A stretch of 64,000 nucleotides of DNA from assembly GCA_003223515.1 (NCBI GenBank), contig QHVI01000026.1:18345-82344 (forward strand), written 5' to 3'. Both the position numbers and the translations under genes were made by a program. This stretch comes from Candidatus Angelobacter sp. Gp1-AA117. GTDB taxonomy: Bacteria; Acidobacteriota; Terriglobia; Terriglobales; Acidobacteriaceae. The notes below the pieces were generated by a model that was not told the origin of the DNA, made no database searches, and saw nothing but the letters and a program-made list of their open reading frames with translations. Positions 1 through 64,000 of the stretch are shown here, piece after piece. Positions within the stretch are counted from its first letter, which is position 1; each line of letters starts with the position of its first letter.

Positions 1-529
1 CGAGATAGAGGCTGGTGTTGGGATGGAAGAAAATCTGCTGGCGCAATGCCGGATCAGCCACAATTTTTTCGGCGAGGTTACAGAGATACTCCATATCCAG
101 CCGGCTGCGGCGCCCGTAGGAGTCGCGGGCTTCGATTTCCAGTTGGGTCTCACTGCCGATCTTGCCCACGGAACAGCCCGCGAACAATCCGAACGGTGTC
201 GGGCGGCTGGTCATGCGGGCTACATAGCGGTAGAGGGATTGCTCGAGTTTCTGTCCTTTTTCGCTCTCGGGGGAACTCCACCACGCCGCAGGGGCCTGGG
301 AAAACTCGGGCGCGGCGATCCATAGCGCCTCCTGCACTTCAGGCCTGCGGACAAACTCCTGCAGCCGCGAGCGCACCAGGCGGCGGTCGGCTTCGATGAC
401 CGGCGCAAGCTCTTCATCCTTGCCCAGTACTGCGAAGGCTGAAAGACCTTGTGAGAGCGCCAGAAATTCTTCAAACGAGAAGAGAGGGGTGCGCAGCACA
501 AAAAAACCCGAGGTGGTGAAGTCGCTCAT
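1..529 (-). CDS. lanB: Lantibiotic dehydratase (LanB-type), N-terminal part; gene continues beyond window start
   Basis: Absent from the ORF track because no stop lies in the window. Hand translation of the minus strand from ATG (529-527) gives MSDFTTSGFFVLRTPLFSFEEFLALSQ...QSLYRYVARMTSRPTPFGLFAGCSVGKIGSETQLEIE..., open to position 1. GFFxLRTPL and RxTPFGLFAG are hallmark N-terminal motifs of the lantibiotic dehydratase family. The ATG overlaps the lanC stop (ATGA at 526-529). Confidence 0.8.
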   Translation of the reverse strand, partial: MSDFTTSGFFVLRTPLFSFEEFLALSQGLSAFAVLGKDEELAPVIEADRRLVRSRLQEFVRRPEVQEALWIAAPEFSQAPAAWWSSPESEKGQKLEQSLYRYVARMTSRPTPFGLFAGCSVGKIGSETQLEIEARDSYGRRSRLDMEYLCNLAEKIVADPALRQQIFFHPNTSLYL

Positions 530-1845
530 TCTTTTGTGGCTGGCGCTGGAGGAAGATCAACGAGAAAAATGCGATCCCAGTCGGGAACCACTGGCTTGAT
601 GGCCGAGAGGTAGGTTAGGCCTACTCCGGCGATGCCCTCGATCAGGCCGAATCTTCCTCTCCAGGAAAGCTCGCCGGTTTTGTCGGAGGTATAAACCGAG
701 TAGCCTGCGGCCCCGGTGCCCGGCTGCCGGAATTTCAGGCTCTCGCTGATCCAGTAGCGTGATCGTTCAGCAAAGGCGAGATCGCGAGTGGCCTGATAAA
801 AGCGGTTGAAGATGTGGGCCAGGCCGGCGGAACCATGACAGAAGCAGATATCGCGCACTCCGGAGCTCTGGACATCACGGCCGACTGAATGGTGCATAAT
901 GTCGAGCGCCGCACTCTCCCAGGCATTCGATCCCGTGCAGCGTGCAGCCTGAAACAAGGTCGCGGCGATGCCGGCATCACCATAACACCATGCCAGGCGG
1001 CAATCCTCCGAGGCACTTTGCGGCATGTGAAAAGTGGAGAAACAGGACTTCGATCCGAAGGGCCGGCGCTGCTGCAAAAACCAGCGCACGGCGCGTTCCA
1101 GCAGATCGCCTGCTTTTTCGCGTGCTATCCCGGCCGCATAAATCTTCGCCAGGACGGCGATGATGCCGGGAACGCCGTGGGCGAGGCCCAGGTTGTAATA
1201 GCCTTCAGGATAGTGTTCCCGCTGGGAGCCGATCAGTAGATCGGGATGAGTGAACCAGCGCGCCTCATCCGGAGTCAACTCCGCGATTTCGTGCAGGCGT
1301 TCGACAATCAGCTCAAGCGCATGCCGCGCCGCAGGCGAATCAAGGCGCTCCAGGCAGTAGACGGCAAGACCTACCAGGCCGACGATCAGGTCATAATCCT
1401 GCTTCCAGGGAGTGTTGCTTACGTAGGTCTGTATGGCAAGATCGATTTCGCTGAGATCTTCCACAGGCTCATGAAGAACACCGGCCACATGCTGCACCGC
1501 CCAGGCTACCCCGGTAAAGCCGCTATAGAGGGAAGGACCCATAGGTTGGCTGGAGAGCGCTTCGACGGCAATATTCAGGTAACGGGAAGAAAACTCGCGC
1601 GCGCCTGGGAACAATCCTGTGGATTCCATGTAGGCGAAATAGACAGCGATGCCGGCCGCGCCTTCCCCCAGTTGGGCTTTGGACTGGAAAGGCGCAGGGT
1701 TTTTATCGTCCGTGTGCCATTCAAGTGCGGACTGAAGTTCGGCATTGATTTCGGCAAGCGAGGCCTGAATTGCCTGGGCCTGCTGATCATCTTCGTGTAG
1801 CAGGGGAGTCCAGGGCGAGGGAAGCGAATTCGAAATCGATGGCAT
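526..1845 (-). CDS. lanC: LanC-like lanthionine synthetase (lanthipeptide cyclase)
   Basis: 439-aa ORF carrying the three conserved LanC motifs GLAHGVPG, WCYGDAG and CHGSAG in the expected order and spacing. Confidence 0.85.
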   Translation of the reverse strand: MPSISNSLPSPWTPLLHEDDQQAQAIQASLAEINAELQSALEWHTDDKNPAPFQSKAQLGEGAAGIAVYFAYMESTGLFPGAREFSSRYLNIAVEALSSQPMGPSLYSGFTGVAWAVQHVAGVLHEPVEDLSEIDLAIQTYVSNTPWKQDYDLIVGLVGLAVYCLERLDSPAARHALELIVERLHEIAELTPDEARWFTHPDLLIGSQREHYPEGYYNLGLAHGVPGIIAVLAKIYAAGIAREKAGDLLERAVRWFLQQRRPFGSKSCFSTFHMPQSASEDCRLAWCYGDAGIAATLFQAARCTGSNAWESAALDIMHHSVGRDVQSSGVRDICFCHGSAGLAHIFNRFYQATRDLAFAERSRYWISESLKFRQPGTGAAGYSVYTSDKTGELSWRGRFGLIEGIAGVGLTYLSAIKPVVPDWDRIFLVDLPPAPATKE

Positions 1846-2109
1846 GCGTACGAATCAATCAAGGCAAAACAAGATTAAGCGAATTCTTCCGTGCTCCCGC
1901 CTTTCTGCGGCGAGTTTCCGGTTTTCCAAAGTTGTCTGCCCTTCATAGCTTTAAACAGTCTATTTCATCCTGTCAAAAGCCGACGGACCCTATTTAGCAG
2001 CAGGTTGGCAGCTCAGGATACAGATCAGTAGTCGAAAAATTCCCTTGAACTCCTGTCGTACGACGTATATAACTAGTCTTGTTATAAACAGCCAAAGACC
2101 GTTAAAAGA

Positions 2110-2310
2110 ATGTTTTTCGCTCCTTTCTCACCACCCCCGCTGCCGCGCAATGAGCATGAAGCGCGAGTCGTGGGGGTGATTTTCTTTGTCGTGTGGGGGC
2201 TGGGCCTGGTCTTACTCTACTGGCTGAGCAGCCGCGCCGAAAAGAATCCGCAAGACGGGAATGCCTCTTCTCCTAAAAGCACGATGAAACCCGAAGGCAC
2301 AACGAAATAA
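2110..2310 (+). CDS. Hypothetical small single-pass membrane protein (may be non-coding)
   Basis: 66-aa ORF with one hydrophobic helix (VVGVIFFVVWGLGLVLLYWL). No family recognised. Confidence 0.2.
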   Translation: MFFAPFSPPPLPRNEHEARVVGVIFFVVWGLGLVLLYWLSSRAEKNPQDGNASSPKSTMKPEGTTK

Positions 2311-2547
2311 AGTTCAGGAAAGGCAGGAGCAACTTGCTTCAGCCCAGCCCTGGCGCGGGATTCGGGCGAATCTTAGGTTCTATATAGAGGGAATATCCAC
2401 TACATCAAAATATAGGCGCTTTGGTTGACATTCTCCCGTATAATCCTTGCCGCAGCGCCGGATAAATCCCGGAGATGCTGAACAGAAGCACGGACGAAGA
2501 CGAAAGCCGGGCCCTCCGTGAGAGGCCTTCATCTAGAGGAGAAGGGT

Positions 2548-3871
2548 ATGCCAGACGTTCGAGTTCCTGCTGCACAGTCCCCCAGTATCGTAATCACAGG
2601 AGCAAATTCAATCTTTTCGCCGGGGCGTATTTGGATGGTCATCCTCGCCTCGTCGGTAGGCACCATGATCGAGTGGTACGACTTCTATATTTTCGGAAGT
2701 CTCGCAACCACACTCTCGGCCGTCTTTTATCCCACGGGAAACGGCGCATTTGCGTTAATCCGGGTGGTTTGCGCCAATCGTCCTGATCGCCATTCGCGTG
2801 CTGCAAGGCCTGGCGCTGGGCGGTGAGTATGGCGGTGCCGCGGTCTACGTGGCCGAGCACGTTCCTGATAACAAACGCGGCTTCTATACCAGCTTCATCC
2901 AGATCACCGCCTCCCTGGGCTTGTTTGTTTCCATCATGGTAGTGCTGGCTACTCAGTTCACCATGACCCCGGCTAACTTCAGCAGCTATGGATGGCGCAT
3001 TCCATTCCTGATCTCCATCTTCTTGGTGGCTATTTCGCTGTACATCCGCCTGAGAATGAAAGAGTCGCCAATCTTTGAGCAGATCAAGACCTCGGGAATG
3101 AGCTCTTCCGCCCCACTCAAGGAAGCTTTCACCGAAAGAGCGAACCTGAAGCGCGTGCTGATCTCGCTGTTTGGCGCAACTGCCGGACAGGGCGTGGTGT
3201 GGTATACCGGGCAGTTCTATGCCTTGTATTACATCCAAAAAATCCTGAGGGTGAATACTCGCACGGGGTTCATCATCGTTGCTCTGGCAGTGCTGTTCGG
3301 CATGCCCTTCTTTACCCTGTTTGGATCTCTTTCAGACAAGATAGGCCGCAAGAAGATCATCATGGCCGGGTGTTTGCTCGCCGTGGTCAGCTATCTTCCG
3401 ATTTATCATGCCATGGTCAACGCCGCCGGAAACCAGGTGACCGGATTCCGTCCAGTAAAGAATCAAGCCAGCGGCGAGGTCACGCTGACACCGCTGATGA
3501 ACGATCCTGCCACAGGCAAGCAGGTGCCGGCGCCGGAAGCTCCGCATCCGAACGTGCCGCTGCTGGTTTTTCTAGTCTGGATCCAGGTGATCTACGTCAC
3601 CATGGTCTATGGTCCGATTGCAGCGTACCTGGTGGAGGCCTTCCCGGCGAAGATACGTTACTCTTCGCTGTCATTGCCGTACCACATAGGCAATGGAATC
3701 TTTGGAGGATTGCTGCCGCTCATTGGTGTGTACGTGTGTGCGGCTACAAATAATCTGTATGCTGGCCTCTGGTATCCCATGATCGTCGCCAGTATTACCT
3801 TTGTAGTGGGATCAATTTATTTGAAAGAGACCCACGGCCAGCGCATCTGGGACGAGGTAAGGACCACGTAA
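2548..3871 (+). pseudogene. MFS transporter of the metabolite:H+ symporter (MHS) type, disrupted by an internal deletion plus frame change
   Basis: Two ORF-track pieces (2518..2826 and 2798..3871, different frames) together read as one MHS protein: GTMIEWYDFYIFGSLA ... RVLQGLALGGEYGGAAVYVAEH. SD GGAGAAGGG precedes ATG 2548. GNGAFALI (~2750) is followed almost directly by GWFAPIVLIAIRVLQG (from 2762, other frame, TAA at 2756-2758). About 50 residues that normally carry TM2-TM3 and the GRK loop are missing. Confidence 0.7.
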
Positions 3872-3895
3872 TCAGATTCAAAATCATTCACCAGC

Positions 3896-3925
3896 GGAGG
3901 CGATTCGTCGCCTCCGTTTTGTTTC
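3896..3925 (+). terminator. Rho-independent terminator after the MFS pseudogene
   Basis: CGGAGGCGA-TTCG-TCGCCTCCG hairpin followed by TTTTGTTT. Confidence 0.65.
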
Positions 3926-4085
3926 TGATTTGGAGAGAAATCAATCAAAGGAGATTACGATATACATCGAAAGATTCAGCCATCCCTCGGGATTTGATTT
4001 GCGTTAATTCAATATCCCGGCATTCCGCTTGCGATCCGGCCGGGCTACGTTCATTCCGTGCCTTTGGCACTGCAAGATTGGCTTA

Positions 4086-5210
4086 CTACAAATTCTTCAG
4101 GGCCTGTTCCAGGTCTTCGATCAGATCGTCCACGTGCTCCAGGCCGATGGAAAGCCGCAGCAGGTTTTCCGGGCTTCTGGTGTTGACGCCTTCTACAGAC
4201 GCGCGGTGCTCAATCAGGCTGTGCGGGCCGCCCAGGCTGGTCGCGTGGGTAAACAGCCTTACGCTGGCAGCCAGTTTCATCGCTTCAGCCCGGCCACCTT
4301 TTACCTGAATCGAGAGCATGCCGCCGAAGCCGGACATCTGGCTGGCGGCAATCTGGTGTCCAGGGTGGCTGGGCAGACCGGGATAATGCACGGATTCAAT
4401 CTCCGGCTGCTGGCTTAGAAATTCGGCGACGTGCTGGGCAGTCTGCGACTGAGCACGAACGCGGTAAGGAAAAGTTTGCAGTCCACGCAGGGTGAGCCAG
4501 CATTCAAAGGGCGAGGGAACCGCACCGGCGCTGGTCTGGATGGAGCGGACTTTTGTATAGAAATCATTTTCCTGCTTGAAGATCAGAGCGCCGCTGAGCA
4601 CGTCAGTATGGCCGGAGAGATACTTGGTCACCGAATGCATGACCACGTCTGCGCCCAGTTGCAAGGGAAGCTGCAGCAGCGGAGTGGCCCAGGTGTTGTC
4701 GCAGGCCACCATGGCATTGGCTTTGTGAGCAATCGCGGAAATGGCGCGAATGTCCGTCACGTGGAGCAGCGGGTTGGATGGAGTTTCCAACCAGATCAAT
4801 CGGGTGTCTGGCGTGATTGCGCGCTCCACTGCCTGGAGGTCGGCCATATCGACCAGCGTGGATTTCAGCCCCCAGGGCTTGAGCAGATCGTTGAGCAGCA
4901 TGGCTGTGCCGTAGAAGACATCTTCTCCGGCAAGCACGTGATCGCCGGGCGCGAGCGCCTGGAAAACAGCGGCGGCGGCGGCATTGCCGGAAGAGAAAGC
5001 AATGGCCGCGGCGCCCTCTTCAAGCGCAGCCAGAGCGGTTTCCAGCGTGGCCCGGTTAGGATTGTTGGCGCGGGAATAGAGATATCCGCCAGGCGTGCTG
5101 CCATCATCGGCTTTCTGGAAGGTGGTGGAAAGATGAATGGCCGGCGTCACATCGCGGGAGCCGGGTTCAATGTTGTGTCCAATATGGACAGCCTTGGTTT
5201 CGATTTTCAT
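4086..5210 (-). CDS. PLP-dependent trans-sulfuration enzyme (cystathionine gamma-synthase / beta- or gamma-lyase family)
   Basis: 374 aa. Typical Cys/Met-metabolism PLP family sequence including the PLP-lysine motif [16 protein letters not shown]. Exact specificity cannot be told from sequence alone. Confidence 0.85.
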
Positions 5211-5316
5211 TGCGTTTAAGGGTACAACAAAGCCACTCGCGCAGGCACCGGACGTTAGTAACCACGAGCATTAAAAGGTAACCACAGCGTGGCGGGGCAC
5301 AACGAAAACTTTTACC

Positions 5317-5587
5317 GCAGAGGACGCAGAGGACGCAGAGGAAGCAAAAGTAGTTTTATGTGTATTTGATCCGGCACTGTTTAGTCTCTCAAGATTTTTG
5401 GGTCGCCAAAGCTGGGTGGAAGGATGCAAAGCAGCATGAAAATCTTTGCAGGAAAACGAGAATTTTGGATATAGCAATACAGAGAGCGCAGAGGCAACAC
5501 GGGTGCGGTCCATAGGGAGCAACACACCGCCCAAATTCAATACACATCAACTACTTTTGTTACCTCTGCGTCCTTTGCGTCCTCTGC
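5317..5587. repeat. 37-nt inverted repeat pair (arms 5317-5353 and 5551-5587) built from GCAGAGGAC 9-mers
   Basis: The reverse complement of arm 1, CTACTTTTGCTTCCTCTGCGTCCTCTGCGTCCTCTGC, matches arm 2, CTACTTTTGTTACCTCTGCGTCCTTTGCGTCCTCTGC, at 34 of 37 positions. The spacer is 197 nt. Confidence 0.75.
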
Positions 5588-5690
5588 ATTGCGAACAATC
5601 AAATTCTTCCCAACCCGCGAAGAATTCTGAGCAACCGCATTCCTACTCTCATTTCTAATTCTCGCTGTTTGCGTCATTCGCGGCTTCTTG

Positions 5691-5785
5691 CTCTTTTCTC
5701 AAAAGCTTTCCTCCGTGCCCTTTGTGAAACCTCTGTGTCCTTTGTGGTAAGGGCTTTGGTTGCGGCTCCGCCACGCTGCGGTAAA
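5691..5785. repeat. 95-nt dispersed intergenic repeat, copy A (copy B at 24440-24536)
   Basis: CTCTTTTCTCAAAAGCTTTCCTCCGTGCCCTTTGTGAAACCTCTGTGTCCTTTGTGGTAAGGGCTTTGGTTGCGGCTCCGCCACGCTGCGGTAAA aligns with copy B with about 6 substitutions and a 2-nt indel. Confidence 0.85.
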
Positions 5786-5947
5786 AGGTTTTTGGTTGTG
5801 TCTTCGCTGCGCTGTGGTTTATTTCTTGCGGTCTTGAATGAGGAAATCGAAGACAGAATGTGGAAATCGGCGCGGTAATTCAAAAATCAGCTTCATTGCG
5901 CTGTTTACGACCATGCCTGTGATAACCCAAAATGTTTACAGCAGGTC

Positions 5948-7732
5948 ATGGCTAACACTGGAGATTTCTCGCAGAGGCTGAAGGAGCAGGCGGACATTGT
6001 CCGCGTGATCGGCGATTACGTGAAGCTCAAGAAGGCCGGGGCCCAGAATTTCTCCGGAATCTGTCCATTCCACCAGGAAAAGACTCCTTCTTTTTCTGTC
6101 CACGCTACCCGCCAGTTCTTTCACTGCTTTGGCTGCGGCGTTTCCGGAGATGTTTTCACCTTCGTGCAGAAGATCGAGAATGTCACCTTTCCTGAGGCGG
6201 TGCGACTGGTGGCGCAGAAGCTGGGCATCGCCATGCCGCGCATGGAATACAGTTCGCCCGCCGAGGCGCAGGAGGCCCGGCAACGCGGCCAGTTACTGGA
6301 TATCAACGAGCGCGCCTGCGTCTTCTTTGAAGAGCAGCTTCGCAGGCCGGAGGCGGCGCATGCCCGCGACTATCTGGCCGCCCGGGGCGTGAAGGAAGAG
6401 ACGATCCGTACTTTCCGCATCGGCTATGCGCCCGATTCAGGCTTCGTGCTGAAAGACCGGCTCAAGTCTGAATTCAGCGAAGAAATCTTGCGCGCTTCGG
6501 GCCTGCTTGCATCGAAGGCCGAAGCTGCCGATCTGGCCAACATGTATTCCAAGTTCCGCAACCGCATCATGTTTCCGATCGCCAATGATGCAGGCAAGGT
6601 GATCGCCTTTACCGGCAGAACCCTCTCCAAAGACGAGAAGGCCGGACCCAAGTACCTGAACTCTCCCGAGACCCCAATCTATTCCAAGTCGCGGGTGCTT
6701 TATAACCTTGATAAGGCCAAGGAGGCCATCCGCAAGCTGGATTACGGAATCATCGTGGAAGGCCAGATGGATTGTATTTCAGTCTATTCCTCCGGCTTTC
6801 ATAACGTGATTGCCAGCTCCGGCACGGCATTTACCGAGACCCAGGTGCGGCTGCTGGCGCGCTTCAGCAAGAACATTGTGGTGAACTTTGATCCGGACAC
6901 CGCTGGCGCCGCCGCTACCGACCGTTCACTGGCCATGCTGGTGGAAGAGGACTTCAATATCAAAGTCATGCGGCTGGAAACTGGTTTTGATCCTGACCTG
7001 TTCATCCGCCGCAACGGCGTGGATGCCTACCGCAAGGCGCTGCAGGTTTCCACCAAGTATTTCGATTACCTGATTGGCCGCGCCATCTCTATGTTTCCGG
7101 TGAGGACGCCTGAAGGCAAGGTCAAGGCAGTGAATTACCTGCTGCCCCATATCCAGAAGGTGCCCAGCAGGATCGTTCGCGAGGGGCTGGCTACCGATCT
7201 GGCGCAGAAGCTGGGGATTGACTCGGCGGTGTTGCGGCAGGAATTGAAATCTGCGGCTACCCGGCGGTCGTCTGCGGAGATACGTACAGGCGGCGAGATG
7301 CAGGTTATTCCATCAGAAAAAGTACTGATCCGCGCCCTATCATCCGTGGCTCCGGAAGACGCGGACTTGCGGCGCACAGCGCGTGAGGCCATGGTTACGG
7401 AACGCCTGCATGCAGGGCTGGCAACCGAATCCCTGCTGGACGCCCTGCTGAATGCCGGCGAATATCAGGATGATCCGATGGCGCTGCCATTGAGTGATCT
7501 TGACCGGCAACTGCTGGCCAAGATCGTCATGACCGAGGACGTGCCGGTATCGCCGGAGCTTCTGGGACAGGCGCTGGACGCTCTCCGGCATCGTGCCCGG
7601 CTGGCCCAGCGCGAGCGGGATATGAAGAGGGAATTCTCCGAGGCCGAACGCCGTAATGACATGCTGACCCTGGTGCGGCTGAAGCAGGAAAAACTGGAGT
7701 TGGACCGCAAGCTGGCGGCTTCCATGGATTAG
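5948..7732 (+). CDS. dnaG: DNA primase
   Basis: 594 aa. Zinc-ribbon CPFHQEKTPSFSV...FHCFGCG, TOPRIM motifs EGQMD and NFDPDTAG. Confidence 0.95.
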   Translation: MANTGDFSQRLKEQADIVRVIGDYVKLKKAGAQNFSGICPFHQEKTPSFSVHATRQFFHCFGCGVSGDVFTFVQKIENVTFPEAVRLVAQKLGIAMPRMEYSSPAEAQEARQRGQLLDINERACVFFEEQLRRPEAAHARDYLAARGVKEETIRTFRIGYAPDSGFVLKDRLKSEFSEEILRASGLLASKAEAADLANMYSKFRNRIMFPIANDAGKVIAFTGRTLSKDEKAGPKYLNSPETPIYSKSRVLYNLDKAKEAIRKLDYGIIVEGQMDCISVYSSGFHNVIASSGTAFTETQVRLLARFSKNIVVNFDPDTAGAAATDRSLAMLVEEDFNIKVMRLETGFDPDLFIRRNGVDAYRKALQVSTKYFDYLIGRAISMFPVRTPEGKVKAVNYLLPHIQKVPSRIVREGLATDLAQKLGIDSAVLRQELKSAATRRSSAEIRTGGEMQVIPSEKVLIRALSSVAPEDADLRRTAREAMVTERLHAGLATESLLDALLNAGEYQDDPMALPLSDLDRQLLAKIVMTEDVPVSPELLGQALDALRHRARLAQRERDMKREFSEAERRNDMLTLVRLKQEKLELDRKLAASMD

Positions 7733-7783
7733 TTTTGGCTTGCTGAAAGTTCCCTTCCTGGAGTCCGGGTTTATCAGTCTTTT

Positions 7784-7948
7784 CAGCGTTCATCAGCGGC
7801 AAAAATACGCTCTCAAGAACAGCGCAATCCTCTCGGCCACAAGAAAAGCATCCCGCACAAACCACAGCCAAAAGCCAAGAGCAGAGATCCGATCTCCCGA
7901 TCACCAGGTCTCCCGATCGCCCGATCTTGAATTTACCGATTTACCCAT
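7784..7948. repeat. Mosaic of four short 'word' repeat families in the dnaG-rpoD spacer
   Basis: In order: CAGCGTTCATCAGCGGCAAAAAT; CCACAGCCAAAAGCCAAGAGCAGAG; GATCCGATCTCCCGATCACCAGGTCTCCCGATCGCCCGATC; GAATTTACCGATTTACCCATT. Each family recurs at other intergenic sites in the window. Confidence 0.8.
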
Positions 7949-8225
7949 TCTCTCTTAGTCCGGTGTAAGCAAGATTCCCCCCGGAAATGCCGATAAAGGT
8001 TGCGAAACCCTCAGGGACGGCCAGCATCTATATTAGGAGGGAAAGGAACTCTATCTCCTTTATTTCTCGTCGGGTCAGGCTTAAGGCGCTTTTCTTTCCA
8101 GTCTTGAACGTGATAAGCTAAGTACCTTCGGGTCGTGCGCGCTTTTCCAGCCTTTGTCTCGCCGATTTACATTTAAGGGAATGTGAGCATTCAGCCCCGT
8201 ACTGTCTAAAAATGAGGATCGTGGT

Positions 8226-9914
<1,689 letters not shown>

Positions 9915-9987
9915 GCCGGTTTGCGGGCGTGAGCGCCAGCGGGAGCCCGCAGGCGAAATCCTGAACGCAAAGCGGAAGGACCTCAAT

Positions 9988-10024
9988 CCGGTGATCTGGT
10001 GATCTGGTGATCGGATCCGAGATT
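9988..10024. repeat. GGTGATCT-type oligonucleotide array, inverted relative to 10158-10221
   Basis: CCGGTGATCTGGTGATCTGGTGATCGGATCCGAGAT. Confidence 0.7.
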
Positions 10025-10031
10025 GCAAACC

Positions 10032-10064
10032 AAAGGCGCGGCCCACAGCCGCGCCTTTTTCTTT
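10032..10064 (+). terminator. Rho-independent terminator after rpoD
   Basis: AAAGGCGCGGC-CCACA-GCCGCGCCTTT followed by TTCTTT. Confidence 0.75.
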
Positions 10065-10157
10065 CCGCAAAAAGAATTCATATGGACCGCAGCCGCCCTC
10101 GGCTGCGCGGATAATCTCCGCGGTTGTCGAGAGTCTCTCCCAACCAATACTCTTCTG

Positions 10158-10221
10158 ATGTTCCGATGACCCGATTTCCCGATGACCAGATGACCCGATC
10201 TCCCGGTCACCGGATCTCCCG
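10158..10221. repeat. CCGATSWCC-type oligonucleotide array abutting the rhodanese stop codon
   Basis: GATGTTCCGATGACCCGATTTCCCGATGACCAGATGACCCGATCTCCCGGTCACCGGATCTCCCG. Confidence 0.7.
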
Positions 10222-10223
10222 TT

Positions 10224-10574
10224 CTACCCTGAGTGGTGCTTTCCTTCCACCGGCAGCCCAGCTTCCACCCAGCCCTGCTTTCCTTCCGAGTAATCCCTGA
10301 CATTGGTGTATCCCATGGCCGCCAGTTCACGGGCGGCGTTCTCTGAGGCGTGTCAGGTGAGCTTGGCGCAGTAAACCACAATGTCGGCGTTCTTGTCCGG
10401 CAGCAGTTGCGGCGCAAGTTCGCGCACTTTATCCGGCGGCAGGTTGACTGCGCCGGGAAGATGCGAGTGGTTGTAGTATTCCGGAGCCAGCGTCTCCATC
10501 AGGCGGAAGTTGTCTTTGCGGTCGATCTTCTGTTTCAGTTCGTTTCGATCAATGGTGCGAAGTTGGGTTTCCAT
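10224..10574 (-). CDS. Single-domain rhodanese-like sulfurtransferase with an in-frame TGA (10355-10353): selenocysteine candidate or pseudogene
   Basis: The ORF track stops at ...ADIVVYCAKLT. The same frame continues after the TGA as HASENAARELAAMGYTNVRDYSEGKQGWVEAGLPVEGKHHSG, ending at TAG (10226-10224). This completes a ~116-aa rhodanese fold. The TGA sits where relatives with a YCxxxxC loop have Cys. Confidence 0.6.
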
Positions 10575-10782
10575 GCAAGCGTCTCCAGTTCAGGATTGCA
10601 GAATGCATCTTCTATCATTCACTACGATAATGCGCCAACACAACTATGATGAAAGGCGGACAGAGATTGTTTGTCCGCCTGCTGCTGGCGATGGTGGTCG
10701 TCCTGGAGCTTTTTGCTTCCGGCGAATCCGCCTGTTAACTACTTTGCTACTACCTTTTGCACAGCGTATGCCGCTATGCTGC

Positions 10783-11598
10783 ATGCAGATGGCTGTGCGC
10801 ATGACAGTGTTGGCTAGCGGGAGCCGCGGAAACTGCACCGTGGTTTCCAGTTCCCAGGGCAGCATCCTGGTGGATGCCGGACTCTCCTGCCGTGAAACCA
10901 TCAGGCGCATGCGCGCCGCGGGTGAAGATCCGCACCAGCTCCAGGCAATCGTGATCTCCCATGAGCACGCGGACCACGTAGGCGGACTTCAGGTGCTGGC
11001 CCAGAAGCTGAAGCTTCCCATTTACATGACCGGCGCCACCTATCAGAGCTGGCGCAGGTGGGCACGCGACAAGGAAGGGAAGCCCGCCAAACTGGAGCGC
11101 GTGGAATACTTCGAGGCAGGGCGCTCCTTTTCCATCAACGACATCACGATCGTGCCTTTCACTATCCCCCATGATGCCGCTGACCCGTGCGGCTTCACCT
11201 TCAAGGCCGATGGCGTGAAGATCGGAATCGTCACCGACCTGGGTTGCATGACCGCCAATATCAAAGACAACCTGCGCCGCTGTGACGGGCTGATGATCGA
11301 GTCGAACCATGACCTGGAGATGCTGCGCAACGGCCCTTACCCCTGGATGATCAAGCAGCGGGTGATGAGCCGGGTAGGCCACCTCTCAAATTCCGCCCTC
11401 GCGGAATTCTTTCAAACGGACTATGATGGAAACGCCGCATTCCTCGTACTGGCGCATCTCTCCGAGCAAAACAATCACCCGGAGCTTGCCCGCGAGACGG
11501 CGTATCGGGCCCTTGGCGCACGGATGAATCTGTTCCAGTCCAGCGCGCTCATGCTCGCGCAGCAGGACACGCCGTTGCCGCCGCTTTACCTCGGGTAA
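10783..11598 (+). CDS. MBL-fold metallo-hydrolase
   Basis: HxHxDH motif ISHEHADHVGG; N-terminal MTVLASGSRGNCTVV typical of YycJ/PhnP-like MBL proteins. The ORF-track start (10510) overlaps the rhodanese gene. ATGs at 10783, 10789 or 10801 are more plausible. Confidence 0.75.
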   Translation: MQMAVRMTVLASGSRGNCTVVSSSQGSILVDAGLSCRETIRRMRAAGEDPHQLQAIVISHEHADHVGGLQVLAQKLKLPIYMTGATYQSWRRWARDKEGKPAKLERVEYFEAGRSFSINDITIVPFTIPHDAADPCGFTFKADGVKIGIVTDLGCMTANIKDNLRRCDGLMIESNHDLEMLRNGPYPWMIKQRVMSRVGHLSNSALAEFFQTDYDGNAAFLVLAHLSEQNNHPELARETAYRALGARMNLFQSSALMLAQQDTPLPPLYLG

Positions 11599-11669
11599 CA
11601 GGGAATTTCGAGGTGGTATTTTCCCGGGATAGGGGCTATGGTATCGGGCAACAACGAATCTGGTGGAAG

Positions 11670-12095
11670 ATGAAAACCACATGCAGTGATAAGGTCATCG
11701 GCGACATTCTCGCCGGATGGCGCTATGACATCTCCGGCCTCGCGCCTGAAATGCGCGGCGATTACGAGCAGCACCTGGCCGAGTGTGTCCACTGCCATTC
11801 CCGCCAGGTATTACACCGCACCATCGATATTGTGCTGATGATCGTGGCCACGGTTTCGGCCATCATGTTCCTGGTGGCCTTTGGCGCGGTCCGCCACTAC
11901 TCGCCCCGGCACGCCCTGGTGCTGGAACTGATTGCCCTAGCCGGCTTCCTCTTCTTCAGCATCGTGTGGCTGGTAGTAGCTGTAGCTACGCCCGCTCCTG
12001 TAGTGGTTGCCGACGTGGCACGCATTCAGGCCCGCAAGATTCAGGACCGCCTGCCCCGCGAAATCAGGGAACGGCTGCCGCAGGGATTGAAGTAG
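11670..12095 (+). CDS. Membrane protein with zf-HC2-like (anti-sigma-type) zinc-finger motif
   Basis: MKTTCSDK... with HLAECVHC (H-x3-C-x2-C), followed by two hydrophobic helices. Start chosen at the internal ATG 11670. Confidence 0.5.
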   Translation: MKTTCSDKVIGDILAGWRYDISGLAPEMRGDYEQHLAECVHCHSRQVLHRTIDIVLMIVATVSAIMFLVAFGAVRHYSPRHALVLELIALAGFLFFSIVWLVVAVATPAPVVVADVARIQARKIQDRLPREIRERLPQGLK

Positions 12096-12185
12096 CTTCC
12101 AGCTCCTGGCTGCTAGGTTTTTCAATTACCACTTACCAATTTACCCATTTATCAAATTATTTCATCGGAATCTACAAGGGCATCG

Positions 12186-13121
12186 CTAGATTTCGAGTGT
12201 CCCGATCAGGTCTGTGATCCGCGCCACGCGGTGTTCGGCGCACCAGCGGGCTACGCCATCCACAATCTTTTCGGTGGCGCATGGGTCCCATAGGTTGGCC
12301 GTGCCTACCTGGACCGCGGCTGCGCCGGCCAGCATGAATTCAATCACATCCGTGGCGGTGGTGATGCCGCCAATGCCGATCACCGGCAGATCGACCGTGT
12401 GGGCGGCTTCGTAGACCATGCGCAATGCGATTGGCTTGATAGCGGGGCCGCTCAGGCCGGCAGTGATATTGGAGATGCGCGACTTGCGGGTCTCGGCGTC
12501 AATCGCCATCCCCACAAAAGTGTTGACCAGCGAGATGGCGTCGGCGCCGGCATTCTCGGCGGCCTTGGCCATCAGGGGAATGCTGGTTACGTTGGGTGAA
12601 AGTTTCACGATCAGCGGACGGTTCGCTGCCGCTTTACAGCTTGCCACCAGTTCCTCCAGCAGGACGCGGTCGCTGCCAAAGGTGATTCCGCCGTGTTTGG
12701 TGTTAGGGCAGGAGACGTTCAGTTCATAGGCTGCGATTCCCTCGGCCTGATTCAGGATGCGGATGGTGGTTTCATAATCTTCCCGCGTATAGCCGAAAAC
12801 ATTACAGATGATCACCAGGTTTTTCTTGCGGCGCAGCAGCGGCAGCTTTTCTTCCACGAAAGCCTGCGCGCCGATATTCTGCAACCCGATGGAGTTCAAC
12901 ATTCCGGCGGCTGTCTCAAATAAGCGTTGCGGAGGATTGCCCGGCATGGGCTCGCGGGAGAGACCCTTGGTGACAAATCCGCCCAGCTTTTCCAGCGAGA
13001 CGATGTCTTCGAATTCAATTCCGTAACCAAAGGTGCCGCTGGCGGGAATTATCGGATTCTTGAATGTGATCCCGGCAAAGCTTACGCTCAGGTCAGGTTT
13101 TTGTGGAGATATGAATGCCAT
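12186..13121 (-). CDS. pyrD: Dihydroorotate dehydrogenase, class 1 catalytic subunit
   Basis: 311 aa. FKNPIIPASGTFGYG, NVSCPNT (active-site Cys loop), IGIGGI. Confidence 0.9.
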   Translation of the reverse strand: MAFISPQKPDLSVSFAGITFKNPIIPASGTFGYGIEFEDIVSLEKLGGFVTKGLSREPMPGNPPQRLFETAAGMLNSIGLQNIGAQAFVEEKLPLLRRKKNLVIICNVFGYTREDYETTIRILNQAEGIAAYELNVSCPNTKHGGITFGSDRVLLEELVASCKAAANRPLIVKLSPNVTSIPLMAKAAENAGADAISLVNTFVGMAIDAETRKSRISNITAGLSGPAIKPIALRMVYEAAHTVDLPVIGIGGITTATDVIEFMLAGAAAVQVGTANLWDPCATEKIVDGVARWCAEHRVARITDLIGTLEI

Positions 13122-13170
13122 GCTGTGGTCTTAGTGTAAATGTTCGGCATGTTGAATTCACCGCGAGGAA

Positions 13171-13244
13171 GTAAATAGCAATTAGCAAATAGCCAAACCC
13201 AAGAGCCAAGAGCCAAAAGCCAAAAGCTAATTGCTAATTGCTTT
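13171..13244. repeat. AGCCAAR-type oligonucleotide array flanked by inverted ATTAGC words
   Basis: TAAATAGCAATTAGCAAATAGCC-AAACCCAAGAGCCAAGAGCCAAAAGCCAAAAGC-TAATTGCTAATTGC. The flanks are reverse complements of each other. Confidence 0.75.
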
Positions 13245-13263
13245 TCTGTTAGATTAAATATTC

Positions 13264-14550
13264 ATGCTTGATCTCGCATTCGTCAGAGAAAATCTTGGAA
13301 CCGTGGAAGAGATGCTGCGCCGCCGGGGGCAGGACCCGGCGCAGGTGCTGGGGGATTTCCGCGCCATTGATGAGCGCCGCCGCCAGTTGATCCATCAGGC
13401 TGAGACCCTGAAGGCCGAGCGCAACCGCAAGTCGGAAGAGATTGCCAAGCTGAAAAAATCCGGCCAGGACACCACCGCTCTCATGGAGAGCAGCAAGTCC
13501 CTGCGTGAACAGGGTGATGCGCTGGAGAAGCAGGCCGGCGAAGCCGAGCAGGAGATGCGCGGCATCCTGGCGGGTATCCCCAATGTTCCGCATGAATCTG
13601 TTCCCACCGGCAAATCTGCTGAAGAGAACACCGAGGTGCGCCGCTGGGGAGCGCCGCGCGCATTTGAATTTACTCCCAAACCGCACTGGGAACTGGGGGA
13701 ACAACTCGGCATTCTCGATCTGGAGCGTGCGGTAAAGCTCTCAGGGGCGCGCTTCGCCGTGTATTGGGACCTGGGCGCGAAGCTGGAGCGCGCGCTGGCC
13801 AATTTCATGCTTGACCTGCACACCCGCGAGCACGGATACACAGAAGTGCTGCCGCCGTACATGGTGAATTCACAATCGATGTACGGCACCGGGCAGCTTC
13901 CCAAGTTTGCCCAGGACCTCTTCAAGTGCGAGCAGCACGACCTGTGGCTGATCCCTACCGCCGAGGTTCCGCTCACTAATCTGTATCGTGACGATGTGCT
14001 TGAACCGGCGCGCCTGCCGCTCTCGGTAACTGCTTACACGCCGTGCTTCCGCAGCGAAGCCGGTTCTTATGGCAAAGACGTACGCGGCATCATCCGCCAG
14101 CACCAGTTCCAGAAGGTCGAATTGGTGAAGTTCACCCGTCCGCAGGAATCTTATGAGCAGCATGAGCGGCTGACACACGATGCGGAAATGGTGTTGCAGA
14201 AGCTGGGATTGCCGTACCGTGTCATGCTGCTTTGCACCGGTGACATGAGCGCCGCTTCAGCCAGGACCTATGATCTGGAAGTGTGGCTGCCGGGGCAGAA
14301 GCTCTTCCGCGAAATTTCTTCCTGCTCCAATTTCGAGTCTTACCAGGCGCGCCGGGCCAATATCCGCTGGCGTCCGGAGGGCGGCAGGAAAACCGAGTTT
14401 GTGCACACGCTGAACGGCAGCGGCCTGGCCATTGGACGCACGTGGCTGGCGATTCTCGAGAACTACCAGCAGGCGGATGGCAGTGTGGTGATTCCTGAAG
14501 CGTTGCGGCCGTACATGAATGCCGAACGGATCACGCCGAAGAAATTCTGA
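13264..14550 (+). CDS. serS: Seryl-tRNA synthetase
   Basis: 428 aa. N-terminal coiled-coil arm, class II motifs ([42 protein letters not shown]). Confidence 0.95.
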
Positions 14551-14766
14551 AAGAAGTATTCAGCACTCAGCCCTTCAACATTTTCGTGATCTTGGTGATC
14601 GTAGATGAAGAAGCCGCGAATTCGCGCCAACTCCCGGTATTCGCGTGCGTTCGCGGCGAACTCTTCCGCATCACGGAAATGGTCAGGGGCTGAATGCTGA
14701 GTGCTGACGGCTGAATGCTCCCCCTGCATTGCTTTGTCCCTCGGGGAAATTTAAACTGGTTATGAC

Positions 14767-15135
14767 ATGGCACGCGTTTGGCGAACAATCAAGGGCTATC
14801 TTTTCTGGACTTATGACCGTGGCAGTTTTCATTATGACGTGATGGTCACGGTTATCCTGCTGTTCATCTTCATCTCGCCTCATTACATCGATTTTAAAGA
14901 CCAACCAGCAGAGCACCTGCCGCATCCAACTGGAATAACGATTACTCCGCAGGGAAATGACTTCGTGTACGAAGTGGCAGCGCCTATTGTGGATGCCCAG
15001 GATGAGGCCATGGTGCGCGCGAATCTGTTGCGCGTCATCGAGCCAATCTCCGGCAAGGTCACGCTGGTGAAAGCCGATCCTGTCCGCGACAGTTCGGGCC
15101 ACATCATTTCCTACCGGGCCGTGGTCCGGAAATAG
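14767..15135 (+). CDS. Hypothetical membrane-anchored protein
   Basis: 122 aa with one TM (VMVTVILLFIFISP). Same strand as, and 22 nt upstream of, the LolA-like gene. Confidence 0.45.
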   Translation: MARVWRTIKGYLFWTYDRGSFHYDVMVTVILLFIFISPHYIDFKDQPAEHLPHPTGITITPQGNDFVYEVAAPIVDAQDEAMVRANLLRVIEPISGKVTLVKADPVRDSSGHIISYRAVVRK

Positions 15136-15156
15136 CGTGAAGCAAGGCAGGTAGAC

Positions 15157-15852
15157 ATGAAACACCTTCTGCTGGTCGCAGCAGTCCTGATATCCATGTG
15201 CGCTTTTGCGCAAAAGCCCGGCACTGCCAACGAGGGTGACCTTGAGCCCGTACTTTCAAAGATGGATCAGGCCTCCGCCGGCTTCAAGTCTGCGCAGGCC
15301 AGCTTTCAGTGGGACCAGTACCAGCAGATGGTCAACGAGACCGACGTGCAGAAAGGCACGGTACATTTCCGCCGGAACAACAAAGGCATAGACGCAGCTT
15401 TCGACATCACCTCCCCGGCGCCCAAAGTTATCCTGTTTACGAGCAAAGACGGAAAACTGCGCATTTACGAACCGAGAATCGACCAGGTAACCGAGCGGGA
15501 TGTAACAAAAAACAAGTCTGATGTAGAAGCGATAATGAGCCTGGGGTTCGGCGGGCGCGGCCACGATTTGCCGCGAAGCTACCAAGTCAAGATGAATGGC
15601 TGGGAGACTGTTGATAACGTCAAGACTGCCAAACTTGAGCTGATTCCCAAGGACAATAAGTTCCGCAATGTGGTGAGCCGGATCCTGCTGTGGATCGATC
15701 CGGAGCGGGACATTTCATTGAAGCAGCAATTCTTTGAGCCTTCCGGCGACTACCGCCTGGCCCACTACACCGGCATCAAGCTCAACGAGAAGATTCCGGA
15801 TAATGCATTCAGGCTCAAGACATCGAGCAAAACAAAAGTAGTGACACCGTAA
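15157..15852 (+). CDS. LolA-like outer-membrane lipoprotein carrier/sorting family protein
   Basis: 231 aa. Signal peptide MKHLLLVAAVLISMCAFA, then a LolA-like pattern (LSKMDQASAGFKS..A.F.......ETDVQKGTVHFRR). Confidence 0.6.
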   Translation: MKHLLLVAAVLISMCAFAQKPGTANEGDLEPVLSKMDQASAGFKSAQASFQWDQYQQMVNETDVQKGTVHFRRNNKGIDAAFDITSPAPKVILFTSKDGKLRIYEPRIDQVTERDVTKNKSDVEAIMSLGFGGRGHDLPRSYQVKMNGWETVDNVKTAKLELIPKDNKFRNVVSRILLWIDPERDISLKQQFFEPSGDYRLAHYTGIKLNEKIPDNAFRLKTSSKTKVVTP

Positions 15853-16169
15853 AAGCAAATGGCCGCCGCAAAATAGCAATTAGCTCCTGGCCTTTGACCT
15901 GCCGGTTAACCCATACAGCGCGTCACGAGATGTTGCGCGTTCATCCATGCACTTCAATTTGTATTCATAAATCTCATCTGTGTGATGCGTGTTTAGTTTT
16001 TTGGATTTTTAGCGTCAATCAGCGTTCATCAGCGGCAAAATCTCATGCTGCGGTCAGAGATGAAGCCACAGGATAAACAGCGAAGCAGCGCGAATTTGCT
16101 TCCATCGCCATGGCTGTGTCACCTACAATTGCAACAGATAAGCGCCGAGCTGCGTCTGAATAAAGACGG

Positions 16170-16427
16170 TTGAAAAAGGGTGTCCCGATGGCAAAGGTAT
16201 TTACGATTCCCGTAGTTCCTGATCTCTCCCGCCGCCGCAAGGGGAAACGCAGTTCCGATCCGCGCTATATCGAAGGCCAGCGCCTGCTGGTGGAAGCGAT
16301 GAAGTATCTGGCGCAGCAGGATCCAGAGCAGAACAAGGATGCGGTCATGCTGCTTTCGGAACATTTCCGCACACGCTTCCGCATGACCGATCGCCCTGAG
16401 GAATTCGTGGGCAATCCCAGTCTCTAA
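16170..16427 (+). CDS. Hypothetical small basic protein
   Basis: 85-aa ORF with no recognised family. Coding status uncertain. Confidence 0.3.
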   Translation: MKKGVPMAKVFTIPVVPDLSRRRKGKRSSDPRYIEGQRLLVEAMKYLAQQDPEQNKDAVMLLSEHFRTRFRMTDRPEEFVGNPSL

Positions 16428-16643
16428 GAAAAACCTAATATATCGCAATAAGATTCTCCCAATTTCCGGATTTCGGAAGGTTTAAACCTTCTGAAATTGG
16501 AATTTTCCTGCGCTGTCTTCGTCTAAGTTGTTGATTATTAAGGAAAAGATTCGGAAGGCGAATTGCATTTAAAACTGCTGACAGTGCAGGAGCGCTCTTT
16601 ATGACCTGCATTTGTGCACTTCTCAAATAAACGGAGATAGAGG

Positions 16644-19600
16644 ATGAATCGTAAACTGCGCGACATAATAGTTTTGATCGCCATCAGCCTGGCGTTGGTA
16701 TGGTGCATCCCGGCCATGGGGCAGGTCCTGAAAGGTTCCCTTTCAGGAACAGTGACTGATCCCCAGGGTGCGGTTGTATCTGGCGCCACGGTGAAGGTGA
16801 CTGAGACCGCGACAGGAGCTGTGCGTCAAACCACCAGTGACAGCTCCGGTCTGTTCCGAGTTAACTTGATCCCGGTAGGCAATTACAAAGTGGAGGTCAG
16901 CGCCCAGGGCTTTAAGACTGCGGTGCAGAATGATGTGATTGTGTCTGCCGGCCGCGATAGTGGTTTAGGCTCCGTGAAGTTAACGGTAGGCGAAACCAGC
17001 ACCACAGTAGAAGTTGCAGCCGAAGCTCCACTTATTGAAACCAGCCAGTCACAGGTGACCAACACCTTCTCCGGCACCCAGCTCACGACCTTTGCCGGCG
17101 TGCAGGAAAACCAGGGTCTCGATAACCTGGCCCTGTTCGTTCCCGGTGTGAGCGCTGCCCGTGACAACGGTTTCTCCAATACCAATGGCGGCACCGGATT
17201 TTCGGTCAACGGCCTGCGTGGACGCAATAACGACCAGCAGATCGATGGACAGAACAACAACGACAACAGCGTAGGCGGGCCCTCACTGTTCGTCAGCGAT
17301 ACAGAGTTCGTTCAGCAGTATGTTCTGGTCACAAATCAGTTTGGTCCTGAATACGGACGCAACGCCGGTTCCGTGGTCAACGTGATCACCAAGTCAGGAA
17401 CCAACAACTTTCATGGCAGCCTGTACGGAAGCGAAAATAACTCCGTGCTGAATGCTATGGGCAACCAGACGAAGAACTTTACTTTCGTCAACGGCCAGCG
17501 CCTCAGTGAGCCGCCACGGCTCAATGATGAGTTCGGCGGCTTCACTATCGGTGGCCCCATTGCCAAGAACAAGCTGTTCTTCTTTGGCGGCTTCGATCAG
17601 GAGATCATCAACACCACTACTCCGATCACCACCGATACTGCCTCTCCGACTCCTGCCGGCCTGGCGCAACTGAACGGTTGCTTCCCCGGCAGCAGCACTC
17701 TGGCAACCTGGAACAAGTTCGGACCATATGCCATCAGCAGCGGAAATCCGATTCCCAGCCCGCTGCCGACCGACCCGGCGAATCCCGCCACCAGAAGCTT
17801 CCTGAACATCAACGTAGGAAGCTGCTCGAAGGTTCAGTTCGGCGGCGTCACCCGTTTTGTTCCGCAGCCCACTCATAACTTCAACTTCATTAACAAAGTT
17901 GACTGGCAGTTGGGCAGCGATATTATTACTGCCCGCTATATTTTCAATCGCGGCAACAACTTCAACCTCGACTTCGGCGATGCCGCTGCCGGTTACCCGG
18001 TAAGCGTCCCGGCATTGAGCCAGGCCGTCCTGGTAAGCTGGACTCATAACCTCAGCAGCCACATGGTGAATGAGGCGCGCGTTTCCTATGGCCGCCTGAA
18101 TGTGGACTTTGGCGGCAACACCTTCGGCACCGTTCCCGTTGGCAGTCAGCTTGACCAGGGACTTGCCCAGGTTCTGTTCCGCCTGCCCACCTGCAGCTTC
18201 AGCGGTGCGTTCCCGTGCCTCGGATTCACCTCTATCGGCAGCGCCACCAACCTGCCTCAGTTCCGCTTCGTGAACACCTGGCAGGGACAGGACAACTGGA
18301 ACTACGTTCTCGGCAAACACACCTTGAAGGCCGGCGTGAACTACACTTACCAGCGCTCGCCCAACGGCTTCCTGCCCAACGTCAACGGCCAGTACCGCTT
18401 CGATGGCTGGAATAATCCCGCCTCTCTTTCAAGCTCCAGCTTCATCGGCAATCGCCCCAACCGCATCCGCGTTGCTGAAGGTCCAACTGGACTGGATTTC
18501 CGCGAGCATGACACCTTCCTGTACGGTGGCGATGACTGGAAAGTCAGCCAGTCCCTCACCCTGAACCTGGGCCTGACCTGGTCGTACTATGGCCAGCCGG
18601 CGAACCTGTTCAATAGCATCACCACCACCCGTGAAAGCAATCCGGCGACGGCGTTCTGGAATCCGGCTCTGCCGCTTTCCGTGCGTACCTTCCCGACCTT
18701 CCCCTCGCCCAAGAACAGCTTTGGCCCGAGCCTGGGTTTTGCTTATTCACCGCAGTGGGGTGGTTTCCTCACCGGCAACGGCAAGACCGTGATCCGCGGC
18801 GGCTATCGCCTGCTCTATGATCCGCCGTTCTACAACATCTACAGCAACATGGCCACCGCTGCTCCTGAAGTCTTCCTGCAGACCTTCGCTGGAAGCGCAG
18901 CTCGCAGCAAACCCATGCCGGCCGTTCCTCTCGGACCCAATGTGCGCAATTCTCTGTCCGCTGCATTGACTCCGGGAACGCTCGATCCTCGTACTCTGAA
19001 CGCGACCACCCTTACGCCCAATTTCGGGCCTGACAAAGTCAATGCCTGGGTACTCGGTATTGAGCGTGAGGTCACCAAGAATTCCGCCATTGAGGTGCGT
19101 TACTCCGGAAACCGGGCTTACAATCTGTTCCAGACCGTGAATGGAAATCCGTTCGTCGCTGATCTGAAACAGGACTTCCCCAACCTGGTTCCCTCTAACA
19201 TCACGCCCTGCGCTACCACGCAGCAGGTAGGACCCGGTGCAGGCACTGACGTGGGCCGTGTAAATTGCGGCCCTGGCGTAGTGCGCACGCGCAGCAACTC
19301 CGGCTACTCCTATTACAACGGTGTGCAGGTGGAGTACCGGGCCAACAACTTGTTCAAACAGTTGACCGTGAGGACCGGTTACACCTTCAGCAAGAACCTG
19401 GACAACGTCTCCGAAATTTTCAGCACCTTCGGTGGTGGAAACTCGGTAGCTTTTGCCCAGAATCCTCTGAACACCGGCAGGGGAGAGTACTCGTTCTCTG
19501 GACTGGATTATCCGCACACCTGGACGGCATTGTTCACCGAGCAACTGCCCTTCTTTAAGGAGCAGCACGGCCTGATCGGACACCTGCTCGGCGGCTGGAC

Positions 19601-20285
19601 CATGTCTGGAAACTATATCCTCCAGTCCGGCCAGCGGTACACGCCAGTGCAGTTGGGTTCGGCCTTCCTGCTGTCTTGCAGCGGAACACCGAGCACCTGT
19701 ACGGGCAGCTCCAACGGCAATTACTACGATGCGAGCTGGATCGGCGCTTTCAACGGTGTTGATATTGCCCGCCCGTTCTTCGGCAACGTGAATGCCCCGT
19801 TTAACACTGTGGGCATGTTTGCTGGAGATGCCTGCAACTTCTTCGCATTGACAGGTGCGGAACCCGTCTGCAATATCAATCCAAACACCATCATCAGTGT
19901 CAATGCGCTGAACCAGGGCCAGGGCATCACTGCCGGCACTACCCCTGTGAGCGTGACCCGGAACGATGTTCATTTCATCGTGAACAGCGGACAATCGCAG
20001 TCGCTTTTCGGCACGCCCTTCGGCAACGTACCGCGCAACATCGGTCAGGACGCCATCACGAATACTGGCAACTTCTCCGTCTACAAGAAGATCAAGCTGA
20101 CGGAGCGGGCCTCGTTCGAATTCCGCTCGACCATGTTGAATGTGTTTAACCACTTCAACTTCAACAGCGTTGACCCGTTTGTGGAAGACGCCGGCAACCG
20201 GTCATCCTTTAGCGGATTCGCCGATCCAAGCCTCACTGGAGCTCCTGGACGCAGAATCCTCTTCGGTGGAAAGATTACGTTCTAA
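16644..20285 (+). CDS. TonB-dependent receptor-like outer-membrane protein with CarboxypepD_reg-like N-domain
   Basis: 1213 aa. Signal peptide, GSLSGTVTDPQGAVVSGATVKV (carboxypeptidase-regulatory-like fold), plug-like NGLRGRNNDQQIDGQNNND, long beta-barrel ending in GGKITF. Confidence 0.9.
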   Translation: MNRKLRDIIVLIAISLALVWCIPAMGQVLKGSLSGTVTDPQGAVVSGATVKVTETATGAVRQTTSDSSGLFRVNLIPVGNYKVEVSAQGFKTAVQNDVIVSAGRDSGLGSVKLTVGETSTTVEVAAEAPLIETSQSQVTNTFSGTQLTTFAGVQENQGLDNLALFVPGVSAARDNGFSNTNGGTGFSVNGLRGRNNDQQIDGQNNNDNSVGGPSLFVSDTEFVQQYVLVTNQFGPEYGRNAGSVVNVITKSGTNNFHGSLYGSENNSVLNAMGNQTKNFTFVNGQRLSEPPRLNDEFGGFTIGGPIAKNKLFFFGGFDQEIINTTTPITTDTASPTPAGLAQLNGCFPGSSTLATWNKFGPYAISSGNPIPSPLPTDPANPATRSFLNINVGSCSKVQFGGVTRFVPQPTHNFNFINKVDWQLGSDIITARYIFNRGNNFNLDFGDAAAGYPVSVPALSQAVLVSWTHNLSSHMVNEARVSYGRLNVDFGGNTFGTVPVGSQLDQGLAQVLFRLPTCSFSGAFPCLGFTSIGSATNLPQFRFVNTWQGQDNWNYVLGKHTLKAGVNYTYQRSPNGFLPNVNGQYRFDGWNNPASLSSSSFIGNRPNRIRVAEGPTGLDFREHDTFLYGGDDWKVSQSLTLNLGLTWSYYGQPANLFNSITTTRESNPATAFWNPALPLSVRTFPTFPSPKNSFGPSLGFAYSPQWGGFLTGNGKTVIRGGYRLLYDPPFYNIYSNMATAAPEVFLQTFAGSAARSKPMPAVPLGPNVRNSLSAALTPGTLDPRTLNATTLTPNFGPDKVNAWVLGIEREVTKNSAIEVRYSGNRAYNLFQTVNGNPFVADLKQDFPNLVPSNITPCATTQQVGPGAGTDVGRVNCGPGVVRTRSNSGYSYYNGVQVEYRANNLFKQLTVRTGYTFSKNLDNVSEIFSTFGGGNSVAFAQNPLNTGRGEYSFSGLDYPHTWTALFTEQLPFFKEQHGLIGHLLGGWTMSGNYILQSGQRYTPVQLGSAFLLSCSGTPSTCTGSSNGNYYDASWIGAFNGVDIARPFFGNVNAPFNTVGMFAGDACNFFALTGAEPVCNINPNTIISVNALNQGQGITAGTTPVSVTRNDVHFIVNSGQSQSLFGTPFGNVPRNIGQDAITNTGNFSVYKKIKLTERASFEFRSTMLNVFNHFNFNSVDPFVEDAGNRSSFSGFADPSLTGAPGRRILFGGKITF

Positions 20286-20310
20286 CTGAACTGAATCTGA
20301 AGTCCTTTCA

Positions 20311-20341
20311 GCCCGCCAGCCTTTGCTGGCGGGCTTTTTTT
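20311..20341 (+). terminator. Rho-independent terminator
   Basis: GCCCGCCAGC-CTTT-GCTGGCGGGC followed by TTTTTTT. Confidence 0.85.
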
Positions 20342-20797
20342 GTGCCGCTAGAAATGCATCAGCGGCATGAGCCCAGAAGCCTTTTGTATTTGCCTGACCT
20401 CGATGCGGATCGCGCATATCTTGTCTTAACAACATTTTGATTTGCGAGCTCCATAACCAGGAAATACAAAAGAGAAACTGTTTATTCCCTGTTGATTGCA
20501 CCGCTTGCACCGGGCGGTCTCCCTCAATATGTTCAGTAACAGCGGATTGCGGACGAATGTCGAGGCCTTCGACAATAAATTCCAATTTTGGAATTGTTCC
20601 CTTCGGTATATTCCAGAAACAAAGATTTCCGGGTTGTATTACTAAGGTAACCTGCTCATTCTAAAGGGGAATTGCAGTGGAACTCTGATTGCCCTAATGA
20701 ATAGGCAAAAGACGTGGGGGAAAGCCATCTGTAACCGTTTCAGAGTCAATTTAGGGGCTTACTCTCGTCATTTCACCAACCAAATGGAGAATGAGGA

Positions 20798-23700
20798 ATG
20801 AATATAAAACTGCGCGACATTATGGCTCTCGTCGCCGTTACTCTCGCGTTGGTTTGGTGCATCCCGTCCGTGGGACAGGTCATTAAAGGCTCGATTTCGG
20901 GCACAGTGACTGATCCTCAGGGCGCGGTTGTCGCCAACGCGCAAGTAAAAGCGAAGAACGTGGACACCGGACAGGTTTCTACAACGACCAGCGATAACTC
21001 GGGTAACTTCCGGCTGAACCTCTTGTCGGTGGGCACGTACACCGTAGAGATCACAGCTCAAGGCTTTAAGACCGCCACCCATAGCAATGTTCCGGTTGCC
21101 GCCGGTGCAGATTACGGTATTGGCAGCATCAAGATGAGCGTGGGCGAAACCACCACCACCGTGGAAGTTTCCGCCGATGCTCCGCTGATTGAAACCACGC
21201 AGGCACAGGTGACCAACACCTTTACCAGCACCACGCTCAAGACCTTTGCCGGTATTGAGGAGAACGAAGGCCTGGATCGTCTGGCATTGTTTGTTCCCGG
21301 CGTCGCATCCAGCCGCAGCAACAACTTTTCCAATACCAACGGCGCCAGTATTTCCAGCAACGGCAACCGTGGCCGTAACAATGACCAGGAAATCGACGGT
21401 CAGAACAACAACGATAACAGCGTGGGCGGCCCGGGGCTCTTCGTGAGCAACACCGAGTTCGTCCAGCAGTACGTAATCGTAACCAACCAGTTTGGTCCTG
21501 AATACGGCCGCAATGCCGGTTCGGTGGTCAACGTGATCACCAAGTCGGGCACCAATTCGTGGCACGGCAGCTTGTTTGGAACGAACAACAACTCGTTCAC
21601 CAGCGCGCTCAGCAACACGCAGCACAACACTCCCAAGCCCGGCACCACCACCTCCACCAATCCTCAAGGCACTCCGTTCACCGGTCCTCCGCGCTCCAAC
21701 GAGGAATTCACCGGCGGCACCATGGGTGGCCCGCTCCTGAAGAACAAGCTGTTCATCTTCGGCGGCTTCGACAACGATCTTTTCTCCGGTACCAGTGTGT
21801 TCACCACCACCTCCCGTACTCCTACGCCAAATGGTTTGTCCAAGCTGGCTGGCTGCGGCGTGAATACCACGGCTCTCTCGATCATGCAGTCGTTTGGCCC
21901 CTATGCCTTCAGCTTCGGCAATCCGACTCCACGCAGCCCGCAGTTAGCTAATATTGGAACCTGCACGGGCGCCAATGGCGTAGAAATCGGTGGCGTAACC
22001 CGCGTTGTCACCACGCCCTTCCACGGCTTTGACTGGGTTCTGCGCACTGACCTGCAGTTGGGCGGTGACACCATTACCAGCCGTTACATCTTCAACCGTG
22101 GCAGCAACTTCAACATCAGCGACAACGGCGCAGGCGGCTGGGTACGGAACACCCCAGCGCTGAGCCAAGCTGTGCTGGAGAGCTGGACCCACAACTTCAG
22201 CTCCCGCATGGTCAACGAAGCCCGCATCGGCTTCAACCGCCTGAATGTGGAATTCGGCGGCGGCCTGAATCCGTTTGAGCCGGATGCCGGTCACCTGCTC
22301 AATGCCTTCACCAACATCGCCATCACCGGCTTCCTGGGCCTCGGCCCGGCCACCAACCTGCCGCAGTCGCGCCTGGTGAACGACTGGCAGGCCCAGGACA
22401 ACTGGAACTACGTCCTTGGCAAGCACAACTTCAAGTCTGGCGTGAACTGGACCTATCAGCGTTCACCTAACATCTTCCTGCCTATCGTCAACGGTGCGTA
22501 CAGGTTCTCAAGTCTTAACACCTTCCTGACCACTAACACTCCCAACCGTGTGCAGATCGCCAACGGTAATCCCAACCTGGATTTCCGCGAGTATGATACC
22601 TTCCTGTACTTCGGTGATGACTGGAAGATCAAGCAGAACCTGACCATCAACGCCGGCCTGACCTGGACCTACTATGGCCAGCCCGCCAATCTCTTTAACC
22701 AGCTCACTACTCAGGTAGAGAGCAACCCCAGCACGGCCCTGTGGCTGCAGTCGCTGCCTCTGGCCCAGCGCACCAATCCGCAGATTCCGGCGGTGAAGAA
22801 CAGCTTTGGCCCGAGCATCGGCTTTGCCTATTCGCCGCAGTGGGGTGGTTTCCTCACTGGTCATGGCAAAACCGTCTTCCGCGGCGGCTATCGCATGTTG
22901 TATGATCCGCCGTTCTACAACATCTTCGTAAACATCTCGTCATCGGCGCCGATGACCTTCCTGCAGACCGTAACCACCGGCCTGAACAGCACTATGCTTC
23001 CTGCTACTCCGACCGGTCCCAACGTGCGCGCGCAACTGTCGCCGCTCATCCAAAAGAACACCTTCGACCCACGCACCCAGAACGAGACCAACGTTTCTCC
23101 CAATTTTGGTCCTGACAAGGTGCACTCCTGGAGCGCCGGCTTCGAGCGCGAGATCACCAAGAACGCCGCTTTTGAAGCTCGTTATTCAGGAACCCATGGC
23201 TTCGACCTGTTCCAGACCGTGGACAGCAATCCGTTCCTCGGAACCACTGCCCGTCCTGGCCTGTTGCAGAACTTCCCGCAATTCCTGCCGCCCGGAACGC
23301 CTACCACTGCCTGCCAGACCACCCAGCAGGTGGGACCTGGTGCGGGCACCGATGTGGGTCGCGTAAACTGCGGAGTCGGTGTATCCCGTACCCGTAACAA
23401 TGGCGGGTTCAACGACTACAACGCCATGCAGTTGGAATTCCGCGCGAACGACCTGTTCAAGCAGTTGACCATGCGCACTGGTTATACCTGGTCAAAGAAC
23501 CTCGATAACGTCAGCGAGATCTTTGCCACCGGTACCGCCGGAAACACCCTGTTCGCTTCACAGAACCCCTTCCAGACCGGTGGCGCCGAGCGCTCGACAT
23601 CGGGCCTCGACTACACCCACATCTGGACGATTCTGTTCACCGAGCAGATTCCATTCTTCAAAGAGCAGCATGGCGTAGTTGGGCACCTGCTTGGCGGCTG

Positions 23701-24361
23701 GACACTCTCAGCCAACTACATTCTCGGATCAGGACAGCCCTATACCCCACAACAGAATGGCGAGGCTTTCCAGACCGCAACCGGCAACTACTATGACTCG
23801 GCCTTTGTCGGCGCGTTTGTAGGTGTTGACAGCGCGCGGCCGTTCTTCGGGAACAAGAATGCCCCGGCGAATGCCGTGGGTATCTACGCCGGTGATGCCT
23901 GCACAGGCTTTGCCGCCGTGTTCGGCGTGGGCGGTGTTGCCTGCGCTCTGCCGGCCAACACCCTGATCAGCATGAACGCCCTGAACGGCAATAAGGCGCT
24001 GCTGAGCACCACTACCAACCTCGTGACCGTGACTCCGGACCAGGTACGCTTCATCATCAATGGACGCGTTGCCCAGTCCGTCTTCGGCACTCCGTTCGGT
24101 AATGTTCCTCGCAACCCGCAGCGGGATGCGATCTCGAACATCGCCAACGCCTCCGTGTTCAAGAACTTCAAGTTGGGTGAGCGCGTGAACTTTGAGATGC
24201 ACATGACCGCACTCAATGCTCTCAACCACTACAACTTTGCCAGCATCGATGCAAACCTGGAGAACGCTGGAGTCGGAGTGTTTGGATCGGACTTCGCCAA
24301 TCCGAGCGTAACCGCCGCCGGTGGCCGTACGGTCATCATTGGTGGAAAGGTCACCTTCTAA
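20798..24361 (+). CDS. TonB-dependent receptor-like outer-membrane protein, tandem paralog of 16644..20285
   Basis: 1187 aa, collinear with the upstream paralog (MNIKLRDIMALVAVTLALVWCIPSVGQVIKGSISGTVTDPQGAVV ... GGKVTF). Confidence 0.9.
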   Translation: MNIKLRDIMALVAVTLALVWCIPSVGQVIKGSISGTVTDPQGAVVANAQVKAKNVDTGQVSTTTSDNSGNFRLNLLSVGTYTVEITAQGFKTATHSNVPVAAGADYGIGSIKMSVGETTTTVEVSADAPLIETTQAQVTNTFTSTTLKTFAGIEENEGLDRLALFVPGVASSRSNNFSNTNGASISSNGNRGRNNDQEIDGQNNNDNSVGGPGLFVSNTEFVQQYVIVTNQFGPEYGRNAGSVVNVITKSGTNSWHGSLFGTNNNSFTSALSNTQHNTPKPGTTTSTNPQGTPFTGPPRSNEEFTGGTMGGPLLKNKLFIFGGFDNDLFSGTSVFTTTSRTPTPNGLSKLAGCGVNTTALSIMQSFGPYAFSFGNPTPRSPQLANIGTCTGANGVEIGGVTRVVTTPFHGFDWVLRTDLQLGGDTITSRYIFNRGSNFNISDNGAGGWVRNTPALSQAVLESWTHNFSSRMVNEARIGFNRLNVEFGGGLNPFEPDAGHLLNAFTNIAITGFLGLGPATNLPQSRLVNDWQAQDNWNYVLGKHNFKSGVNWTYQRSPNIFLPIVNGAYRFSSLNTFLTTNTPNRVQIANGNPNLDFREYDTFLYFGDDWKIKQNLTINAGLTWTYYGQPANLFNQLTTQVESNPSTALWLQSLPLAQRTNPQIPAVKNSFGPSIGFAYSPQWGGFLTGHGKTVFRGGYRMLYDPPFYNIFVNISSSAPMTFLQTVTTGLNSTMLPATPTGPNVRAQLSPLIQKNTFDPRTQNETNVSPNFGPDKVHSWSAGFEREITKNAAFEARYSGTHGFDLFQTVDSNPFLGTTARPGLLQNFPQFLPPGTPTTACQTTQQVGPGAGTDVGRVNCGVGVSRTRNNGGFNDYNAMQLEFRANDLFKQLTMRTGYTWSKNLDNVSEIFATGTAGNTLFASQNPFQTGGAERSTSGLDYTHIWTILFTEQIPFFKEQHGVVGHLLGGWTLSANYILGSGQPYTPQQNGEAFQTATGNYYDSAFVGAFVGVDSARPFFGNKNAPANAVGIYAGDACTGFAAVFGVGGVACALPANTLISMNALNGNKALLSTTTNLVTVTPDQVRFIINGRVAQSVFGTPFGNVPRNPQRDAISNIANASVFKNFKLGERVNFEMHMTALNALNHYNFASIDANLENAGVGVFGSDFANPSVTAAGGRTVIIGGKVTF

Positions 24362-24385
24362 CTCTGAGATCAACCTCAATCAACC

Positions 24386-24413
24386 CCCGCCGGCGCAAGC
24401 CGGCGGGTTTTTT
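24386..24413 (+). terminator. Rho-independent terminator
   Basis: CCCGCCGGC-GCAA-GCCGGCGGG followed by TTTTTT. Confidence 0.85.
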
Positions 24414-24439
24414 GTTTCCGCAAGAAAAACGTTCTGGAG

Positions 24440-24536
24440 CTCTTCTCTCAAAAGCTTTCCTCCGTGCCCCTTTTGTGAAACCTCTGTGTCCTTTGTGGTC
24501 AGGGTTTTGGTTGCGGCTCCGCTGCGCTGTGGTAAA
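24440..24536. repeat. 95-nt dispersed intergenic repeat, copy B
   Basis: CTCTTCTCTCAAAAGCTTTCCTCCGTGCCCCTTTTGTGAAACCTCTGTGTCCTTTGTGGTCAGGGTTTTGGTTGCGGCTCCGCTGCGCTGTGGTAAA. See copy A at 5691-5785. Confidence 0.85.
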
Positions 24537-24739
24537 CCCGAGGTCTGGTCTGCTCGGATTATCTTCGCAGCAAAGATCGCCGTCGAGTCAGGGGCTGAAT
24601 GCTGACTGCCAAACTCGAAATGGCCTGAACCGATCAGCGTAAATCAGCGTTCATCAGCGGCAAAAATCCAATGTTTCAGCCACATTGCACTCAAGGTTCA
24701 GGAGGATGGTCATGGGCGGAATGCTGGCTGCTCTGGAAG

Positions 24740-26137
24740 TCACGTTGATCCGGAGGGTGTCGTCGTTTGTCTGGACCTGGTAAACGCTCCCGCTGCAAAC
24801 ACCAGCACCACGGGGAAGCACTCCAGCATGTAGCGGGGTTCGGGGTTTTCAAGGGTGCCGAGGAACAAGGACCGCACCAGCACGAAGCCGGCCAGAACAA
24901 AACCATAAAGGCCCAGCCGCCAGCTTATCCAGCCACGCAGCGCCGCCAGCAGAAGCAGCAGGTTCAGTACCGCCCATAAAAAAGAAAAAGCGCTTTCTTT
25001 GGGATCGTTGGAGAACTCCCACCAGCGCGGATCCACAGGCAGCATCTCCGTGCGTGGACGCAGCCACATATCGGCAATACGCAGGGCGGGCAGCCACAGG
25101 TAATAGCGGAAAGGATTGTGGTTCATCCGTTCCCTTGCCAGCAACTCGAATTGCCAGTCCAGGGCGGGATCGATATAGAGCTGCTGGTTGTAGGCGGCAA
25201 TCAATTTTTCCGTGGCTTCGTATTCCGGGCGTGAATCGAAGGCCCGCTCGGGCAGGGAATTCATGCTGATGGATTCTCCGGAGACATGCCAGAACACTTC
25301 ATCCACAGAGACGAAATCCACTGTCCAGGTTTTTATCCAGTGGTTGAACCCCAGGGGCACAAATTCTCCCGGATCATCGGCATAGCGTGACGCCAGCGGC
25401 TGGAATATATGGAACGTTTTCCAGTTGCGTACTGTCCACGGGATGAGCGGACCAAGACTGGTGAGCAGCAACAGGGTTCCGGCGATCGCCGTTCGGTTCT
25501 TACTCAACGGCCTGAACATCAGGAAGAGCAGGACGGTGCCAAACGGCACCAGCAGGAGTAGGTTGTCCGGGCGCATGTAAATGGCTGCGGCCGTCCACAG
25601 GCCGCAGAAGCACCAGTGCCGGGCAGATTGCTGCCCGCCCTGGAGTTCTTTCAACCCGCGGATGCCGTAATAGAGTGCGTGGGCCGTGCAGAAGACCGCC
25701 AGGGTTTCAGAGAGTGGAGCGGCCGAGTAATTCGCCACAAAAGGGCAGAGCGCCGCCAATCCATAGGCAGCCTTGGCCGTCCTGGCATTCATGAGTTCCA
25801 GCGCCAGCGCAGCGATCACCAGGCAGGTATTGGTATCGATCAGCGCCTGCGCGACCATCACTGCGTGGTAATGCTCCTGGCCAAAGATGGAGAACATCAG
25901 TGCCAGGAACGTGGGGTAACCGGGCAGGCGAATCAGCGTAGGGCGGATATCCGGCCCGTCTGTCAGACCGTAAATGCCATGATTGAGCCAGTTCTTGGCG
26001 ATGTCGCCGTAGACGAAGCTGTCGCCAGCGACATGCGGATAGCGGAAAACAAAGAACAGCCGCAGGGCGAGAGCTGCGAGCGTGCACAACAGGAAAAACA
26101 GCTTGTTGTCGCGGATGAACTCGATGAGGCGTTTCAT
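24740..26137 (-). CDS. ArnT/PMT-like GT-C glycosyltransferase (family 39-type) membrane protein
   Basis: 465 aa with many TM helices. The N-terminal pattern RYPHVAGDSFVYGDIAKNW...RLPGYP is typical of ArnT/dolichyl-phosphate-mannose-type transferases. Confidence 0.7.
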   Translation of the reverse strand: MKRLIEFIRDNKLFFLLCTLAALALRLFFVFRYPHVAGDSFVYGDIAKNWLNHGIYGLTDGPDIRPTLIRLPGYPTFLALMFSIFGQEHYHAVMVAQALIDTNTCLVIAALALELMNARTAKAAYGLAALCPFVANYSAAPLSETLAVFCTAHALYYGIRGLKELQGGQQSARHWCFCGLWTAAAIYMRPDNLLLLVPFGTVLLFLMFRPLSKNRTAIAGTLLLLTSLGPLIPWTVRNWKTFHIFQPLASRYADDPGEFVPLGFNHWIKTWTVDFVSVDEVFWHVSGESISMNSLPERAFDSRPEYEATEKLIAAYNQQLYIDPALDWQFELLARERMNHNPFRYYLWLPALRIADMWLRPRTEMLPVDPRWWEFSNDPKESAFSFLWAVLNLLLLLAALRGWISWRLGLYGFVLAGFVLVRSLFLGTLENPEPRYMLECFPVVLVFAAGAFTRSRQTTTPSGST

Positions 26138-26344
26138 CAGTTAAGCTTTAATGTATCAGGGCTGCCTGGACCTGCTGGCGGTTCCTTCTTTTATCGACGT
26201 TTGCGCTCGAATCAAGAGAACGCGCGTATTCACCCGCAGAGTGTGATTCGGCAGCAAAGTTTAAGCTGTCGCGTATTGCGCGCTATAAGGCGGTGTCGCT
26301 TGGGTAAGTATTGGCCATCCGTCGGAAACAGTCGCAATTTGCTT

Positions 26345-28660
26345 CTATTGAGGGTCTGGTAATGATGGGCAGGTTCGGCGAGGAGCCTCGTTGGGCAGAT
26401 ACTCTTGCCACTCTTTTTTTGTTAAATTGCGCTGAAGATAAGAACAGGCCTTCTCAATCAAATCCTGACCTCGTACCCAATACTCCCGAATGAATATGGC
26501 CTCAGAGCCAATGGCCGCTGTTCGGATTCTCCGTCCGTCTTTGGAGAATTTTATGTTTTTTATGTTTCGCATATGATTGTCAATTTGGCCAATCTGATTT
26601 CCACCTGCGGCATCAAAAATTCGTACAATGCCGCCTCGTGTTGCAGAAGCGAACAATGTTCCATCATCAGTAATCGTTAAGGCAACGACTGCGCTGTCGT
26701 GAGGCAATACTCGTTGCAGTTTGCCTGTTTCCACATCGAAGATTCGAATATTGCTATCATCGCCTCCGCTGATGAGCAGCTTGTTGTCTTTGCTGAAACT
26801 TAGAGCGAGAACCGCGACCTTATCGGGTGACATCTGGCACTCCGTGGTAGATCTGTCAGAAAGCCTGAAAATGCGACATTTCTCGGCATCTCCGGTTGCT
26901 AAAAAATGACCATCTGGACTAACTGCTACTGCGTTTATCGGCCAGTCATGATTAATCGGTGGAAAGTGATTGCGAAAGTTTTTGGTTGCGTCAAACACGC
27001 GAGCCGAAATGTCTGAATTTCCATAAGTGCCTGTAGCGAGAATCTGGCTTGCCGAATCAAAAGCAAGGGCTTGGACTATGTTTTCGTGTGGAATAATCTT
27101 TATCGGTTTTCGGCTCACTACTTCAAAGATACGAACATTTCCCTGACCTTGGGGAACACTTATTCCGTCTCCGGTGGTCAGCCACTCATTGCTTGAATTG
27201 AACAGCACCGAAGCGACAGAGCCTTTGTGTTCGGACGATTCCCAACTGGATGAATCCGTAATATCAAAGACTCGCAAAATTCCATCTTCACTCCCGGTAG
27301 CTATTAGTCTATAGTCACTGCTCAAATCAATTGCCTGAACCCGGATGCTGGGAGTTGTGGGCAGCCGCAACACCTCGTCTCTGTTGATGATTTGAAATGC
27401 CCGTAGCTGCCTTTTAGACTCGCTAACAATAGCCAGGCGGTTGTGCGGGCCAAAGCAGATAGCGGTGACTGGGCCATCCAAAGGAAGCCTTGCCACCTCC
27501 CTCGCCGCACGCCAATCAAAGACGCGCGCTGTATGGTCGGAACTGGCAGTGGCCAACCAATTCCCGTCTTCACTAAACTCGACTGCGTTCACGAAATCCT
27601 GATGTTGCAGCAATGCACTTTCATCTCCTGTCGTAATATCGATTACGCGCGCAGTAGAGTCTCCGCCTGCAATGGCGACGAACTGGCTGTCCGGGCTGAA
27701 AACGACTGATTGGATGCGAGCTTCGTATTCCTTTCTGATCAGTTCATAGCGACCGTGTGAGTCAAAAACTCTGGCAATGCCGTCCTCACCTGCTGTTGCG
27801 ATCAGCTTTCCGTCAGGACTGAAAGCAATGGAACTGGAACGGTAAGCTGTCCTCAGTCTTAGGGTCTTCGCATTACTTGTATCTTTGAAGATACTGGCAC
27901 CATATTCGCCTGCGCTGGCTAGAAAGTGGCCTTCGGGAGCAAAACTTAAGGCCGTAATCTTGCCCGGTTGCCGTATCACAACGCGATGCCGGTGCGCATC
28001 TGCACTGTCAAAGATTCTGACATAATCCCCATTTGCAATGGCGAGCCTATCTCCTGTTGGACTAAATGCAATGGCCCTTATTTCCCCATAATACTTTTGC
28101 TGGGTTATGCTGCAAAACCTTATCTTCTGCGGTGGCGTGTTGCAGAACCCGTTTTCAGTAGCAAATATTTGTGCAATCCCGGAGGCCGTGCCGACGGCAA
28201 AATAACGGTCATCGTGGCTGAAGCTAAGAGCAAGCACCGCACCTTGAAATTTGTATCTAAAAATCGGAGCTCCGGTATCGGTTTCAGTTACTTGAACTAA
28301 CCCGTCAGATGTGCCGCCGGCCAGCCAGGCATGCTCCGCATTATGCATCTTGTGGCTGAAAGCAATAACATCTAAGGATGCGGAGCTTAAGGCCGGTAGT
28401 ATTCGCTCGGCAAGAAGATCCAGCGAGGTTCTGAGAGCTTGGTCTGTTTCAGGCAGCGCAGAAGTCCGCATGGCCTCGATTGCAAGTAGAGTGCTTGTTT
28501 CCACAGCGGACGCCCGTCCTATTAACAAGGATCTGGATTGACCTGCTAATTGACAGGCTTTTGCTCCAGACCTGTCGTCCATAGGTCCGTTCTGCAGCCA
28601 TAACGAAAATGCGGTCGCGTCTGGCAACAATACTACTAGCAACAACCAAAATCGCGTCAA
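26345..28660 (-). CDS. Exported/membrane-anchored WD40-repeat protein (about 14 blades)
   Basis: 771 aa. N-terminal hydrophobic segment MTRFWLLLVVLLP. About 14 repeats of the type IAFSPDGKLIATAGEDGIARVFD. C-terminal tail LIEKACSYLQRNLTKKEWQEYLPNEAPRRTCPSLP. Lies in low-GC DNA. Confidence 0.85.
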   Translation of the reverse strand: MTRFWLLLVVLLPDATAFSLWLQNGPMDDRSGAKACQLAGQSRSLLIGRASAVETSTLLAIEAMRTSALPETDQALRTSLDLLAERILPALSSASLDVIAFSHKMHNAEHAWLAGGTSDGLVQVTETDTGAPIFRYKFQGAVLALSFSHDDRYFAVGTASGIAQIFATENGFCNTPPQKIRFCSITQQKYYGEIRAIAFSPTGDRLAIANGDYVRIFDSADAHRHRVVIRQPGKITALSFAPEGHFLASAGEYGASIFKDTSNAKTLRLRTAYRSSSIAFSPDGKLIATAGEDGIARVFDSHGRYELIRKEYEARIQSVVFSPDSQFVAIAGGDSTARVIDITTGDESALLQHQDFVNAVEFSEDGNWLATASSDHTARVFDWRAAREVARLPLDGPVTAICFGPHNRLAIVSESKRQLRAFQIINRDEVLRLPTTPSIRVQAIDLSSDYRLIATGSEDGILRVFDITDSSSWESSEHKGSVASVLFNSSNEWLTTGDGISVPQGQGNVRIFEVVSRKPIKIIPHENIVQALAFDSASQILATGTYGNSDISARVFDATKNFRNHFPPINHDWPINAVAVSPDGHFLATGDAEKCRIFRLSDRSTTECQMSPDKVAVLALSFSKDNKLLISGGDDSNIRIFDVETGKLQRVLPHDSAVVALTITDDGTLFASATRGGIVRIFDAAGGNQIGQIDNHMRNIKNIKFSKDGRRIRTAAIGSEAIFIREYWVRGQDLIEKACSYLQRNLTKKEWQEYLPNEAPRRTCPSLPDPQ

Positions 28661-29094
28661 TTGGATATCCCTTATACCTAAAGTGCTACATTATAAGCGC
28701 TTGACATTAAACTCCAGCACTAAAGCAGTAGCGCTTAAGTGTACTGAAACACAGATACGTTTTAGTAGCATTTAGTATAGGCACGAGCACCATAGAAGGA
28801 GCAGGCATTAGACGGCTCTAATTTTGTGCGCCGGTTAAAAACGGAGTACCCTGGACGTAATTTTTTTTCCGGCCTTGCAAAATTTCTGGAATTATGCAAT
28901 ATAATCTCTCCGCGTCGGTCAGCAGTCTAGTAATCGTGGTCTGCCCGAGATCTTCGCCGTTTAGCCGTGCGCCATAGAACAGCTCTTCTTATTCTCTATG
29001 TAGCTACGGGTAATTGAAATCACGATTGATGTAACCCCGGTAGGGTCCAAGAAGGCGCCAGCAAATCACTTTTGGCAAAGGAGCTGTCCAGAAA

Positions 29095-29448
29095 ATGGCA
29101 AAGGCTGCTTTCTACGTACTAGCGATCTGTCTGATTATCTGCTGCATCGGGCAACGTACTTCGTTTGCTTGCCTGACCTATCATACAGACAAATTCGTCG
29201 CAACTGGCTGTGGTGATTCAGATTGTGTTTTCCAAACCTGCAATGACGGATTTGCACCAAATATGGATGAACTATTCCAACACAGCTCGGAGCAATTTGC
29301 CTCCCTTATATCGGGCTGGCAAACGAGCTACACTTCACCCGTGCGTAATCTGCAGCTTGCAAAGGTCAAGAGTCGCCGGGAACTGACATCTGAAACCGAA
29401 CGACACATGCAACTCAATGCATTGCTCGCTGCAGGGTGGCAGAAGTGA
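29095..29448 (+). CDS. Small Cys-rich secreted protein, hypothetical
   Basis: 117 aa. Signal-like MAKAAFYVLAICLIICCIG, then C-x12-C-x4-C-x4-C (ACLTYHTDKFVATGCGDSDCVFQTC). SD AAAGGAG lies 12 nt before the ATG. Confidence 0.5.
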   Translation: MAKAAFYVLAICLIICCIGQRTSFACLTYHTDKFVATGCGDSDCVFQTCNDGFAPNMDELFQHSSEQFASLISGWQTSYTSPVRNLQLAKVKSRRELTSETERHMQLNALLAAGWQK

Positions 29449-31109
29449 GGAAGTCACTTCAACCCGTGTTTTTTTTGATCATTACAGTGATGAGCCTCCT
29501 TCTTTTCGGAGTAGCACACGCATGGTCATTCCAAAAAAATATTGCCGCCGAAAAACTTCTGACCGAGAGCAATGGATTTGCCACTCAGCTTGGTCCAGGA
29601 CAGCGCGCTTCTTATCTGGTTTCGCTGACTGAAGTGGCAGCTCGTATTAGACATGAGCAGACTCGGGAATGGTGTCTTGAGCAATATCGATTAGCACCGC
29701 AAATCAACGATTCCGAGTGGAACGTTGCTTCCGTTCAAAAGAATGCTATTGCGCAGCTCTCCTATGTGGATTCACGAACGGCACTGGATCTTTTGAGCGG
29801 ACTCAAACAACCACCATATCCTAATTCTCAGGGGAAGCCCAAAATGCCTCCTCCTGAAAGTCTTGCCGCAGACGCCGCGGTCACCACATTCGCCAACTAT
29901 TGGCGTTCTGAGAAAGATAAACGGTTGGCATTAGCTGGGATTGAATCCGTTGCAAAGACCATTCCCGACAGGAACGGTGGGCAGTATCCCTTTAAGGCAA
30001 TGGCTTTCCTTGTGAAAGAGCTTCTGGCCAGAAGCGAGATTCAGGAGGCGGCTGGAATTCTCAAAGATGCCCTGCGCTACTACAAAGCAGAACGAGAAAA
30101 CAAGGATAAAGACCCCCAAAAAACGTTTGGCAACACAAACCGCGAATTCTTCAAATTGCTGGAAAGTTCGCAGTATGGAGTAGACTCCGCAGAGTATCAC
30201 AATAGCTTGGACGTATTTATAAACAGCCTTCTTGAAGATATTTCCAAGCCAAATCCCAACCAGCAGATAATTGTCTATACTGCGAATGGAAGCTTTGATC
30301 TGGGATCTGAGTCGGAAGAGCTCTTGCTTCGAACTTTGGATCTCGTGGCGGTATTGGAGCCGGAATGGTACAAGAAGCTTCAGAGCGACCACCCGGAAGT
30401 CTTTCAAAATGTCGGCAAGAAATTTGAACATGTTGAACGAGGCATGAATGAAGGTGGTCCGGCCAGTCCCAATCAGAAAGCAGCGATCAGATATCAAATG
30501 GAAGAGAATGCGGCCTTCGCTAAGATCAATTTCTTGAAGCAAACAAATCCGTGGGGCGCTCTTGATATTGCTCAGAAACTCACGGATCCGGGCAAACGCT
30601 TTGCTGGATATGCGTCGGTCATTTCGAGCATGGCTGATCTCGATCCTGCCCGGGCAATAAAACTCTACTCGCAACAGTTGTCCGAGTTGAAAGAAGTGGA
30701 TGATAAAGCCAAACTTACTGCTATGGTCCAAATGGCGAAAGCTGCGTTCTACGTCAAAGATTCCAGGACATTCTCAGATCTGGTTTTGACAGTTTTGGAT
30801 TCCGGCGTTAAGGCGGTCCAAAAAAGTGCCACTGGAGACATAGACGAGCGCCATGGCTACAGCCAATTGGCTGAATTAGTGGAATTCAGCTCTGAACATG
30901 GAGAAGCTTGGGTTGAAGATTCGATTCGCGCTCTGCCGGACCCTGCTCTCAAGGCATATTTACTGATTGCCGCAGCGAAAGGTGTCATCAAATCGAGAGT
31001 TCGAGTAAATACAGAGTATGTAGAGAATGAAAGTAAGTATTCCCAACCGCAAAGTAATCCTGTTAAGACACCAGCGAAAGCGCAGGCAAAAGCCAAGCTC
31101 CCAAAGTAA
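29436..31109 (+). CDS. Exported all-alpha (helical repeat-like) protein, hypothetical
   Basis: 557 aa. N-terminal anchor/signal VFFLIITVMSLLLFGVAHA; the rest is predicted helical and no family is recognised. Alternative GTG start at 29445 overlaps the upstream stop as GTGA. Confidence 0.6.
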   Translation: MAEVRKSLQPVFFLIITVMSLLLFGVAHAWSFQKNIAAEKLLTESNGFATQLGPGQRASYLVSLTEVAARIRHEQTREWCLEQYRLAPQINDSEWNVASVQKNAIAQLSYVDSRTALDLLSGLKQPPYPNSQGKPKMPPPESLAADAAVTTFANYWRSEKDKRLALAGIESVAKTIPDRNGGQYPFKAMAFLVKELLARSEIQEAAGILKDALRYYKAERENKDKDPQKTFGNTNREFFKLLESSQYGVDSAEYHNSLDVFINSLLEDISKPNPNQQIIVYTANGSFDLGSESEELLLRTLDLVAVLEPEWYKKLQSDHPEVFQNVGKKFEHVERGMNEGGPASPNQKAAIRYQMEENAAFAKINFLKQTNPWGALDIAQKLTDPGKRFAGYASVISSMADLDPARAIKLYSQQLSELKEVDDKAKLTAMVQMAKAAFYVKDSRTFSDLVLTVLDSGVKAVQKSATGDIDERHGYSQLAELVEFSSEHGEAWVEDSIRALPDPALKAYLLIAAAKGVIKSRVRVNTEYVENESKYSQPQSNPVKTPAKAQAKAKLPK

Positions 31110-31115
31110 AAGCGA

Positions 31116-32801
31116 TTAGTCGTTAATGCAAGCGGCAATTTTTTGATTCAGTGCTACTTGTTGTTGTGCCACTGAAATTTCACCAATGAACTTATAGCAT
31201 CCAGCAATCGCGGTTATTCTGACTTTGGTGCTGTTGACTGGAATCCAACAAGCATATTTTCCGTCTACGCTCGTAGCTTCTTCCGGTATCCCCTCCGTAG
31301 TGCATGAGAATTTTGTTTTAAGCACTGGTTTGCCTTCGAGATCAACCAATTTGATTGTAAATTTTGATATCGAGAGCTTTCGATTCCCATGCTCCTCCGG
31401 ATTATATAGCGGGTATAAAGGAATCCTCACATCTTGATTGTCAGCCGCGTCTAAGATGGCTGACTTTTCCCATGAAAAATCTCTTCTTTTTGCGTAGAAA
31501 GTCACACTTTGTGTGCTAAGCAGCGCTGCGGATGAAATTTCAAATTCAAATCTATTCCCGGTTCTTTTCCGCTGGCTTCTCACGGATGAAGTTATGTTTA
31601 CATCGGATACAGCCCGGTTCTGTACATCCACAGCAACCACATGGATGTGATATTTGTGAATGATGAATGACGGGCTGATCAGATTCCCCGGAGATTGGAA
31701 ATGCCTGCCTCTTGGTATTGCCAGGTAGAGGAGCAAGAGGAGGATCACGGTATACTCAACAAAAACTCTCTTTTTTTCTTGGTTGCGATGTTTCCGAACC
31801 TGATCATATCGAACTGCAACATCCATTTTAAGTTTATCAGCTTGCTCCTTTAGTCGGGTGGCCTTTTGTTGCTCGGCCTGTGCTTCACTAAACATTTCGG
31901 ATTGTTTTTTTGATTCTTCTTTCGCTTTTTTTGCTGCAGATTCAGCCTCTATGGCCAGGAACTCGATGGCCGCGAGCCGTCCTTTAAGAACAAGAAGCGT
32001 CTTCTCATCTTCTGTAATGGAAAAATCGGTAGTCCTGATGGGAGAGGGATCGACACTTATGGTCTGCTCACTATATTTCTTGACGACTAGCCGGTCATCG
32101 CGGTTTAGGATGATGTCAAAAATATCAGGTATGACAGAGCGGGGTTTATATTGTCTCTGTGTTCCAAGATAAACTGCAATAAAGTCCGTTCTGTGATTCC
32201 CCCGTTCTTGCTCATATTTTTGAAATTCTTCAACGGGATAATTGTTCAGCAAGCCACCATCAAAAACACGTTCACCCCCAATGGACTCCGGCTTGAAGAA
32301 TATTGGTATTGAAGCACTGCAGCGCACTGCGTAGCCAGCCTCTTCATCTCGACGCTGGCCTATTGAATCGAAAACACGAACACCACCGTGCGGAGTGCAA
32401 GCAAATATCACAGCGCGTAGTGGAAGATCACGAAGGTAAACGGGATCTTGACGAAACTGCCTTTTCAGTGACTCGTCTATCCACTGTCGCAACCGCCATC
32501 CCGGATACATCCAGAAATGTAACGGAAGGTTAACAAAGAGAGCTTTGAACAACGAACAGTCTCGAAACTTGGCAAAATCGACTTCTCGTAACTCCTTTTC
32601 CAAATCATTGCCTTTTAAACCGGCAGCTAACAACACAGCTGCGATCGCCCCAGCTGAAGTTCCAACGAATGTGCTAAAGTGATAGCCATTTTCCTCAAGT
32701 GCTTGAACTACTCCAGCAAAAATAAAACCTTTGACTCCACCCCCCTTTAGGATTAATACGTCAGGAGACACTATACCTCCTCGACAACAAACACATCTCA
32801 T
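31116..32801 (-). CDS. Patatin-like phospholipase with coiled coil, single TM helix and beta-rich C-terminal domain
   Basis: 561 aa. GGGVKG (oxyanion hole), GTSAG (GxSxG nucleophile), FDGGLLNNYP (catalytic Asp). Lys/Glu-rich coiled coil (EAESAAKKAKEESKKQSE...), TM VFVEYTVILLLLLYLAIP, then ~190 aa with no recognised family. Confidence 0.85.
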   Translation of the reverse strand: MRCVCCRGGIVSPDVLILKGGGVKGFIFAGVVQALEENGYHFSTFVGTSAGAIAAVLLAAGLKGNDLEKELREVDFAKFRDCSLFKALFVNLPLHFWMYPGWRLRQWIDESLKRQFRQDPVYLRDLPLRAVIFACTPHGGVRVFDSIGQRRDEEAGYAVRCSASIPIFFKPESIGGERVFDGGLLNNYPVEEFQKYEQERGNHRTDFIAVYLGTQRQYKPRSVIPDIFDIILNRDDRLVVKKYSEQTISVDPSPIRTTDFSITEDEKTLLVLKGRLAAIEFLAIEAESAAKKAKEESKKQSEMFSEAQAEQQKATRLKEQADKLKMDVAVRYDQVRKHRNQEKKRVFVEYTVILLLLLYLAIPRGRHFQSPGNLISPSFIIHKYHIHVVAVDVQNRAVSDVNITSSVRSQRKRTGNRFEFEISSAALLSTQSVTFYAKRRDFSWEKSAILDAADNQDVRIPLYPLYNPEEHGNRKLSISKFTIKLVDLEGKPVLKTKFSCTTEGIPEEATSVDGKYACWIPVNSTKVRITAIAGCYKFIGEISVAQQQVALNQKIAACIND

Positions 32802-33022
32802 CTATGGGGTGCAAAATTGTCCGGATGAAATAACTGGGATTGCCCATGCAGGGTCGCCCTTAGCTGTGCATGTTGAAAGCCAGTTCACAATGATATCCCA
32901 GAACATGTGCGATATCGTGTTCTTTTCATTCAGATTCCTGCACCGGTCAACGTATGATTGCACCGCGCTCATTCCATTGACCTCCCCTGCTATCCGGCTT
33001 ACGATTAATACAGATTTCTCCT

Positions 33023-36000
33023 ATGTCCAAGCCCATATTTTATGACCCTGACCCTCGGCGCAGACGCTGGACTCGTCTGCGCAGGCTCTTTGATGTGCTT
33101 GGCATAACCATCACTTTTTTTATTCTTTTTTTCGTGGTCTCGGTTTTTTTCGAGCAGGAGGAGTTGCCGCGCCTCCTGGCGCCGGTGCAGAAGCATAACC
33201 TGAAGGCGCTCAAAGCCGAGCGCGAGACCCGGCGAAAGCCGAAACCCAAAGGCACACATCGTAAGACCCAGGCATCGGCCTCAGAGGTGGAACTCAATGC
33301 GGACGAAGGCATCCGTGCCGCCTATTATGTGACTTGGGATGCAGCCAGCTTCGTTTCACTCAAGGAATACTATCCCCAGATTGACATCCTCTTCCCCGAG
33401 TGGCTGCACGTAATCACCCCTGACGGGAACCTGCAGAGTGTGGATGCCGGCAACCAGCTTTTCCCTGTCATCCAGCCTAAAGCTAATGGTGTTCATTCCG
33501 TGGACGACAAGGTGATGCCGTTCTTGAAGGCGGAAAAGGCCAACGTCGATGTTTTCCCGCTGATCAACAACTTCGACCCGGTGCGGCGGGTGTGGCTTGC
33601 CGGCGTCGGCGACTTTCTGAATAACCCTGATGCGCGGCAGAATTTCCGCAACCAGGTGCTGACTTTTCTGGGCAGTGACCATTACAAAGGTGCGGCCATC
33701 GATTTTGAAGAGATTCCGCTCAAGGCCCAGCCTGGCTTTCGCGCCCTGATCAGCGAACTTGGGCGCGACCTGCACAGCCGTGGCCTCAAGCTGTATATCA
33801 ACGTGCCGGTGGCGGACAAAGATTACGACTACGCCCAGCTTGCCGAAAACTCTGACGGCCTGGTGATCATGAATTACGACCAGCACCAGACCTCCAGTGA
33901 GCCCGGCCCCATTGCCGCGCAAGACTGGTTTGTCTCCAACCTGCAGCAAGCCGTAAAAGACATTCCGAAAAACAAGATCATCTGTGGCATCGGGAGCTAC
34001 GGCTATGACTGGGCGGTTTCGCACAAGGAAAAGCATCGCGTCCTGTCGGTAAGCACAGACAATGTGCAGGAGGAATGGCTGCACGCGCGGGAATCGGAGG
34101 CGGAAATCAACTTCGATGCTGACGCGCTCAACCCCACCTTTGCCTATGTAGAAGATGAAGGTGTGGAGCACCAGGTCTGGTTTCTGGACGCGGTGACGGC
34201 GTTGAACCAGATGCGCGCTGCCCGGAACATAGGCATCCGCACCTTTGCCCTGTGGCGGCTGGGATCGGAAGATCGTTCGTTGTGGGCCATCTGGGACAAT
34301 CCCATGGAAAACAGCACGGAGGAAAAGCTGAAGAACGTCCCTGCCGGCCAGGATGTAGACCGCGAAGGTTATGGAGAGATTCTCTATGTCTCCCATCGTC
34401 CCAGCGCAGGCACGCGTGATCTGACTGTCGACCCCGTTTCCCGCCTGGTTACCTCCGAAAAGATGACCAATCTTCCGGAACCCTACGAGATTGTTCAATC
34501 CGGCGCCCAGTCCAGGAAAGTTGCGCTCACCTTTGATGACGGCCCTGACCCCGCTTACACTCCGGCGATTCTCGATATCCTTAAACGGGAGCACGCCCAG
34601 GCCACCTTCTTCCTGATCGGCATGGAGGCGCAGAAATACTCCAGCCTGGCCAGGCGCATTTACCAGGAAGGCCACGGAATCGGCAATCATACTTTCACGC
34701 ATCCTGATATCAGCGATCTCTCACGGCGGTACATGGATCTTGAGTTGAACGCCACCGAACGGCTCTTTGCCGCCAAATTGGGGGTGAAGCCCTTGTATTT
34801 CCGTCCGCCGTACTCCATTGATCAGGAGCCGGACATCGCCGAGCAGGTGCGTCCTCTGGAACTTGTGCAGAGTTCCGGCTATATCACCGTGGGCTCGAAG
34901 ATCGATCCTAACGACTGGGTAAAAGGCCATACCAGTGGCCAGATAGTCTCTGCCGTGCTTCAGCAGGCTCAAGAGGAAGCCACTCCCGGATGCGAAAACC
35001 GCGCGCCGGCCTTCTGCGGCAGCATTATCCTTCTGCATGATGGCGGCGGCGACCGCAGCGCCACGGTAAAAGCCTTGCCGCGGATCATTGAAGGACTGCG
35101 CGCAAAAGGGTTCGAAATTGTCAGTGTCGAGTCCCTTCTGGGCAAGACCCGCGCCGAGGTGATGCCGCGGGTCGGAGCCGATGAAGTCTGGTCTGCACGC
35201 CTTGATGACGTTGCGTTCACCCTGTTTGCCATCATCAGCAATTTCATCGTGCTGGTTTTCTTCGTTGGTGATGCTCTTATGACCGGACGCCTGCTGGGCA
35301 TTGGCGCTCTTGCCACCTATGACCGGCTGCGGAAACCCCCGCCTCTGCCCGGCATTGAGACCTACCGGCCGTCCGTAACCGTGATTGTTCCGGCGTATAA
35401 CGAAGAGAAGGTCATCGAACACACGGTGCGTTCAGTGCTGGCCTCCGATTACCCGCAATTGCACGTGATTGTGGTGGATGATGGCTCCAGGGATTCAACC
35501 TATTCGGTGGTAGAAAACGCATTCAAGCAAGAGATTGCGCAGGGCCGCATTCTTCTGCTCACCAAGCCCAACTCGGGAAAGGCCGATGCGCTCAACTACG
35601 CCCTGAAACACACCACCGATGAGATTTACATTGGCATGGATGCCGATACCATGATTGCTCCCAATGCCATCTCGCTATTGGTGCCTCATTTTGCTTATCC
35701 CGAAATCGGCGCGGTAGCCGGCAACGCTAAAGTCGGTAACCGCGTGAACCTCTGGACTCGCTGGCAGGCGTTGGAATACATCACCAGCCAGAATTTCGAA
35801 CGCCGTGCCTTCAACGTGCTGGGCGCGGTCAGCGTGGTTCCGGGAGCCATTGGCGCATGGCGCGTGAAAGCTGTGCAGGAGGCTGGAGGTTACCACACTG
35901 ACACGGTCGCCGAAGATGCTGACTTGACCATGCAGTTGCTGGAGAACAAGTGGAGAATCGTGAGCGAAGACCGCGCGCTGGCCTATACTGAAGCGCCCAC

Positions 36001-36520
36001 TACGGCCAAGGGCCTCATGCGCCAGCGCTTCCGCTGGTCGTTCGGCATCGCCCAGGCCGTCTGGAAGCACGGTTCATCCATCCGCAAGCGCAGCCGCCTC
36101 GGCTGGATCGCTTTGCCCAACATCGTAATCTTCCAGATCATGCTGCCTCTGGTCTCGCCCTTTATCGATCTCATGTTCTTTTTTGGCATGCTGCATTATG
36201 CAGTGATGCGGCACTTCCACCCGGAAAGCACCGACTCCAGCGACTTCATACGGCTGGTTTTTTTCTTCGTAATCTTTCTGGTGGTCGATTTCCTGGCTTC
36301 AGCGCTGGCCTTCCTGCTCGAAAGAAGGGAACGGGGGCGGGGCGAAGATCTCACCCTGCTGCTGCACCTCTGGCTGCAGAGATTCTCTTATCGCCAGCTA
36401 TTTTCCGCGGTTTTGTTCAAGACCGTAAAGAGAATGATCGATGGCAAGCCGTTCGCGTGGGACAAGCTGGAAAGGACTGCTGCTATCTCAGAAATGCATG
36501 CGCTTCGAGGGGAGTCTTAA
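33023..36520 (+). CDS. Fused GH18-like / polysaccharide deacetylase (CE4, NodB) / family-2 glycosyltransferase (PgaC/IcaA-like) membrane protein
   Basis: 1165 aa. N-terminal TM. GH18-like GAAIDFEEIP (DxE) and MNYDQH. NodB VALTFDDGPDPAYTP and IGNHTFTHPD. GT2 VIVPAYNEEKVI, VVDDGS, GMDADT, QRFRWSFG, plus C-terminal TM helices. Confidence 0.85.
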   Translation: MSKPIFYDPDPRRRRWTRLRRLFDVLGITITFFILFFVVSVFFEQEELPRLLAPVQKHNLKALKAERETRRKPKPKGTHRKTQASASEVELNADEGIRAAYYVTWDAASFVSLKEYYPQIDILFPEWLHVITPDGNLQSVDAGNQLFPVIQPKANGVHSVDDKVMPFLKAEKANVDVFPLINNFDPVRRVWLAGVGDFLNNPDARQNFRNQVLTFLGSDHYKGAAIDFEEIPLKAQPGFRALISELGRDLHSRGLKLYINVPVADKDYDYAQLAENSDGLVIMNYDQHQTSSEPGPIAAQDWFVSNLQQAVKDIPKNKIICGIGSYGYDWAVSHKEKHRVLSVSTDNVQEEWLHARESEAEINFDADALNPTFAYVEDEGVEHQVWFLDAVTALNQMRAARNIGIRTFALWRLGSEDRSLWAIWDNPMENSTEEKLKNVPAGQDVDREGYGEILYVSHRPSAGTRDLTVDPVSRLVTSEKMTNLPEPYEIVQSGAQSRKVALTFDDGPDPAYTPAILDILKREHAQATFFLIGMEAQKYSSLARRIYQEGHGIGNHTFTHPDISDLSRRYMDLELNATERLFAAKLGVKPLYFRPPYSIDQEPDIAEQVRPLELVQSSGYITVGSKIDPNDWVKGHTSGQIVSAVLQQAQEEATPGCENRAPAFCGSIILLHDGGGDRSATVKALPRIIEGLRAKGFEIVSVESLLGKTRAEVMPRVGADEVWSARLDDVAFTLFAIISNFIVLVFFVGDALMTGRLLGIGALATYDRLRKPPPLPGIETYRPSVTVIVPAYNEEKVIEHTVRSVLASDYPQLHVIVVDDGSRDSTYSVVENAFKQEIAQGRILLLTKPNSGKADALNYALKHTTDEIYIGMDADTMIAPNAISLLVPHFAYPEIGAVAGNAKVGNRVNLWTRWQALEYITSQNFERRAFNVLGAVSVVPGAIGAWRVKAVQEAGGYHTDTVAEDADLTMQLLENKWRIVSEDRALAYTEAPTTAKGLMRQRFRWSFGIAQAVWKHGSSIRKRSRLGWIALPNIVIFQIMLPLVSPFIDLMFFFGMLHYAVMRHFHPESTDSSDFIRLVFFFVIFLVVDFLASALAFLLERRERGRGEDLTLLLHLWLQRFSYRQLFSAVLFKTVKRMIDGKPFAWDKLERTAAISEMHALRGES

Positions 36521-36657
36521 GCGGCATCCTGAGTGGGCTCCTCGTCGCCGTTGAACAGCTTTTCCGCCAGGTCAAGATAGCGTTTGATCCTGCCGGTGCC
36601 ATCCCGGCTGGCTTCCTTCTGCTGCTCTTCTATCGACATAAGCCTGTGGTCTTTCAT
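36517..36657 (-). CDS. Candidate 46-aa small protein (hand-found), shares an RYLxLA motif with ORF 52795..53016
   Basis: MKDHRLMSIEEQQKEASRDGTGRIKRYLDLAEKLFNGDEEPTQDAA. Below the ORF-track size cut-off. Its stop overlaps the stop of the convergent 33023..36520 gene. Weak SD. Confidence 0.25.
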   Translation of the reverse strand: MKDHRLMSIEEQQKEASRDGTGRIKRYLDLAEKLFNGDEEPTQDAA

Positions 36658-36864
36658 TTTGCACCATCTCGCATCTGCTGATTCTCTTCCCGGTTCGGCC
36701 CGGGCTTGCCCTGTAACGTTTGATTGGATGAGATGGGCAGTAATTTTGGTTTTCCAGGCTGCTGCCTCGGGAATGTAAAAAGTCTTTCCCTTCAGGTACT
36801 TTGGTAATAGGCATCATGGAAATAAACTGCGAATGACGCACATCAACACGAAAATGCTAACGGG

Positions 36865-38715
36865 CTACTGTGCAATCGCCTTGATCATCTCCCCCAGCAT
36901 GTCCGGCTTGCCCTCGTCGCGCACCAGATGTGGAATCCTGTCTCCGCCGTGATAATCCACCTGGTAGGTGTTGTAGAACTCGGCGTTTTCGACCAGCAAT
37001 GCGATGGGCTGCTGGCTATTTATCGCGCTCTTCAGCGCCGCCCGTATCACGTCTTTGGAATACTTGCGGCCATTCACCGCAATGAGCGTCATTCCGGGAC
37101 CAATCCCGGCAGTGTATGCGGGCATTCCGGGAATTGCGTCCGTAATGGCGCCGTCTTTGGTAATGATGATCCCCAGCGAAAAGCTGAGATCGAGCGCCTC
37201 CCCTGTCTTTTCGCGCGCGTTCATCGTGCTGTTTTTCTGGTCGTTATACACCAGCTTCCATCCGCCATTTTCAATGCCGCCCGCAGGCGCATGCGGCGAC
37301 TTGGAATCAAGCCGCTCACGCAGCCACGCTCCCCAGTTAAAGGGCGCCACCTGGTTGAGGGCTGCTACTACATCTTCGAATCTGTAAGTCACCACCTGTG
37401 GCGGCCCGCTCTGCCCTCCATAGAAGAGGTGGCAGAAGTCATTCAATGATTTCTGTCCATTAGTCTTCTGCCGGATTACCGTATCCGCCTCCAGCCAGAT
37501 CAGATAGCCCTCAGGATAGTAATCAGCGGAGCGCCGCCAGTTGGTCCACTCCGGGCTGGCGTTGAAGGTGAGTTGCACTGAGGTAGCCGTGTCCTGCAGC
37601 GGACGCCATGTCCTGCCGGCACGATGATCAAGCATGGCCACCGTGTAGGCCAGGTTTTCGCGGAACTCATCTGGAGAGCGCAGCCCGGTGCGCGCCGCCA
37701 GCAGGTTCCCTAGATAGTCCGTGAGCCCTTCATACACCCACAGCAGGTCGCCCTTCATCGGCTCCTGGTAATTGGGAGTGGCCAGCCCTGCCGGACGCCG
37801 GTATTTGCCGTTCCACGAATGCACGAATTCATGCGGCAGCAGGTCAGCCTCAAGGTCATGCCAGTCGGGATCGCTGAAGGTCTCCTCCGCAGTGCCGTTG
37901 TCGCTGGATTCATGGTGCTCCAGCCCGTGATGCGCGGTCTCGTCGCTGAGCGTAAGCAGGAAGTGATATTTCTCGTAATGGCGCGCGCCGAACAGCTTCC
38001 CAGCCTCGGCCACAAGCTGTTTGTAACTGGCCAGGTCTTTGTTGGTAATCTGCAGCGCCGAATCGCTCTCCGCTACCATGTCGATCACGTGTATCGGCGT
38101 TTCCCCCGGCTTGGTCAACTCCAGCAGCCGGTAGAGCGCACCCGCAATCAATGGGGAATCCACCAGCCGCGTGAGCGTCACCGTCTGAAAGCTGGCGGTT
38201 TCTCCGGATTGCTGCGTGGGCGTGAGCGCGGTGCCGAATTTCCAGCCCGGCGGCAGCCTGACTGAGGCTGTGACCTGCACGGCATCAGTCTTCATGTTCT
38301 GCGGATACATCACCACCTGGTTCCAGAGCAGGTCCAGCACCTTTGACGACGCTGCCGAGCTCTTCCCGTTATACGTGACCGTATCGAAGGAAACCTCCAC
38401 TTCCCGCGCGCCTGCAGGCGCCTGGAGATGGAAGGCATACATGTCCACCAGATCGCGCTGCCACTCCAGCTCTTTGCCGCCCGCCTTGATGTGCAGCCCC
38501 ATCACGTTGTGAATCGGCCCTGTCGGACGGTGGTTCCCCGGAATCCACTTGGGATACACCAGCGTGACCGGCCCCGGATTTACGGGAATGGTTACAGTGG
38601 AGTGCAGGATGTTGCGGGGTGCATCGGTAGCATCAACGGCCAGCCGTTCGTTTACTGTCTGGGCAGCCGCAAGCGAGCTGAGCAGCAGGATCGCAAAGAA
38701 ACAGGGGAAGCGCAT
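36865..38715 (-). CDS. M61 family metallopeptidase (glycyl aminopeptidase-like) with PDZ domain
   Basis: 616 aa. Signal peptide, HEFVHSWNGKY (HExxH + WN typical of M61), C-terminal PDZ-like GMPAYTAGIGPGMTLIAVNG. Confidence 0.85.
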   Translation of the reverse strand: MRFPCFFAILLLSSLAAAQTVNERLAVDATDAPRNILHSTVTIPVNPGPVTLVYPKWIPGNHRPTGPIHNVMGLHIKAGGKELEWQRDLVDMYAFHLQAPAGAREVEVSFDTVTYNGKSSAASSKVLDLLWNQVVMYPQNMKTDAVQVTASVRLPPGWKFGTALTPTQQSGETASFQTVTLTRLVDSPLIAGALYRLLELTKPGETPIHVIDMVAESDSALQITNKDLASYKQLVAEAGKLFGARHYEKYHFLLTLSDETAHHGLEHHESSDNGTAEETFSDPDWHDLEADLLPHEFVHSWNGKYRRPAGLATPNYQEPMKGDLLWVYEGLTDYLGNLLAARTGLRSPDEFRENLAYTVAMLDHRAGRTWRPLQDTATSVQLTFNASPEWTNWRRSADYYPEGYLIWLEADTVIRQKTNGQKSLNDFCHLFYGGQSGPPQVVTYRFEDVVAALNQVAPFNWGAWLRERLDSKSPHAPAGGIENGGWKLVYNDQKNSTMNAREKTGEALDLSFSLGIIITKDGAITDAIPGMPAYTAGIGPGMTLIAVNGRKYSKDVIRAALKSAINSQQPIALLVENAEFYNTYQVDYHGGDRIPHLVRDEGKPDMLGEMIKAIAQ

Positions 38716-38958
38716 GATTTCTCCGATAAATTAGGCGGAAGTCAACAGCAGGAAAACTTGTAATGGTAATCGCTCTGCGCCTGAAGGTAAACCTTGCTTA
38801 ATTCGCAAGTTTTTGATGGTATAGGTAGTGTCCCATTAGTGCGTTAACGGTTATATCAGGCGAAATCCCTCAGCCCCCCGTGATACAAGCGAAGCGGACT
38901 GCACAGGTGTACACAGCACCCATGCAGCCCTAACCAAAGCACCACACAAGGAGATGCA

Positions 38959-39237
38959 ATGGCTGACAATAAGGGTACACACCCGCAACGCATACACTCA
39001 AGTCTGAGAGAACTCGCAAACTTCGATGAGGTCAAGGATAAAATCATTGCCGACATCGAACTCTCTTCCGATATGGAATTCTTTGCAATCACCGTCACAT
39101 TTCAGGACAGGACAACGCTCACTTTCATCATTGAGCCTGCTCTTGTCGCTTTCCCGGTTTTGTCGGATTGGCCAAAAGGCAATGAGAAGGTCATCAAGAG
39201 GTATAGAGCAGTTCGCAGCAAGATTCCACGGGCATAA
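38959..39237 (+). CDS. Hypothetical protein
   Basis: 92 aa. Good SD (AAGGAG 5 nt before the ATG) and a terminator just downstream. Low-GC DNA. Confidence 0.5.
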   Translation: MADNKGTHPQRIHSSLRELANFDEVKDKIIADIELSSDMEFFAITVTFQDRTTLTFIIEPALVAFPVLSDWPKGNEKVIKRYRAVRSKIPRA

Positions 39238-39256
39238 GCAAAGGTGAAACCGACGA

Positions 39257-39280
39257 ACCCGCCAGAGATGGCGGGTTTTT
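39257..39280 (+). terminator. Rho-independent terminator
   Basis: ACCCGCC-AGAGAT-GGCGGGT followed by TTTTAT. Confidence 0.65.
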
Positions 39281-39485
39281 ATTTGCTCGATTTCTTCCGC
39301 TTTGACCATCGGGCCTGTACGGCTTTACGAGCGGATTCACTTCTCTCTTCTGCGGTGAGTCTCTCTGCGCGTATCTTACCGCCTAAGCGTCCGCCCTTGC
39401 GTCCCATTTTTACAAAGTACTCGCGTATGTCTTCCGGTATTCGTGTCATGTCTCTTATTGTACGTAACCCCGTTACGAAACGCAA
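39279..39485 (-). CDS. Small basic protein, hypothetical
   Basis: 68 aa, Lys/Arg/Gly-rich (GRKGGRLGGKIRAERLTAEERSESARKAVQARWSKRKK). Its start codon lies 18 nt from the left end of the IS element. Confidence 0.45.
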   Translation of the reverse strand: MRFVTGLRTIRDMTRIPEDIREYFVKMGRKGGRLGGKIRAERLTAEERSESARKAVQARWSKRKKSSK

Positions 39486-39502
39486 TACGATTTATGTTGA
39501 CT

Positions 39503-40628
39503 TACGTAAGGGGGTCACGTAGTATTTTACCTGTAACGATAAAGCCCTAACCAGCACGCCAATGCCAGTCAGGGCCAGAATCCACCACAGCCGAAGCTGA
39601 GATGAACCCACAAGCTCATTATCCGGCAAAGCGGCTGTGGGACTCAAGGAGAATCCACAGTGAATTGTCCCTATTGCCAGATTGAATCCAAGCGTTTTGG
39701 AAAGCACCGTAATGGATTACTGCGCTTCCGCTGCCCTCAATGTCGTAAAACCTTTACAGAACCTCATCCTAAGCTGGTCAACATGCGCCTGCCGCTTGAT
39801 AAAGCCATCTCTATTGTGAAGCTGCTGGTGGAAGGAATGAGCATTCGGAGCATTGAGCGGTTTACCCAGGTACACCGTGACACGATCCTGAACCTGTTGT
39901 CTGTTGCTGGTGATCGTTGCGCTCGTTTGATGGACAGCACGATGCGTAATCTCACTTGCAGATACATTCAGTGTGATGAAATCTGGACATTCTGCTTTAA
40001 GAAGCAGAAGAGAGTCCGCAATGATGACCCTGAAGAGTTTGGCGATCAATGGGTGTTTGCTGCCATTGATGCTGATACGAAGCTGATTCCATGCTTCGCA
40101 ATTGGGAAAAGAACCAAAGCCACAACGGATACTTTGATTGGCGATCTCTCTGAGCGGCTTGCTAACCGCGTCCAGATCACAACGGACGGATTCAGATTTT
40201 ACGTGAATGCAATTGAGCATTCGTTTGGTGCAGATGTGGACTTCGCACAGCTTGTGAAACTGTACGGTGATTATGGGCAGCATGGCGCGGAAGCGAAATA
40301 TTCTCCAAGCCCGATAATAGAAACCATAGTGAAAGTACATCAGGGCAAACCCAATGAAAAGCACATCAGCACTAGTTACATCGAGAGACAGAACCTTACC
40401 ATGCGAATGATGATGCGGAGATTCACGCGCCTGACTAATGCGTTTTCCAAGAAAGCTGCAAACCTCAGAGCAGCAGCCGCATTGCACTTCGCCTATTACA
40501 ATTTCTGCCGTGTCCATCAAACCTTGAGAGTCACGCCTTGCATGGAAGCTGGCATCACTGACCGCGTTTGGTCAATGAGCGATCTGCTACAGTTAACGGG
40601 TAGTTAACTATCGAAACCCCCTTTCGTA
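39503..40628 (+). mobile_element. IS1-family insertion sequence (single-ORF type); ends approximate
   Basis: Imperfect terminal inverted repeats: TACGTAAGGGGGTCACGTAGT (39503-39523) against the reverse complement of ACTATCGAAACCCCCTTTCGTA (40607-40628), about 18 of 22 matching. They enclose the transposase gene. No target-site duplication was found. Confidence 0.6.
39660..40607 (+). CDS. IS1-family transposase
   Basis: 315 aa. InsA-like zinc finger CPYCQ...RFRCPQCRKTF, an HTH segment, and a DDE region ending YIERQNLTMRMMMRRFTRLTNAFSKK...ALHFAYYNFCRVHQTL. SD AAGGAGA lies 7 nt before the GTG. Confidence 0.85.
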   Translation: MNCPYCQIESKRFGKHRNGLLRFRCPQCRKTFTEPHPKLVNMRLPLDKAISIVKLLVEGMSIRSIERFTQVHRDTILNLLSVAGDRCARLMDSTMRNLTCRYIQCDEIWTFCFKKQKRVRNDDPEEFGDQWVFAAIDADTKLIPCFAIGKRTKATTDTLIGDLSERLANRVQITTDGFRFYVNAIEHSFGADVDFAQLVKLYGDYGQHGAEAKYSPSPIIETIVKVHQGKPNEKHISTSYIERQNLTMRMMMRRFTRLTNAFSKKAANLRAAAALHFAYYNFCRVHQTLRVTPCMEAGITDRVWSMSDLLQLTGS

Positions 40629-40653
40629 TACAATCCACTGCTGTAAAATGAAA

Positions 40654-40687
40654 AAGGCCGAACGCCTAATTAAAGCGTTCGGCCTTT
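40654..40687 (-). terminator. Hairpin terminator, stronger on the minus strand
   Basis: GGCCGAACGC-CTAATTAAA-GCGTTCGGCC. The minus strand continues with UUUUU (plus-strand A-run 40651-40655); the plus strand has only TTT. Confidence 0.5.
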
Positions 40688-40763
40688 CCTGCCCTCCCAA
40701 AGTTTCGGCTCAGGGATGTTACGAGCATTCCTGAAATCCATGCCGAAGAAAGGAGGCGAGAGC

Positions 40764-40841
40764 CATGACCAGACTCGTTTACGTTTTGGTCATGGTACAT
40801 ATCCAGACTAACGCAGTGATTATTATCGTGGTCTGGATATG
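40764..40841 (+). CDS. 25-aa hydrophobic peptide (hand-found), type I toxin-like / small membrane protein candidate
   Basis: MTRLVYVLVMVHIQTNAVIIIVVWI. AGGAGG at 40750-40755 lies 8 nt before the ATG. A terminator starts 7 nt after the stop. Confidence 0.4.
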
Positions 40842-40847
40842 ACTCCA

Positions 40848-40873
40848 CGGCCCCCGGCAAGGGGGCCGATTTT
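40848..40873 (+). terminator. Rho-independent terminator of the small hydrophobic ORF
   Basis: GGCCCCC-GGCAA-GGGGGCC followed by GATTTTT. Confidence 0.7.
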
Positions 40874-41220
40874 TCCAAAGATCGTTTGGAGGGGAATCCA
40901 GCAGGGCTGCTGAAGACACAAAGAGACACAAGCGTTGGTCCGCAGTAGGCATACCGGAATGCTCCCACATTCCGCAAAATCCTCCGGCAAATCCGGAAAA
41001 CTACCAATTTGATAGTAATCGTCCGTGAAGCCGGAATATGTGAATAAATCATACGTTTTTTGCCACCAGTTGACAAACCTAAACGAACGACAAATAATTC
41101 CAAATAATTATATTTCGCCTAATCTTCGCCTTGGCCTTTCTTTGCCCAGCAACGCACTAATAGGACACTACCATGGTATAAGGCATTATCGAAACTCGCA
41201 CCTCCCAAGGAGAATCCGGA

Positions 41221-41862
41221 ATGAAGAAGATGACGGGACTGAAACTGGCTATGTGGGTGTTGCTGCTGGTTGCCTCTGCCGCGTTTGCGCAGATGCCGCA
41301 ACCCTTTTCCGCCGACTTTACAACCTCTACGCACAATGGCGAAAAAGTGACCGGCAAGTGGTTCTTTTCTACGCCGAACATGCGTGTGGACATGAATTCC
41401 ATGCCGGGCCGCGACCAGGGGCCCATGGCCGGGCCCGTCAGTATGATTGCGGACGCCGCCAGCCAGACCAACTATATGCTCCTTCATGGGCCGCACATGT
41501 ACATGGAATTTCATGGTGACCGCCAGAACAGCATGTCACCGGGACTGCGCGATCTGCTGCGCCAGAAATCTGGTGCCGATCCGTGCAGTGGAAGGACAGA
41601 TTGCACTTCCAGGAAGATCGGAACAGAAACCGTAAACGGCCGTTCTTGCGACAAATTGGAGGTTACCGACAAATCCGGCAAGAGCACGCTGTGGATTGAC
41701 CAGAAACTCCATTTTCCGGTCAGAATCCAGGGACGAGACGGAGATACCATGGATCTGACCAATATCAAAGAAGGCCCACAGGACCCGTCATTGTTTAAAG
41801 TGCCCGCAGGCTACAAGGCCTTTGACCCTTCAGCTTTTGGCGGACAGAGAAGGCCGAAATAA
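41221..41862 (+). CDS. Secreted protein, DUF4412/LolA-like fold candidate
   Basis: 213 aa. Signal peptide MKKMTGLKLAMWVLLLVASAAFA. Beta-rich with ...GTETVNGRSCDKLEV...STLWIDQKLHFPVRIQ. SD AAGGAGA. Confidence 0.5.
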   Translation: MKKMTGLKLAMWVLLLVASAAFAQMPQPFSADFTTSTHNGEKVTGKWFFSTPNMRVDMNSMPGRDQGPMAGPVSMIADAASQTNYMLLHGPHMYMEFHGDRQNSMSPGLRDLLRQKSGADPCSGRTDCTSRKIGTETVNGRSCDKLEVTDKSGKSTLWIDQKLHFPVRIQGRDGDTMDLTNIKEGPQDPSLFKVPAGYKAFDPSAFGGQRRPK

Positions 41863-41912
41863 AATAGTTGCAATGTTGAATATCAAGCACACATGCTGCG
41901 CAGGAGGGCCTG

Positions 41913-42275
41913 TTGCCTACACTGATTGAACGTCCCACGCGGGTGCAGGCGGCCGGCAATCTGCCGAAAATTATCGACGAGTATGTGGGCCGGCTGAATA
42001 CCAGCCAGGGTGGTATCAGCGTGGCCCATATGCGCAGCCCTGCCGGATGGGAAGAGCCCGGCCAGACTCCTGAATTTGAGGAATACACGATTGTCCTGCG
42101 TGGGCGCCTGCGTGTCCGCCACAAAGATGGAATGCTCGATGTTACTGCCGGACAAGCCATCATGGCTCATCCCGGCGAATGGATTCAATACTCCACTCCC
42201 GAAGAAGGTGCGGAATACATCGCCATCTGCCTGCCCGCTTTTTCGCCGGATACCGTGCACCGGGACGACAAATAA
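41913..42275 (+). CDS. Cupin domain protein
   Basis: 120 aa, cupin-like beta-barrel pattern (EEYTIVLRGRLRVRHKDGMLDVTAGQAIMAHPGEWIQY). AGGAGG lies 5 nt before the TTG start. Confidence 0.7.
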   Translation: MPTLIERPTRVQAAGNLPKIIDEYVGRLNTSQGGISVAHMRSPAGWEEPGQTPEFEEYTIVLRGRLRVRHKDGMLDVTAGQAIMAHPGEWIQYSTPEEGAEYIAICLPAFSPDTVHRDDK

Positions 42276-42403
42276 TGCGAACCGAAACCGGCACGGGTAT
42301 TTCAGGTTTCAACTGCCTGCATTCCTCTGCGCACTCTGCGTTCTCTTGCCCTAAAAATAACTGGGTGCTTACGGTGGATACCTTAACCCGAAGCGCAATT
42401 TTC

Positions 42404-43864
42404 ATGTTTTCTGGGTGGACGTTAGTCCCATGTCCGACTGCGGTAAAGTTCAAACGCATTTGGCTCATGGTCATCATGGGGGCTGGCATATTGCCGGTCT
42501 CGGCTAGCACCCGCCCGCACTATGGCGGGACCGTAAGAATCCTGATTCAGCACAAGATCGAATCCATCGATCCCGGCGTGGAGATTGAATATCCCGCCGA
42601 TCGGGAAAAGCTTGCTGATCTGGTTTTCGAGACTCTCACTGAGATCGATGGCCAGGGGAGGCTGCATCCCCGTCTGGCTGCTTCATGGCAGGCCGATGCC
42701 GGCCAGCGTGTCTGGCAATTCCAGCTTCGTGCCGCCAGCTTCCATGATGGTTCTGCAGTTACCTCAACCATCGTTGTTGCCAATCTGAAAGCGGCCATGC
42801 CTGACTGGAAACTCACACCCAGCGGCAAGCTTGCAGTGACCATAGAAACAACATTCCCATCGCCGCACCTGCCGGAACTGCTTGCGCTCTCGCGGTTTGC
42901 GATTGTGAAGCGCCTTCCTAATAACGTGCTGGCCGGCAGCGGCCCGTACAAGCTGGCGGAATGGCAGGCAGGCGAGCACGCACTGCTGGCCGCCAATGAT
43001 GACTACTGGGGCGGACGCCCCTTCGTGGACGCCATTGAAGTGCAGATGGGATTCTCTTTGCGTGAGCATCTGCTGGAACGTAACCTGGGGCGCGATCATG
43101 CCGCCGAACTCAGCATTGACCAGTTACGTGCGTTGGAACAGAGCAGCCAGACTCTGGTGGTTTCACGTCCTGCTGACCTGCTGGTAGTGGCCTTTCCCCG
43201 CAATGACCAGAACGGCAGGAGCGGCAAGAAGCCCGTCGATCCAAAGCTCCGGGCTGCTTTTGCTGCGACCATGAATCGCCAGGTGATCAGCAATGTGCTG
43301 TTGCAGCGCAAGAGCGCGCCCGCTACGGCCCTGTTGCCTCAATGGCTCACCGGATATGAATTCATCTTTCGCAGCCCGGATGCAGACCAGGTCCGCAAAT
43401 GGCGCACGGAAAATCCCGGTTCTGCATCCCTGACCCTGGCCTATGATTTCTCTGATCCGGCAGCCAGAATCGTAGCTGAAAGAATGGCGGTCGATGCCCG
43501 TGAAGCGGGCATCATGCTGCAGATCTTCGGTGATCCGCACATCAATACCAAATCGGCGCGCCGCACCTTCACCGCCGATGCCGTGCTGCTGCGCTTGCCT
43601 CTGCATGCTCTTGACCCGGCGGCAGCGCTGGCAGGTATTGCCGATGACTTTGATCTCGGGCAGGAAATTACTGCCGCAATACAGAGCGCCACCCGTCCTG
43701 AAGAGCTTTACGAGGCAGAGCGCAAGGCGCTGGCAGACGATTACCTGATTCCCGTGGCCCACGTCTCAGAAGCTCTCTGGATCAACAACAACGTGCATAA
43801 CTGGCAACAACTCGCCGACGGAAGCTGGCGCCTGGAGCAATTATGGGTAGATCAAAACAAGTAG
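42404..43864 (+). CDS. ABC-type substrate-binding protein, family 5 (peptide/nickel/opine type)
   Basis: HYGGTVRILI..., DDYWGGRPFVDAIE, typical SBP_bac_5 layout. The start is uncertain (42275, 42404 or 42467). 42404 gives a plausible signal peptide, KFKRIWLMVIMGAGILPVSAS. Confidence 0.7.
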   Translation: MFSGWTLVPCPTAVKFKRIWLMVIMGAGILPVSASTRPHYGGTVRILIQHKIESIDPGVEIEYPADREKLADLVFETLTEIDGQGRLHPRLAASWQADAGQRVWQFQLRAASFHDGSAVTSTIVVANLKAAMPDWKLTPSGKLAVTIETTFPSPHLPELLALSRFAIVKRLPNNVLAGSGPYKLAEWQAGEHALLAANDDYWGGRPFVDAIEVQMGFSLREHLLERNLGRDHAAELSIDQLRALEQSSQTLVVSRPADLLVVAFPRNDQNGRSGKKPVDPKLRAAFAATMNRQVISNVLLQRKSAPATALLPQWLTGYEFIFRSPDADQVRKWRTENPGSASLTLAYDFSDPAARIVAERMAVDAREAGIMLQIFGDPHINTKSARRTFTADAVLLRLPLHALDPAAALAGIADDFDLGQEITAAIQSATRPEELYEAERKALADDYLIPVAHVSEALWINNNVHNWQQLADGSWRLEQLWVDQNK

Positions 43865-43868
43865 TACC

Positions 43869-45653
43869 GTGTCCCTGACCTCCAAACTGCTTCTGACCGT
43901 CACACTCAGCATTGTTGCGAGCGTGGGGGCGGTGGCATGGCTGATCGAGGCGCGCACCCGCGAATCATTCCGTGACGTCTACCAGGAGCGCACCTCGGCG
44001 CTTGTCTCCCAGTTTCGCAAAGAGTTCGACCGCGGAGGCGATGGCGTAACCCAGGGCGTTGAGGCCATTGCCAGCTCCGAATCCATGCTCCAGATGGCCC
44101 TTGAGTTATCGAACGGCGCCGACGCAGCCGCCTTCGTCAATGCCGCTGCTGGATATGCCTCCGTCCAGCATTTTGACTTTCTCGATATTCTCGGCCCCGA
44201 TGGCAGCATCATCTCTTCCGCCCACTGGCCTGCCCGTGTCGGCTACAAGCAGCGCTGGGTAGTGGAGCAATCCTCGTCGATTCCACAGCATGCCTTCCTG
44301 CGCCAGGTGGAAACACCTCAAGGCAATCTGCTGGGCATCTTTTGCGTCCGCAGCCTCAAGACACGTGGCTTGAACTTCTACGTCCTTGGCGGACGAAAGC
44401 TCGATACAGCGTTGCACTCGCTGGCCATGCCTGCAGGCATGCGCGCATGGATCTACAGCTCACCTGAACAGGGCCAGGGCGCATTTTTAAGTTCCAACGA
44501 TGAAAGTTTCGATTCCGGCAGGCTCACGCCTCTGGCCCAGCAGGCGCTGGAGCAGCGCAAAGATACCTCAGTCACCGTTCACTGGGACAACGGTGATGAA
44601 GAAGCTTTCCATGCTGTTATTTTACCGGGATACACCGAACGTCCGCCGGCAGTGCTGTTAATCGGCAATTCACTGCAACAGCAGCGCATGCTGGAAGCGC
44701 ACATAGAAAAAGTGAGCTTGCTGATTGCTTTGTTTGGCGCGCTTTTCGGAGTGGTGGTGAGTACGGTGATCGCCACTCGCATTGTTCATCCGGTAAGAGA
44801 TCTGGCCGATGCCGCCGCAAAAATCGGCAGCGGTGACTGGAACGTTCACGTAGAACCTGCATCCAGCGACGAAATCGGCAAACTGGCAGAAGCCTTCAAC
44901 CAGATGACCCAGGAACTCATCGGGCAAAGAGAACGCCTGGTGCAGAGCGAACGCGTCGCTGCATGGCGCGAACTAGCCCGGCGGCTGGCCCATGAATTGA
45001 AGAACCCGCTTTTCCCCCTGCAGATCACCGTGGAAAACCTGTTGCGCGCCCGTGAAAGTTCACCGGAGCAGTTTGAAGAAGTCTTCCGGGAAAGCACCTC
45101 TACACTGCTCGCAGAAATCGCCAATCTGAAGACCATCATCAGCCGCTTCAGCGACTTCTCCAAGATGCCCGCGCCGCAGATTCAGGCGGTCGACCTCAAC
45201 GATCTGGTGCTCAGCATCGTGCAGCTTTTCCAGGGACAGCTCATGCGTGAACCGGCGCGCATCACCTCGGATCTGCAACTCGGGAAAGTTCCTCTTGTGA
45301 GCGGCGATCCGGTGCTGCTGCGCCGTGTGATCGAGAACCTGGTTTTGAATGCCGTAGACGCCCTGCCTAAGGGAGGCCGTCTCATCTGCCGCACCGGCAT
45401 GGCGGATAAATACGTATTCTTTGAATTGTCAGATACCGGTGTGGGACTTACACCCGAAGAATGTGAAAGACTGTTTACGCCTTATTACACTTCCAAGCAG
45501 CACGGGACCGGTTTAGGGCTGGCGATTGTGCAGTCCGTAATCAGCGACCATCATGGCCGCATCACCGTAAGCAGCAGAAAAGACGCAGGCACTACCTTTC
45601 ATGTAGAGTTACCAGTATTCGAAGCAGGAATGAAAGAAGCCGCGAATAGCTGA
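43869..45653 (+). CDS. Sensor histidine kinase (periplasmic domain + HAMP + HisKA + HATPase)
   Basis: 594 aa. Two TM segments, HAMP, H-box HELKNPLFPL, N box NLVLNAVDA, G boxes SDTGVGL and GTGLGLAIV. Confidence 0.9.
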   Translation: MSLTSKLLLTVTLSIVASVGAVAWLIEARTRESFRDVYQERTSALVSQFRKEFDRGGDGVTQGVEAIASSESMLQMALELSNGADAAAFVNAAAGYASVQHFDFLDILGPDGSIISSAHWPARVGYKQRWVVEQSSSIPQHAFLRQVETPQGNLLGIFCVRSLKTRGLNFYVLGGRKLDTALHSLAMPAGMRAWIYSSPEQGQGAFLSSNDESFDSGRLTPLAQQALEQRKDTSVTVHWDNGDEEAFHAVILPGYTERPPAVLLIGNSLQQQRMLEAHIEKVSLLIALFGALFGVVVSTVIATRIVHPVRDLADAAAKIGSGDWNVHVEPASSDEIGKLAEAFNQMTQELIGQRERLVQSERVAAWRELARRLAHELKNPLFPLQITVENLLRARESSPEQFEEVFRESTSTLLAEIANLKTIISRFSDFSKMPAPQIQAVDLNDLVLSIVQLFQGQLMREPARITSDLQLGKVPLVSGDPVLLRRVIENLVLNAVDALPKGGRLICRTGMADKYVFFELSDTGVGLTPEECERLFTPYYTSKQHGTGLGLAIVQSVISDHHGRITVSSRKDAGTTFHVELPVFEAGMKEAANS

Positions 45654-45817
45654 AAAAGCCGCGAATAACGCGAACCAACGCGAAAGAAGACGCGAATCAG
45701 GAAGAATCGGGTGATCGCCGTGATCGAGAGATCGGGAGATCAGAAAAATGCTGGCCATAGAGATAGAGACGGTGCTCAGCATGTGAGAAAGCGCGAAGCG
45801 CGGCTCACAAGGTTTTA

Positions 45818-45895
45818 CTAGAAGCTAGAAGCTAGAAGCTAGCAGCTTTTGCTAAATACTAAATACTAAATACTAAATACTAAATACTAAATACT
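45818..45895. repeat. Two adjacent heptamer tandem arrays: (CTAGAAG)x3-4 then (AAATACT)x6
   Basis: CTAGAAGCTAGAAGCTAGAAGCTAGCAGC (45818-45846) and six perfect AAATACT units (45854-45895). The arrays end 5 nt before the ATG at 45901. Confidence 0.9.
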
Positions 45896-45900
45896 GACTA

Positions 45901-47274
45901 ATGAAATCTCATCTCCTCATCATCGATGACGACGCCAACACCCTGGCCTCCCTCGCCCGCGCTTTTCGTCTGGCTGGTCACGAAGCCACTGTCTGTGACA
46001 ACCCTATGCGTGCCCTGGATATGATCAAGGCCGAAAAGTTTGATTTAATTTTTTCCGACGTCGTCATGCCCGGCATGGATGGCCTTACTCTGCTCGAGCA
46101 GATCAAGAATGCGGGGGTGAAGACTCCGGTCGTCATGATGTCCGGGCAGGCCCACATTGAGATGGCGGTGAAAGCGACCCGCCTGGGCGCGCTGGATTTC
46201 CTGGAAAAGCCGCTCTCCACTGACAAATTACTGCTCACCGTGCAGAACGCTCTTCGGTTGGAACGCCTGGAGCAGGAAAATCGCCAGCTCCGCCAGAAAC
46301 TCGGCGGCGCAGAGATCATCTTCGTCGGCGAAAAGATGCGCAAATTGATGGCCCAGATCGCGCGTGTTGCGTCCAGCGAATCCCGCATCTGCATTCTGGG
46401 CGAGACCGGCACCGGCAAGGAACTGATTGCGCGCACCATCCATGACAAGAGCCACCGCAGCGCCGGTCCGTATGTCACTTTGAATTGTGCTGCTGTTCCG
46501 GTAGAGCTGATCGAGTCAGAGCTATTTGGCCATGAAAAGGGATCGTTCACCGGCGCGGCCAACCGTCATCTGGGCAAATTCGAGCAGGCCCACGAAGGCA
46601 CGCTCTTCCTCGATGAAATCGGAGACATGCCATTGGCCATGCAGGCCAAGCTCCTGCGCGTCCTGGAGCAGGGCGAGGTGGAGCGCATCGGTGGAGATAA
46701 ACCTGTCAAAGTAAACGTGCGTGTGATTGTGGCCACGCACCGCAATCTTGAAGAGCAGGTAAAGCAGGGCGGTTTCCGTCAGGATCTTTTCCATCGCATC
46801 TATGTTTTTCCGGTTGTGCTCCCGCCTTTGCGCGAGCGCGTGGAAGACATTCCTGCGCTGGTCAATCATTTCGCCGTGCAGATTACCCGCCAGAACGGCT
46901 GGAAAGAAGCAACTTTTGCTCCTGAGGCCATGCAGGCCCTGCAGGGCCATTCCTGGCCGGGAAATATCCGTGAACTGCGCAACGTGGTGGAACGCCTGCT
47001 GCTCTTCTGCGAGGATGACACTGTGACGCTCTCGACCGTGCAGACCGCCATGCCTGTGCCGCAGCAAGCTGTGAATGGTGGGGTACAGATCGCTACTACC
47101 GGCACGTTATCGGAGCGAGTCGAACAGGTGGAACGCCAGATGATCCTCGATGAAATCAAGCGCCAGAAGTACCACATCACCAACACCGCCAAAGCCCTGG
47201 GCCTTGAACGCAGCCATCTCTATAAAAAATGCCAGCAACTAGGCATCGACCTCCGTAAAATCCGGCCCAGTTGA
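45901..47274 (+). CDS. Sigma-54-dependent response regulator (NtrC family)
   Basis: 457 aa. REC domain (DLIFSDVVMPGMDG), AAA+ sigma54-interaction domain (GETGTGKE, ESELFGHEKGSFTGA), C-terminal Fis-type HTH (ITNTAKALGLERSHLYKK). Confidence 0.92.
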   Translation: MKSHLLIIDDDANTLASLARAFRLAGHEATVCDNPMRALDMIKAEKFDLIFSDVVMPGMDGLTLLEQIKNAGVKTPVVMMSGQAHIEMAVKATRLGALDFLEKPLSTDKLLLTVQNALRLERLEQENRQLRQKLGGAEIIFVGEKMRKLMAQIARVASSESRICILGETGTGKELIARTIHDKSHRSAGPYVTLNCAAVPVELIESELFGHEKGSFTGAANRHLGKFEQAHEGTLFLDEIGDMPLAMQAKLLRVLEQGEVERIGGDKPVKVNVRVIVATHRNLEEQVKQGGFRQDLFHRIYVFPVVLPPLRERVEDIPALVNHFAVQITRQNGWKEATFAPEAMQALQGHSWPGNIRELRNVVERLLLFCEDDTVTLSTVQTAMPVPQQAVNGGVQIATTGTLSERVEQVERQMILDEIKRQKYHITNTAKALGLERSHLYKKCQQLGIDLRKIRPS

Positions 47275-47275
47275 A

Positions 47276-47842
47276 CTATTTCTTCCCAGTAGAATTCTCC
47301 CGTTTTTGTTCGGGGTACATCTTCAAGAGTTGCGCCAAAGGCGGAACACCGTATTTCGCACGTTCGCTGTCAGGTACGTCGCGGTCTATGGGTACAAGCT
47401 CTTCAGCTCCGGTTTTCTGATTGATGATGCGGTTCGTCCCATATTTCTGATGGCCTTCAGTGAAGCTCAAATACCGATCTATAGCTGCTGCCACCAGGAT
47501 TCCGGCATCCTTGAACCCGCCTTCGAAGGCTTCCTTGGCCAGATAATGTGCAAGCAGATAGTTGTAAGATCCGTAACTTATCATGCGTTCACCGCAAAAT
47601 GTCAGAGGTGTATGCTCCAGCACAAGGGCTGCATTGAATTTGTCCTCGGGAGTTTTTGCAGCACCCTGAGCCAGCAATTGCAATACCAGCTTTGCACGAT
47701 CATTGTCGCTGCGAGGAATGTTTGCGGCGCCGCGTTGAGCAGCCTGGTCTTCCTCTCTCAACTTTCTCAATTCAGTATTCTGGCTGAAAGTCTGGGACAC
47801 CGCACACAGGCAGAATAGAATCAATAAATGGAAATATCTCAT
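47276..47842 (-). CDS. Secreted hypothetical protein
   Basis: 188 aa. Signal peptide MRYFHLLILFCLCAVSQTFS, helical. Convergent with the response-regulator gene with a 1-nt gap. Confidence 0.5.
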   Translation of the reverse strand: MRYFHLLILFCLCAVSQTFSQNTELRKLREEDQAAQRGAANIPRSDNDRAKLVLQLLAQGAAKTPEDKFNAALVLEHTPLTFCGERMISYGSYNYLLAHYLAKEAFEGGFKDAGILVAAAIDRYLSFTEGHQKYGTNRIINQKTGAEELVPIDRDVPDSERAKYGVPPLAQLLKMYPEQKRENSTGKK

Positions 47843-48106
47843 CTGTCTCCTTTTATCGCTCCGCCGGAAACCATAACTGGAAGATATTTTGCGGCGCAGT
47901 CTGGAAGAACCTCATCTCAGCCGTTTTATTGCCACAATGTTCCAGCAGCGGCTTTGCCCGTTGCACAAAATTCCTGATTTCTTCTGCGGCCTTCTGCTCA
48001 GATGCAAGGATTATAAAATCAGCCGGTGCCCGCATCACAGCTTTTTCTTCGTGATAGAGGCCCCGAACCTTGGAATTATGCAATTATTGATTCTCGATGA
48101 CCCTAT

Positions 48107-49072
48107 CTATGCTGGTGGTTCGTTCCATCCATCTCCCCATTCCACCCTCCGTGCCTCCCTGTACCGCTCCTTCTGTGACTTAGTTATTGTTCGACGTTCC
48201 AGTCCATGAGCCGTGCACAACAGCAGCTTCACATGCCCGCTGAGCTTTTGCGGATGCCTTACGATGCGCGCCCCCGGTGTGGGAAATTCCTCTCGGCTGC
48301 CGACTACGTAAGAAAACTTCTCATCTTCATATCCCAGCGCCCCGTCTTTGAGTTGCCGATGCAGAGATGTCCGCTCCACCCGCTGGGCAAAGTGGCACCA
48401 GTCTCCGGCAGCAGCCATAGGACATTGCAATGGATGGGGACAAGGTGCCAGCAGATGTGCCCCTGCTCCAATCAGCAGCGCCCGCGCAGCATGAATAAAG
48501 CCGAATCCGCGTACCGTACCCGGCTCAATGACTACCAGGAATTGCCGCGCAGCCGCCCACGCCTGCATCACCAGCTTCTCTGCCCCAGCCTGTGATAACT
48601 CGCCGAGAGTATAAGAAATCACCACCAGGTCGTGCAGCTCCGCAGGCACGCCGGAGCGAATGTCCTGCTGCAGCCAGCGCACATCAGGCACTGCTGTACC
48701 CAGGCGTTTGCTCACGTTGATAAGCGCAGCATCACTCTCAACCAGGGTAGCGTGTTGAATGGACGGGAAGACCTGTGCGGCAGCGTGAAGAGCGGTACCC
48801 GGTCCGGAACCGAGGTCAAGCACGCCGCTGATATTGACATCGGGCGCCAGCCTGCGGATTTCAGAGAAGACGTGCAGATTGGCGGAGAAGATCGCGGGAA
48901 CACGCACCGCCAGATACGCCGCCCGCTGCGCTTCAGTATGGATGACCGGGGAAGAGAATTGTCCGGCCTGGTAGCGCTCTGTGAGTTGTGCGGCTGCCTG
49001 TGCCAGGCGCGCTCTGTCTATTCTCTCAACTTCCTTCTGAATCGCGCTCTGTAACGCATCAGGCAGCCGCAT
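48107..49072 (-). CDS. Rsm22-like SAM-dependent methyltransferase
   Basis: MRLPDALQSAIQKEV... with SAM motif VLDLGSGPGT; overall COG5459/Rsm22-like layout. The ORF-track N-terminal extension to 49243 reads through a repeat element and is rejected. Confidence 0.7.
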   Translation of the reverse strand: MRLPDALQSAIQKEVERIDRARLAQAAAQLTERYQAGQFSSPVIHTEAQRAAYLAVRVPAIFSANLHVFSEIRRLAPDVNISGVLDLGSGPGTALHAAAQVFPSIQHATLVESDAALINVSKRLGTAVPDVRWLQQDIRSGVPAELHDLVVISYTLGELSQAGAEKLVMQAWAAARQFLVVIEPGTVRGFGFIHAARALLIGAGAHLLAPCPHPLQCPMAAAGDWCHFAQRVERTSLHRQLKDGALGYEDEKFSYVVGSREEFPTPGARIVRHPQKLSGHVKLLLCTAHGLERRTITKSQKERYREARRVEWGDGWNEPPA

Positions 49073-49100
49073 AACAATGGGTAAATTAAGAAACACTACA

Positions 49101-49290
49101 CTAGTGCTCTGACCGTGTGCTTTTTGGGACATAGCCAGCGAAGCTGGCGGCCTTCTTCTAGCCCACAGCGCAAGCTGTGGGTATAGAAATAGACAAGGAA
49201 CAGAGCTGGCGAAGCCAGCGCCATAGCTGTAATGCACCCTCATTTCATCGGAATGCCTCGATTCCTATTTCCATGCGGTCAGAGCACTAG
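49101..49290. repeat. ~190-nt multi-hairpin element closed by a perfect 15-bp long-range helix (MITE-like or structured RNA)
   Basis: CTAGTGCTCTGACCG (49101-49115) pairs with CGGTCAGAGCACTAG (49276-49290). Internal hairpins: GCCAGC-GAA-GCTGGC (49134-49148); CCCACAGC-GCAA-GCTGTGGG (49162-49181); GCTGGC-GAA-GCCAGC (49205-49219); GGAAT-GCCTCG-ATTCC (49250-49265). Confidence 0.65.
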
Positions 49291-49410
49291 CAGCTACGTG
49301 CGCAAGAATCGCAACAAACAAAGCCCTAAGCACGCCGAAACACATGCCACCATTCTAGCTACTTTACGTCCTTAGCGCCCGTTGCGGTGAAGCACCCACG
49401 AATACTGCAA

Positions 49411-49442
49411 GAAAAAAGAGCGCCGATAAACCCGGCGCTCTT
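49411..49442 (-). terminator. Rho-independent terminator of the porin-like gene
   Basis: Plus strand reads AAAAAA-AAGAGCGCCG-ATAAACC-CGGCGCTCTT. On the minus strand this is a 10-bp hairpin followed by UUUUUU. Confidence 0.8.
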
Positions 49443-49463
49443 CAGTTTCAAAACAGATTTAAG

Positions 49464-51083
49464 TTACGGCAGGATGTACTTCAAGCTGACATAACCCATG
49501 CCAAGGTGTGCATTCTTCGGCGCTCCAAGTGCTACAAACCACGGGGCGCGGCTGATGTACGAAGCCTGGGTTACCAGTTGCAGTTTGCCATACTGCGCGT
49601 TGCCCCACAGTGTCTGGATCCAGTTCACTGAAGGCTCATGCAGAATGCGGTTTGCTGTGTTGGGTGAGTTGGGCGCGCCAAAGCCTGCGAAACGTCCCGG
49701 AACCGGGTTGGTGAAATCCAGGAAGAAGTTCCGCTGGGCATAGACCACGCCATAGACTCCAGCGATCAGCGTGTTGGGTGAAAGCTGCCACTCAAAGCTG
49801 GCTGTGCCGCCCATGGAGTGCACCAGCGAGACCTTGCCGTCCGGATGGACGACCGCGTCAGGCGCCAGTCCAAACAGGTAACGGCCTCCGCCATCGCTCC
49901 AGAAGGTGTTCCCGAACAAACCGAACTTCTTGTTGAACACCGCGCTGGCATTGATCGATCCGCCGCCACCGGTCGCCGTGTTGGTTACAAAGTTGGGAGT
50001 TAGTCCAATCACCGCGTCTTTTTTGCTGGTGATCAGGCCGACGAATTCCAGGTGCAGATGGGTATTCCCCGGATTACCGTCAAAGGTGATCTTGGGAATG
50101 ATGTCAGGATGCAGGTTGGGAGTGCCGGCGTTATTGGCGGCATCAAACTGCGGTCCTAACTGCGCGTTGAAGAGGAACGGGAACACCGTTTCACCAATGC
50201 CTACATACTGCTGCGGGTTTTCGATGGCTACACCCAGGGCCACGTTATCGTTGACATGGTAAGCCACACGGATCTGGCTGGCGCGGCTGTAGGGCAGGCC
50301 GACATTGATGTTTGCATCTTCATTCTGGGTGACGAACAGATCAGCGGTTGCCGGGCCGATACCTATGCGGTTCGGCGTAAGCCAGCTCCACATCTGTCCA
50401 GCATCAAATTGCCAGTTGCCTTTTTTTACATCGAGCCAGTAGAGCCGCAAGCGGTTCGTATGGCCGTTCGCAGTTACGAACACATTGGCTGCGTCGTTTC
50501 CGTTGAAGTCCATTTCGGCATAACCGGTTACGTCCATGCTTTTGAACTTATCGGTCACCTTCATGCTCAGGCGCGAGAACTGCGCGCTCGAGCGGAACTC
50601 AGTGAGATGACCCTGTACCGTGTTGCTGAAAGGTATCTGGCCGAAGTTCGTGCCGATCACGTTGGTGGTGTTGGTGGAACGAAAGACGTTCTCAAAGTCC
50701 ACAAAGCCGCCCGGCGTAAACTCGGCGCCGCCGATACGGAATGACAACGGACTGGGTTTGCTGGCTTCGGGCTGCTCGCCGCCCTGCTGGGCCGCCCTGC
50801 TGGCGGGTGTAGTGGTGGTGTGCAAGGTAGCATCGAGCACGCGCGGCGCAACATCACTGCTCTTGGCAGCCACGGGGGTTGTGGTGGCCACCTGCTGGCG
50901 CAGTTTCTCGATTTCCTGCTGCTGTTGGGCGAGTTGTTTCTGCTGTTCGGCCAGAGCCTCACGCAGCTTCTTCAACTCATCGGCAACGCTGGAATTGTCG
51001 GTACTAGTGGCTGATGTGCTGCTTTGTCCCAATACCAGCGCTGATGTCAGGACAATGAAGCACAAACTCTTCAGAAATCTCAT
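49464..51083 (-). CDS. Outer-membrane beta-barrel (porin-like) protein with N-terminal coiled coil
   Basis: Signal peptide MRFLKSLCFIVLTSALVLGQ, coiled coil ELKKLREALAEQQKQLAQQQQEIEKLRQQ, then an alternating beta-strand pattern rich in G/N/F/Y. Start moved to the internal ATG 51083. Confidence 0.6.
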   Translation of the reverse strand: MRFLKSLCFIVLTSALVLGQSSTSATSTDNSSVADELKKLREALAEQQKQLAQQQQEIEKLRQQVATTTPVAAKSSDVAPRVLDATLHTTTTPASRAAQQGGEQPEASKPSPLSFRIGGAEFTPGGFVDFENVFRSTNTTNVIGTNFGQIPFSNTVQGHLTEFRSSAQFSRLSMKVTDKFKSMDVTGYAEMDFNGNDAANVFVTANGHTNRLRLYWLDVKKGNWQFDAGQMWSWLTPNRIGIGPATADLFVTQNEDANINVGLPYSRASQIRVAYHVNDNVALGVAIENPQQYVGIGETVFPFLFNAQLGPQFDAANNAGTPNLHPDIIPKITFDGNPGNTHLHLEFVGLITSKKDAVIGLTPNFVTNTATGGGGSINASAVFNKKFGLFGNTFWSDGGGRYLFGLAPDAVVHPDGKVSLVHSMGGTASFEWQLSPNTLIAGVYGVVYAQRNFFLDFTNPVPGRFAGFGAPNSPNTANRILHEPSVNWIQTLWGNAQYGKLQLVTQASYISRAPWFVALGAPKNAHLGMGYVSLKYILP

Positions 51084-51568
51084 CGAGGCCTCTCTTCTCT
51101 TCTGCACAAAATTAAATTTCCAAATACTTCAACATGTTGAGCATCACTCCCTTGCGGGGCCCGCAACTCTACTGCCGGGAACAAGGGGACGGAATATGCC
51201 ACGGCTTACACGGATAGTCTTACGGCTGCCCGTTAGTTTCAAGCCACTGAACAAAGAAAGTTACTCCCGGCATGATACGCAAAACCGGGCCAGGCATACA
51301 GAACTTTTTAACTTTGTTCCGGGTACCAAAATGGGTAAAGACGGACAGCTTCTCAGAGCGCCACTATTGGGCTATTTCTATGGATTTTTAGAGTTTTACC
51401 CGGTTCGGCTTGTATTTTGGCCTGTGAGACGCCCGTTCAGACTGGCAAATAGCGGGTGTGGTTTCCGCCAGTACCCAGGCGAATGTATAAATCTGATTAA
51501 AAACCCAACCGTAATTTCATACTTTTGCGGTCCCGCCACCCGCAAGAGTAACGGGACCGCCATTGGTT

Positions 51569-52552
51569 TTACCGTTGCGCCTGCTGTTGCGAGCCCGCTT
51601 CCGTAAAGGTGAAGGCGTTAGCGATGTTGGGCCAGGCTTTCCCGTCCACTTCTACATAAGGAAAAATGAAGTAGTTGAGGCGGTCGCCATGCTGCCGGGG
51701 GCTTAGCTCCAGGTCGCGTCCCAGCGTAAATTGCACGCGGTTCACGTCATGCGCGCCGAAGAAGTAATCTTTCTTCTCCTGGTGCTTCCAAGCCTCGGAG
51801 ATATCTACCGGAATCCAACCGCGCTGCTGTGTATAGAACTCCGCCCAGCAGTGATAACCGGGAATTTCGCCGGCATTCTTGTCTTCCGGCAGCGGGAAAC
51901 CGATCTCGAATTTCGCTGGAATGTGTTGCGATCGGGCCATGGAAATAAACACCGAATGGAAATCGGTGCAGTTGCCGCGTTTGGCGTCGCAGGCCCACAG
52001 CGTGTCTCCTTTGCCCCAGCCGGTGCCGCTCTTGTCATAGCGCATGGTCGCGAAGGTATAGTCGTAGAGAGCGCGTCCTCTATCCATATCAGACATGCCC
52101 GCTTTCACCTGTTCGGCCGCAATCTCTGCCGGCTTGCCCGTGACCGGCACCAGCTTGTCCGGAGCCAGGAACCTCTGCAGATCTTTTTGCGAAACATGTC
52201 CGGTAGCCGAGACGGCCGCCAGATGCTCGTAGCGCACCACGTCATATTTCACGCTGAAGTGGTACTCGGCCTTATCGGCCTTGTCTGTATGCGCGTAGAA
52301 CATGCGGTTTCCGTATTCGGATTCGCGAGTCTCCTGCAATGGCAGGTCGCCGGTCTTGGCGATCATCTTTACCTGCTGGTACTGGTCAGATTGTGCAATC
52401 GGAAACCATACCTGCAGAGGCTTGCCGGGATCAATATTGCGGACCGTGAAGTTGTAGTCAAAAACAAAGTGCCGCGACTTGGGCGCCTGCGCAAGTGAAG
52501 CAAGGGCAAATAACAGAAAAAAGAAGGAGAGAGCCTGACGTAGCGTTCTCAT
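51569..52552 (-). CDS. Transglutaminase-like domain protein (secreted)
   Basis: 327 aa. Signal peptide. Cys nucleophile motif GNCTDFHSVFISMARSQHIPA, then GYHCWAEFY and PVDISE (Cys-His-Asp pattern). Confidence 0.8.
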   Translation of the reverse strand: MRTLRQALSFFFLLFALASLAQAPKSRHFVFDYNFTVRNIDPGKPLQVWFPIAQSDQYQQVKMIAKTGDLPLQETRESEYGNRMFYAHTDKADKAEYHFSVKYDVVRYEHLAAVSATGHVSQKDLQRFLAPDKLVPVTGKPAEIAAEQVKAGMSDMDRGRALYDYTFATMRYDKSGTGWGKGDTLWACDAKRGNCTDFHSVFISMARSQHIPAKFEIGFPLPEDKNAGEIPGYHCWAEFYTQQRGWIPVDISEAWKHQEKKDYFFGAHDVNRVQFTLGRDLELSPRQHGDRLNYFIFPYVEVDGKAWPNIANAFTFTEAGSQQQAQR

Positions 52553-52794
52553 GGCGTATTCCTTTCGGCGTTAAATCAGATTGAATGGGTTAAAAGGGAA
52601 CGTCCGACCGGAGTTTAGGTCTCTCACCGTCAAGTGAAGCCCTGGAATACGCATGGCATAACTGGGGAGCATTGTAAAAGAGGTTCCTGTGACTAGCAAG
52701 CAAGCCCCAGTGAATTTTTCGAGGTAGCAACTTTGCTGCTCTCTGCTACATCCATTAAGATGGGTTTCTGGCCGAACCTTTTTCCGGAAAGATC

Positions 52795-53016
52795 ATGAGA
52801 CAGAATCCCATTCCCTGGCCTCCAAACCATCGCAGAAAAGAAGAGCCTGTTCACCGTCCCGCCAATACCGGCCTTTCAAGTGAGGACGGTGAAACCCAGG
52901 CCCAGGTGGATCGCTATCTCCACCTCGCCGATAACATGTTGTCTACCGACGAACCGGATAGCACCGAAGCTGACCGCGAACGCAAAGGCACCCGAGAGAA
53001 ATTGGTAAATGAGTAA
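52795..53016 (+). CDS. Hypothetical small acidic protein
   Basis: 73-aa ORF. Shares the ...DG...(V/I)xRYLxLA(D/E)...DEP motif with the hand-found ORF at 36517..36657. Confidence 0.3.
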   Translation: MRQNPIPWPPNHRRKEEPVHRPANTGLSSEDGETQAQVDRYLHLADNMLSTDEPDSTEADRERKGTREKLVNE

Positions 53017-53096
53017 TTTGGTAAGGTAAGTGGGTCAATGAAATGCTACGCAACCTGAAATTACCCATTTACCAGATTACCCATTTACCCAATCCC
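53002..53096. repeat. Inverted pair of TTACCCATTTACC-type word arrays
   Basis: TTGGTAAATGAGTAATTTGGTAAGGTAAGTGGGT (53002-53035) and AAATTACCCATTTACCAGATTACCCATTTACCCAATCCC (53058-53096) are imperfect reverse complements. Confidence 0.7.
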
Positions 53097-53246
53097 ATCG
53101 CGCAGTGAAAAACTGACACAATCTGTCTGCGTCCCCTTTGACACGCCCAGCCCGCAAATCCCTTAAAAATATTCAATTTTCGGTGGCCCCAGGATTGCAC
53201 CTGGATGGTCACGAAAGAAATCTTGCTTTACCGCGTGTGAACTGCT

Positions 53247-54070
53247 TTGATGGTTGCGCAAAATTCCGCACAACAAATGACAACAGCCAGAAAAAAGCTC
53301 TGGTGTGTCTGTGGTATCGGCGTTGTTCTGGCCACAGCCCTGAGCACCTTTGCCGGAAACCGCCACGCACAGCCCGGCATGGACGAAGCCGCCGGACCTG
53401 ACGGTATTCCTGGCTTTCTGCGTCTCGATTCAGCCGCCGATAAGGAAGCCTTCCGGCAATGGTTTGCCGTCATCGCCGAATATCAGGCCTTGCGGCCCAC
53501 GCGGGAACTGCCTGCCGAGGTCGGCGATTGTGCCGCGCTGCTGCGCTATGCCTATCGCAACGCCCTGCAGGCGCACACGGCAACGTGGCTGGCAGAAAAC
53601 AGCCTTGAAAGTCTGGCCTTCCTGCCCTCCGTCAGGAAATACAGCTATCCGCATACACCGCTGGGGGCAGCGCTCTTCCGCGTCCGTCCACCGGGCGAGG
53701 GTGGAGCCCTGCGCGCCTCATTCGCCGAATTTGCCGATGCGCACACCTTGCAGCAGTTCAATACCTTCTTTGTCTCCCGCGACGTGCGGCTGGCCCAGCC
53801 CGGCGACCTGCTGTTTTATCGGCAGTTGGAGCAAAATTCCCCGTATCACTCCGTAATCTTTGTGGGCACAGCCAGTTCATCAGAGGTGGGGCTGAAGATG
53901 GCAGCATCCTGGTGTACCACACCGGCCCCAGCGGCAAGTCTCCTGGAGAGATGCGCCGCGTAAGCCTGAGCCAGCTTTTGCAACATCCCTCCCCGCGTTG
54001 GAGACCCGTAGCCGGCAACAGCAATTTCCTGGGAGTTTACAGATGGAACATATTGAAAGACGCCAATTAG
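53247..54070 (+). pseudogene. DUF1175 (YfaT-like) protein gene with a 1-nt frameshift near 53864-53870
   Basis: Frame 0 reads ...FRQWFAVIAEYQALRP...[21 protein letters not shown] and then runs into a short unrelated tail. The +2 frame continues [67 protein letters not shown], ending at TAG 54068-54070. The shift maps to the GGG run in TTTGTGGGCACAGCC. Confidence 0.7.
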
Positions 54071-54072
54071 CC

Positions 54073-57000
54073 ATGCTCCATAAGTCCGATGTTTCTTCTA
54101 CTCAACCCGCTGATGGTGTCGCTGGTTTTCATTTACCCATTTACCAGATTACCAGCTTACCCATTTTGCGTGTATTGGTGCTGCTCGCGTTCTGCCTGCT
54201 TCCCACGTTGTCCCATGCCGCCGAACCCTACTTCTCGGTCAGCACCGACCGCACCTTCATGCCCGGCGAGAAGGCCACGGTTCATCTTTACACCCGCGAT
54301 ATTCAGGCGCTGGAGTTCCGTCTTTACCGCGTGAACGATCCCACACTTTTCTTTGAAAAGCTCGGAGACGTTCACGGATTCGGCCACACCTCTCCCAAGG
54401 AGCAGATTGACGAAAAAACCTGGATCGAGCGTTTCCACGACTGGAAGCATGGCATCTGGGTGGACATTCGCAACTTCTTTCGCAGCCAGTTTTCAGCGCA
54501 TTCACGCACACTCATTCGCGAATCGCAGGGTGAAGCCAGCAAGAGCCGGACTCCGGCGACCATGTTCGCGCAGATGCCGCTGCTCAACAGCAAGCAGCTT
54601 GTGGCCCGCTGGCGCCAGGATGTCCCTCCGCGCTTTTTCTCCGAGCGCCAGGATGTTCCCATCGAGAAGCTCGATAAAGGCGTGTATGTGATCGAAGCCA
54701 CTGACGGTCATCTGCGCGCCTATACCCTGCTTGTGGTCACTGAACTGGCGGTGGTGACCAAGAGCGCCCCCGGACAACTGCTGGCCTTCGCCGTCGACCG
54801 CAAAACCGGCGCTCCCATTGCGGATACGAAGATCAACCTGTGGGCCAGCAAGAAACAGCAGGGCTCGGCGCAGACCGATTCCCAGGGGCTGGCATTGCTG
54901 ACGGTCGCATCGGCGCGCTTTGACGACGTGCGCATCATCGGGATTCATGATAAGGATGTCGCGCTGGTCGCTCCTTATTACTTCAACATCAGCAGCAACC
55001 CCGGCGAAGACTGGGTAGGCTACATCTACACCGACCGTCCTGTATACCGGCCGGGGCATACCGTACATTTCAAAGGCATACTGCGCACCCGCAATGGCGA
55101 ACGCTATCGTGTACCCGCCGGACGGCAGGTGCAGGTCAAGATCGAAGATCCCACCAGCAAGCAGGTCTTTCAAACCAGTGTCTTCGTCTCACCCTTTGGC
55201 AGCATTCATGGCGACTTCACCGTGCCCCAGGATGCGGCTTTGGGCTATTACTCCATCTCCGTTACGTTAGCTGCAGATAAGGCGAGCCAGCCTGGAGGTG
55301 GTGGAGACGAGGAAGGGGGAGAAGGAGGCCGCGCCTACATAGGCGGTGGTTTCCACGTTGAGGAGTACAAAAAACCCGAGTACATCGTGACCGTCACCCC
55401 GGAAAAGCAACACTTGTTGCAGGGTGACGCCATCAACGCCACCATTGAAGCCAAGTACTACTTCGGCGAGCCGGTCGCCAATGCCGAGGTGAAGTACGTC
55501 GTCCATCGCTCCACCGAGTGGTCATACCTGTTTGGCGATCAAGACCAGTCTGATTTTGGCGAGGGAGATGAAGGTGGCGAAGGCGGCCAATATGATGACA
55601 ATGACTATCAGGGCGAGCAGTTGTCGGAAAAATCCGGCAAGCTCGATGCCGGCGGCAAGCTGCGCATCTCCGTCCCCACCACGCTGAACGAGCGCAAGCG
55701 CGACACCCGCTATCGCATTGAGGCCCGCATTACCGATGAGAGCCGCCGCGAGATCAGCGGCCACAACGCTGTGATCGCCACCTATGGCAGCTTCCAGATC
55801 GGAGTGGAGGCCGACAAATATCTTTATAACCCCGGCGAGGCAATCAATCTCATCGCGCTGGCCAAAGATTATGATGGCAATCCCGTCCAGACCACGATTC
55901 ACGCCGAGCTGCTTGCCTACGATTACAGCTCAAGGTCAGGCAAGACTCTGGATTCCTCTGACGGTCCCACCGGAAAAGATGGCACGGCCCATCTCAAGCT
56001 TACTGCCAGAGAAAAAGCCAATGAGATACGCATCATCGCGCGGACTCCCGAGGGCCGGGAAGTGGAGAGCGACACCTGGTTGTGGGTGACCTCCCGCGAC
56101 TATGGTTGGGGGCGTGAGCGGCAGCAGGTACAGATCATCCCCGATAAGAAGTCTTATAAGCCCGGAGATACCGCTCATCTGCTGGTGATGACCAATGACG
56201 TTCCACAAACTCATCTGCTGGTCACCACCGAAGGACGCACCATCCGCAGCCGCCAGGTACTCAAGTCGACTGGCTCCTCGACGACTGTTTCCATTCCCAT
56301 CACCAGCGAGGACGAACCCAACGTCAATGTCTCGGTGGCCTTCGTCTACAAAGACACCTTGTACAACGGCGCCAAGAGCCTGAAGGTCCCTGCCGACGAG
56401 CAGAAGCTGAACATTACAGTCGAGCCTTCACAACCTCAATTCAAGCCCGGCGAACCGGCGGTCTACAACATCGTTGCGCGTGATGCTGGCGGCCAACCCG
56501 TCGTAGGTGAATTCAGCCTGGGAGTGGTGGACGAATCCATCTATGCCATACAACCGGATTCCGCCGGAGACCCGCACCAATTCTTCTATGGTACGGTCTA
56601 TAGCCGCGTGAATACCCAGTCATCCTTCAGCTTCTACTTCACCGGCGAAGCCGGGACTAAGCCAATGATCCTGGCCGGAGGCGCAGGCGGCTTTGGCGAT
56701 GGCGCAACACGAGGACGCCTGGCCCAGCTCAAGCCCTCCGAACCTCTGGTGCAGCCAAAAGTCCGCAAGGTGTTTCCTGATACGGCGTTGTGGCTGGCCG
56801 ATATCAGGACCGACCAGAATGGCCATGCCCAGGCACAGCTCACCTTCCCTGATTCGCTGACCACATGGCGGGCCACGGTTCGCGGCGCCACCATGGATAC
56901 CAGGGTCGGCAGTGCCCTGAATCGCGTGATCGTCCGCAAGAACCTGATGGTGCGCCTGGCCGTACCGCGATTCTTCCGCCAGGGCGATGACGTGACCATC

Positions 57001-58857
57001 TCCACCATCGTCCACAATTATCTGGGCAGTGACAAAGATGCCCAGGTTTCGCTCGATACCAGGGGAATTCAGCTTCAGGATCCCGGTACGCGCCAGGTTC
57101 CCGTTGCCAGCAAGGGCGAGCAGCGCCAGGATTGGCACATCCACACCCCCAACGTGCGTGAATCCACCCTGCTGGCCAAGGCGCTTACCAATGAAGAGTC
57201 GGATGCGCTGGAACTGACGCTGCCGGTCATTCCCTTTGGCGTGAAGCTGGCAGACAGCAAGGCTGGCGCAATCAGCGCGCCCACCGGACAGGAGCAGGTC
57301 TCGATCAACTTGCCCGGCGATCCCGCTACCGCTGCGCCCGGCATGAAGATCACGGTAAGCTCGTCGATTGCTGGAAGCATCTTCAGCGCCCTCGATTACC
57401 TTACCTCTTATCCCTACGGATGCACTGAGCAGACCATGTCCAGCTTCCTGCCCAATGTGATCGTGGCCCAGGCCATGAAAGACCTGAAGCTGCAATCCAC
57501 CGTCAACAGCGCCGACCTGAACAAGAAAGTGCAGGCCGGGATGGAGCGCCTCTATGACTTCCAGCATGAAGATGGCGGCTGGGGCTGGTGGAAGGAAGAC
57601 CAGAGCATGGTCTTCATGACCGCCTATGTGGTGAGCGGCCTGGCCCAGGCCAAAGCCGTCGGCTATGACGTGAAAGACGAGGCGCTCAAGAATGCCGAAA
57701 ACTGGCTCAAAGGCCAGCTTGCCGCGCACGAGCGCATGAAACCCGATCTGCGCGCCTACGTGGTTTATGCTCTCGCGCTCGATAAAGCCTCTGACGCCAG
57801 AATGCTCAATGATGCCTGGAAGGCGCGTGGCGACATGAATGCCCAGGGACTTTCCATGCTGGGCCTGGCGCTGGCCGCCAACTCCGACAGCCGGACACCG
57901 GAGATTGCCTCACTTCTGGAGAAGCAGGCCATCAGCGATGATGCTATTGCCCGCTGGAAGAGCGATTACGACTCCTTCATGGAGTTCTATATCGACGACT
58001 CCGCGGAAACCACCGCCTATGCTCTGCGCTTCCTGAGCCTCGTCCATCCTGATAGTCCGCTGCTGCCCAAAGCTGCGCTGTGGCTGGTGGAGCACCGTGA
58101 TGGCGGCTATTACTGGATCAGCACCAAGCAGACCGCCATGGTCATCTTCGGGTTGACCGAATACGTGAAGATCAGCCACGAACTGGATGCCGATTTCACC
58201 GCTGACGTGTTCGTGAACGATACCAAGGTGCTCACGCGCCGCTTCACCCGCCAGGATGCCATGAACAGCAGCGTCCCCGGCATAACTCTCCCCAGCGACC
58301 AGCTTCGCTCCGGGAACAACGCCGTTCGCATCCAGAAGTCGGGAGCCGGCCGGCTCTACTGGTCGATGCGTGGCGAGTATTATTCCACCGAGAAGAAGTT
58401 CTTCCAGAACAACAAACTCTCGTTGAACATTACCCGCGATTACTACCGGCTCTCGCCCCAGCAGAAAGACGGCCGCATCGTCTACAATCTCGACCCGCTT
58501 TCCGGCGACGTCCATTCCGGCGACGTGATCGCCGTGCGCCTGAGCGTGAACGGCAGCGACTGGCGCTACCTGCTGGTGGAAGATCCCATTCCCGCAGGAG
58601 CGGAGTTCATCACCCAGGACCGGGGCTATGAGTTGAATACCAAAGTCGATTGGTGGGGATTCTGGTTTACCCGCCGCGAGTTCCATGATGACCATGCGGC
58701 GTTCTTTGAAACCTGGTTCGGTGGCCACCGCGAGTACGTCTACCTGCTCAAGATCGTGAACCCCGGCAAGTTCCGCATCAGCCCCGCGTCCGTGCAGCCT
58801 ATGTACCAGCCTTCAGTCCTGGCCACCACCGATGCCGCCACCATGGAGGTAAAGTAA
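54073..58857 (+). CDS. Bacterial alpha-2-macroglobulin family protein with intact thioester motif
   Basis: ~1590 aa. Signal peptide RVLVLLAFCLLPTLSHA|AEP, repeated MG-like beta-sandwich segments, thioester GCTEQ (TGCACTGAGCAG at 57421-57432). The start is uncertain: ATG 54073 lies 3 nt after the DUF1175 stop, while TTG 54166 lies directly before the signal peptide. Confidence 0.9.
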   Translation: MLHKSDVSSTQPADGVAGFHLPIYQITSLPILRVLVLLAFCLLPTLSHAAEPYFSVSTDRTFMPGEKATVHLYTRDIQALEFRLYRVNDPTLFFEKLGDVHGFGHTSPKEQIDEKTWIERFHDWKHGIWVDIRNFFRSQFSAHSRTLIRESQGEASKSRTPATMFAQMPLLNSKQLVARWRQDVPPRFFSERQDVPIEKLDKGVYVIEATDGHLRAYTLLVVTELAVVTKSAPGQLLAFAVDRKTGAPIADTKINLWASKKQQGSAQTDSQGLALLTVASARFDDVRIIGIHDKDVALVAPYYFNISSNPGEDWVGYIYTDRPVYRPGHTVHFKGILRTRNGERYRVPAGRQVQVKIEDPTSKQVFQTSVFVSPFGSIHGDFTVPQDAALGYYSISVTLAADKASQPGGGGDEEGGEGGRAYIGGGFHVEEYKKPEYIVTVTPEKQHLLQGDAINATIEAKYYFGEPVANAEVKYVVHRSTEWSYLFGDQDQSDFGEGDEGGEGGQYDDNDYQGEQLSEKSGKLDAGGKLRISVPTTLNERKRDTRYRIEARITDESRREISGHNAVIATYGSFQIGVEADKYLYNPGEAINLIALAKDYDGNPVQTTIHAELLAYDYSSRSGKTLDSSDGPTGKDGTAHLKLTAREKANEIRIIARTPEGREVESDTWLWVTSRDYGWGRERQQVQIIPDKKSYKPGDTAHLLVMTNDVPQTHLLVTTEGRTIRSRQVLKSTGSSTTVSIPITSEDEPNVNVSVAFVYKDTLYNGAKSLKVPADEQKLNITVEPSQPQFKPGEPAVYNIVARDAGGQPVVGEFSLGVVDESIYAIQPDSAGDPHQFFYGTVYSRVNTQSSFSFYFTGEAGTKPMILAGGAGGFGDGATRGRLAQLKPSEPLVQPKVRKVFPDTALWLADIRTDQNGHAQAQLTFPDSLTTWRATVRGATMDTRVGSALNRVIVRKNLMVRLAVPRFFRQGDDVTISTIVHNYLGSDKDAQVSLDTRGIQLQDPGTRQVPVASKGEQRQDWHIHTPNVRESTLLAKALTNEESDALELTLPVIPFGVKLADSKAGAISAPTGQEQVSINLPGDPATAAPGMKITVSSSIAGSIFSALDYLTSYPYGCTEQTMSSFLPNVIVAQAMKDLKLQSTVNSADLNKKVQAGMERLYDFQHEDGGWGWWKEDQSMVFMTAYVVSGLAQAKAVGYDVKDEALKNAENWLKGQLAAHERMKPDLRAYVVYALALDKASDARMLNDAWKARGDMNAQGLSMLGLALAANSDSRTPEIASLLEKQAISDDAIARWKSDYDSFMEFYIDDSAETTAYALRFLSLVHPDSPLLPKAALWLVEHRDGGYYWISTKQTAMVIFGLTEYVKISHELDADFTADVFVNDTKVLTRRFTRQDAMNSSVPGITLPSDQLRSGNNAVRIQKSGAGRLYWSMRGEYYSTEKKFFQNNKLSLNITRDYYRLSPQQKDGRIVYNLDPLSGDVHSGDVIAVRLSVNGSDWRYLLVEDPIPAGAEFITQDRGYELNTKVDWWGFWFTRREFHDDHAAFFETWFGGHREYVYLLKIVNPGKFRISPASVQPMYQPSVLATTDAATMEVK

Positions 58858-59669
58858 TGTCCCTCTGGAACTCCTTGCGAGAAACCCTGATTGCCACGCT
58901 GCGCCACCGCCGTCTCTGGCTGATTCAGTTCTTCGCCAATCTTCTGCTCATGCTGTGGGTGGTGGGCATCGTTCACATGCCTGATTCGTATGCGTGGCAG
59001 GTGATAGCGAGCATCCTGATGATCGCCTTGCTGGTGGTGATGGTTGCCATTCTGCAGGGCGGCACGCTGAACTATTGTCTTGAAACCGACAGGAACAAGG
59101 CCTCCGCGCTCCAGCCGCCCTTCTGGAACGCCCTGAAGCATGTCGTGCCGGTCATCCTCCTGATGGTCATCCTCTATTTTCTGTATGACCTCATCGGCCG
59201 CCTCGATAATTACCAGTACTCTTTCCCTCGCTATCTGCGCTCCGAATTTCCGGCCTGGCTGCGCCGCATCGTCAGCGAGCCTGCCGTCCGTGGCCTCTAC
59301 AGTGCATTCCTTACCTTCCTGCGCTGCATCCTGCTCCCCGGCCTCTTCCTGCCGCTGGCGCTGCTGTGTGCCGACCGCAACTTCCGCGGCTTCTTTCAGC
59401 TCCGCATCTGGCTGCGCATGCTGCTCAACCTTGCCTGGTGGATCGTCGTGATCGTCGCCTGGTTCCTGGGCATCTGGTGCGTCGCCAAGCTCCTGCACTG
59501 GACGCTTGACCCCAAGACCGCCTCTCTTCACGGCGAACAAATCTGGCTGGCCTTCCGGCTGATCGTTTCCTGTTTGCTGGCCATCTTTAGCTGGCTGTGG
59601 GTTTGCACCTTGCTGGCGAGGGCACGGATCAAGGCAGAAGCCGCAATGGAGAAATCACCAGCAGTGTGA
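58857..59669 (+). CDS. Polytopic membrane protein, hypothetical
   Basis: 270 aa with about 6 hydrophobic helices. Its ATG overlaps the alpha-2-macroglobulin stop (TAATG). Confidence 0.55.
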   Translation: MSLWNSLRETLIATLRHRRLWLIQFFANLLLMLWVVGIVHMPDSYAWQVIASILMIALLVVMVAILQGGTLNYCLETDRNKASALQPPFWNALKHVVPVILLMVILYFLYDLIGRLDNYQYSFPRYLRSEFPAWLRRIVSEPAVRGLYSAFLTFLRCILLPGLFLPLALLCADRNFRGFFQLRIWLRMLLNLAWWIVVIVAWFLGIWCVAKLLHWTLDPKTASLHGEQIWLAFRLIVSCLLAIFSWLWVCTLLARARIKAEAAMEKSPAV

Positions 59670-60443
59670 AGTGCCCTCGCTAACCGGCATGTCGGCATCA
59701 GCGGTATTGAAAACAATGAAGTACTGGAGTTTTGTCGACGACCACAAGCTATTTTCGACGGCTTGAGAGGCTTTTTTCGACGACCTAGAGCGATTCCAGT
59801 AAAGCTGTAGTCCAGCGGTTCAATCAATATTCAGTTTTCAAAGAGCAGATACAGCACGCCACCTGGGTGACGCTGTAACACTATTACTATAGAAACTGGA
59901 AGTCAAGGGGCAGGAGACCAAAATTCAGGGTCAAATTTAGAGCAGTTCCTCCAAGGTCCAAAGCAGGGACCAAAAGCGGCGTGGAGATCAGAGATTTCGT
60001 TGGGCTATATCAATTCAGGAACCGCTCCAGACCTGCTTTACCGTTCTGCCAAATGTCCGATCCATGCCATCGCACGTAAGCAGGCGCCATATCCACGCAG
60101 GTTGAGATGACCGGCCTCTGCCTAAGTGCGGTAACTCCCATGCGATTGCCTTGATTAAAGGCGCTTGACAAATCCAGAGTTCCTGGATTTCAATGATGTT
60201 CAATGTAGTTGGAAGTCTACTTGAGATTCCCTGCTCAGGTATTTCGATGATGCCGCAGACGTTCACCGGCAGTGAAGATTAAGGCAAAGGTAAAGGCCTC
60301 ATTCTCTGAAATATAATTTGCTGCGATCCGGGTATCTCACCATGCGCACCCGTTACCGCAGCGCAATAGATGCTTTTGTCCAGACCACGTTGCCGCCTGC
60401 AGGTTATTTACGCAAAAGCCGGGTGAAGCGGAGTTTTGCCTTG

Positions 60444-60469
60444 CTAGAATGGCGCTGCCGCCATTCTAG
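60444..60469 (+). promoter_or_regulatory. Perfect 11-bp-stem hairpin/palindrome 65 nt upstream of the RHS start codon
   Basis: CTAGAATGGCG-CTGC-CGCCATTCTAG. Confidence 0.4.
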
Positions 60470-60533
60470 GAAATATCGCCGTACAGAGGGCCCCCGATTT
60501 TCATTTCTTATAGCTGGTAAGAGGAGAGAGGCA

Positions 60534-63500
60534 ATGAAGCCCCAGTATGTTCCCGCCTTATCCAGGTATTGTTCCACTGCAACTTTCATGATCGTGCTGA
60601 TATTGTCAGCTTGCATGGCTGCCGCCCAGACTCAGCCGGGCCTCGACAATGGCTTTAAGCCATACGGCTCTTACGATGGCAGCAACCTGGACAGCATCAG
60701 CCTCATGGACGGCAATTTCCTGCTGCATGCGCCGGTTGAAACCGATGTCCCGCAGCGCGGAAACCTGAGTTACCAGCTTCTCATGTATCTGTCGTCGCAG
60801 AACTGGTCAGGAGCTTGCGACACCGCCAATGGACAATCGGGAAACTGCTATTGGTCGTATGGCGGCACAGGAGTCACTTTTGAATTTAGCGGGCAGATCA
60901 GCCTCCACCGTTACCTGACCATAGGCGGCGGTCCAGGACTTCCTCCGGATTACTCGGTTGGCGGGTACAGCCTGAGCACCTGGGACGGAGCCAAGCACGG
61001 GCTGCAGGACATCTCCAATGGAGCCATGACCTCCTTTGAAAGCGTGGATGGCACCGGCTATCACATCACCATGAGCAATCCCGATAGCTATGGGATTCCA
61101 AGTGTGGCCCTGGTTACCGACCGGCAAGGCAGCCAATACCTGCTGCAGCAGACCTTACAGCACTGCTCCCGGCTTACGGCACAGCCGCACTACGTGATTG
61201 GAGACCACGCCATCATCTATGACAGTTTCTTCACCGGTGATCGGCAGTGCGAAGAAGTGTTGACGCCTGTTCAAGTCACCGATAAGAACGGCAACCAGAT
61301 TACCGGGTTCAATCGTACCGGCGCTGCCGCCATCGATACCCTGGGAAGGCAAGCCTGGCCGAGGGTGAGCACCACGCTCAGCAGCGACTCAAGCGGCTGC
61401 GCAAACACGCTGCCTTTTGCCAATGCCACATTGATGAGCTATACGGGGGCCAACGGAGTTACCCGCACCATCAAGGTGTGTTATGGAACCATCAGCCTGC
61501 AGACCAACTTCGGCGTGCCCAATGTGGCGGAGATCCAGAACAACCCTAAGGGCATTCCCAACACCTCTCAGCATGTCACCACGGTGATCCTGGCCGACGG
61601 CAGCAAGTGGGTATTTACCTATGACAGCTATGGCAATGTCACGAATATGACTTTGCCGACCGGCGGCTCAGTCGCGTATACATGGGTAAACTTCACGGCA
61701 CCCTTATCCTCGCCCTGCACCAAGACGCCATCCAAGCGCGTCATCCAGCAGCGCACGGAAACCGATATCCATGGCAACAGCTCTTCCTGGCAGTATCACT
61801 GGGGAGTGGCGCAGGCCGATGGCAGCCTGACGAATGTGGTCACGGATCCTTTCGGGAACGATACCACCCATGTTTTCAGGAAGCTCGTGACTGCTTCTGA
61901 TGCCTGCCCGCAATATGAGACCAGCACGCTCTACTATCAAGGCTCACAGGGCACCGGGACCTTGCTCCGGCAGGTGGATACCGCGCGCGGTTTGTTGACA
62001 TTCATCGCAGATGCGGCGGGGGTGGCCAATCCTATGCCCACCGACATCACCACCACGCTTTATCCATCAGGAAAAGTGAACCTGGTGCACAAAGATTATG
62101 ATCCCGGTCCAGCCAATGGCGGCAGCTATGGCAATGTGACGGCTGAAAAAATCTATGACTGGGGGCCGGGCAGGCCGGGGCCGCTGCTGCGCGAAACCGA
62201 CACTGTCTACAAGTGGCAGCAGGACACCACCGGAGGTTACCAGAATGCCCATCTGATCGATCTTCCTTTTTCGGTCAGCGTGAAGGATGGAAGCGGCTGC
62301 GTCTTGTCCCAAACTGAATTTGCTTATGATGAAACCGCAGTTGTGCCTTCCGGACTTGGCTCAGCGCAACAGGTATCTGCGCCGCCCAGCAGTCTGCGTG
62401 GGAACCAGACCTCGGTAAAAAAATATCTGTGGAACCTTGCCACCGGCTCCTGTGCTGCAGCGCCGGGCCAGCCCTCTATCATTAGCCACGCCACCTGGTA
62501 TGACACCGGAGAACTTTATCAGCAGAGTGATCCGCTGGGACACACCACGACCCACTCTTACGATCCAGGCTATTGGGGCGGCTATTCCACCAAGACCTGC
62601 AATGCGCTGAAACAGTGCGTGAGCGGAACGTACGATTTCAATACAGGTCTGCTGACCAGCTTCACTGATGCCAATGGCAGCTCTCAGGCCAGTGGAACCA
62701 CTCCGGGCGATCCGGCCCACACTACTACTTATCAGTACAACGATCCGCGTGACCGCCTTACGCTGGCACAACTCCCCGCGGACAACAACGGCAGCCATCC
62801 CCAGATGGGTTTCAGTTATCCGAGCCTCACCCAGGTAGACCACAGCAGGAGCATCACGGCCACGGTCAGTGACGTCTCGCATATTTTGTATGACGGTCTG
62901 GGGCGGGTCACCACCACACAGCACGAGACGCCCAGCGGTACAGCCAACGTGGAGACCATCTATGACGCCGCCGGGCGGGTGGCTTCGGTCTCCCATCCGT
63001 ATTTCACCAGGACTGATCCCACCTATGGCGTGACCAGGACTGATTATGACGCTCTGGGGCGGGCCATCAGGACGACCAGGCAGGACAACAGCATCAGCAC
63101 CGCCGATTACAGCAGCGGCGATAACTGCGTGATCAGCAGCGATGAAGCCGGCAAGCAGCGCCGCGCGTGCAGTGACGCCCTGGGACGCCTCACCAGTGTG
63201 GATGAACCCGGTGACGCAACTGCTGCGGCCTCTCCTGTCGCCACCACAGGCACTCAGGCCAGCGCCACTGTGACTGTCACCGGGGCAGAGCAGTTTGCGA
63301 CCATCCCCGATCCCAGTGGGGGAGGCGGAGGAATCGGAGGTGGTGGAGGCTGCGATCCAGGACTGATTTGTGATGGTAGCGGCGGTGGCGGCGGTGGTGG
63401 AGGAAGCGTCACGATTGGCGACTCGGGCACGGTTTCTGTCACCATCAACCAGCACACCTATACGGCGTCCTATGGTGGTGCAGATACGCCCGCTACCATT

Positions 63501-64000
63501 GCGGCAACCCTGGTCACGGCCATCAATGCGGATTCATCATCGCTCGGAGTAACAGCCAGTGCTTCCGCAGGCACACTATCGCTGACCTCCATCGCTGCCA
63601 GCAGTGCAGGAAGCTTCACGGTGACTACCTCCCGCACCTGGGATACCGCTCATTTTGTCCAGGGATCATTTAGCGCAACCGTCAGCAACATCAGCGGCGG
63701 CACAGATGGCGTGGTCTTCGGCGGACATGCCTACACCACACTCTACAGCTATGATGCTCTGGGTAATCTGCTTCAGGTCACGCAGCAGGGCGGCACGACC
63801 ACCCAATCTTTGTGGCGGGTGCGGACGTTTACCTATGATTCACTGGGACGGCTGCTGACTGCCAGTAATCCCGAATCAGGTACGATCAGCTACGCCTACG
63901 ACAGTGACGGCAACCTGCTCTCAAAAACCGATGCGCGTGGCATTTCCACCATCTACACCTATGATCCATTGCACCGGCTGACGAAGGAACAATATTCGGA
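60534..64000 (+). CDS. RHS/YD-repeat protein, 5' part (>1150 aa); continues beyond window end
   Basis: Absent from the ORF track (no stop in the window). Hand translation in the frame of ATG 60534 gives MKPQYVPALSRYCSTATFMIVLILSACMAAAQTQPGLDNGFKPYGSYDGSNLDSISLMDGNFLLHAPV.... Mid-gene reads ...TWYDTGELYQQSDPLGHTTTHSYDP...GTYDFNTGLLTSFTDANG, and the end reads ...YTYDPLHRLTKEQYS, all in the same frame. These are typical YD repeats. SD GAGGAGAGAGG. Confidence 0.85.
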   Translation, partial: MKPQYVPALSRYCSTATFMIVLILSACMAAAQTQPGLDNGFKPYGSYDGSNLDSISLMDGNFLLHAPVETDVPQRGNLSYQLLMYLSSQNWSGACDTANGQSGNCYWSYGGTGVTFEFSGQISLHRYLTIGGGPGLPPDYSVGGYSLSTWDGAKHGLQDISNGAMTSFESVDGTGYHITMSNPDSYGIPSVALVTDRQGSQYLLQQTLQHCSRLTAQPHYVIGDHAIIYDSFFTGDRQCEEVLTPVQVTDKNGNQITGFNRTGAAAIDTLGRQAWPRVSTTLSSDSSGCANTLPFANATLMSYTGANGVTRTIKVCYGTISLQTNFGVPNVAEIQNNPKGIPNTSQHVTTVILADGSKWVFTYDSYGNVTNMTLPTGGSVAYTWVNFTAPLSSPCTKTPSKRVIQQRTETDIHGNSSSWQYHWGVAQADGSLTNVVTDPFGNDTTHVFRKLVTASDACPQYETSTLYYQGSQGTGTLLRQVDTARGLLTFIADAAGVANPMPTDITTTLYPSGKVNLVHKDYDPGPANGGSYGNVTAEKIYDWGPGRPGPLLRETDTVYKWQQDTTGGYQNAHLIDLPFSVSVKDGSGCVLSQTEFAYDETAVVPSGLGSAQQVSAPPSSLRGNQTSVKKYLWNLATGSCAAAPGQPSIISHATWYDTGELYQQSDPLGHTTTHSYDPGYWGGYSTKTCNALKQCVSGTYDFNTGLLTSFTDANGSSQASGTTPGDPAHTTTYQYNDPRDRLTLAQLPADNNGSHPQMGFSYPSLTQVDHSRSITATVSDVSHILYDGLGRVTTTQHETPSGTANVETIYDAAGRVASVSHPYFTRTDPTYGVTRTDYDALGRAIRTTRQDNSISTADYSSGDNCVISSDEAGKQRRACSDALGRLTSVDEPGDATAAASPVATTGTQASATVTVTGAEQFATIPDPSGGGGGIGGGGGCDPGLICDGSGGGGGGGGSVTIGDSGTVSVTINQHTYTASYGGADTPATIAATLVTAINADSSSLGVTASASAGTLSLTSIAASSAGSFTVTTSRTWDTAHFVQGSFSATVSNISGGTDGVVFGGHAYTTLYSYDALGNLLQVTQQGGTTTQSLWRVRTFTYDSLGRLLTASNPESGTISYAYDSDGNLLSKTDARGISTIYTYDPLHRLTKEQYS

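Follow-up and report, generated by a model that had tools for sequence, protein, structure and literature searches.

A rhodanese gene of Candidatus Angelobacter with an in-frame UGA codon that almost certainly encodes selenocysteine

The window, by which we mean the whole stretch of DNA analysed (64,000 nucleotides of Candidatus Angelobacter contig QHVI01000026.1), contains a small rhodanese gene on the minus strand, starting with an ATG at 10574-10572 and ending with a TAG at 10226-10224. Its neighbours are a metB-like gene, dnaG, rpoD (convergent), a gene for an MBL-fold hydrolase (divergent), pyrD, serS and lolA. The original prediction gave the frame as ...ADIVVYCAKLT, an in-frame TGA (10355-10353), HASENAARELAAMGYTNVRDYSEGKQGWVEAGLPVEGKHHSG and a TAG, and a direct read agrees with this throughout; the residues before the TGA are METQLRTIDRNELKQKIDRKDNFRLMETLAPEYYNHSHLPGAVNLPPDKVRELAPQLLPDKNADIVVYCAKLT and those after it are HASENAARELAAMGYTNVRDYSEGKQGWVEAGLPVEGKHHSG. 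The same start methionine is present in homologues in the alignment, and downstream of the TGA an ATG (M88) opens a 30-aa ORF in the same frame. The active-site loop reads C69-A-K-L-T-U74-H-A-S, with U marking the predicted selenocysteine (Sec). The features are as follows.

10224-10574, minus strand: coding region of the predicted rhodanese selenoprotein, 116 codons plus TAG, a single domain (frame read directly; PF00581)
10353-10355, minus strand: in-frame UGA, codon 74, taken on comparative evidence as a probable selenocysteine codon
10368-10370, minus strand: TGC codon for Cys69, which is the catalytic cysteine of canonical rhodaneses and lies five residues ahead of the predicted Sec
10224-10352, minus strand: part of the coding region after the UGA, 42 codons plus TAG, corresponding to the second half of the rhodanese fold
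10583-10586, minus strand: GGAG, Shine-Dalgarno-like, 8 nt before the ATG (read directly)
10318-10337, minus strand: bSECIS-like hairpin with a 6-bp stem (GCCGCC/GGCGGC) and an 8-nt loop, CGUGAACU
10032-10058, no strand assigned: strong hairpin between the convergent rpoD and rhodanese genes, 11 pairs of which 8 are GC (consensus scan only), a probable shared terminator of the two genes

The order rpoD-rhodanese-MBL hydrolase is common to the closest relatives only, so no operon-based function can be drawn from it, and the neighbouring MBL protein is not of the persulfide-dioxygenase type. We note that several intergenic regions of the window contain 8-nt tandem repeats resembling GATCNGGTSATC (at 7891-7926, 9986-10012, 10163-10225, 45705-45741 and 48096-48107), with nine matches where 0.74 would be expected, and TRF arrays were also found. 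Soil metagenome runs cover 10167-10200 about ten times as deeply as the flanking DNA and have many loose ends there, which suggests a dispersed multi-copy family in the source organism or its relatives.

The TGA is confirmed by independent sequencing. Positions 10353-10355 are covered by contigs from four independent soil metagenome runs, one of which represents a strain differing at five nearby positions, and there is no variant at the codon in any of them; the resequencing check proposed in the original prediction thus returns TGA and neither TGC nor TGT. An identical 73-aa N-terminal product has also been called on 17 public contigs from many soils. A sequencing or assembly error hiding a true TGC or TGT has nothing to commend it other than the single-base distance between the codons, and since the four runs and 17 contigs agree, we treat it as excluded, with a probability that is negligible.

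TGA is an ordinary stop codon in this genome segment: of 34 long ORFs in the window, ten end in it, rpoD and serS among them. The code is therefore standard, and TGA does not serve as a sense codon in general. When the window was scanned for other genes with a TGA that might be read through, only antisense or low-complexity extensions came up. One ORF at the left end of the window (526-1845, minus strand, 439 aa) corresponds to a LanC-like (PF05147) gene in a syntenic contig (L082); it is not a read-through candidate because the 101-codon in-frame extension past its TGA is of low complexity.

The product of reading through the TGA matches the Pfam Rhodanese family (PF00581) over residues 11-104, with 57.6 bits against a cut-off of 22.2 (E 1.9e-15), and a single domain therefore spans the TGA. 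The protein modelled was P0002, which is the natural Cys form closest to the window protein (70% identical); with an alignment of 46 sequences it gave a canonical single-domain rhodanese fold with a pLDDT of 92.7. The model has TM scores of 0.82-0.85 to 6mxv and 3nhv, and the lower-ranked matches include YgaP, TSTD1, PspE and GlpE (query TM about 0.63-0.74). Both cysteines of the Cys form lie in the loop between the strand at 61-64 and the helix at 72-82, the second of them, at the Sec position, just before the helix N-terminus. Tyr68 and Cys69 are invariant in the alignment, and Cys/Sec74 and Ser77 are nearly so. The protein is a rhodanese by both domain and active site, as PF00581 scores above its gathering threshold and the catalytic cysteine is at the start of the strand-helix loop.

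A homology search returned two kinds of relatives, full-length proteins that are 55-70% identical and proteins of exactly 73 aa that are 82-93% identical. At the alignment column of the TGA (the Sec column) most full-length proteins have Cys, several JGI-called ones have Trp, and one has Arg. The column could be scored in 100 of the 120 closest database proteins, and in these there are 70 with Cys, 21 with 'W', eight that are cut at this codon and one with Arg. The UGA had been predicted to replace the second Cys of a Y-C-x4-C-x2-S loop, and the 70 Cys homologues bear this out. We regard 29 of the 100 as Sec forms, the eight that are cut and the 21 mistranslated as W, two of which we have verified as TGA. 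These two are P0001 and P0016, which have Trp at the column; code 11 gives no translation for them, and the DNA (L081 and L093) has TGA at the codon, the JGI/Logan Trp calls lying within 803-1174 of L081 and 1501-1833 of L093. The Trp residues are artefacts, since the metagenome gene callers evidently applied a TGA=Trp code to short contigs.

Reading the codon at the Sec column in 80 fetched genome loci and in metagenome contigs gives the same picture at the level of DNA. TGA is present in 34 of the 80 genome loci, in Acidobacteriota, Actinomycetota, Chloroflexota and Binatota, and most of the others have TGC or TGT. The acidobacterial TGA loci (L001-L022) are from Terriglobia, Pyrinomonadaceae, Blastocatellia, Bryobacterales and Sulfotelmatobacter, and the remainder are in Rubrobacteraceae (L026, L028 and L033), Binatus (L064), L070, other Actinomycetota (L071, L073 and L076-L079) and Dehalococcoidia (L080); the metagenome loci L081-L084 and L093 also have TGA. 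The ortholog alignment proposed in the original prediction therefore has TGA or Cys at this position, the two alternating at one alignment column across 87 loci, and past the codon the frame stays open and conserved in all the TGA loci. Two individual cases stand out. One is on a Rubrobacteraceae chromosome (OZ243922.1, L026), where a Cys-form and a TGA-form paralogue are in tandem about 460 nt apart (at 9731 and 10190) and may represent a Cys/Sec isoenzyme pair for differing selenium supply. A second is on an 871-bp soil contig (L089, 141-479) that has AGA (Arg) at the Sec column and keeps a perfect 7-bp hairpin; either Sec has recently been lost there or the contig is a variant of assembly.

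The possibility that UGA is read here as one of the standard amino acids (Trp, Cys or Gly), through a reassigned code or a near-cognate tRNA, is raised by the choice of a TGA=Trp code by the JGI/Logan callers for the 21 close homologues. However, those 'W' calls sit on short metagenome contigs in which the cause can be checked (as in L081 and L093), the terminating TGA codons of the window are those of a standard code, and the column alternates specifically with Cys. The hairpin and the Sec machinery described below also bear on this explanation.

When the search was repeated with a seed from the Binatia/delta clade, it gave more than 100 clusters with identities of 72-100%, almost all of them 80-81 aa long and ending at the TGA. 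NCBI and UniRef list several of these Binatia halves (e.g. P0129, P0147, P0169 and P0194) under the name 'rhodanese-like domain-containing protein' as if they were complete, so that public annotation does not recognise the family as one of selenoproteins. These products of 73-81 aa, annotated by gene callers and by NCBI/UniRef, are what would be expected if the TGA were a genuine stop, with a 73-residue N-terminal fragment being made and the downstream 42 codons either untranslated or translated separately, and the M88 ORF offers a start for the latter. However, the 73-aa fragment ends within the active-site loop, lacking the helix and strands needed for a whole rhodanese fold, and the Cys homologues are contiguous single proteins.

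The pattern of substitution separates these possibilities further. By Nei-Gojobori estimates over 27 related TGA genes, the 32 codons that follow the TGA have a median dN/dS of 0.13 (291 pairs), and the 45 that precede it have one of 0.20. The second half must therefore be translated and constrained, which rules out both a true stop and a pseudogene so far as we can judge. Because the purifying selection acts on the codons right after the TGA, ahead of M88, separate translation from that ATG does not account for it, and we consider the genuine stop improbable, with only a small chance of being correct. A recent pseudogene, in which a TGC or TGT has mutated to TGA and the downstream frame has yet to decay, was the alternative put forward in the original prediction. 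TGA is one substitution from TGC and there are close Cys-form relatives (L085-L088), but the dN/dS after the TGA is lower than before it and the TGA is conserved across four phyla (and in the Binatia clusters), and together these refute it. The presence of the same allele in the 17 contigs from many soils and the conservation of synonymous sites in the hairpin (see below) also speak against recent decay, and the pseudogene is very improbable indeed.

The hairpin downstream of the TGA has the form originally predicted, a GC stem of 6 bp beginning 15 nt after the UGA and a loop containing GU. GCCGCC (10337-10332) is followed by the loop CGUGAACU (10331-10324) and GGCGGC (10323-10318), and the loop begins 21 nt after the UGA. 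The surrounding 71-nt region folds better than shuffled sequences (z -2.5, with 3 of 200 shuffles as good), although this is a weak test by itself, and the statistical weight of the case for the hairpin and for Sec comes from comparative data and not from single-sequence folding. Total folding energy over the 60 nt after the codon does not discriminate TGA loci from Cys homologues (-19.8 vs -19.5 kcal/mol, p 0.95) because all of these genomes are GC-rich, and the whole-region energy was replaced by a local measure, the presence of an uninterrupted stem near the UGA. By this measure, each of the 38 TGA loci has a stem of 5-9 bp without interruptions, beginning 9-16 nt past the UGA, and distant Cys homologues are mostly without one (Mann-Whitney p 1.5e-9, with kinship ignored). 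In the minimum-energy fold of 10290-10360 (minus strand), the segment CCUGACA that holds the UGA pairs with UGUCAGG about 50 nt downstream and forms a lower stem around the hairpin, which looked unconserved in the folds of relatives.

The stems at this place are of three designs that are mutually unrelated in sequence, and the apical loops of all three contain G or GU.

Design 1: GCCGCC-CGKGANYU-GGCGGC, in Acidobacteriota and Rubrobacteraceae, with the loop at 21 nt after the UGA
Design 2: CGRGCCGC-GUG-GYGGCUCG, in other Actinomycetota and Dehalococcoidia, with the loop at 20 nt after the UGA
Design 3: CAGCAGGCG-GUC-CGCCUGCUG, in Binatus, with the loop at 18 nt after the UGA

Within design 1, the 28 related TGA loci provide 168 cells for the six core pairs, and pairing holds in 167 of them. 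The ten stem substitutions are all compatible with G-U pairing, and three of them, which change Ala to Val, arise as GCG to GUG and retain the pairing. Inside the stem, the entropy of third-codon positions is 0.89, 0, 0 and 0.22 bit, compared with 1.5-1.9 bit at nearby four-fold sites, and 1.77 bit at the third position of the Ala codon immediately 3' of the stem. The synonymous sites in the stem are thus frozen, which indicates selection on the RNA beyond that on the protein. With so little variation in the stem, a formal test for covariation gave no significant result (84 of 500 shuffles scored at least as high), and no Rfam family matches the element either at gathering thresholds or in permissive mode. 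The hairpin is still present in the closest Cys forms (L085-L087) and in the Arg form (L089) and is lost in a more distant Cys form (L088); it is therefore not exclusive to TGA genes. From its presence in the close Cys and Arg forms we infer recent Sec-to-Cys or Sec-to-Arg conversion followed by slow decay of the hairpin.

The SECIS of E. coli fdhF is the paradigm of a bacterial Sec insertion element and served as a positive control; the same script places its loop, GGUC, 18 nt after the UGA, compared with 21 nt for the rhodanese of the window. Both hairpins lie in the coding region immediately 3' of the UGA and both have G-U in the loop. There is no sequence similarity between them, however, and the rhodanese hairpin consists simply of a 6-bp GC stem and an 8-nt loop, with no evident bulged U.

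No tRNA gene was found in the 64-kb window, and tblastn with E. coli SelA, SelB and SelD gave no match there. In relatives, genes for Sec machinery are found close to the TGA form. One example is L004, in which SelB is encoded 3 kb downstream of the rhodanese gene (8694-10613; TIGR00475, 400 bits against a cut-off of 242). In a second example, L079, a SelD gene adjoins the rhodanese gene (10822-11916; TIGR00476, 381 bits against a cut-off of 125), and tRNA-Sec genes are present in L018 (9176-9273, 730 nt upstream of the gene) and in L007 (15691-15789). These are four unrelated genomes in which selB, selD or tRNA-Sec is less than 10 kb (about 0.6-9 kb) from the TGA-form rhodanese, and no SelB, SelD or tRNA-Sec gene was found beside the Cys-form loci. 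The adjacency may reflect co-transfer of the machinery with the selenoprotein, or it may be that the protein takes part in selenium handling. Acidobacteria with selenoproteins have already been recorded (PMC1794560). The failure to find Sec machinery within the window could be taken to favour a standard amino acid at the UGA, but selB, selD and tRNA-Sec lie beside the gene in relatives and the SECIS-like hairpin is conserved, and incorporation of Trp, Cys or Gly has little probability.

We conclude that the UGA at codon 74 almost certainly encodes selenocysteine, as judged from sequence comparison. The gene combines a conserved UGA followed by a frame under selection, homologues with Cys aligned to the UGA, and a stem-loop at a constrained distance with G in its loop; the original suggestion of a selenocysteine candidate is thus strengthened by the conservation of the TGA, the dN/dS, the hairpin geometry and the resequencing. 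We consider it highly probable that the gene as a whole encodes a 116-residue single-domain rhodanese selenoprotein, with hairpin-driven insertion of Sec74 and a putative two-chalcogen site composed of Cys69 and Sec74. On the comparative evidence, the UGA at codon 74 would not be read as a stop during translation; the hairpin at 10337-10318 would act as a bacterial SECIS, recruiting SelB-GTP-Sec-tRNA(Sec) to the ribosome, and selenocysteine would be inserted at codon 74. Cys69 would then be kept at the start of the active-site loop with Sec74 at its end, and the motif and the structural model suggest that the most likely chemistry is that of a two-chalcogen redox or transfer site. A persulfide or selenium adduct on Cys69 could be attacked by the more nucleophilic Sec74, and the resulting Cys-S-Se-Sec selenenylsulfide could then be resolved by a thiol reductant. 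In the Cys-form homologues the equivalent step would presumably be slower and proceed via a disulfide.

Rhodanese-related sulfurtransferases were claimed at the outset to be among the prokaryotic selenoprotein families, and the literature confirms this; they have been listed since the Sargasso Sea study of 2005 (PMC1088965), and a 2026 review (PMC13188914) gives five forms: form 1, UxxS; form 2, UxxG; form 3, CxU (NF041203); form 4, UxxG; and form 5, TsoB, UxxxxU (NF045694). The rhodanese of the window is like the published rhodanese selenoproteins (Zhang, Gladyshev) in its PF00581 domain, in its putative UGA-encoded Sec and in having Cys-containing homologues, as well as in a predicted thiol/selenol-based sulfur or redox function. 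It differs from form 4, as described from the Sargasso Sea, in which Sec replaces the catalytic Cys (...IYTY-U-QAGVRAA...; PMC1088965 supplement), as here the catalytic Cys69 is kept and the predicted Sec is at +5. The catalytic Cys is likewise kept in comparison with form 2, which is set apart by its UxxG motif only. Form 1 is given by the string UxxS, with a Geobacter protein (WP_010941598.1) as its example (PMC13188914), and the U-H-A-S of the window protein fits this string; the comparison is by motif string only, and identity of the window rhodanese with form 1 is possible. No Geobacter protein came up in the homology search that took its seed from the deltaproteobacterial/Binatia clade.

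Two of the published forms are represented by curated NCBIfam models. The first, NF041203 (rhodanese_LYCAU, form 3), also describes small single-domain rhodaneses with Cys and Sec in the active-site loop, but the window protein scores 45.7 bits against a cut-off of 115, and its predicted Sec is at +5 whereas that of NF041203 is at +2. The second, NF045694 (TsoB), is the best-scoring NCBIfam model, with an E-value of 1.5e-14 over the rhodanese part of the profile, and by motif string both have two chalcogen residues five apart (C-x4-U here). However, the window protein reaches 53 bits where the cut-off is 805, and TsoB is a rhodanese/DsbD-like fusion of about 572 residues with two Sec, whereas the window protein is a 116-residue domain with a single predicted Sec and with Cys as the first of the pair. 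Membership in either NF041203 or NF045694 was rejected, as the scores are below the curated cut-offs and the Sec site differs. PspE, GlpE, YgaP, TSTD1 and the 6mxv and 3nhv structures share the fold, the HxPGAxN motif and the position of the catalytic Cys, but their loop is two residues shorter (CGSGFRS compared with CAKLTUHAS) and has no second Cys or Sec.

The putative Sec site, C-x4-U-x-x-S, thus fits neither of the curated NCBIfam rhodanese selenoprotein models, and it differs from three of the five published forms. What is new here is a member, and possibly a Sec-site form, as both UGA-Sec recoding and rhodanese-type selenoproteins are known and no new mechanism is involved. It is possible, although we lean slightly against it, that the C-x4-U-x-x-S rhodaneses constitute a distinct and uncatalogued Sec-site form that is widespread in soil, is mis-annotated, uses a Cys-Sec selenenylsulfide cycle and perhaps has a role in selenium handling.

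The findings correct a systematic annotation error in public data, in which this family is truncated in NCBI and UniRef and has 'W' in JGI. With hundreds of entries being N-terminal halves or containing a spurious Trp, the selenoproteome of Acidobacteriota and Binatota, both abundant in soil, is undercounted. To study what selenium contributes to persulfide or selenium transfer, the natural Cys/Sec pair at a position of the rhodanese loop that is not itself catalytic would be convenient. If the form is indeed distinct, it would be one that is widespread in soil Acidobacteriota, Binatota, Actinomycetota and Chloroflexota, with the catalytic Cys retained and Sec at the end of a longer loop, and the repeated adjacency to selD, selB and tRNA-Sec could mean that the protein has a role in selenium handling itself.

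What the first reader, a model, noticed from the sequence alone, without database searches (positions are those of the whole stretch)
26345..32801. Low-GC island encoding exported WD40 propellers, a Cys-rich small protein, an exported helical protein and a transmembrane patatin phospholipase: candidate undescribed envelope conflict/defence module
Seen:
- My spot counts of 60-nt lines give about 40-47% GC inside the island (27001, 30121, 31801). Flanking lines give about 57-65% (25001, 34001).
- Four genes fill the island: WD40 (minus strand), a divergent pair 29095..29448 + 29436..31109 (overlapping, coupled), and a convergent patatin gene (6 nt between stops).
- All four products carry an N-terminal signal/anchor or an internal TM helix, so the set is envelope-directed.
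- No integrase, tRNA or direct repeats were seen at the borders.

Established: patatin-like phospholipases are membrane-destroying effectors in several anti-phage systems (for example CBASS CapV-type). WD40 arrays are common sensor modules of STAND-type conflict systems.

Inference: this combination lacks any NTPase and places the sensor-like domains outside the cytoplasm. It does not match any system I can name. It could be a horizontally acquired surveillance-effector module, or simply unrelated cargo.
Basis: partly seen in the sequence, partly recalled or inferred. Interest (0 to 1): 0.75.

Follow-up and report, generated by a model that had tools for sequence, protein, structure and literature searches.

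The report
Inserted envelope-spanning sensor–phospholipase conflict module
A 6.8-kb foreign DNA block in a soil Acidobacterium carries four genes that also travel together in other bacteria and look like an unannotated self-defence system, one that senses trouble outside the cytoplasm and answers with a membrane-destroying lipase.

Summary
The interpretation as a module, not unrelated cargo, is supported.

**Insertion.** The block has 47.4% GC against 55.9% in the rest of the window. Codon third-position GC is 41-49% against 69-74% in the flanking genes. It sits in an intergenic gap that is only 110-220 bp long in about 70 related genomes.

**Not an orphan.** The "helical" protein has at least 283 homolog clusters. 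A small signal-peptide Cys protein precedes it in all ten loci where it is a separate gene.

**Conserved set.** Homologs 31-41% identical recur with an orthologous exported WD40 protein. They also recur with a membrane protein that keeps a constant beta-sandwich tail but swaps its head: patatin here, alpha/beta-hydrolase or only TM helices elsewhere.

**More distant relatives.** These replace the WD40 protein with nSTAND1 NTPases that have a TM helix before their WD40 or LRR repeats. SIR2, CHAT, TIR or caspase genes lie beside them or are fused. The window WD40 protein matches the post-TM part of such an NTPase (E 8e-82).

**Status.** PADLOC, Pfam and the papers searched do not describe the system. 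A defence or cell-death function and the signalling mechanism are inferred, not shown.

The parts
26170..32975 (.). Inserted low-GC island of about 6.8 kb. The borders are approximate and lie inside the PMT_2/PgaBC-like divergent intergenic region.
   Evidence: GC is 47.4% against 55.9%. About 70 related loci have the two flanking genes only 110-220 bp apart. The alignment of empty sites keeps the TTGACC-17-TACGAT element at 32977-33005 to the right of the insertion.
26345..28660 (-). Component A: exported WD40 protein of 771 aa counted from the TTG start. It has a signal peptide (aa 1-17), a helical linker (aa ~35-95), WD40 repeats and a Cys-containing C-tail (ACSYLQRNLTKKEWQEYLPNEAPRRTCPSLP).
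   Evidence: Pfam WD40 and beta-propeller models match. It is 37% identical over its full length to L084 WD40, which has a signal peptide (E 1e-152), and 33% to L086 WD40. Residues 39-768 are 29.6% identical to residues 457-1164, the part after the TM helix, of the L093 TM-nSTAND1-WD40 (E 8e-82). An AAGGGA Shine-Dalgarno-like motif lies 7 nt before the TTG.
28661..29094 (.). Divergent intergenic region between the WD40 gene and the small/helical gene pair; presumed promoters.
   Evidence: Gene layout. The sigma-70 consensus scan is at chance level here, so the promoters are not located.
29095..29448 (+). Component B: small exported Cys protein of 117 aa. It has a signal peptide ending SFA|C, then the motif C..F..GCGDSDC...C, then a non-conserved tail.
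   Evidence: Hydrophobic N-terminus and Cys positions. It is 54% identical to the L084 small protein over aa 6-44 (E 4e-12). The alignment of 8 family members shows an invariant Cys just after the signal and a GxCGDSxCxxxC-like motif. A small gene is present upstream of every stand-alone helical homolog examined.
29436..31109 (+). Component C: exported alpha-solenoid protein of 557 aa from the GTG at 29436, or 554 aa from the GTG at 29445, which overlaps the upstream stop as GTGA. The signal peptide ends AHA|WS.
   Evidence: 283 homolog clusters at E<=1e-3. No Pfam, PADLOC or NCBIfam hit. The AlphaFold model built with 62 sequences has pLDDT 91.6 and pTM 0.88 and is all-alpha with a small beta insert. 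Foldseek finds only generic ARM/TPR/HEAT-like matches with TM-scores <=0.26.
31932..32765 (-). Component D, head: cytoplasmic patatin-like phospholipase domain (aa ~13-290) with GGGVKG, GTSAG and DGG.
   Evidence: Pfam PF01734 E 2e-33. Motifs intact. It is 38-49% identical to a large clade of patatins; 90 of the 120 closest have a TM helix just after the domain.
31707..31931 (-). Component D, middle: charged coiled-coil-like linker (aa 291-346) and a single TM helix (aa 347-365).
   Evidence: Hydropathy. The K/R-rich stretch RKHRNQEKKR on the N-terminal side of the helix suggests an N-in, C-out topology (positive-inside rule; inference).
31116..31706 (-). Component D, tail: extracytoplasmic beta-sandwich region (aa 366-561, plus the stop codon). 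This is the constant part of the fourth gene family.
   Evidence: BLASTP of aa 354-533 against L084_262 gives E 4e-18. The L087_302 C-terminus gives E 4.5e-8, L084_102 gives E 1e-12 and L088_409 gives E 3e-3. Those partners hit Pfam CarboxypepD_reg at E 5e-8 to 5e-5. There is no match to the C-termini of the other 120 patatin homologs.
24740..26137 (-). Left flank: PMT_2-type glycosyltransferase, a native gene.
   Evidence: Orthologs at 61-72% identity lie directly beside the PgaBC-like gene in related genomes. PMT_2 is the Pfam family called on L001.
33023..36520 (+). Right flank: 1165-aa gene labelled PgaBC-like from its sequence (a deacetylase plus glycosyltransferase fusion; no Pfam run was made on it). 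It is a native gene, and its conserved promoter-like element at 32977-33005 is retained.
   Evidence: 80 orthologous loci at 57-75% identity. TTGACC-17-TACGAT is conserved in the relatives.

Best explanation
The low-GC block is a horizontally inserted four-gene module. It belongs to an unannotated family of envelope-spanning conflict systems (defence or regulated cell death).

**Core.** The family's constant core is a translationally coupled pair of exported proteins: a small Cys-motif protein (B) and a ~520-aa alpha-solenoid (C).

**This clade.** Two further components join the pair.
- A is an exported WD40 protein. It is the periplasmic half of a transmembrane nSTAND1-WD40 NTPase, with the NTPase and TM helix replaced by a signal peptide.
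- D is a single-pass membrane protein with a constant periplasmic beta-sandwich tail and an interchangeable head. Here the head is a catalytically intact patatin phospholipase on the cytoplasmic face.

**Proposed mechanism (inferred).** A, B and C form a periplasmic sensing complex. An envelope-level cue such as phage or another attack changes that complex. The complex engages or clusters the D tails. This activates the patatin heads, which hydrolyse inner-membrane phospholipids and kill or arrest the cell.

**Shown:** the insertion, gene linkage, homologies, domain content and intact motifs.
**Inferred:** topology, complex formation, the trigger and the outcome.
For: **Insertion**
- The site is empty in about 70 related genomes.
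- GC and third-position GC differ sharply from the flanks.

**Linkage of all four families**
- L084 has the same order and orientation at 37-41% identity.
- L086 has all four on one strand in a different order at 31-33% identity.
- The P0126 contig and L087 have B, C and D; L088 has C, D and a truncated B.
- The 4-nt start/stop overlap of B and C recurs.

**Head swapping on a constant tail**
- Patatin in the window, Abhydrolase_6 in L087, DUF676/PGAP1-type esterase in L088, and only TM helices in L084, L086 and the P0126 contig.

**Relation to STAND systems**
- Window WD40 aa 39-768 matches the post-TM part of the L093 nSTAND1-WD40 (E 8e-82), including the linker and the C-tail.
- nSTAND1-LRR or nSTAND1-WD40 genes, each with a TM helix between the NTPase and the repeats, lie next to the B-C pair in L089, L090, L093 and L096 and next to the whole module in L086.

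**Classical conflict effectors nearby or fused**
- SIR2 (L093), CHAT (L090), TIR (L085, L094) and caspase C14 fused to the C domain (P0173).

**Mobile-element context elsewhere**
- An integrase in L096, and Mom and Rad52 genes in L094 and L084.

**Patatin**
- Its motifs are intact, and it belongs to a membrane-anchored patatin clade with many alternative fused domains.
Against: - No experiment supports a function, and no phage or other trigger is identified.
- The three transcription units are not one operon (A divergent, D convergent), unlike most defence systems.
- The window locus has no NTPase, so the switch logic of STAND systems cannot simply be transferred.
- Only about a dozen loci were inspected. 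They are all metagenomic, many on short contigs, and selected through one protein family.
- Topology rests on hydropathy and the positive-inside rule only. The L088 hydrolase head appears to lie on the same side as the tail.
- The WD40 signal peptide in the window depends on a TTG start that gene callers did not choose.
- Other insertions at the same chromosomal site are ordinary secreted or outer-membrane cargo, so the site itself does not indicate defence.
- The alpha-solenoid fold gives no functional clue.
Confidence: 0.55

Rival explanations
1. Accessory envelope or lipid-remodelling module with no conflict role. The exported propeller, solenoid and beta-sandwich proteins scaffold a membrane lipase that remodels or recycles envelope phospholipids, for example under stress or for nutrient use.
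For: All products are directed to the envelope. The island sits between envelope polysaccharide genes. Other insertions at this site encode what looks by sequence like a secreted phosphoesterase/phospholipase C, and a TonB-type receptor. The heads on D are all lipase or esterase folds. Weak sub-threshold NCBIfam similarity to TolB and BamB-type propellers.
Against: Distribution is sporadic: none of 80 related genomes has the module at this site or within the ~10 kb fetched on each side. Composition is foreign. Relatives are joined to nSTAND1 NTPases and to SIR2, TIR, CHAT or caspase, which are not lipid enzymes. The TolB and BamB scores are far below their cut-offs. Heads swap on a constant tail, including head-less TM versions.
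Confidence: 0.15
2. A system for cell-cell conflict or recognition rather than anti-phage defence. It would sense competitor or predator attack, or non-kin contact, at the envelope and trigger altruistic death or a membrane response. This follows what has been proposed for STAND-type systems of socially living bacteria.
For: The sensing parts are predicted to be extracytoplasmic, where phage components are rarely sensed. Kaur et al. tie related constant-plus-variable systems to a multicellular habit (PMC7159879, PMC8195603). A 4-Cys secreted peptide could act as a signal or bait.
Against: There is no secretion apparatus, immunity gene or polymorphic-toxin signature in the island. Nothing distinguishes this reading from anti-phage defence with the present data. 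SIR2 and TIR partners are best known from anti-phage systems.
Confidence: 0.15
3. Decaying remnant. The locus is a transmembrane STAND system that lost its NTPase and is now non-functional cargo.
For: The window locus has no NTPase. The WD40 protein equals only the C-terminal part of TM-nSTAND1-WD40 proteins. Start-codon ambiguities exist in three genes.
Against: All four ORFs are long and intact, and the catalytic motifs are present. The NTPase-less form, with a signal peptide or anchor grafted on, recurs in L084 and L086 at 33-37% identity, so it has been maintained over long divergence. It always comes with the D family, which offers an alternative transmembrane link.
Confidence: 0.07
4. 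Four unrelated cargo genes that happen to lie together in one island.
For: Three separate transcription units. No known system matches.
Against: The same four families are linked in independent, divergent loci, including one with a rearranged order.
Confidence: 0.03

Closest known systems
nSTAND1-type STAND NTPase conflict systems (Pfam PF20703; Kaur et al. 2021, PMC8195603; Avs/bacterial NLR-like defence, PMC13581612)
   Same: The window WD40 protein is homologous, including linker and C-tail, to the repeat half of nSTAND1-WD40 proteins. Relatives of the module carry nSTAND1-LRR or nSTAND1-WD40 genes plus SIR2, CHAT or TIR. The logic of a repeat sensor plus a death effector is shared.
   Different: The window locus has no NTPase. 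The repeats are predicted to lie outside the cytoplasm. There is an extra constant pair of exported proteins (B and C). The effector is a separate membrane protein. The papers read do not mention a periplasmic sensor half or this gene pair.
CBASS with a CapV patatin effector
   Same: A patatin-like phospholipase acts as a presumed membrane-destroying effector. The PADLOC 'Effector Phospholipase' and NCBIfam CBASS_lipase models match the domain weakly. In CBASS, phospholipase and TM effectors are interchangeable (established knowledge), as the heads are here.
   Different: There is no CD-NTase and no cyclic-nucleotide sensing domain. The NCBIfam score is 36.5 against a cut-off of 200. This patatin is TM-anchored with an extracytoplasmic tail, whereas CapV is soluble.
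EACC1-caspase membrane-associated two-gene system and the vWA-MoxR ternary systems (Kaur et al. 2020, PMC7159879)
   Same: The architecture principle is shared: constant components next to highly variable effector domains, with membrane association. One relative of the solenoid domain (P0130) sits in a TIR then AAA(MoxR-like) then large-protein operon. Another (P0173) is fused to a caspase.
   Different: The constant components are different and non-homologous. EACC1 is a single TM helix domain and was not found here. That paper states that most of its systems show no sign of secretion, whereas three of the four proteins here have signal peptides.
DGR-diversified putative antigen sensors with predicted periplasmic location (PMC10907252)
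   Same: It is a precedent for the idea that STAND or ternary conflict systems may place sensor domains in the periplasm.
   Different: Those sensors are C-type lectin/FGE domains diversified by a retroelement. There is no DGR, no lectin domain, and no small-protein plus solenoid pair in those systems.
Eukaryotic surface pattern-recognition receptors (Toll-like receptors, plant LRR receptor proteins); analogy from general knowledge, not tested
   Same: An extracellular repeat sensor, a single TM helix and a cytoplasmic signalling or death domain. The L089, L090 and L096 proteins have the layout NTPase, TM helix, LRR.
   Different: No homology is claimed. The window version splits the sensor and the effector into separate proteins.

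Membership tests
Patatin-like phospholipase (PF01734) | Domain match above the gathering score | tested here: met
   116.7 bits against a cut-off of 27.7, aa 16-193.
Patatin-like phospholipase (PF01734) | Oxyanion GGGxK/RG, nucleophile GxSxG and catalytic DGG motifs | tested here: met
   GGGVKG at aa 20, GTSAG at aa 47, DGG at aa 181.
CBASS (CapV-type) | Adjacent CD-NTase cyclase gene | tested here: not met
   None of the four island proteins hits a cyclase in Pfam, PADLOC or NCBIfam. The flanking genes are native glycosyltransferases.
CBASS (CapV-type) | Effector reaches the NCBIfam CBASS_lipase equivalog score | tested here: not met
   36.5 bits against a cut-off of 200.
STAND NTPase systems (nSTAND1/Avs/NACHT) | P-loop STAND NTPase domain in the locus | tested here: not met
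   No NTPase domain in any island protein. Relatives L086, L089, L090, L093 and L096 do have nSTAND1.
STAND NTPase systems (nSTAND1/Avs/NACHT) | C-terminal repeat (WD40, LRR or TPR) sensor homologous to that of STAND proteins | tested here: met
   Window WD40 aa 39-768 against L093 nSTAND1-WD40 aa 457-1164: 29.6% identity, E 8e-82, with shared linker and C-tail motifs.
STAND NTPase systems (nSTAND1/Avs/NACHT) | Associated death or effector domain | tested here: met
   The patatin lies in the same island but on a separate membrane protein.
Small-Cys plus alpha-solenoid module (family delineated here) | ~500-aa signal-peptide alpha-solenoid of the P0121/P0123-P0271 family | tested here: met
   phmmer finds 283 clusters at E<=1e-3. 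Model pLDDT is 91.6.
Small-Cys plus alpha-solenoid module (family delineated here) | Small signal-peptide protein with a Cys motif directly upstream, with stop and start overlapping | tested here: met
   29095-29448 overlaps 29436/29445. Homologous small genes lie upstream in L084-L091, L093 and L096.
Small-Cys plus alpha-solenoid module (family delineated here) | Neighbouring repeat protein (exported WD40, or TM-nSTAND1-WD40/LRR) | tested here: met
   Window, L084, L086, L089, L090, L093 and L096.
Small-Cys plus alpha-solenoid module (family delineated here) | Membrane protein with a constant CarboxypepD_reg-like tail (in the NTPase-less clade) | tested here: met
   Patatin C-terminus against L084_262, E 4e-18, and other matches. 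Pfam hits on the partners.
Known anti-phage systems in PADLOC-DB v2 | Protein models of a defined system match the components | tested here: not met
   Only domain-level hits to phospholipase effector models and to the WD40 part of a candidate model. Nothing for B, C or the D tail.
Tol-Pal TolB / BamB periplasmic propellers | Reaches the NCBIfam equivalog score | tested here: not met
   TolB 22.7 against 343; BamB 14.4 against 285.
Classical integrase-borne genomic island | Integrase, tRNA target or flanking direct repeats | tested here: not met
   No tRNA, no integrase among the ORFs, no border repeats. Insertion is nevertheless shown by the empty sites.
Anti-phage defence (functional class) | Protects against phage when expressed | not testable with these tools
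   Needs experiments.

The most novel reading that the evidence does not exclude
This is the founding example of a class of bacterial immune or cell-death systems that survey the periplasm rather than the cytoplasm. A secreted Cys-peptide and alpha-solenoid pair would work with extracytoplasmic WD40 or LRR sensors. These signal across the inner membrane either through a transmembrane STAND NTPase or, as here, with no NTPase, directly through a single-pass phospholipase. That would be a prokaryotic counterpart of surface pattern-recognition receptors.
Probability: 0.3. Interest if true: 0.9.

Novelty: new variant of a known kind. Interest (0 to 1): 0.72.

Why it matters
Almost all characterised bacterial immune sensors act in the cytoplasm. 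If this module works as inferred, it gives a defined, compact (6.8 kb, four genes) and testable case of sensing outside the cytoplasm coupled to a membrane-lytic effector.

It also links that case by homology to a much larger, unannotated set of transmembrane nSTAND1 NTPases whose WD40 or LRR repeats appear to face the periplasm.

Two protein families without any annotation gain a context: the alpha-solenoid (at least 283 clusters) and the small Cys protein. So does a large clade of membrane-anchored patatins.

The NTPase-less and NTPase-containing variants could show how much of the STAND switch is dispensable.

Tried and rejected
1. The word-indexed homology search gave only self hits for the helical and small proteins. 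This 'orphan' reading was overturned by the full HMMER search.
2. A single-sequence AlphaFold model of the helical protein was poor (pLDDT 58). It was replaced by the model built on the alignment.
3. Foldseek against the PDB and against viral structures gave only generic solenoid matches, so there is no functional lead from the fold.
4. The metagenome scan with the 62-sequence alignment failed for lack of conserved stretches. The 6-sequence alignment returned only two loci.
5. tblastn of the helical protein against plasmids found nothing.
6. Contigs L001-L003 are 99.9-100% identical to the window, so there is too little natural variation to judge start codons or selection.
7. The search for border repeats found only short chance-level matches. 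The promoter and terminator scans were at shuffle level.
8. CBASS membership was rejected: no cyclase and a sub-threshold lipase score.
9. TolB or BamB identity of the propeller was rejected: scores are far below the cut-offs.
10. The EACC1 and vWA-MoxR systems of Kaur et al. were read and do not describe this gene set.
11. The window patatin C-terminus was compared with the C-termini of 120 patatin homologs and matched none. The tail therefore comes from the module family, not from the patatin family.

Full report

Yes. Sliding-window composition shows a continuous depression from about 26.1 to 33.0 kb (0.42-0.53 in 500-nt windows), set against flanks of 0.55-0.61.

- The stretch 26138-33022 has 47.4% GC and the rest of the window has 55.9%.
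- None of 434 equal-sized windows elsewhere falls below 53.5%.
- Codon third-position GC is 47%, 49%, 47% and 41% for the four island genes, and 69-74% for the genes on either side.

- Pfam confirms WD40 repeats and propeller models in the first protein.
- Pfam finds a patatin domain (aa 16-193, E 2e-33) in the last protein, and nothing in the two middle proteins.
- The patatin motifs GGGVKG, GTSAG and DGG are intact.
- Hydropathy confirms an N-terminal hydrophobic segment in the first three proteins and an internal TM helix (aa 347-365) in the patatin protein.
- There is no tRNA, no integrase and no convincing border repeat.

One caveat concerns the WD40 signal segment, which exists only with the TTG start at 28660. 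Gene callers used the ATG 26 codons downstream.

- The TTG has an AAGGGA motif 7 nt upstream.
- Orthologs carry an unambiguous signal peptide (L084: MFRRAVSIFLLAISLISAGLGQEKK) or an anchor (L086).
- I therefore accept the longer form.

**2. It is an insertion.**

The window matches a MAG annotated as Candidatus Angelobacter sp. Gp1-AA117. I used the right-hand flanking protein to fetch 80 orthologous loci. I label this 1165-aa protein PgaBC-like, a deacetylase plus glycosyltransferase, from its sequence only.

- The loci come from other Angelobacter species (70-75% identity) and from Korobacteraceae/Acidobacteriaceae MAGs (57-59%).
- In about 70 of them the PMT_2 glycosyltransferase gene, the ortholog of 24740-26137, lies divergently 110-220 bp from that gene. 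In the window the gap is 6,885 bp.
- None of the 80 loci encodes a relative of any of the four island proteins (tblastn, E<1e-5).
- Aligning empty sites with the two island borders shows that the conserved TTGACC-17-TACGAT element upstream of the PgaBC-like gene is retained at 32977-33005. The block was therefore inserted between the PMT_2 start codon and that element.
- A few relatives carry other insertions at the same spot. Two have a secreted 635-aa protein that looks like a phosphoesterase/phospholipase C by its motifs (L022, L024). One has a TonB-type receptor plus a secreted protein (L030).
- The site is therefore permissive, but it is not specific for defence genes.

**3. The "orphan" helical protein has a large family.**

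The word-indexed search found only the protein itself, and the same was true for the small protein. A full HMMER scan of 1.84 billion representatives changed this picture.

- It found 283 clusters at E<=1e-3, and 190 at E<=1e-10.
- Most are full-length proteins of about 500 aa at 25-41% identity.
- None has a Pfam domain.

With 62 of them as an alignment, AlphaFold gives a confident model (pLDDT 91.6, pTM 0.88). It is an all-alpha solenoid with a small beta insert. Foldseek against the PDB and against viral models returns only generic ARM/TPR/HEAT-like matches with TM-scores <=0.26. I read this protein as a binding scaffold, not an enzyme.

**4. The four genes are linked elsewhere.**

I inspected the neighbourhoods of helical-protein homologs.

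- **L084** (41% identity) has the same layout as the window: a WD40 protein (743 aa, minus strand); a 118-aa small protein overlapping a 532-aa helical protein (plus strand); and a convergent 262-aa membrane protein.
  - The WD40 proteins are 37% identical over their full length (E 1e-152).
  - The small proteins are 54% identical over the signal-plus-Cys motif (E 4e-12).
  - The 262-aa protein matches residues 354-533 of the window patatin protein, which is the part after the TM helix (E 4e-18).
- **The P0126 contig** has a small gene, the helical gene and a convergent 243-aa CarboxypepD_reg-like gene.
- **L087 and L088** have the same convergent fourth gene, but with an alpha/beta-hydrolase or DUF676/PGAP1-type esterase head in place of patatin. 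Their C-termini match the window tail (E 4.5e-8 and 3e-3).
- **L086** (31% identity) has all four families on one strand in a different order: D, then B, then C, then A.

Recurrence at 31-41% identity, including one rearranged order, rules out chance co-location. The small proteins share four features:

- a signal peptide;
- a small-x-Ala cleavage-like site;
- an invariant Cys at the first mature position with a GxCGDSxCxxxC-like motif;
- a non-conserved tail.

**5. The fourth gene is a constant tail with swappable heads.**

The tail is a beta-sandwich. Its partners hit Pfam CarboxypepD_reg at E 5e-8 to 5e-5. The heads differ between loci:

- patatin in the window;
- Abhydrolase_6 in L087;
- DUF676/PGAP1-like esterase in L088;
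- nothing but two or three TM helices in L084, L086 and the P0126 contig.

The window tail matches none of the C-termini of the 120 closest patatin homologs. Those homologs form a clade of their own.

- 90 of 120 have a TM helix within 130 residues after the patatin domain.
- Their N- or C-terminal additions vary widely: AAA ATPases, ankyrin, CHAT, FGE-type lectin, HAF repeats, a receiver domain and nucleoside phosphorylase.

The window protein therefore looks like a head from a mobile, membrane-anchored patatin clade grafted onto the module-specific tail. Lipase and TM-only effectors alternating on one adaptor is the pattern known from CBASS-type abortive-infection effectors (established knowledge).

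**6. Link to STAND NTPases.**

More distant helical-protein homologs (27-32% identity) keep the small gene directly upstream. Next to them sits an nSTAND1 NTPase in place of the free WD40 protein.

- nSTAND1-LRR is found in L089, L090/L091 and L096.
- nSTAND1-WD40 preceded by a SIR2 gene is found in L093.
- A second nSTAND1-WD40 lies beside the complete module in L086.

In every one of these proteins a strongly hydrophobic helix separates the NTPase from the repeats. In L093 a K/R-rich stretch precedes that helix. By the positive-inside rule the repeats should therefore face the periplasm.

The window WD40 protein (aa 39-768) aligns with residues 457-1164 of the L093 protein. That span runs from just after the TM helix to the C-terminus (29.6% identity, E 8e-82). 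It includes two shared motifs:

- the linker '...STLLA(I/V)E(A/S)MR...DQALR.SLD(L/I)L';
- the tail 'AC(S)..(L)..NLT..EW..YL......R(K/R)TCP.LP'.

So component A is the extracytoplasmic half of a transmembrane nSTAND1-WD40, with a signal peptide in place of the NTPase and TM helix.

Other neighbours or fusions of the solenoid domain are typical conflict-system parts.

- A CHAT gene lies convergent to the pair in L090.
- A TIR gene lies beside it in L085.
- L094 has an operon of TIR, then a MoxR-like AAA, then a fusion protein.
- P0173 is a caspase C14 plus Sel1 fusion, and P0195 is a PDZ fusion.
- Some loci sit next to an integrase or to Mom- or Rad52-type genes.

**7. How it most likely works.**

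Shown: insertion, linkage, homologies, intact catalytic motifs.

Inferred:
- A, B and C are exported and assemble in the periplasm.
- D spans the inner membrane with its tail outside and its patatin inside.
- A change in the periplasmic complex, caused by phage or other envelope attack, is passed on by engaging or clustering the D tails.
- The patatin then degrades inner-membrane phospholipids, giving growth arrest or death.

In the STAND variants the transmembrane NTPase would provide the link across the membrane and a nucleotide-dependent switch, with cytoplasmic SIR2, CHAT or TIR as effectors. In the NTPase-less clade D provides the link instead. In the three loci where both ends are visible (window, L084, L086), the free WD40 protein and the D family occur together. 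No D-family gene was seen in the nSTAND1-only loci. This fits that division of labour, but the sample is small.

My confidence that the four genes form one functional module is about 0.85. My confidence that it is a conflict or cell-death system is about 0.55-0.6. My confidence in the specific signalling scheme is about 0.35.

**8. Rivals.**

- An envelope or lipid-remodelling accessory module is the main alternative. It fits the location and the lipase-type heads. It does not explain the NTPase, SIR2, TIR, CHAT and caspase relatives or the sporadic, foreign distribution.
- A role in cell-cell conflict or recognition rather than anti-phage defence cannot be separated from the main reading with the present data.
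- A decayed STAND relic is unlikely. The NTPase-less form with a grafted signal peptide is conserved across 33-37% identity, and all ORFs are intact.
- Chance cargo is excluded by the conserved linkage.

**9. Comparison with what is known.**

- PADLOC has no model for B, C, the D tail or the TM-nSTAND1-LRR proteins. It gives only domain-level hits.
- NCBIfam's CBASS lipase model scores 36.5 against a cut-off of 200, and there is no cyclase, so this is not CBASS.
- The locus cannot be filed as a STAND system because the defining NTPase is absent, although it is evolutionarily derived from one.
- The Kaur et al. papers defined nSTAND1 and many systems built from constant components plus variable effectors. 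They do not mention patatin, this exported gene pair or periplasm-facing STAND repeats.
- A 2026 survey of defence STANDs does not mention periplasmic or membrane-spanning sensors.
- A 2024 paper on DGR targets predicts that some sensors are periplasmic, which is a conceptual precedent.
- Full-text searches for the combination found nothing closer. Absence from this open-access library is not proof of absence from the literature.

**10. Verdict.**

I class it as a new variant of a known kind: STAND-related conflict systems with constant components and swappable effectors. Its distinctive features are a predicted extracytoplasmic sensing half, a new constant pair of exported proteins and, in this clade, no NTPase. 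Interest is 0.72.

Noticed in passing
window 39000-41100: A second low-GC stretch (48-50%) contains an ORF at 39660-40607. It has an N-terminal CxxC...CxxC zinc-ribbon and a DDE-like body and looks like an IS1/IS1595-type transposase, judged from the sequence only. It is probably an insertion sequence unrelated to the island.
   Followed up: partly
L022 7734-9647, L024 6486-8393, L030 5744-9926: The same PMT_2/PgaBC-like intergenic site carries other insertions in other Angelobacter species. Two have a secreted 635-aa protein with a phosphoesterase/phospholipase C-like motif (IIIVGENRSFDHLF). One has a TonB-type receptor plus a 267-aa secreted protein. The site appears to be a recurrent integration spot for envelope cargo.
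   Followed up: partly
L086 12408-16295; L089 9882-13157; L090 3830-7111; L093 2336-5830; L096 1686-5096: These nSTAND1 NTPases have a hydrophobic helix between the NTPase and the WD40 or LRR repeats. The LRR forms also have two N-terminal TM helices. This implies transmembrane STAND proteins with repeats facing outward, an architecture I did not find described in the papers read.
   Followed up: partly
L094 5738-11369 (GCA_037025225.1): An operon of a TIR protein, a MoxR-like AAA ATPase and a 1122-aa protein. That protein has an unknown N-terminal domain, then TM helices, then the solenoid domain as its C-terminal half. The operon lies next to helicase, DUF6094 and Mom-like genes.
   Followed up: no
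proteins P0002-P0120: The closest patatin homologs form a large soil-bacterial clade. In 90 of 120 the patatin domain is followed by a TM helix, and the added domains vary widely: AAA_35, ankyrin, CHAT, FGE-type lectin, HAF repeats, a receiver domain and nucleoside phosphorylase. This looks like a family of membrane-anchored effector proteins in its own right.
   Followed up: partly
L084 10602-10910 and 12918-13910: Just beyond the module in L084 lies a 102-aa ORF that duplicates the D-family beta-sandwich tail (E 1e-12 to the window tail). About 2 kb further on is a Rad52/Rad22-type recombinase gene, which hints at a phage or mobile context.
   Followed up: no
window 32977-33005 and the equivalent position in L004-L016: A TTGACC-17-TACGAT promoter-like element about 20 nt upstream of the PgaBC-like start codon is conserved across Angelobacter species that share only ~72% protein identity. 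It survived the insertion intact.
   Followed up: partly
window 28582-28660, 29436-29490, 32772-32801: Public gene calls disagree with the longest ORFs on the start codons of three of the four island genes: WD40 745 against 771 aa, helical 539 or 547 against 557 aa, and patatin 551 against 561 aa. For the WD40 gene the shorter call removes the signal peptide.
   Followed up: partly
window 16644-20285 and 20798-24361: Two tandem large proteins just left of the island look like TonB-dependent receptors by sequence, each with a carboxypeptidase-regulatory-like N-terminus (no Pfam run). The second is conserved in synteny with PMT_2 in many relatives. At the corresponding position other relatives have only a weakly similar (26-37% identical) protein.
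   Followed up: no
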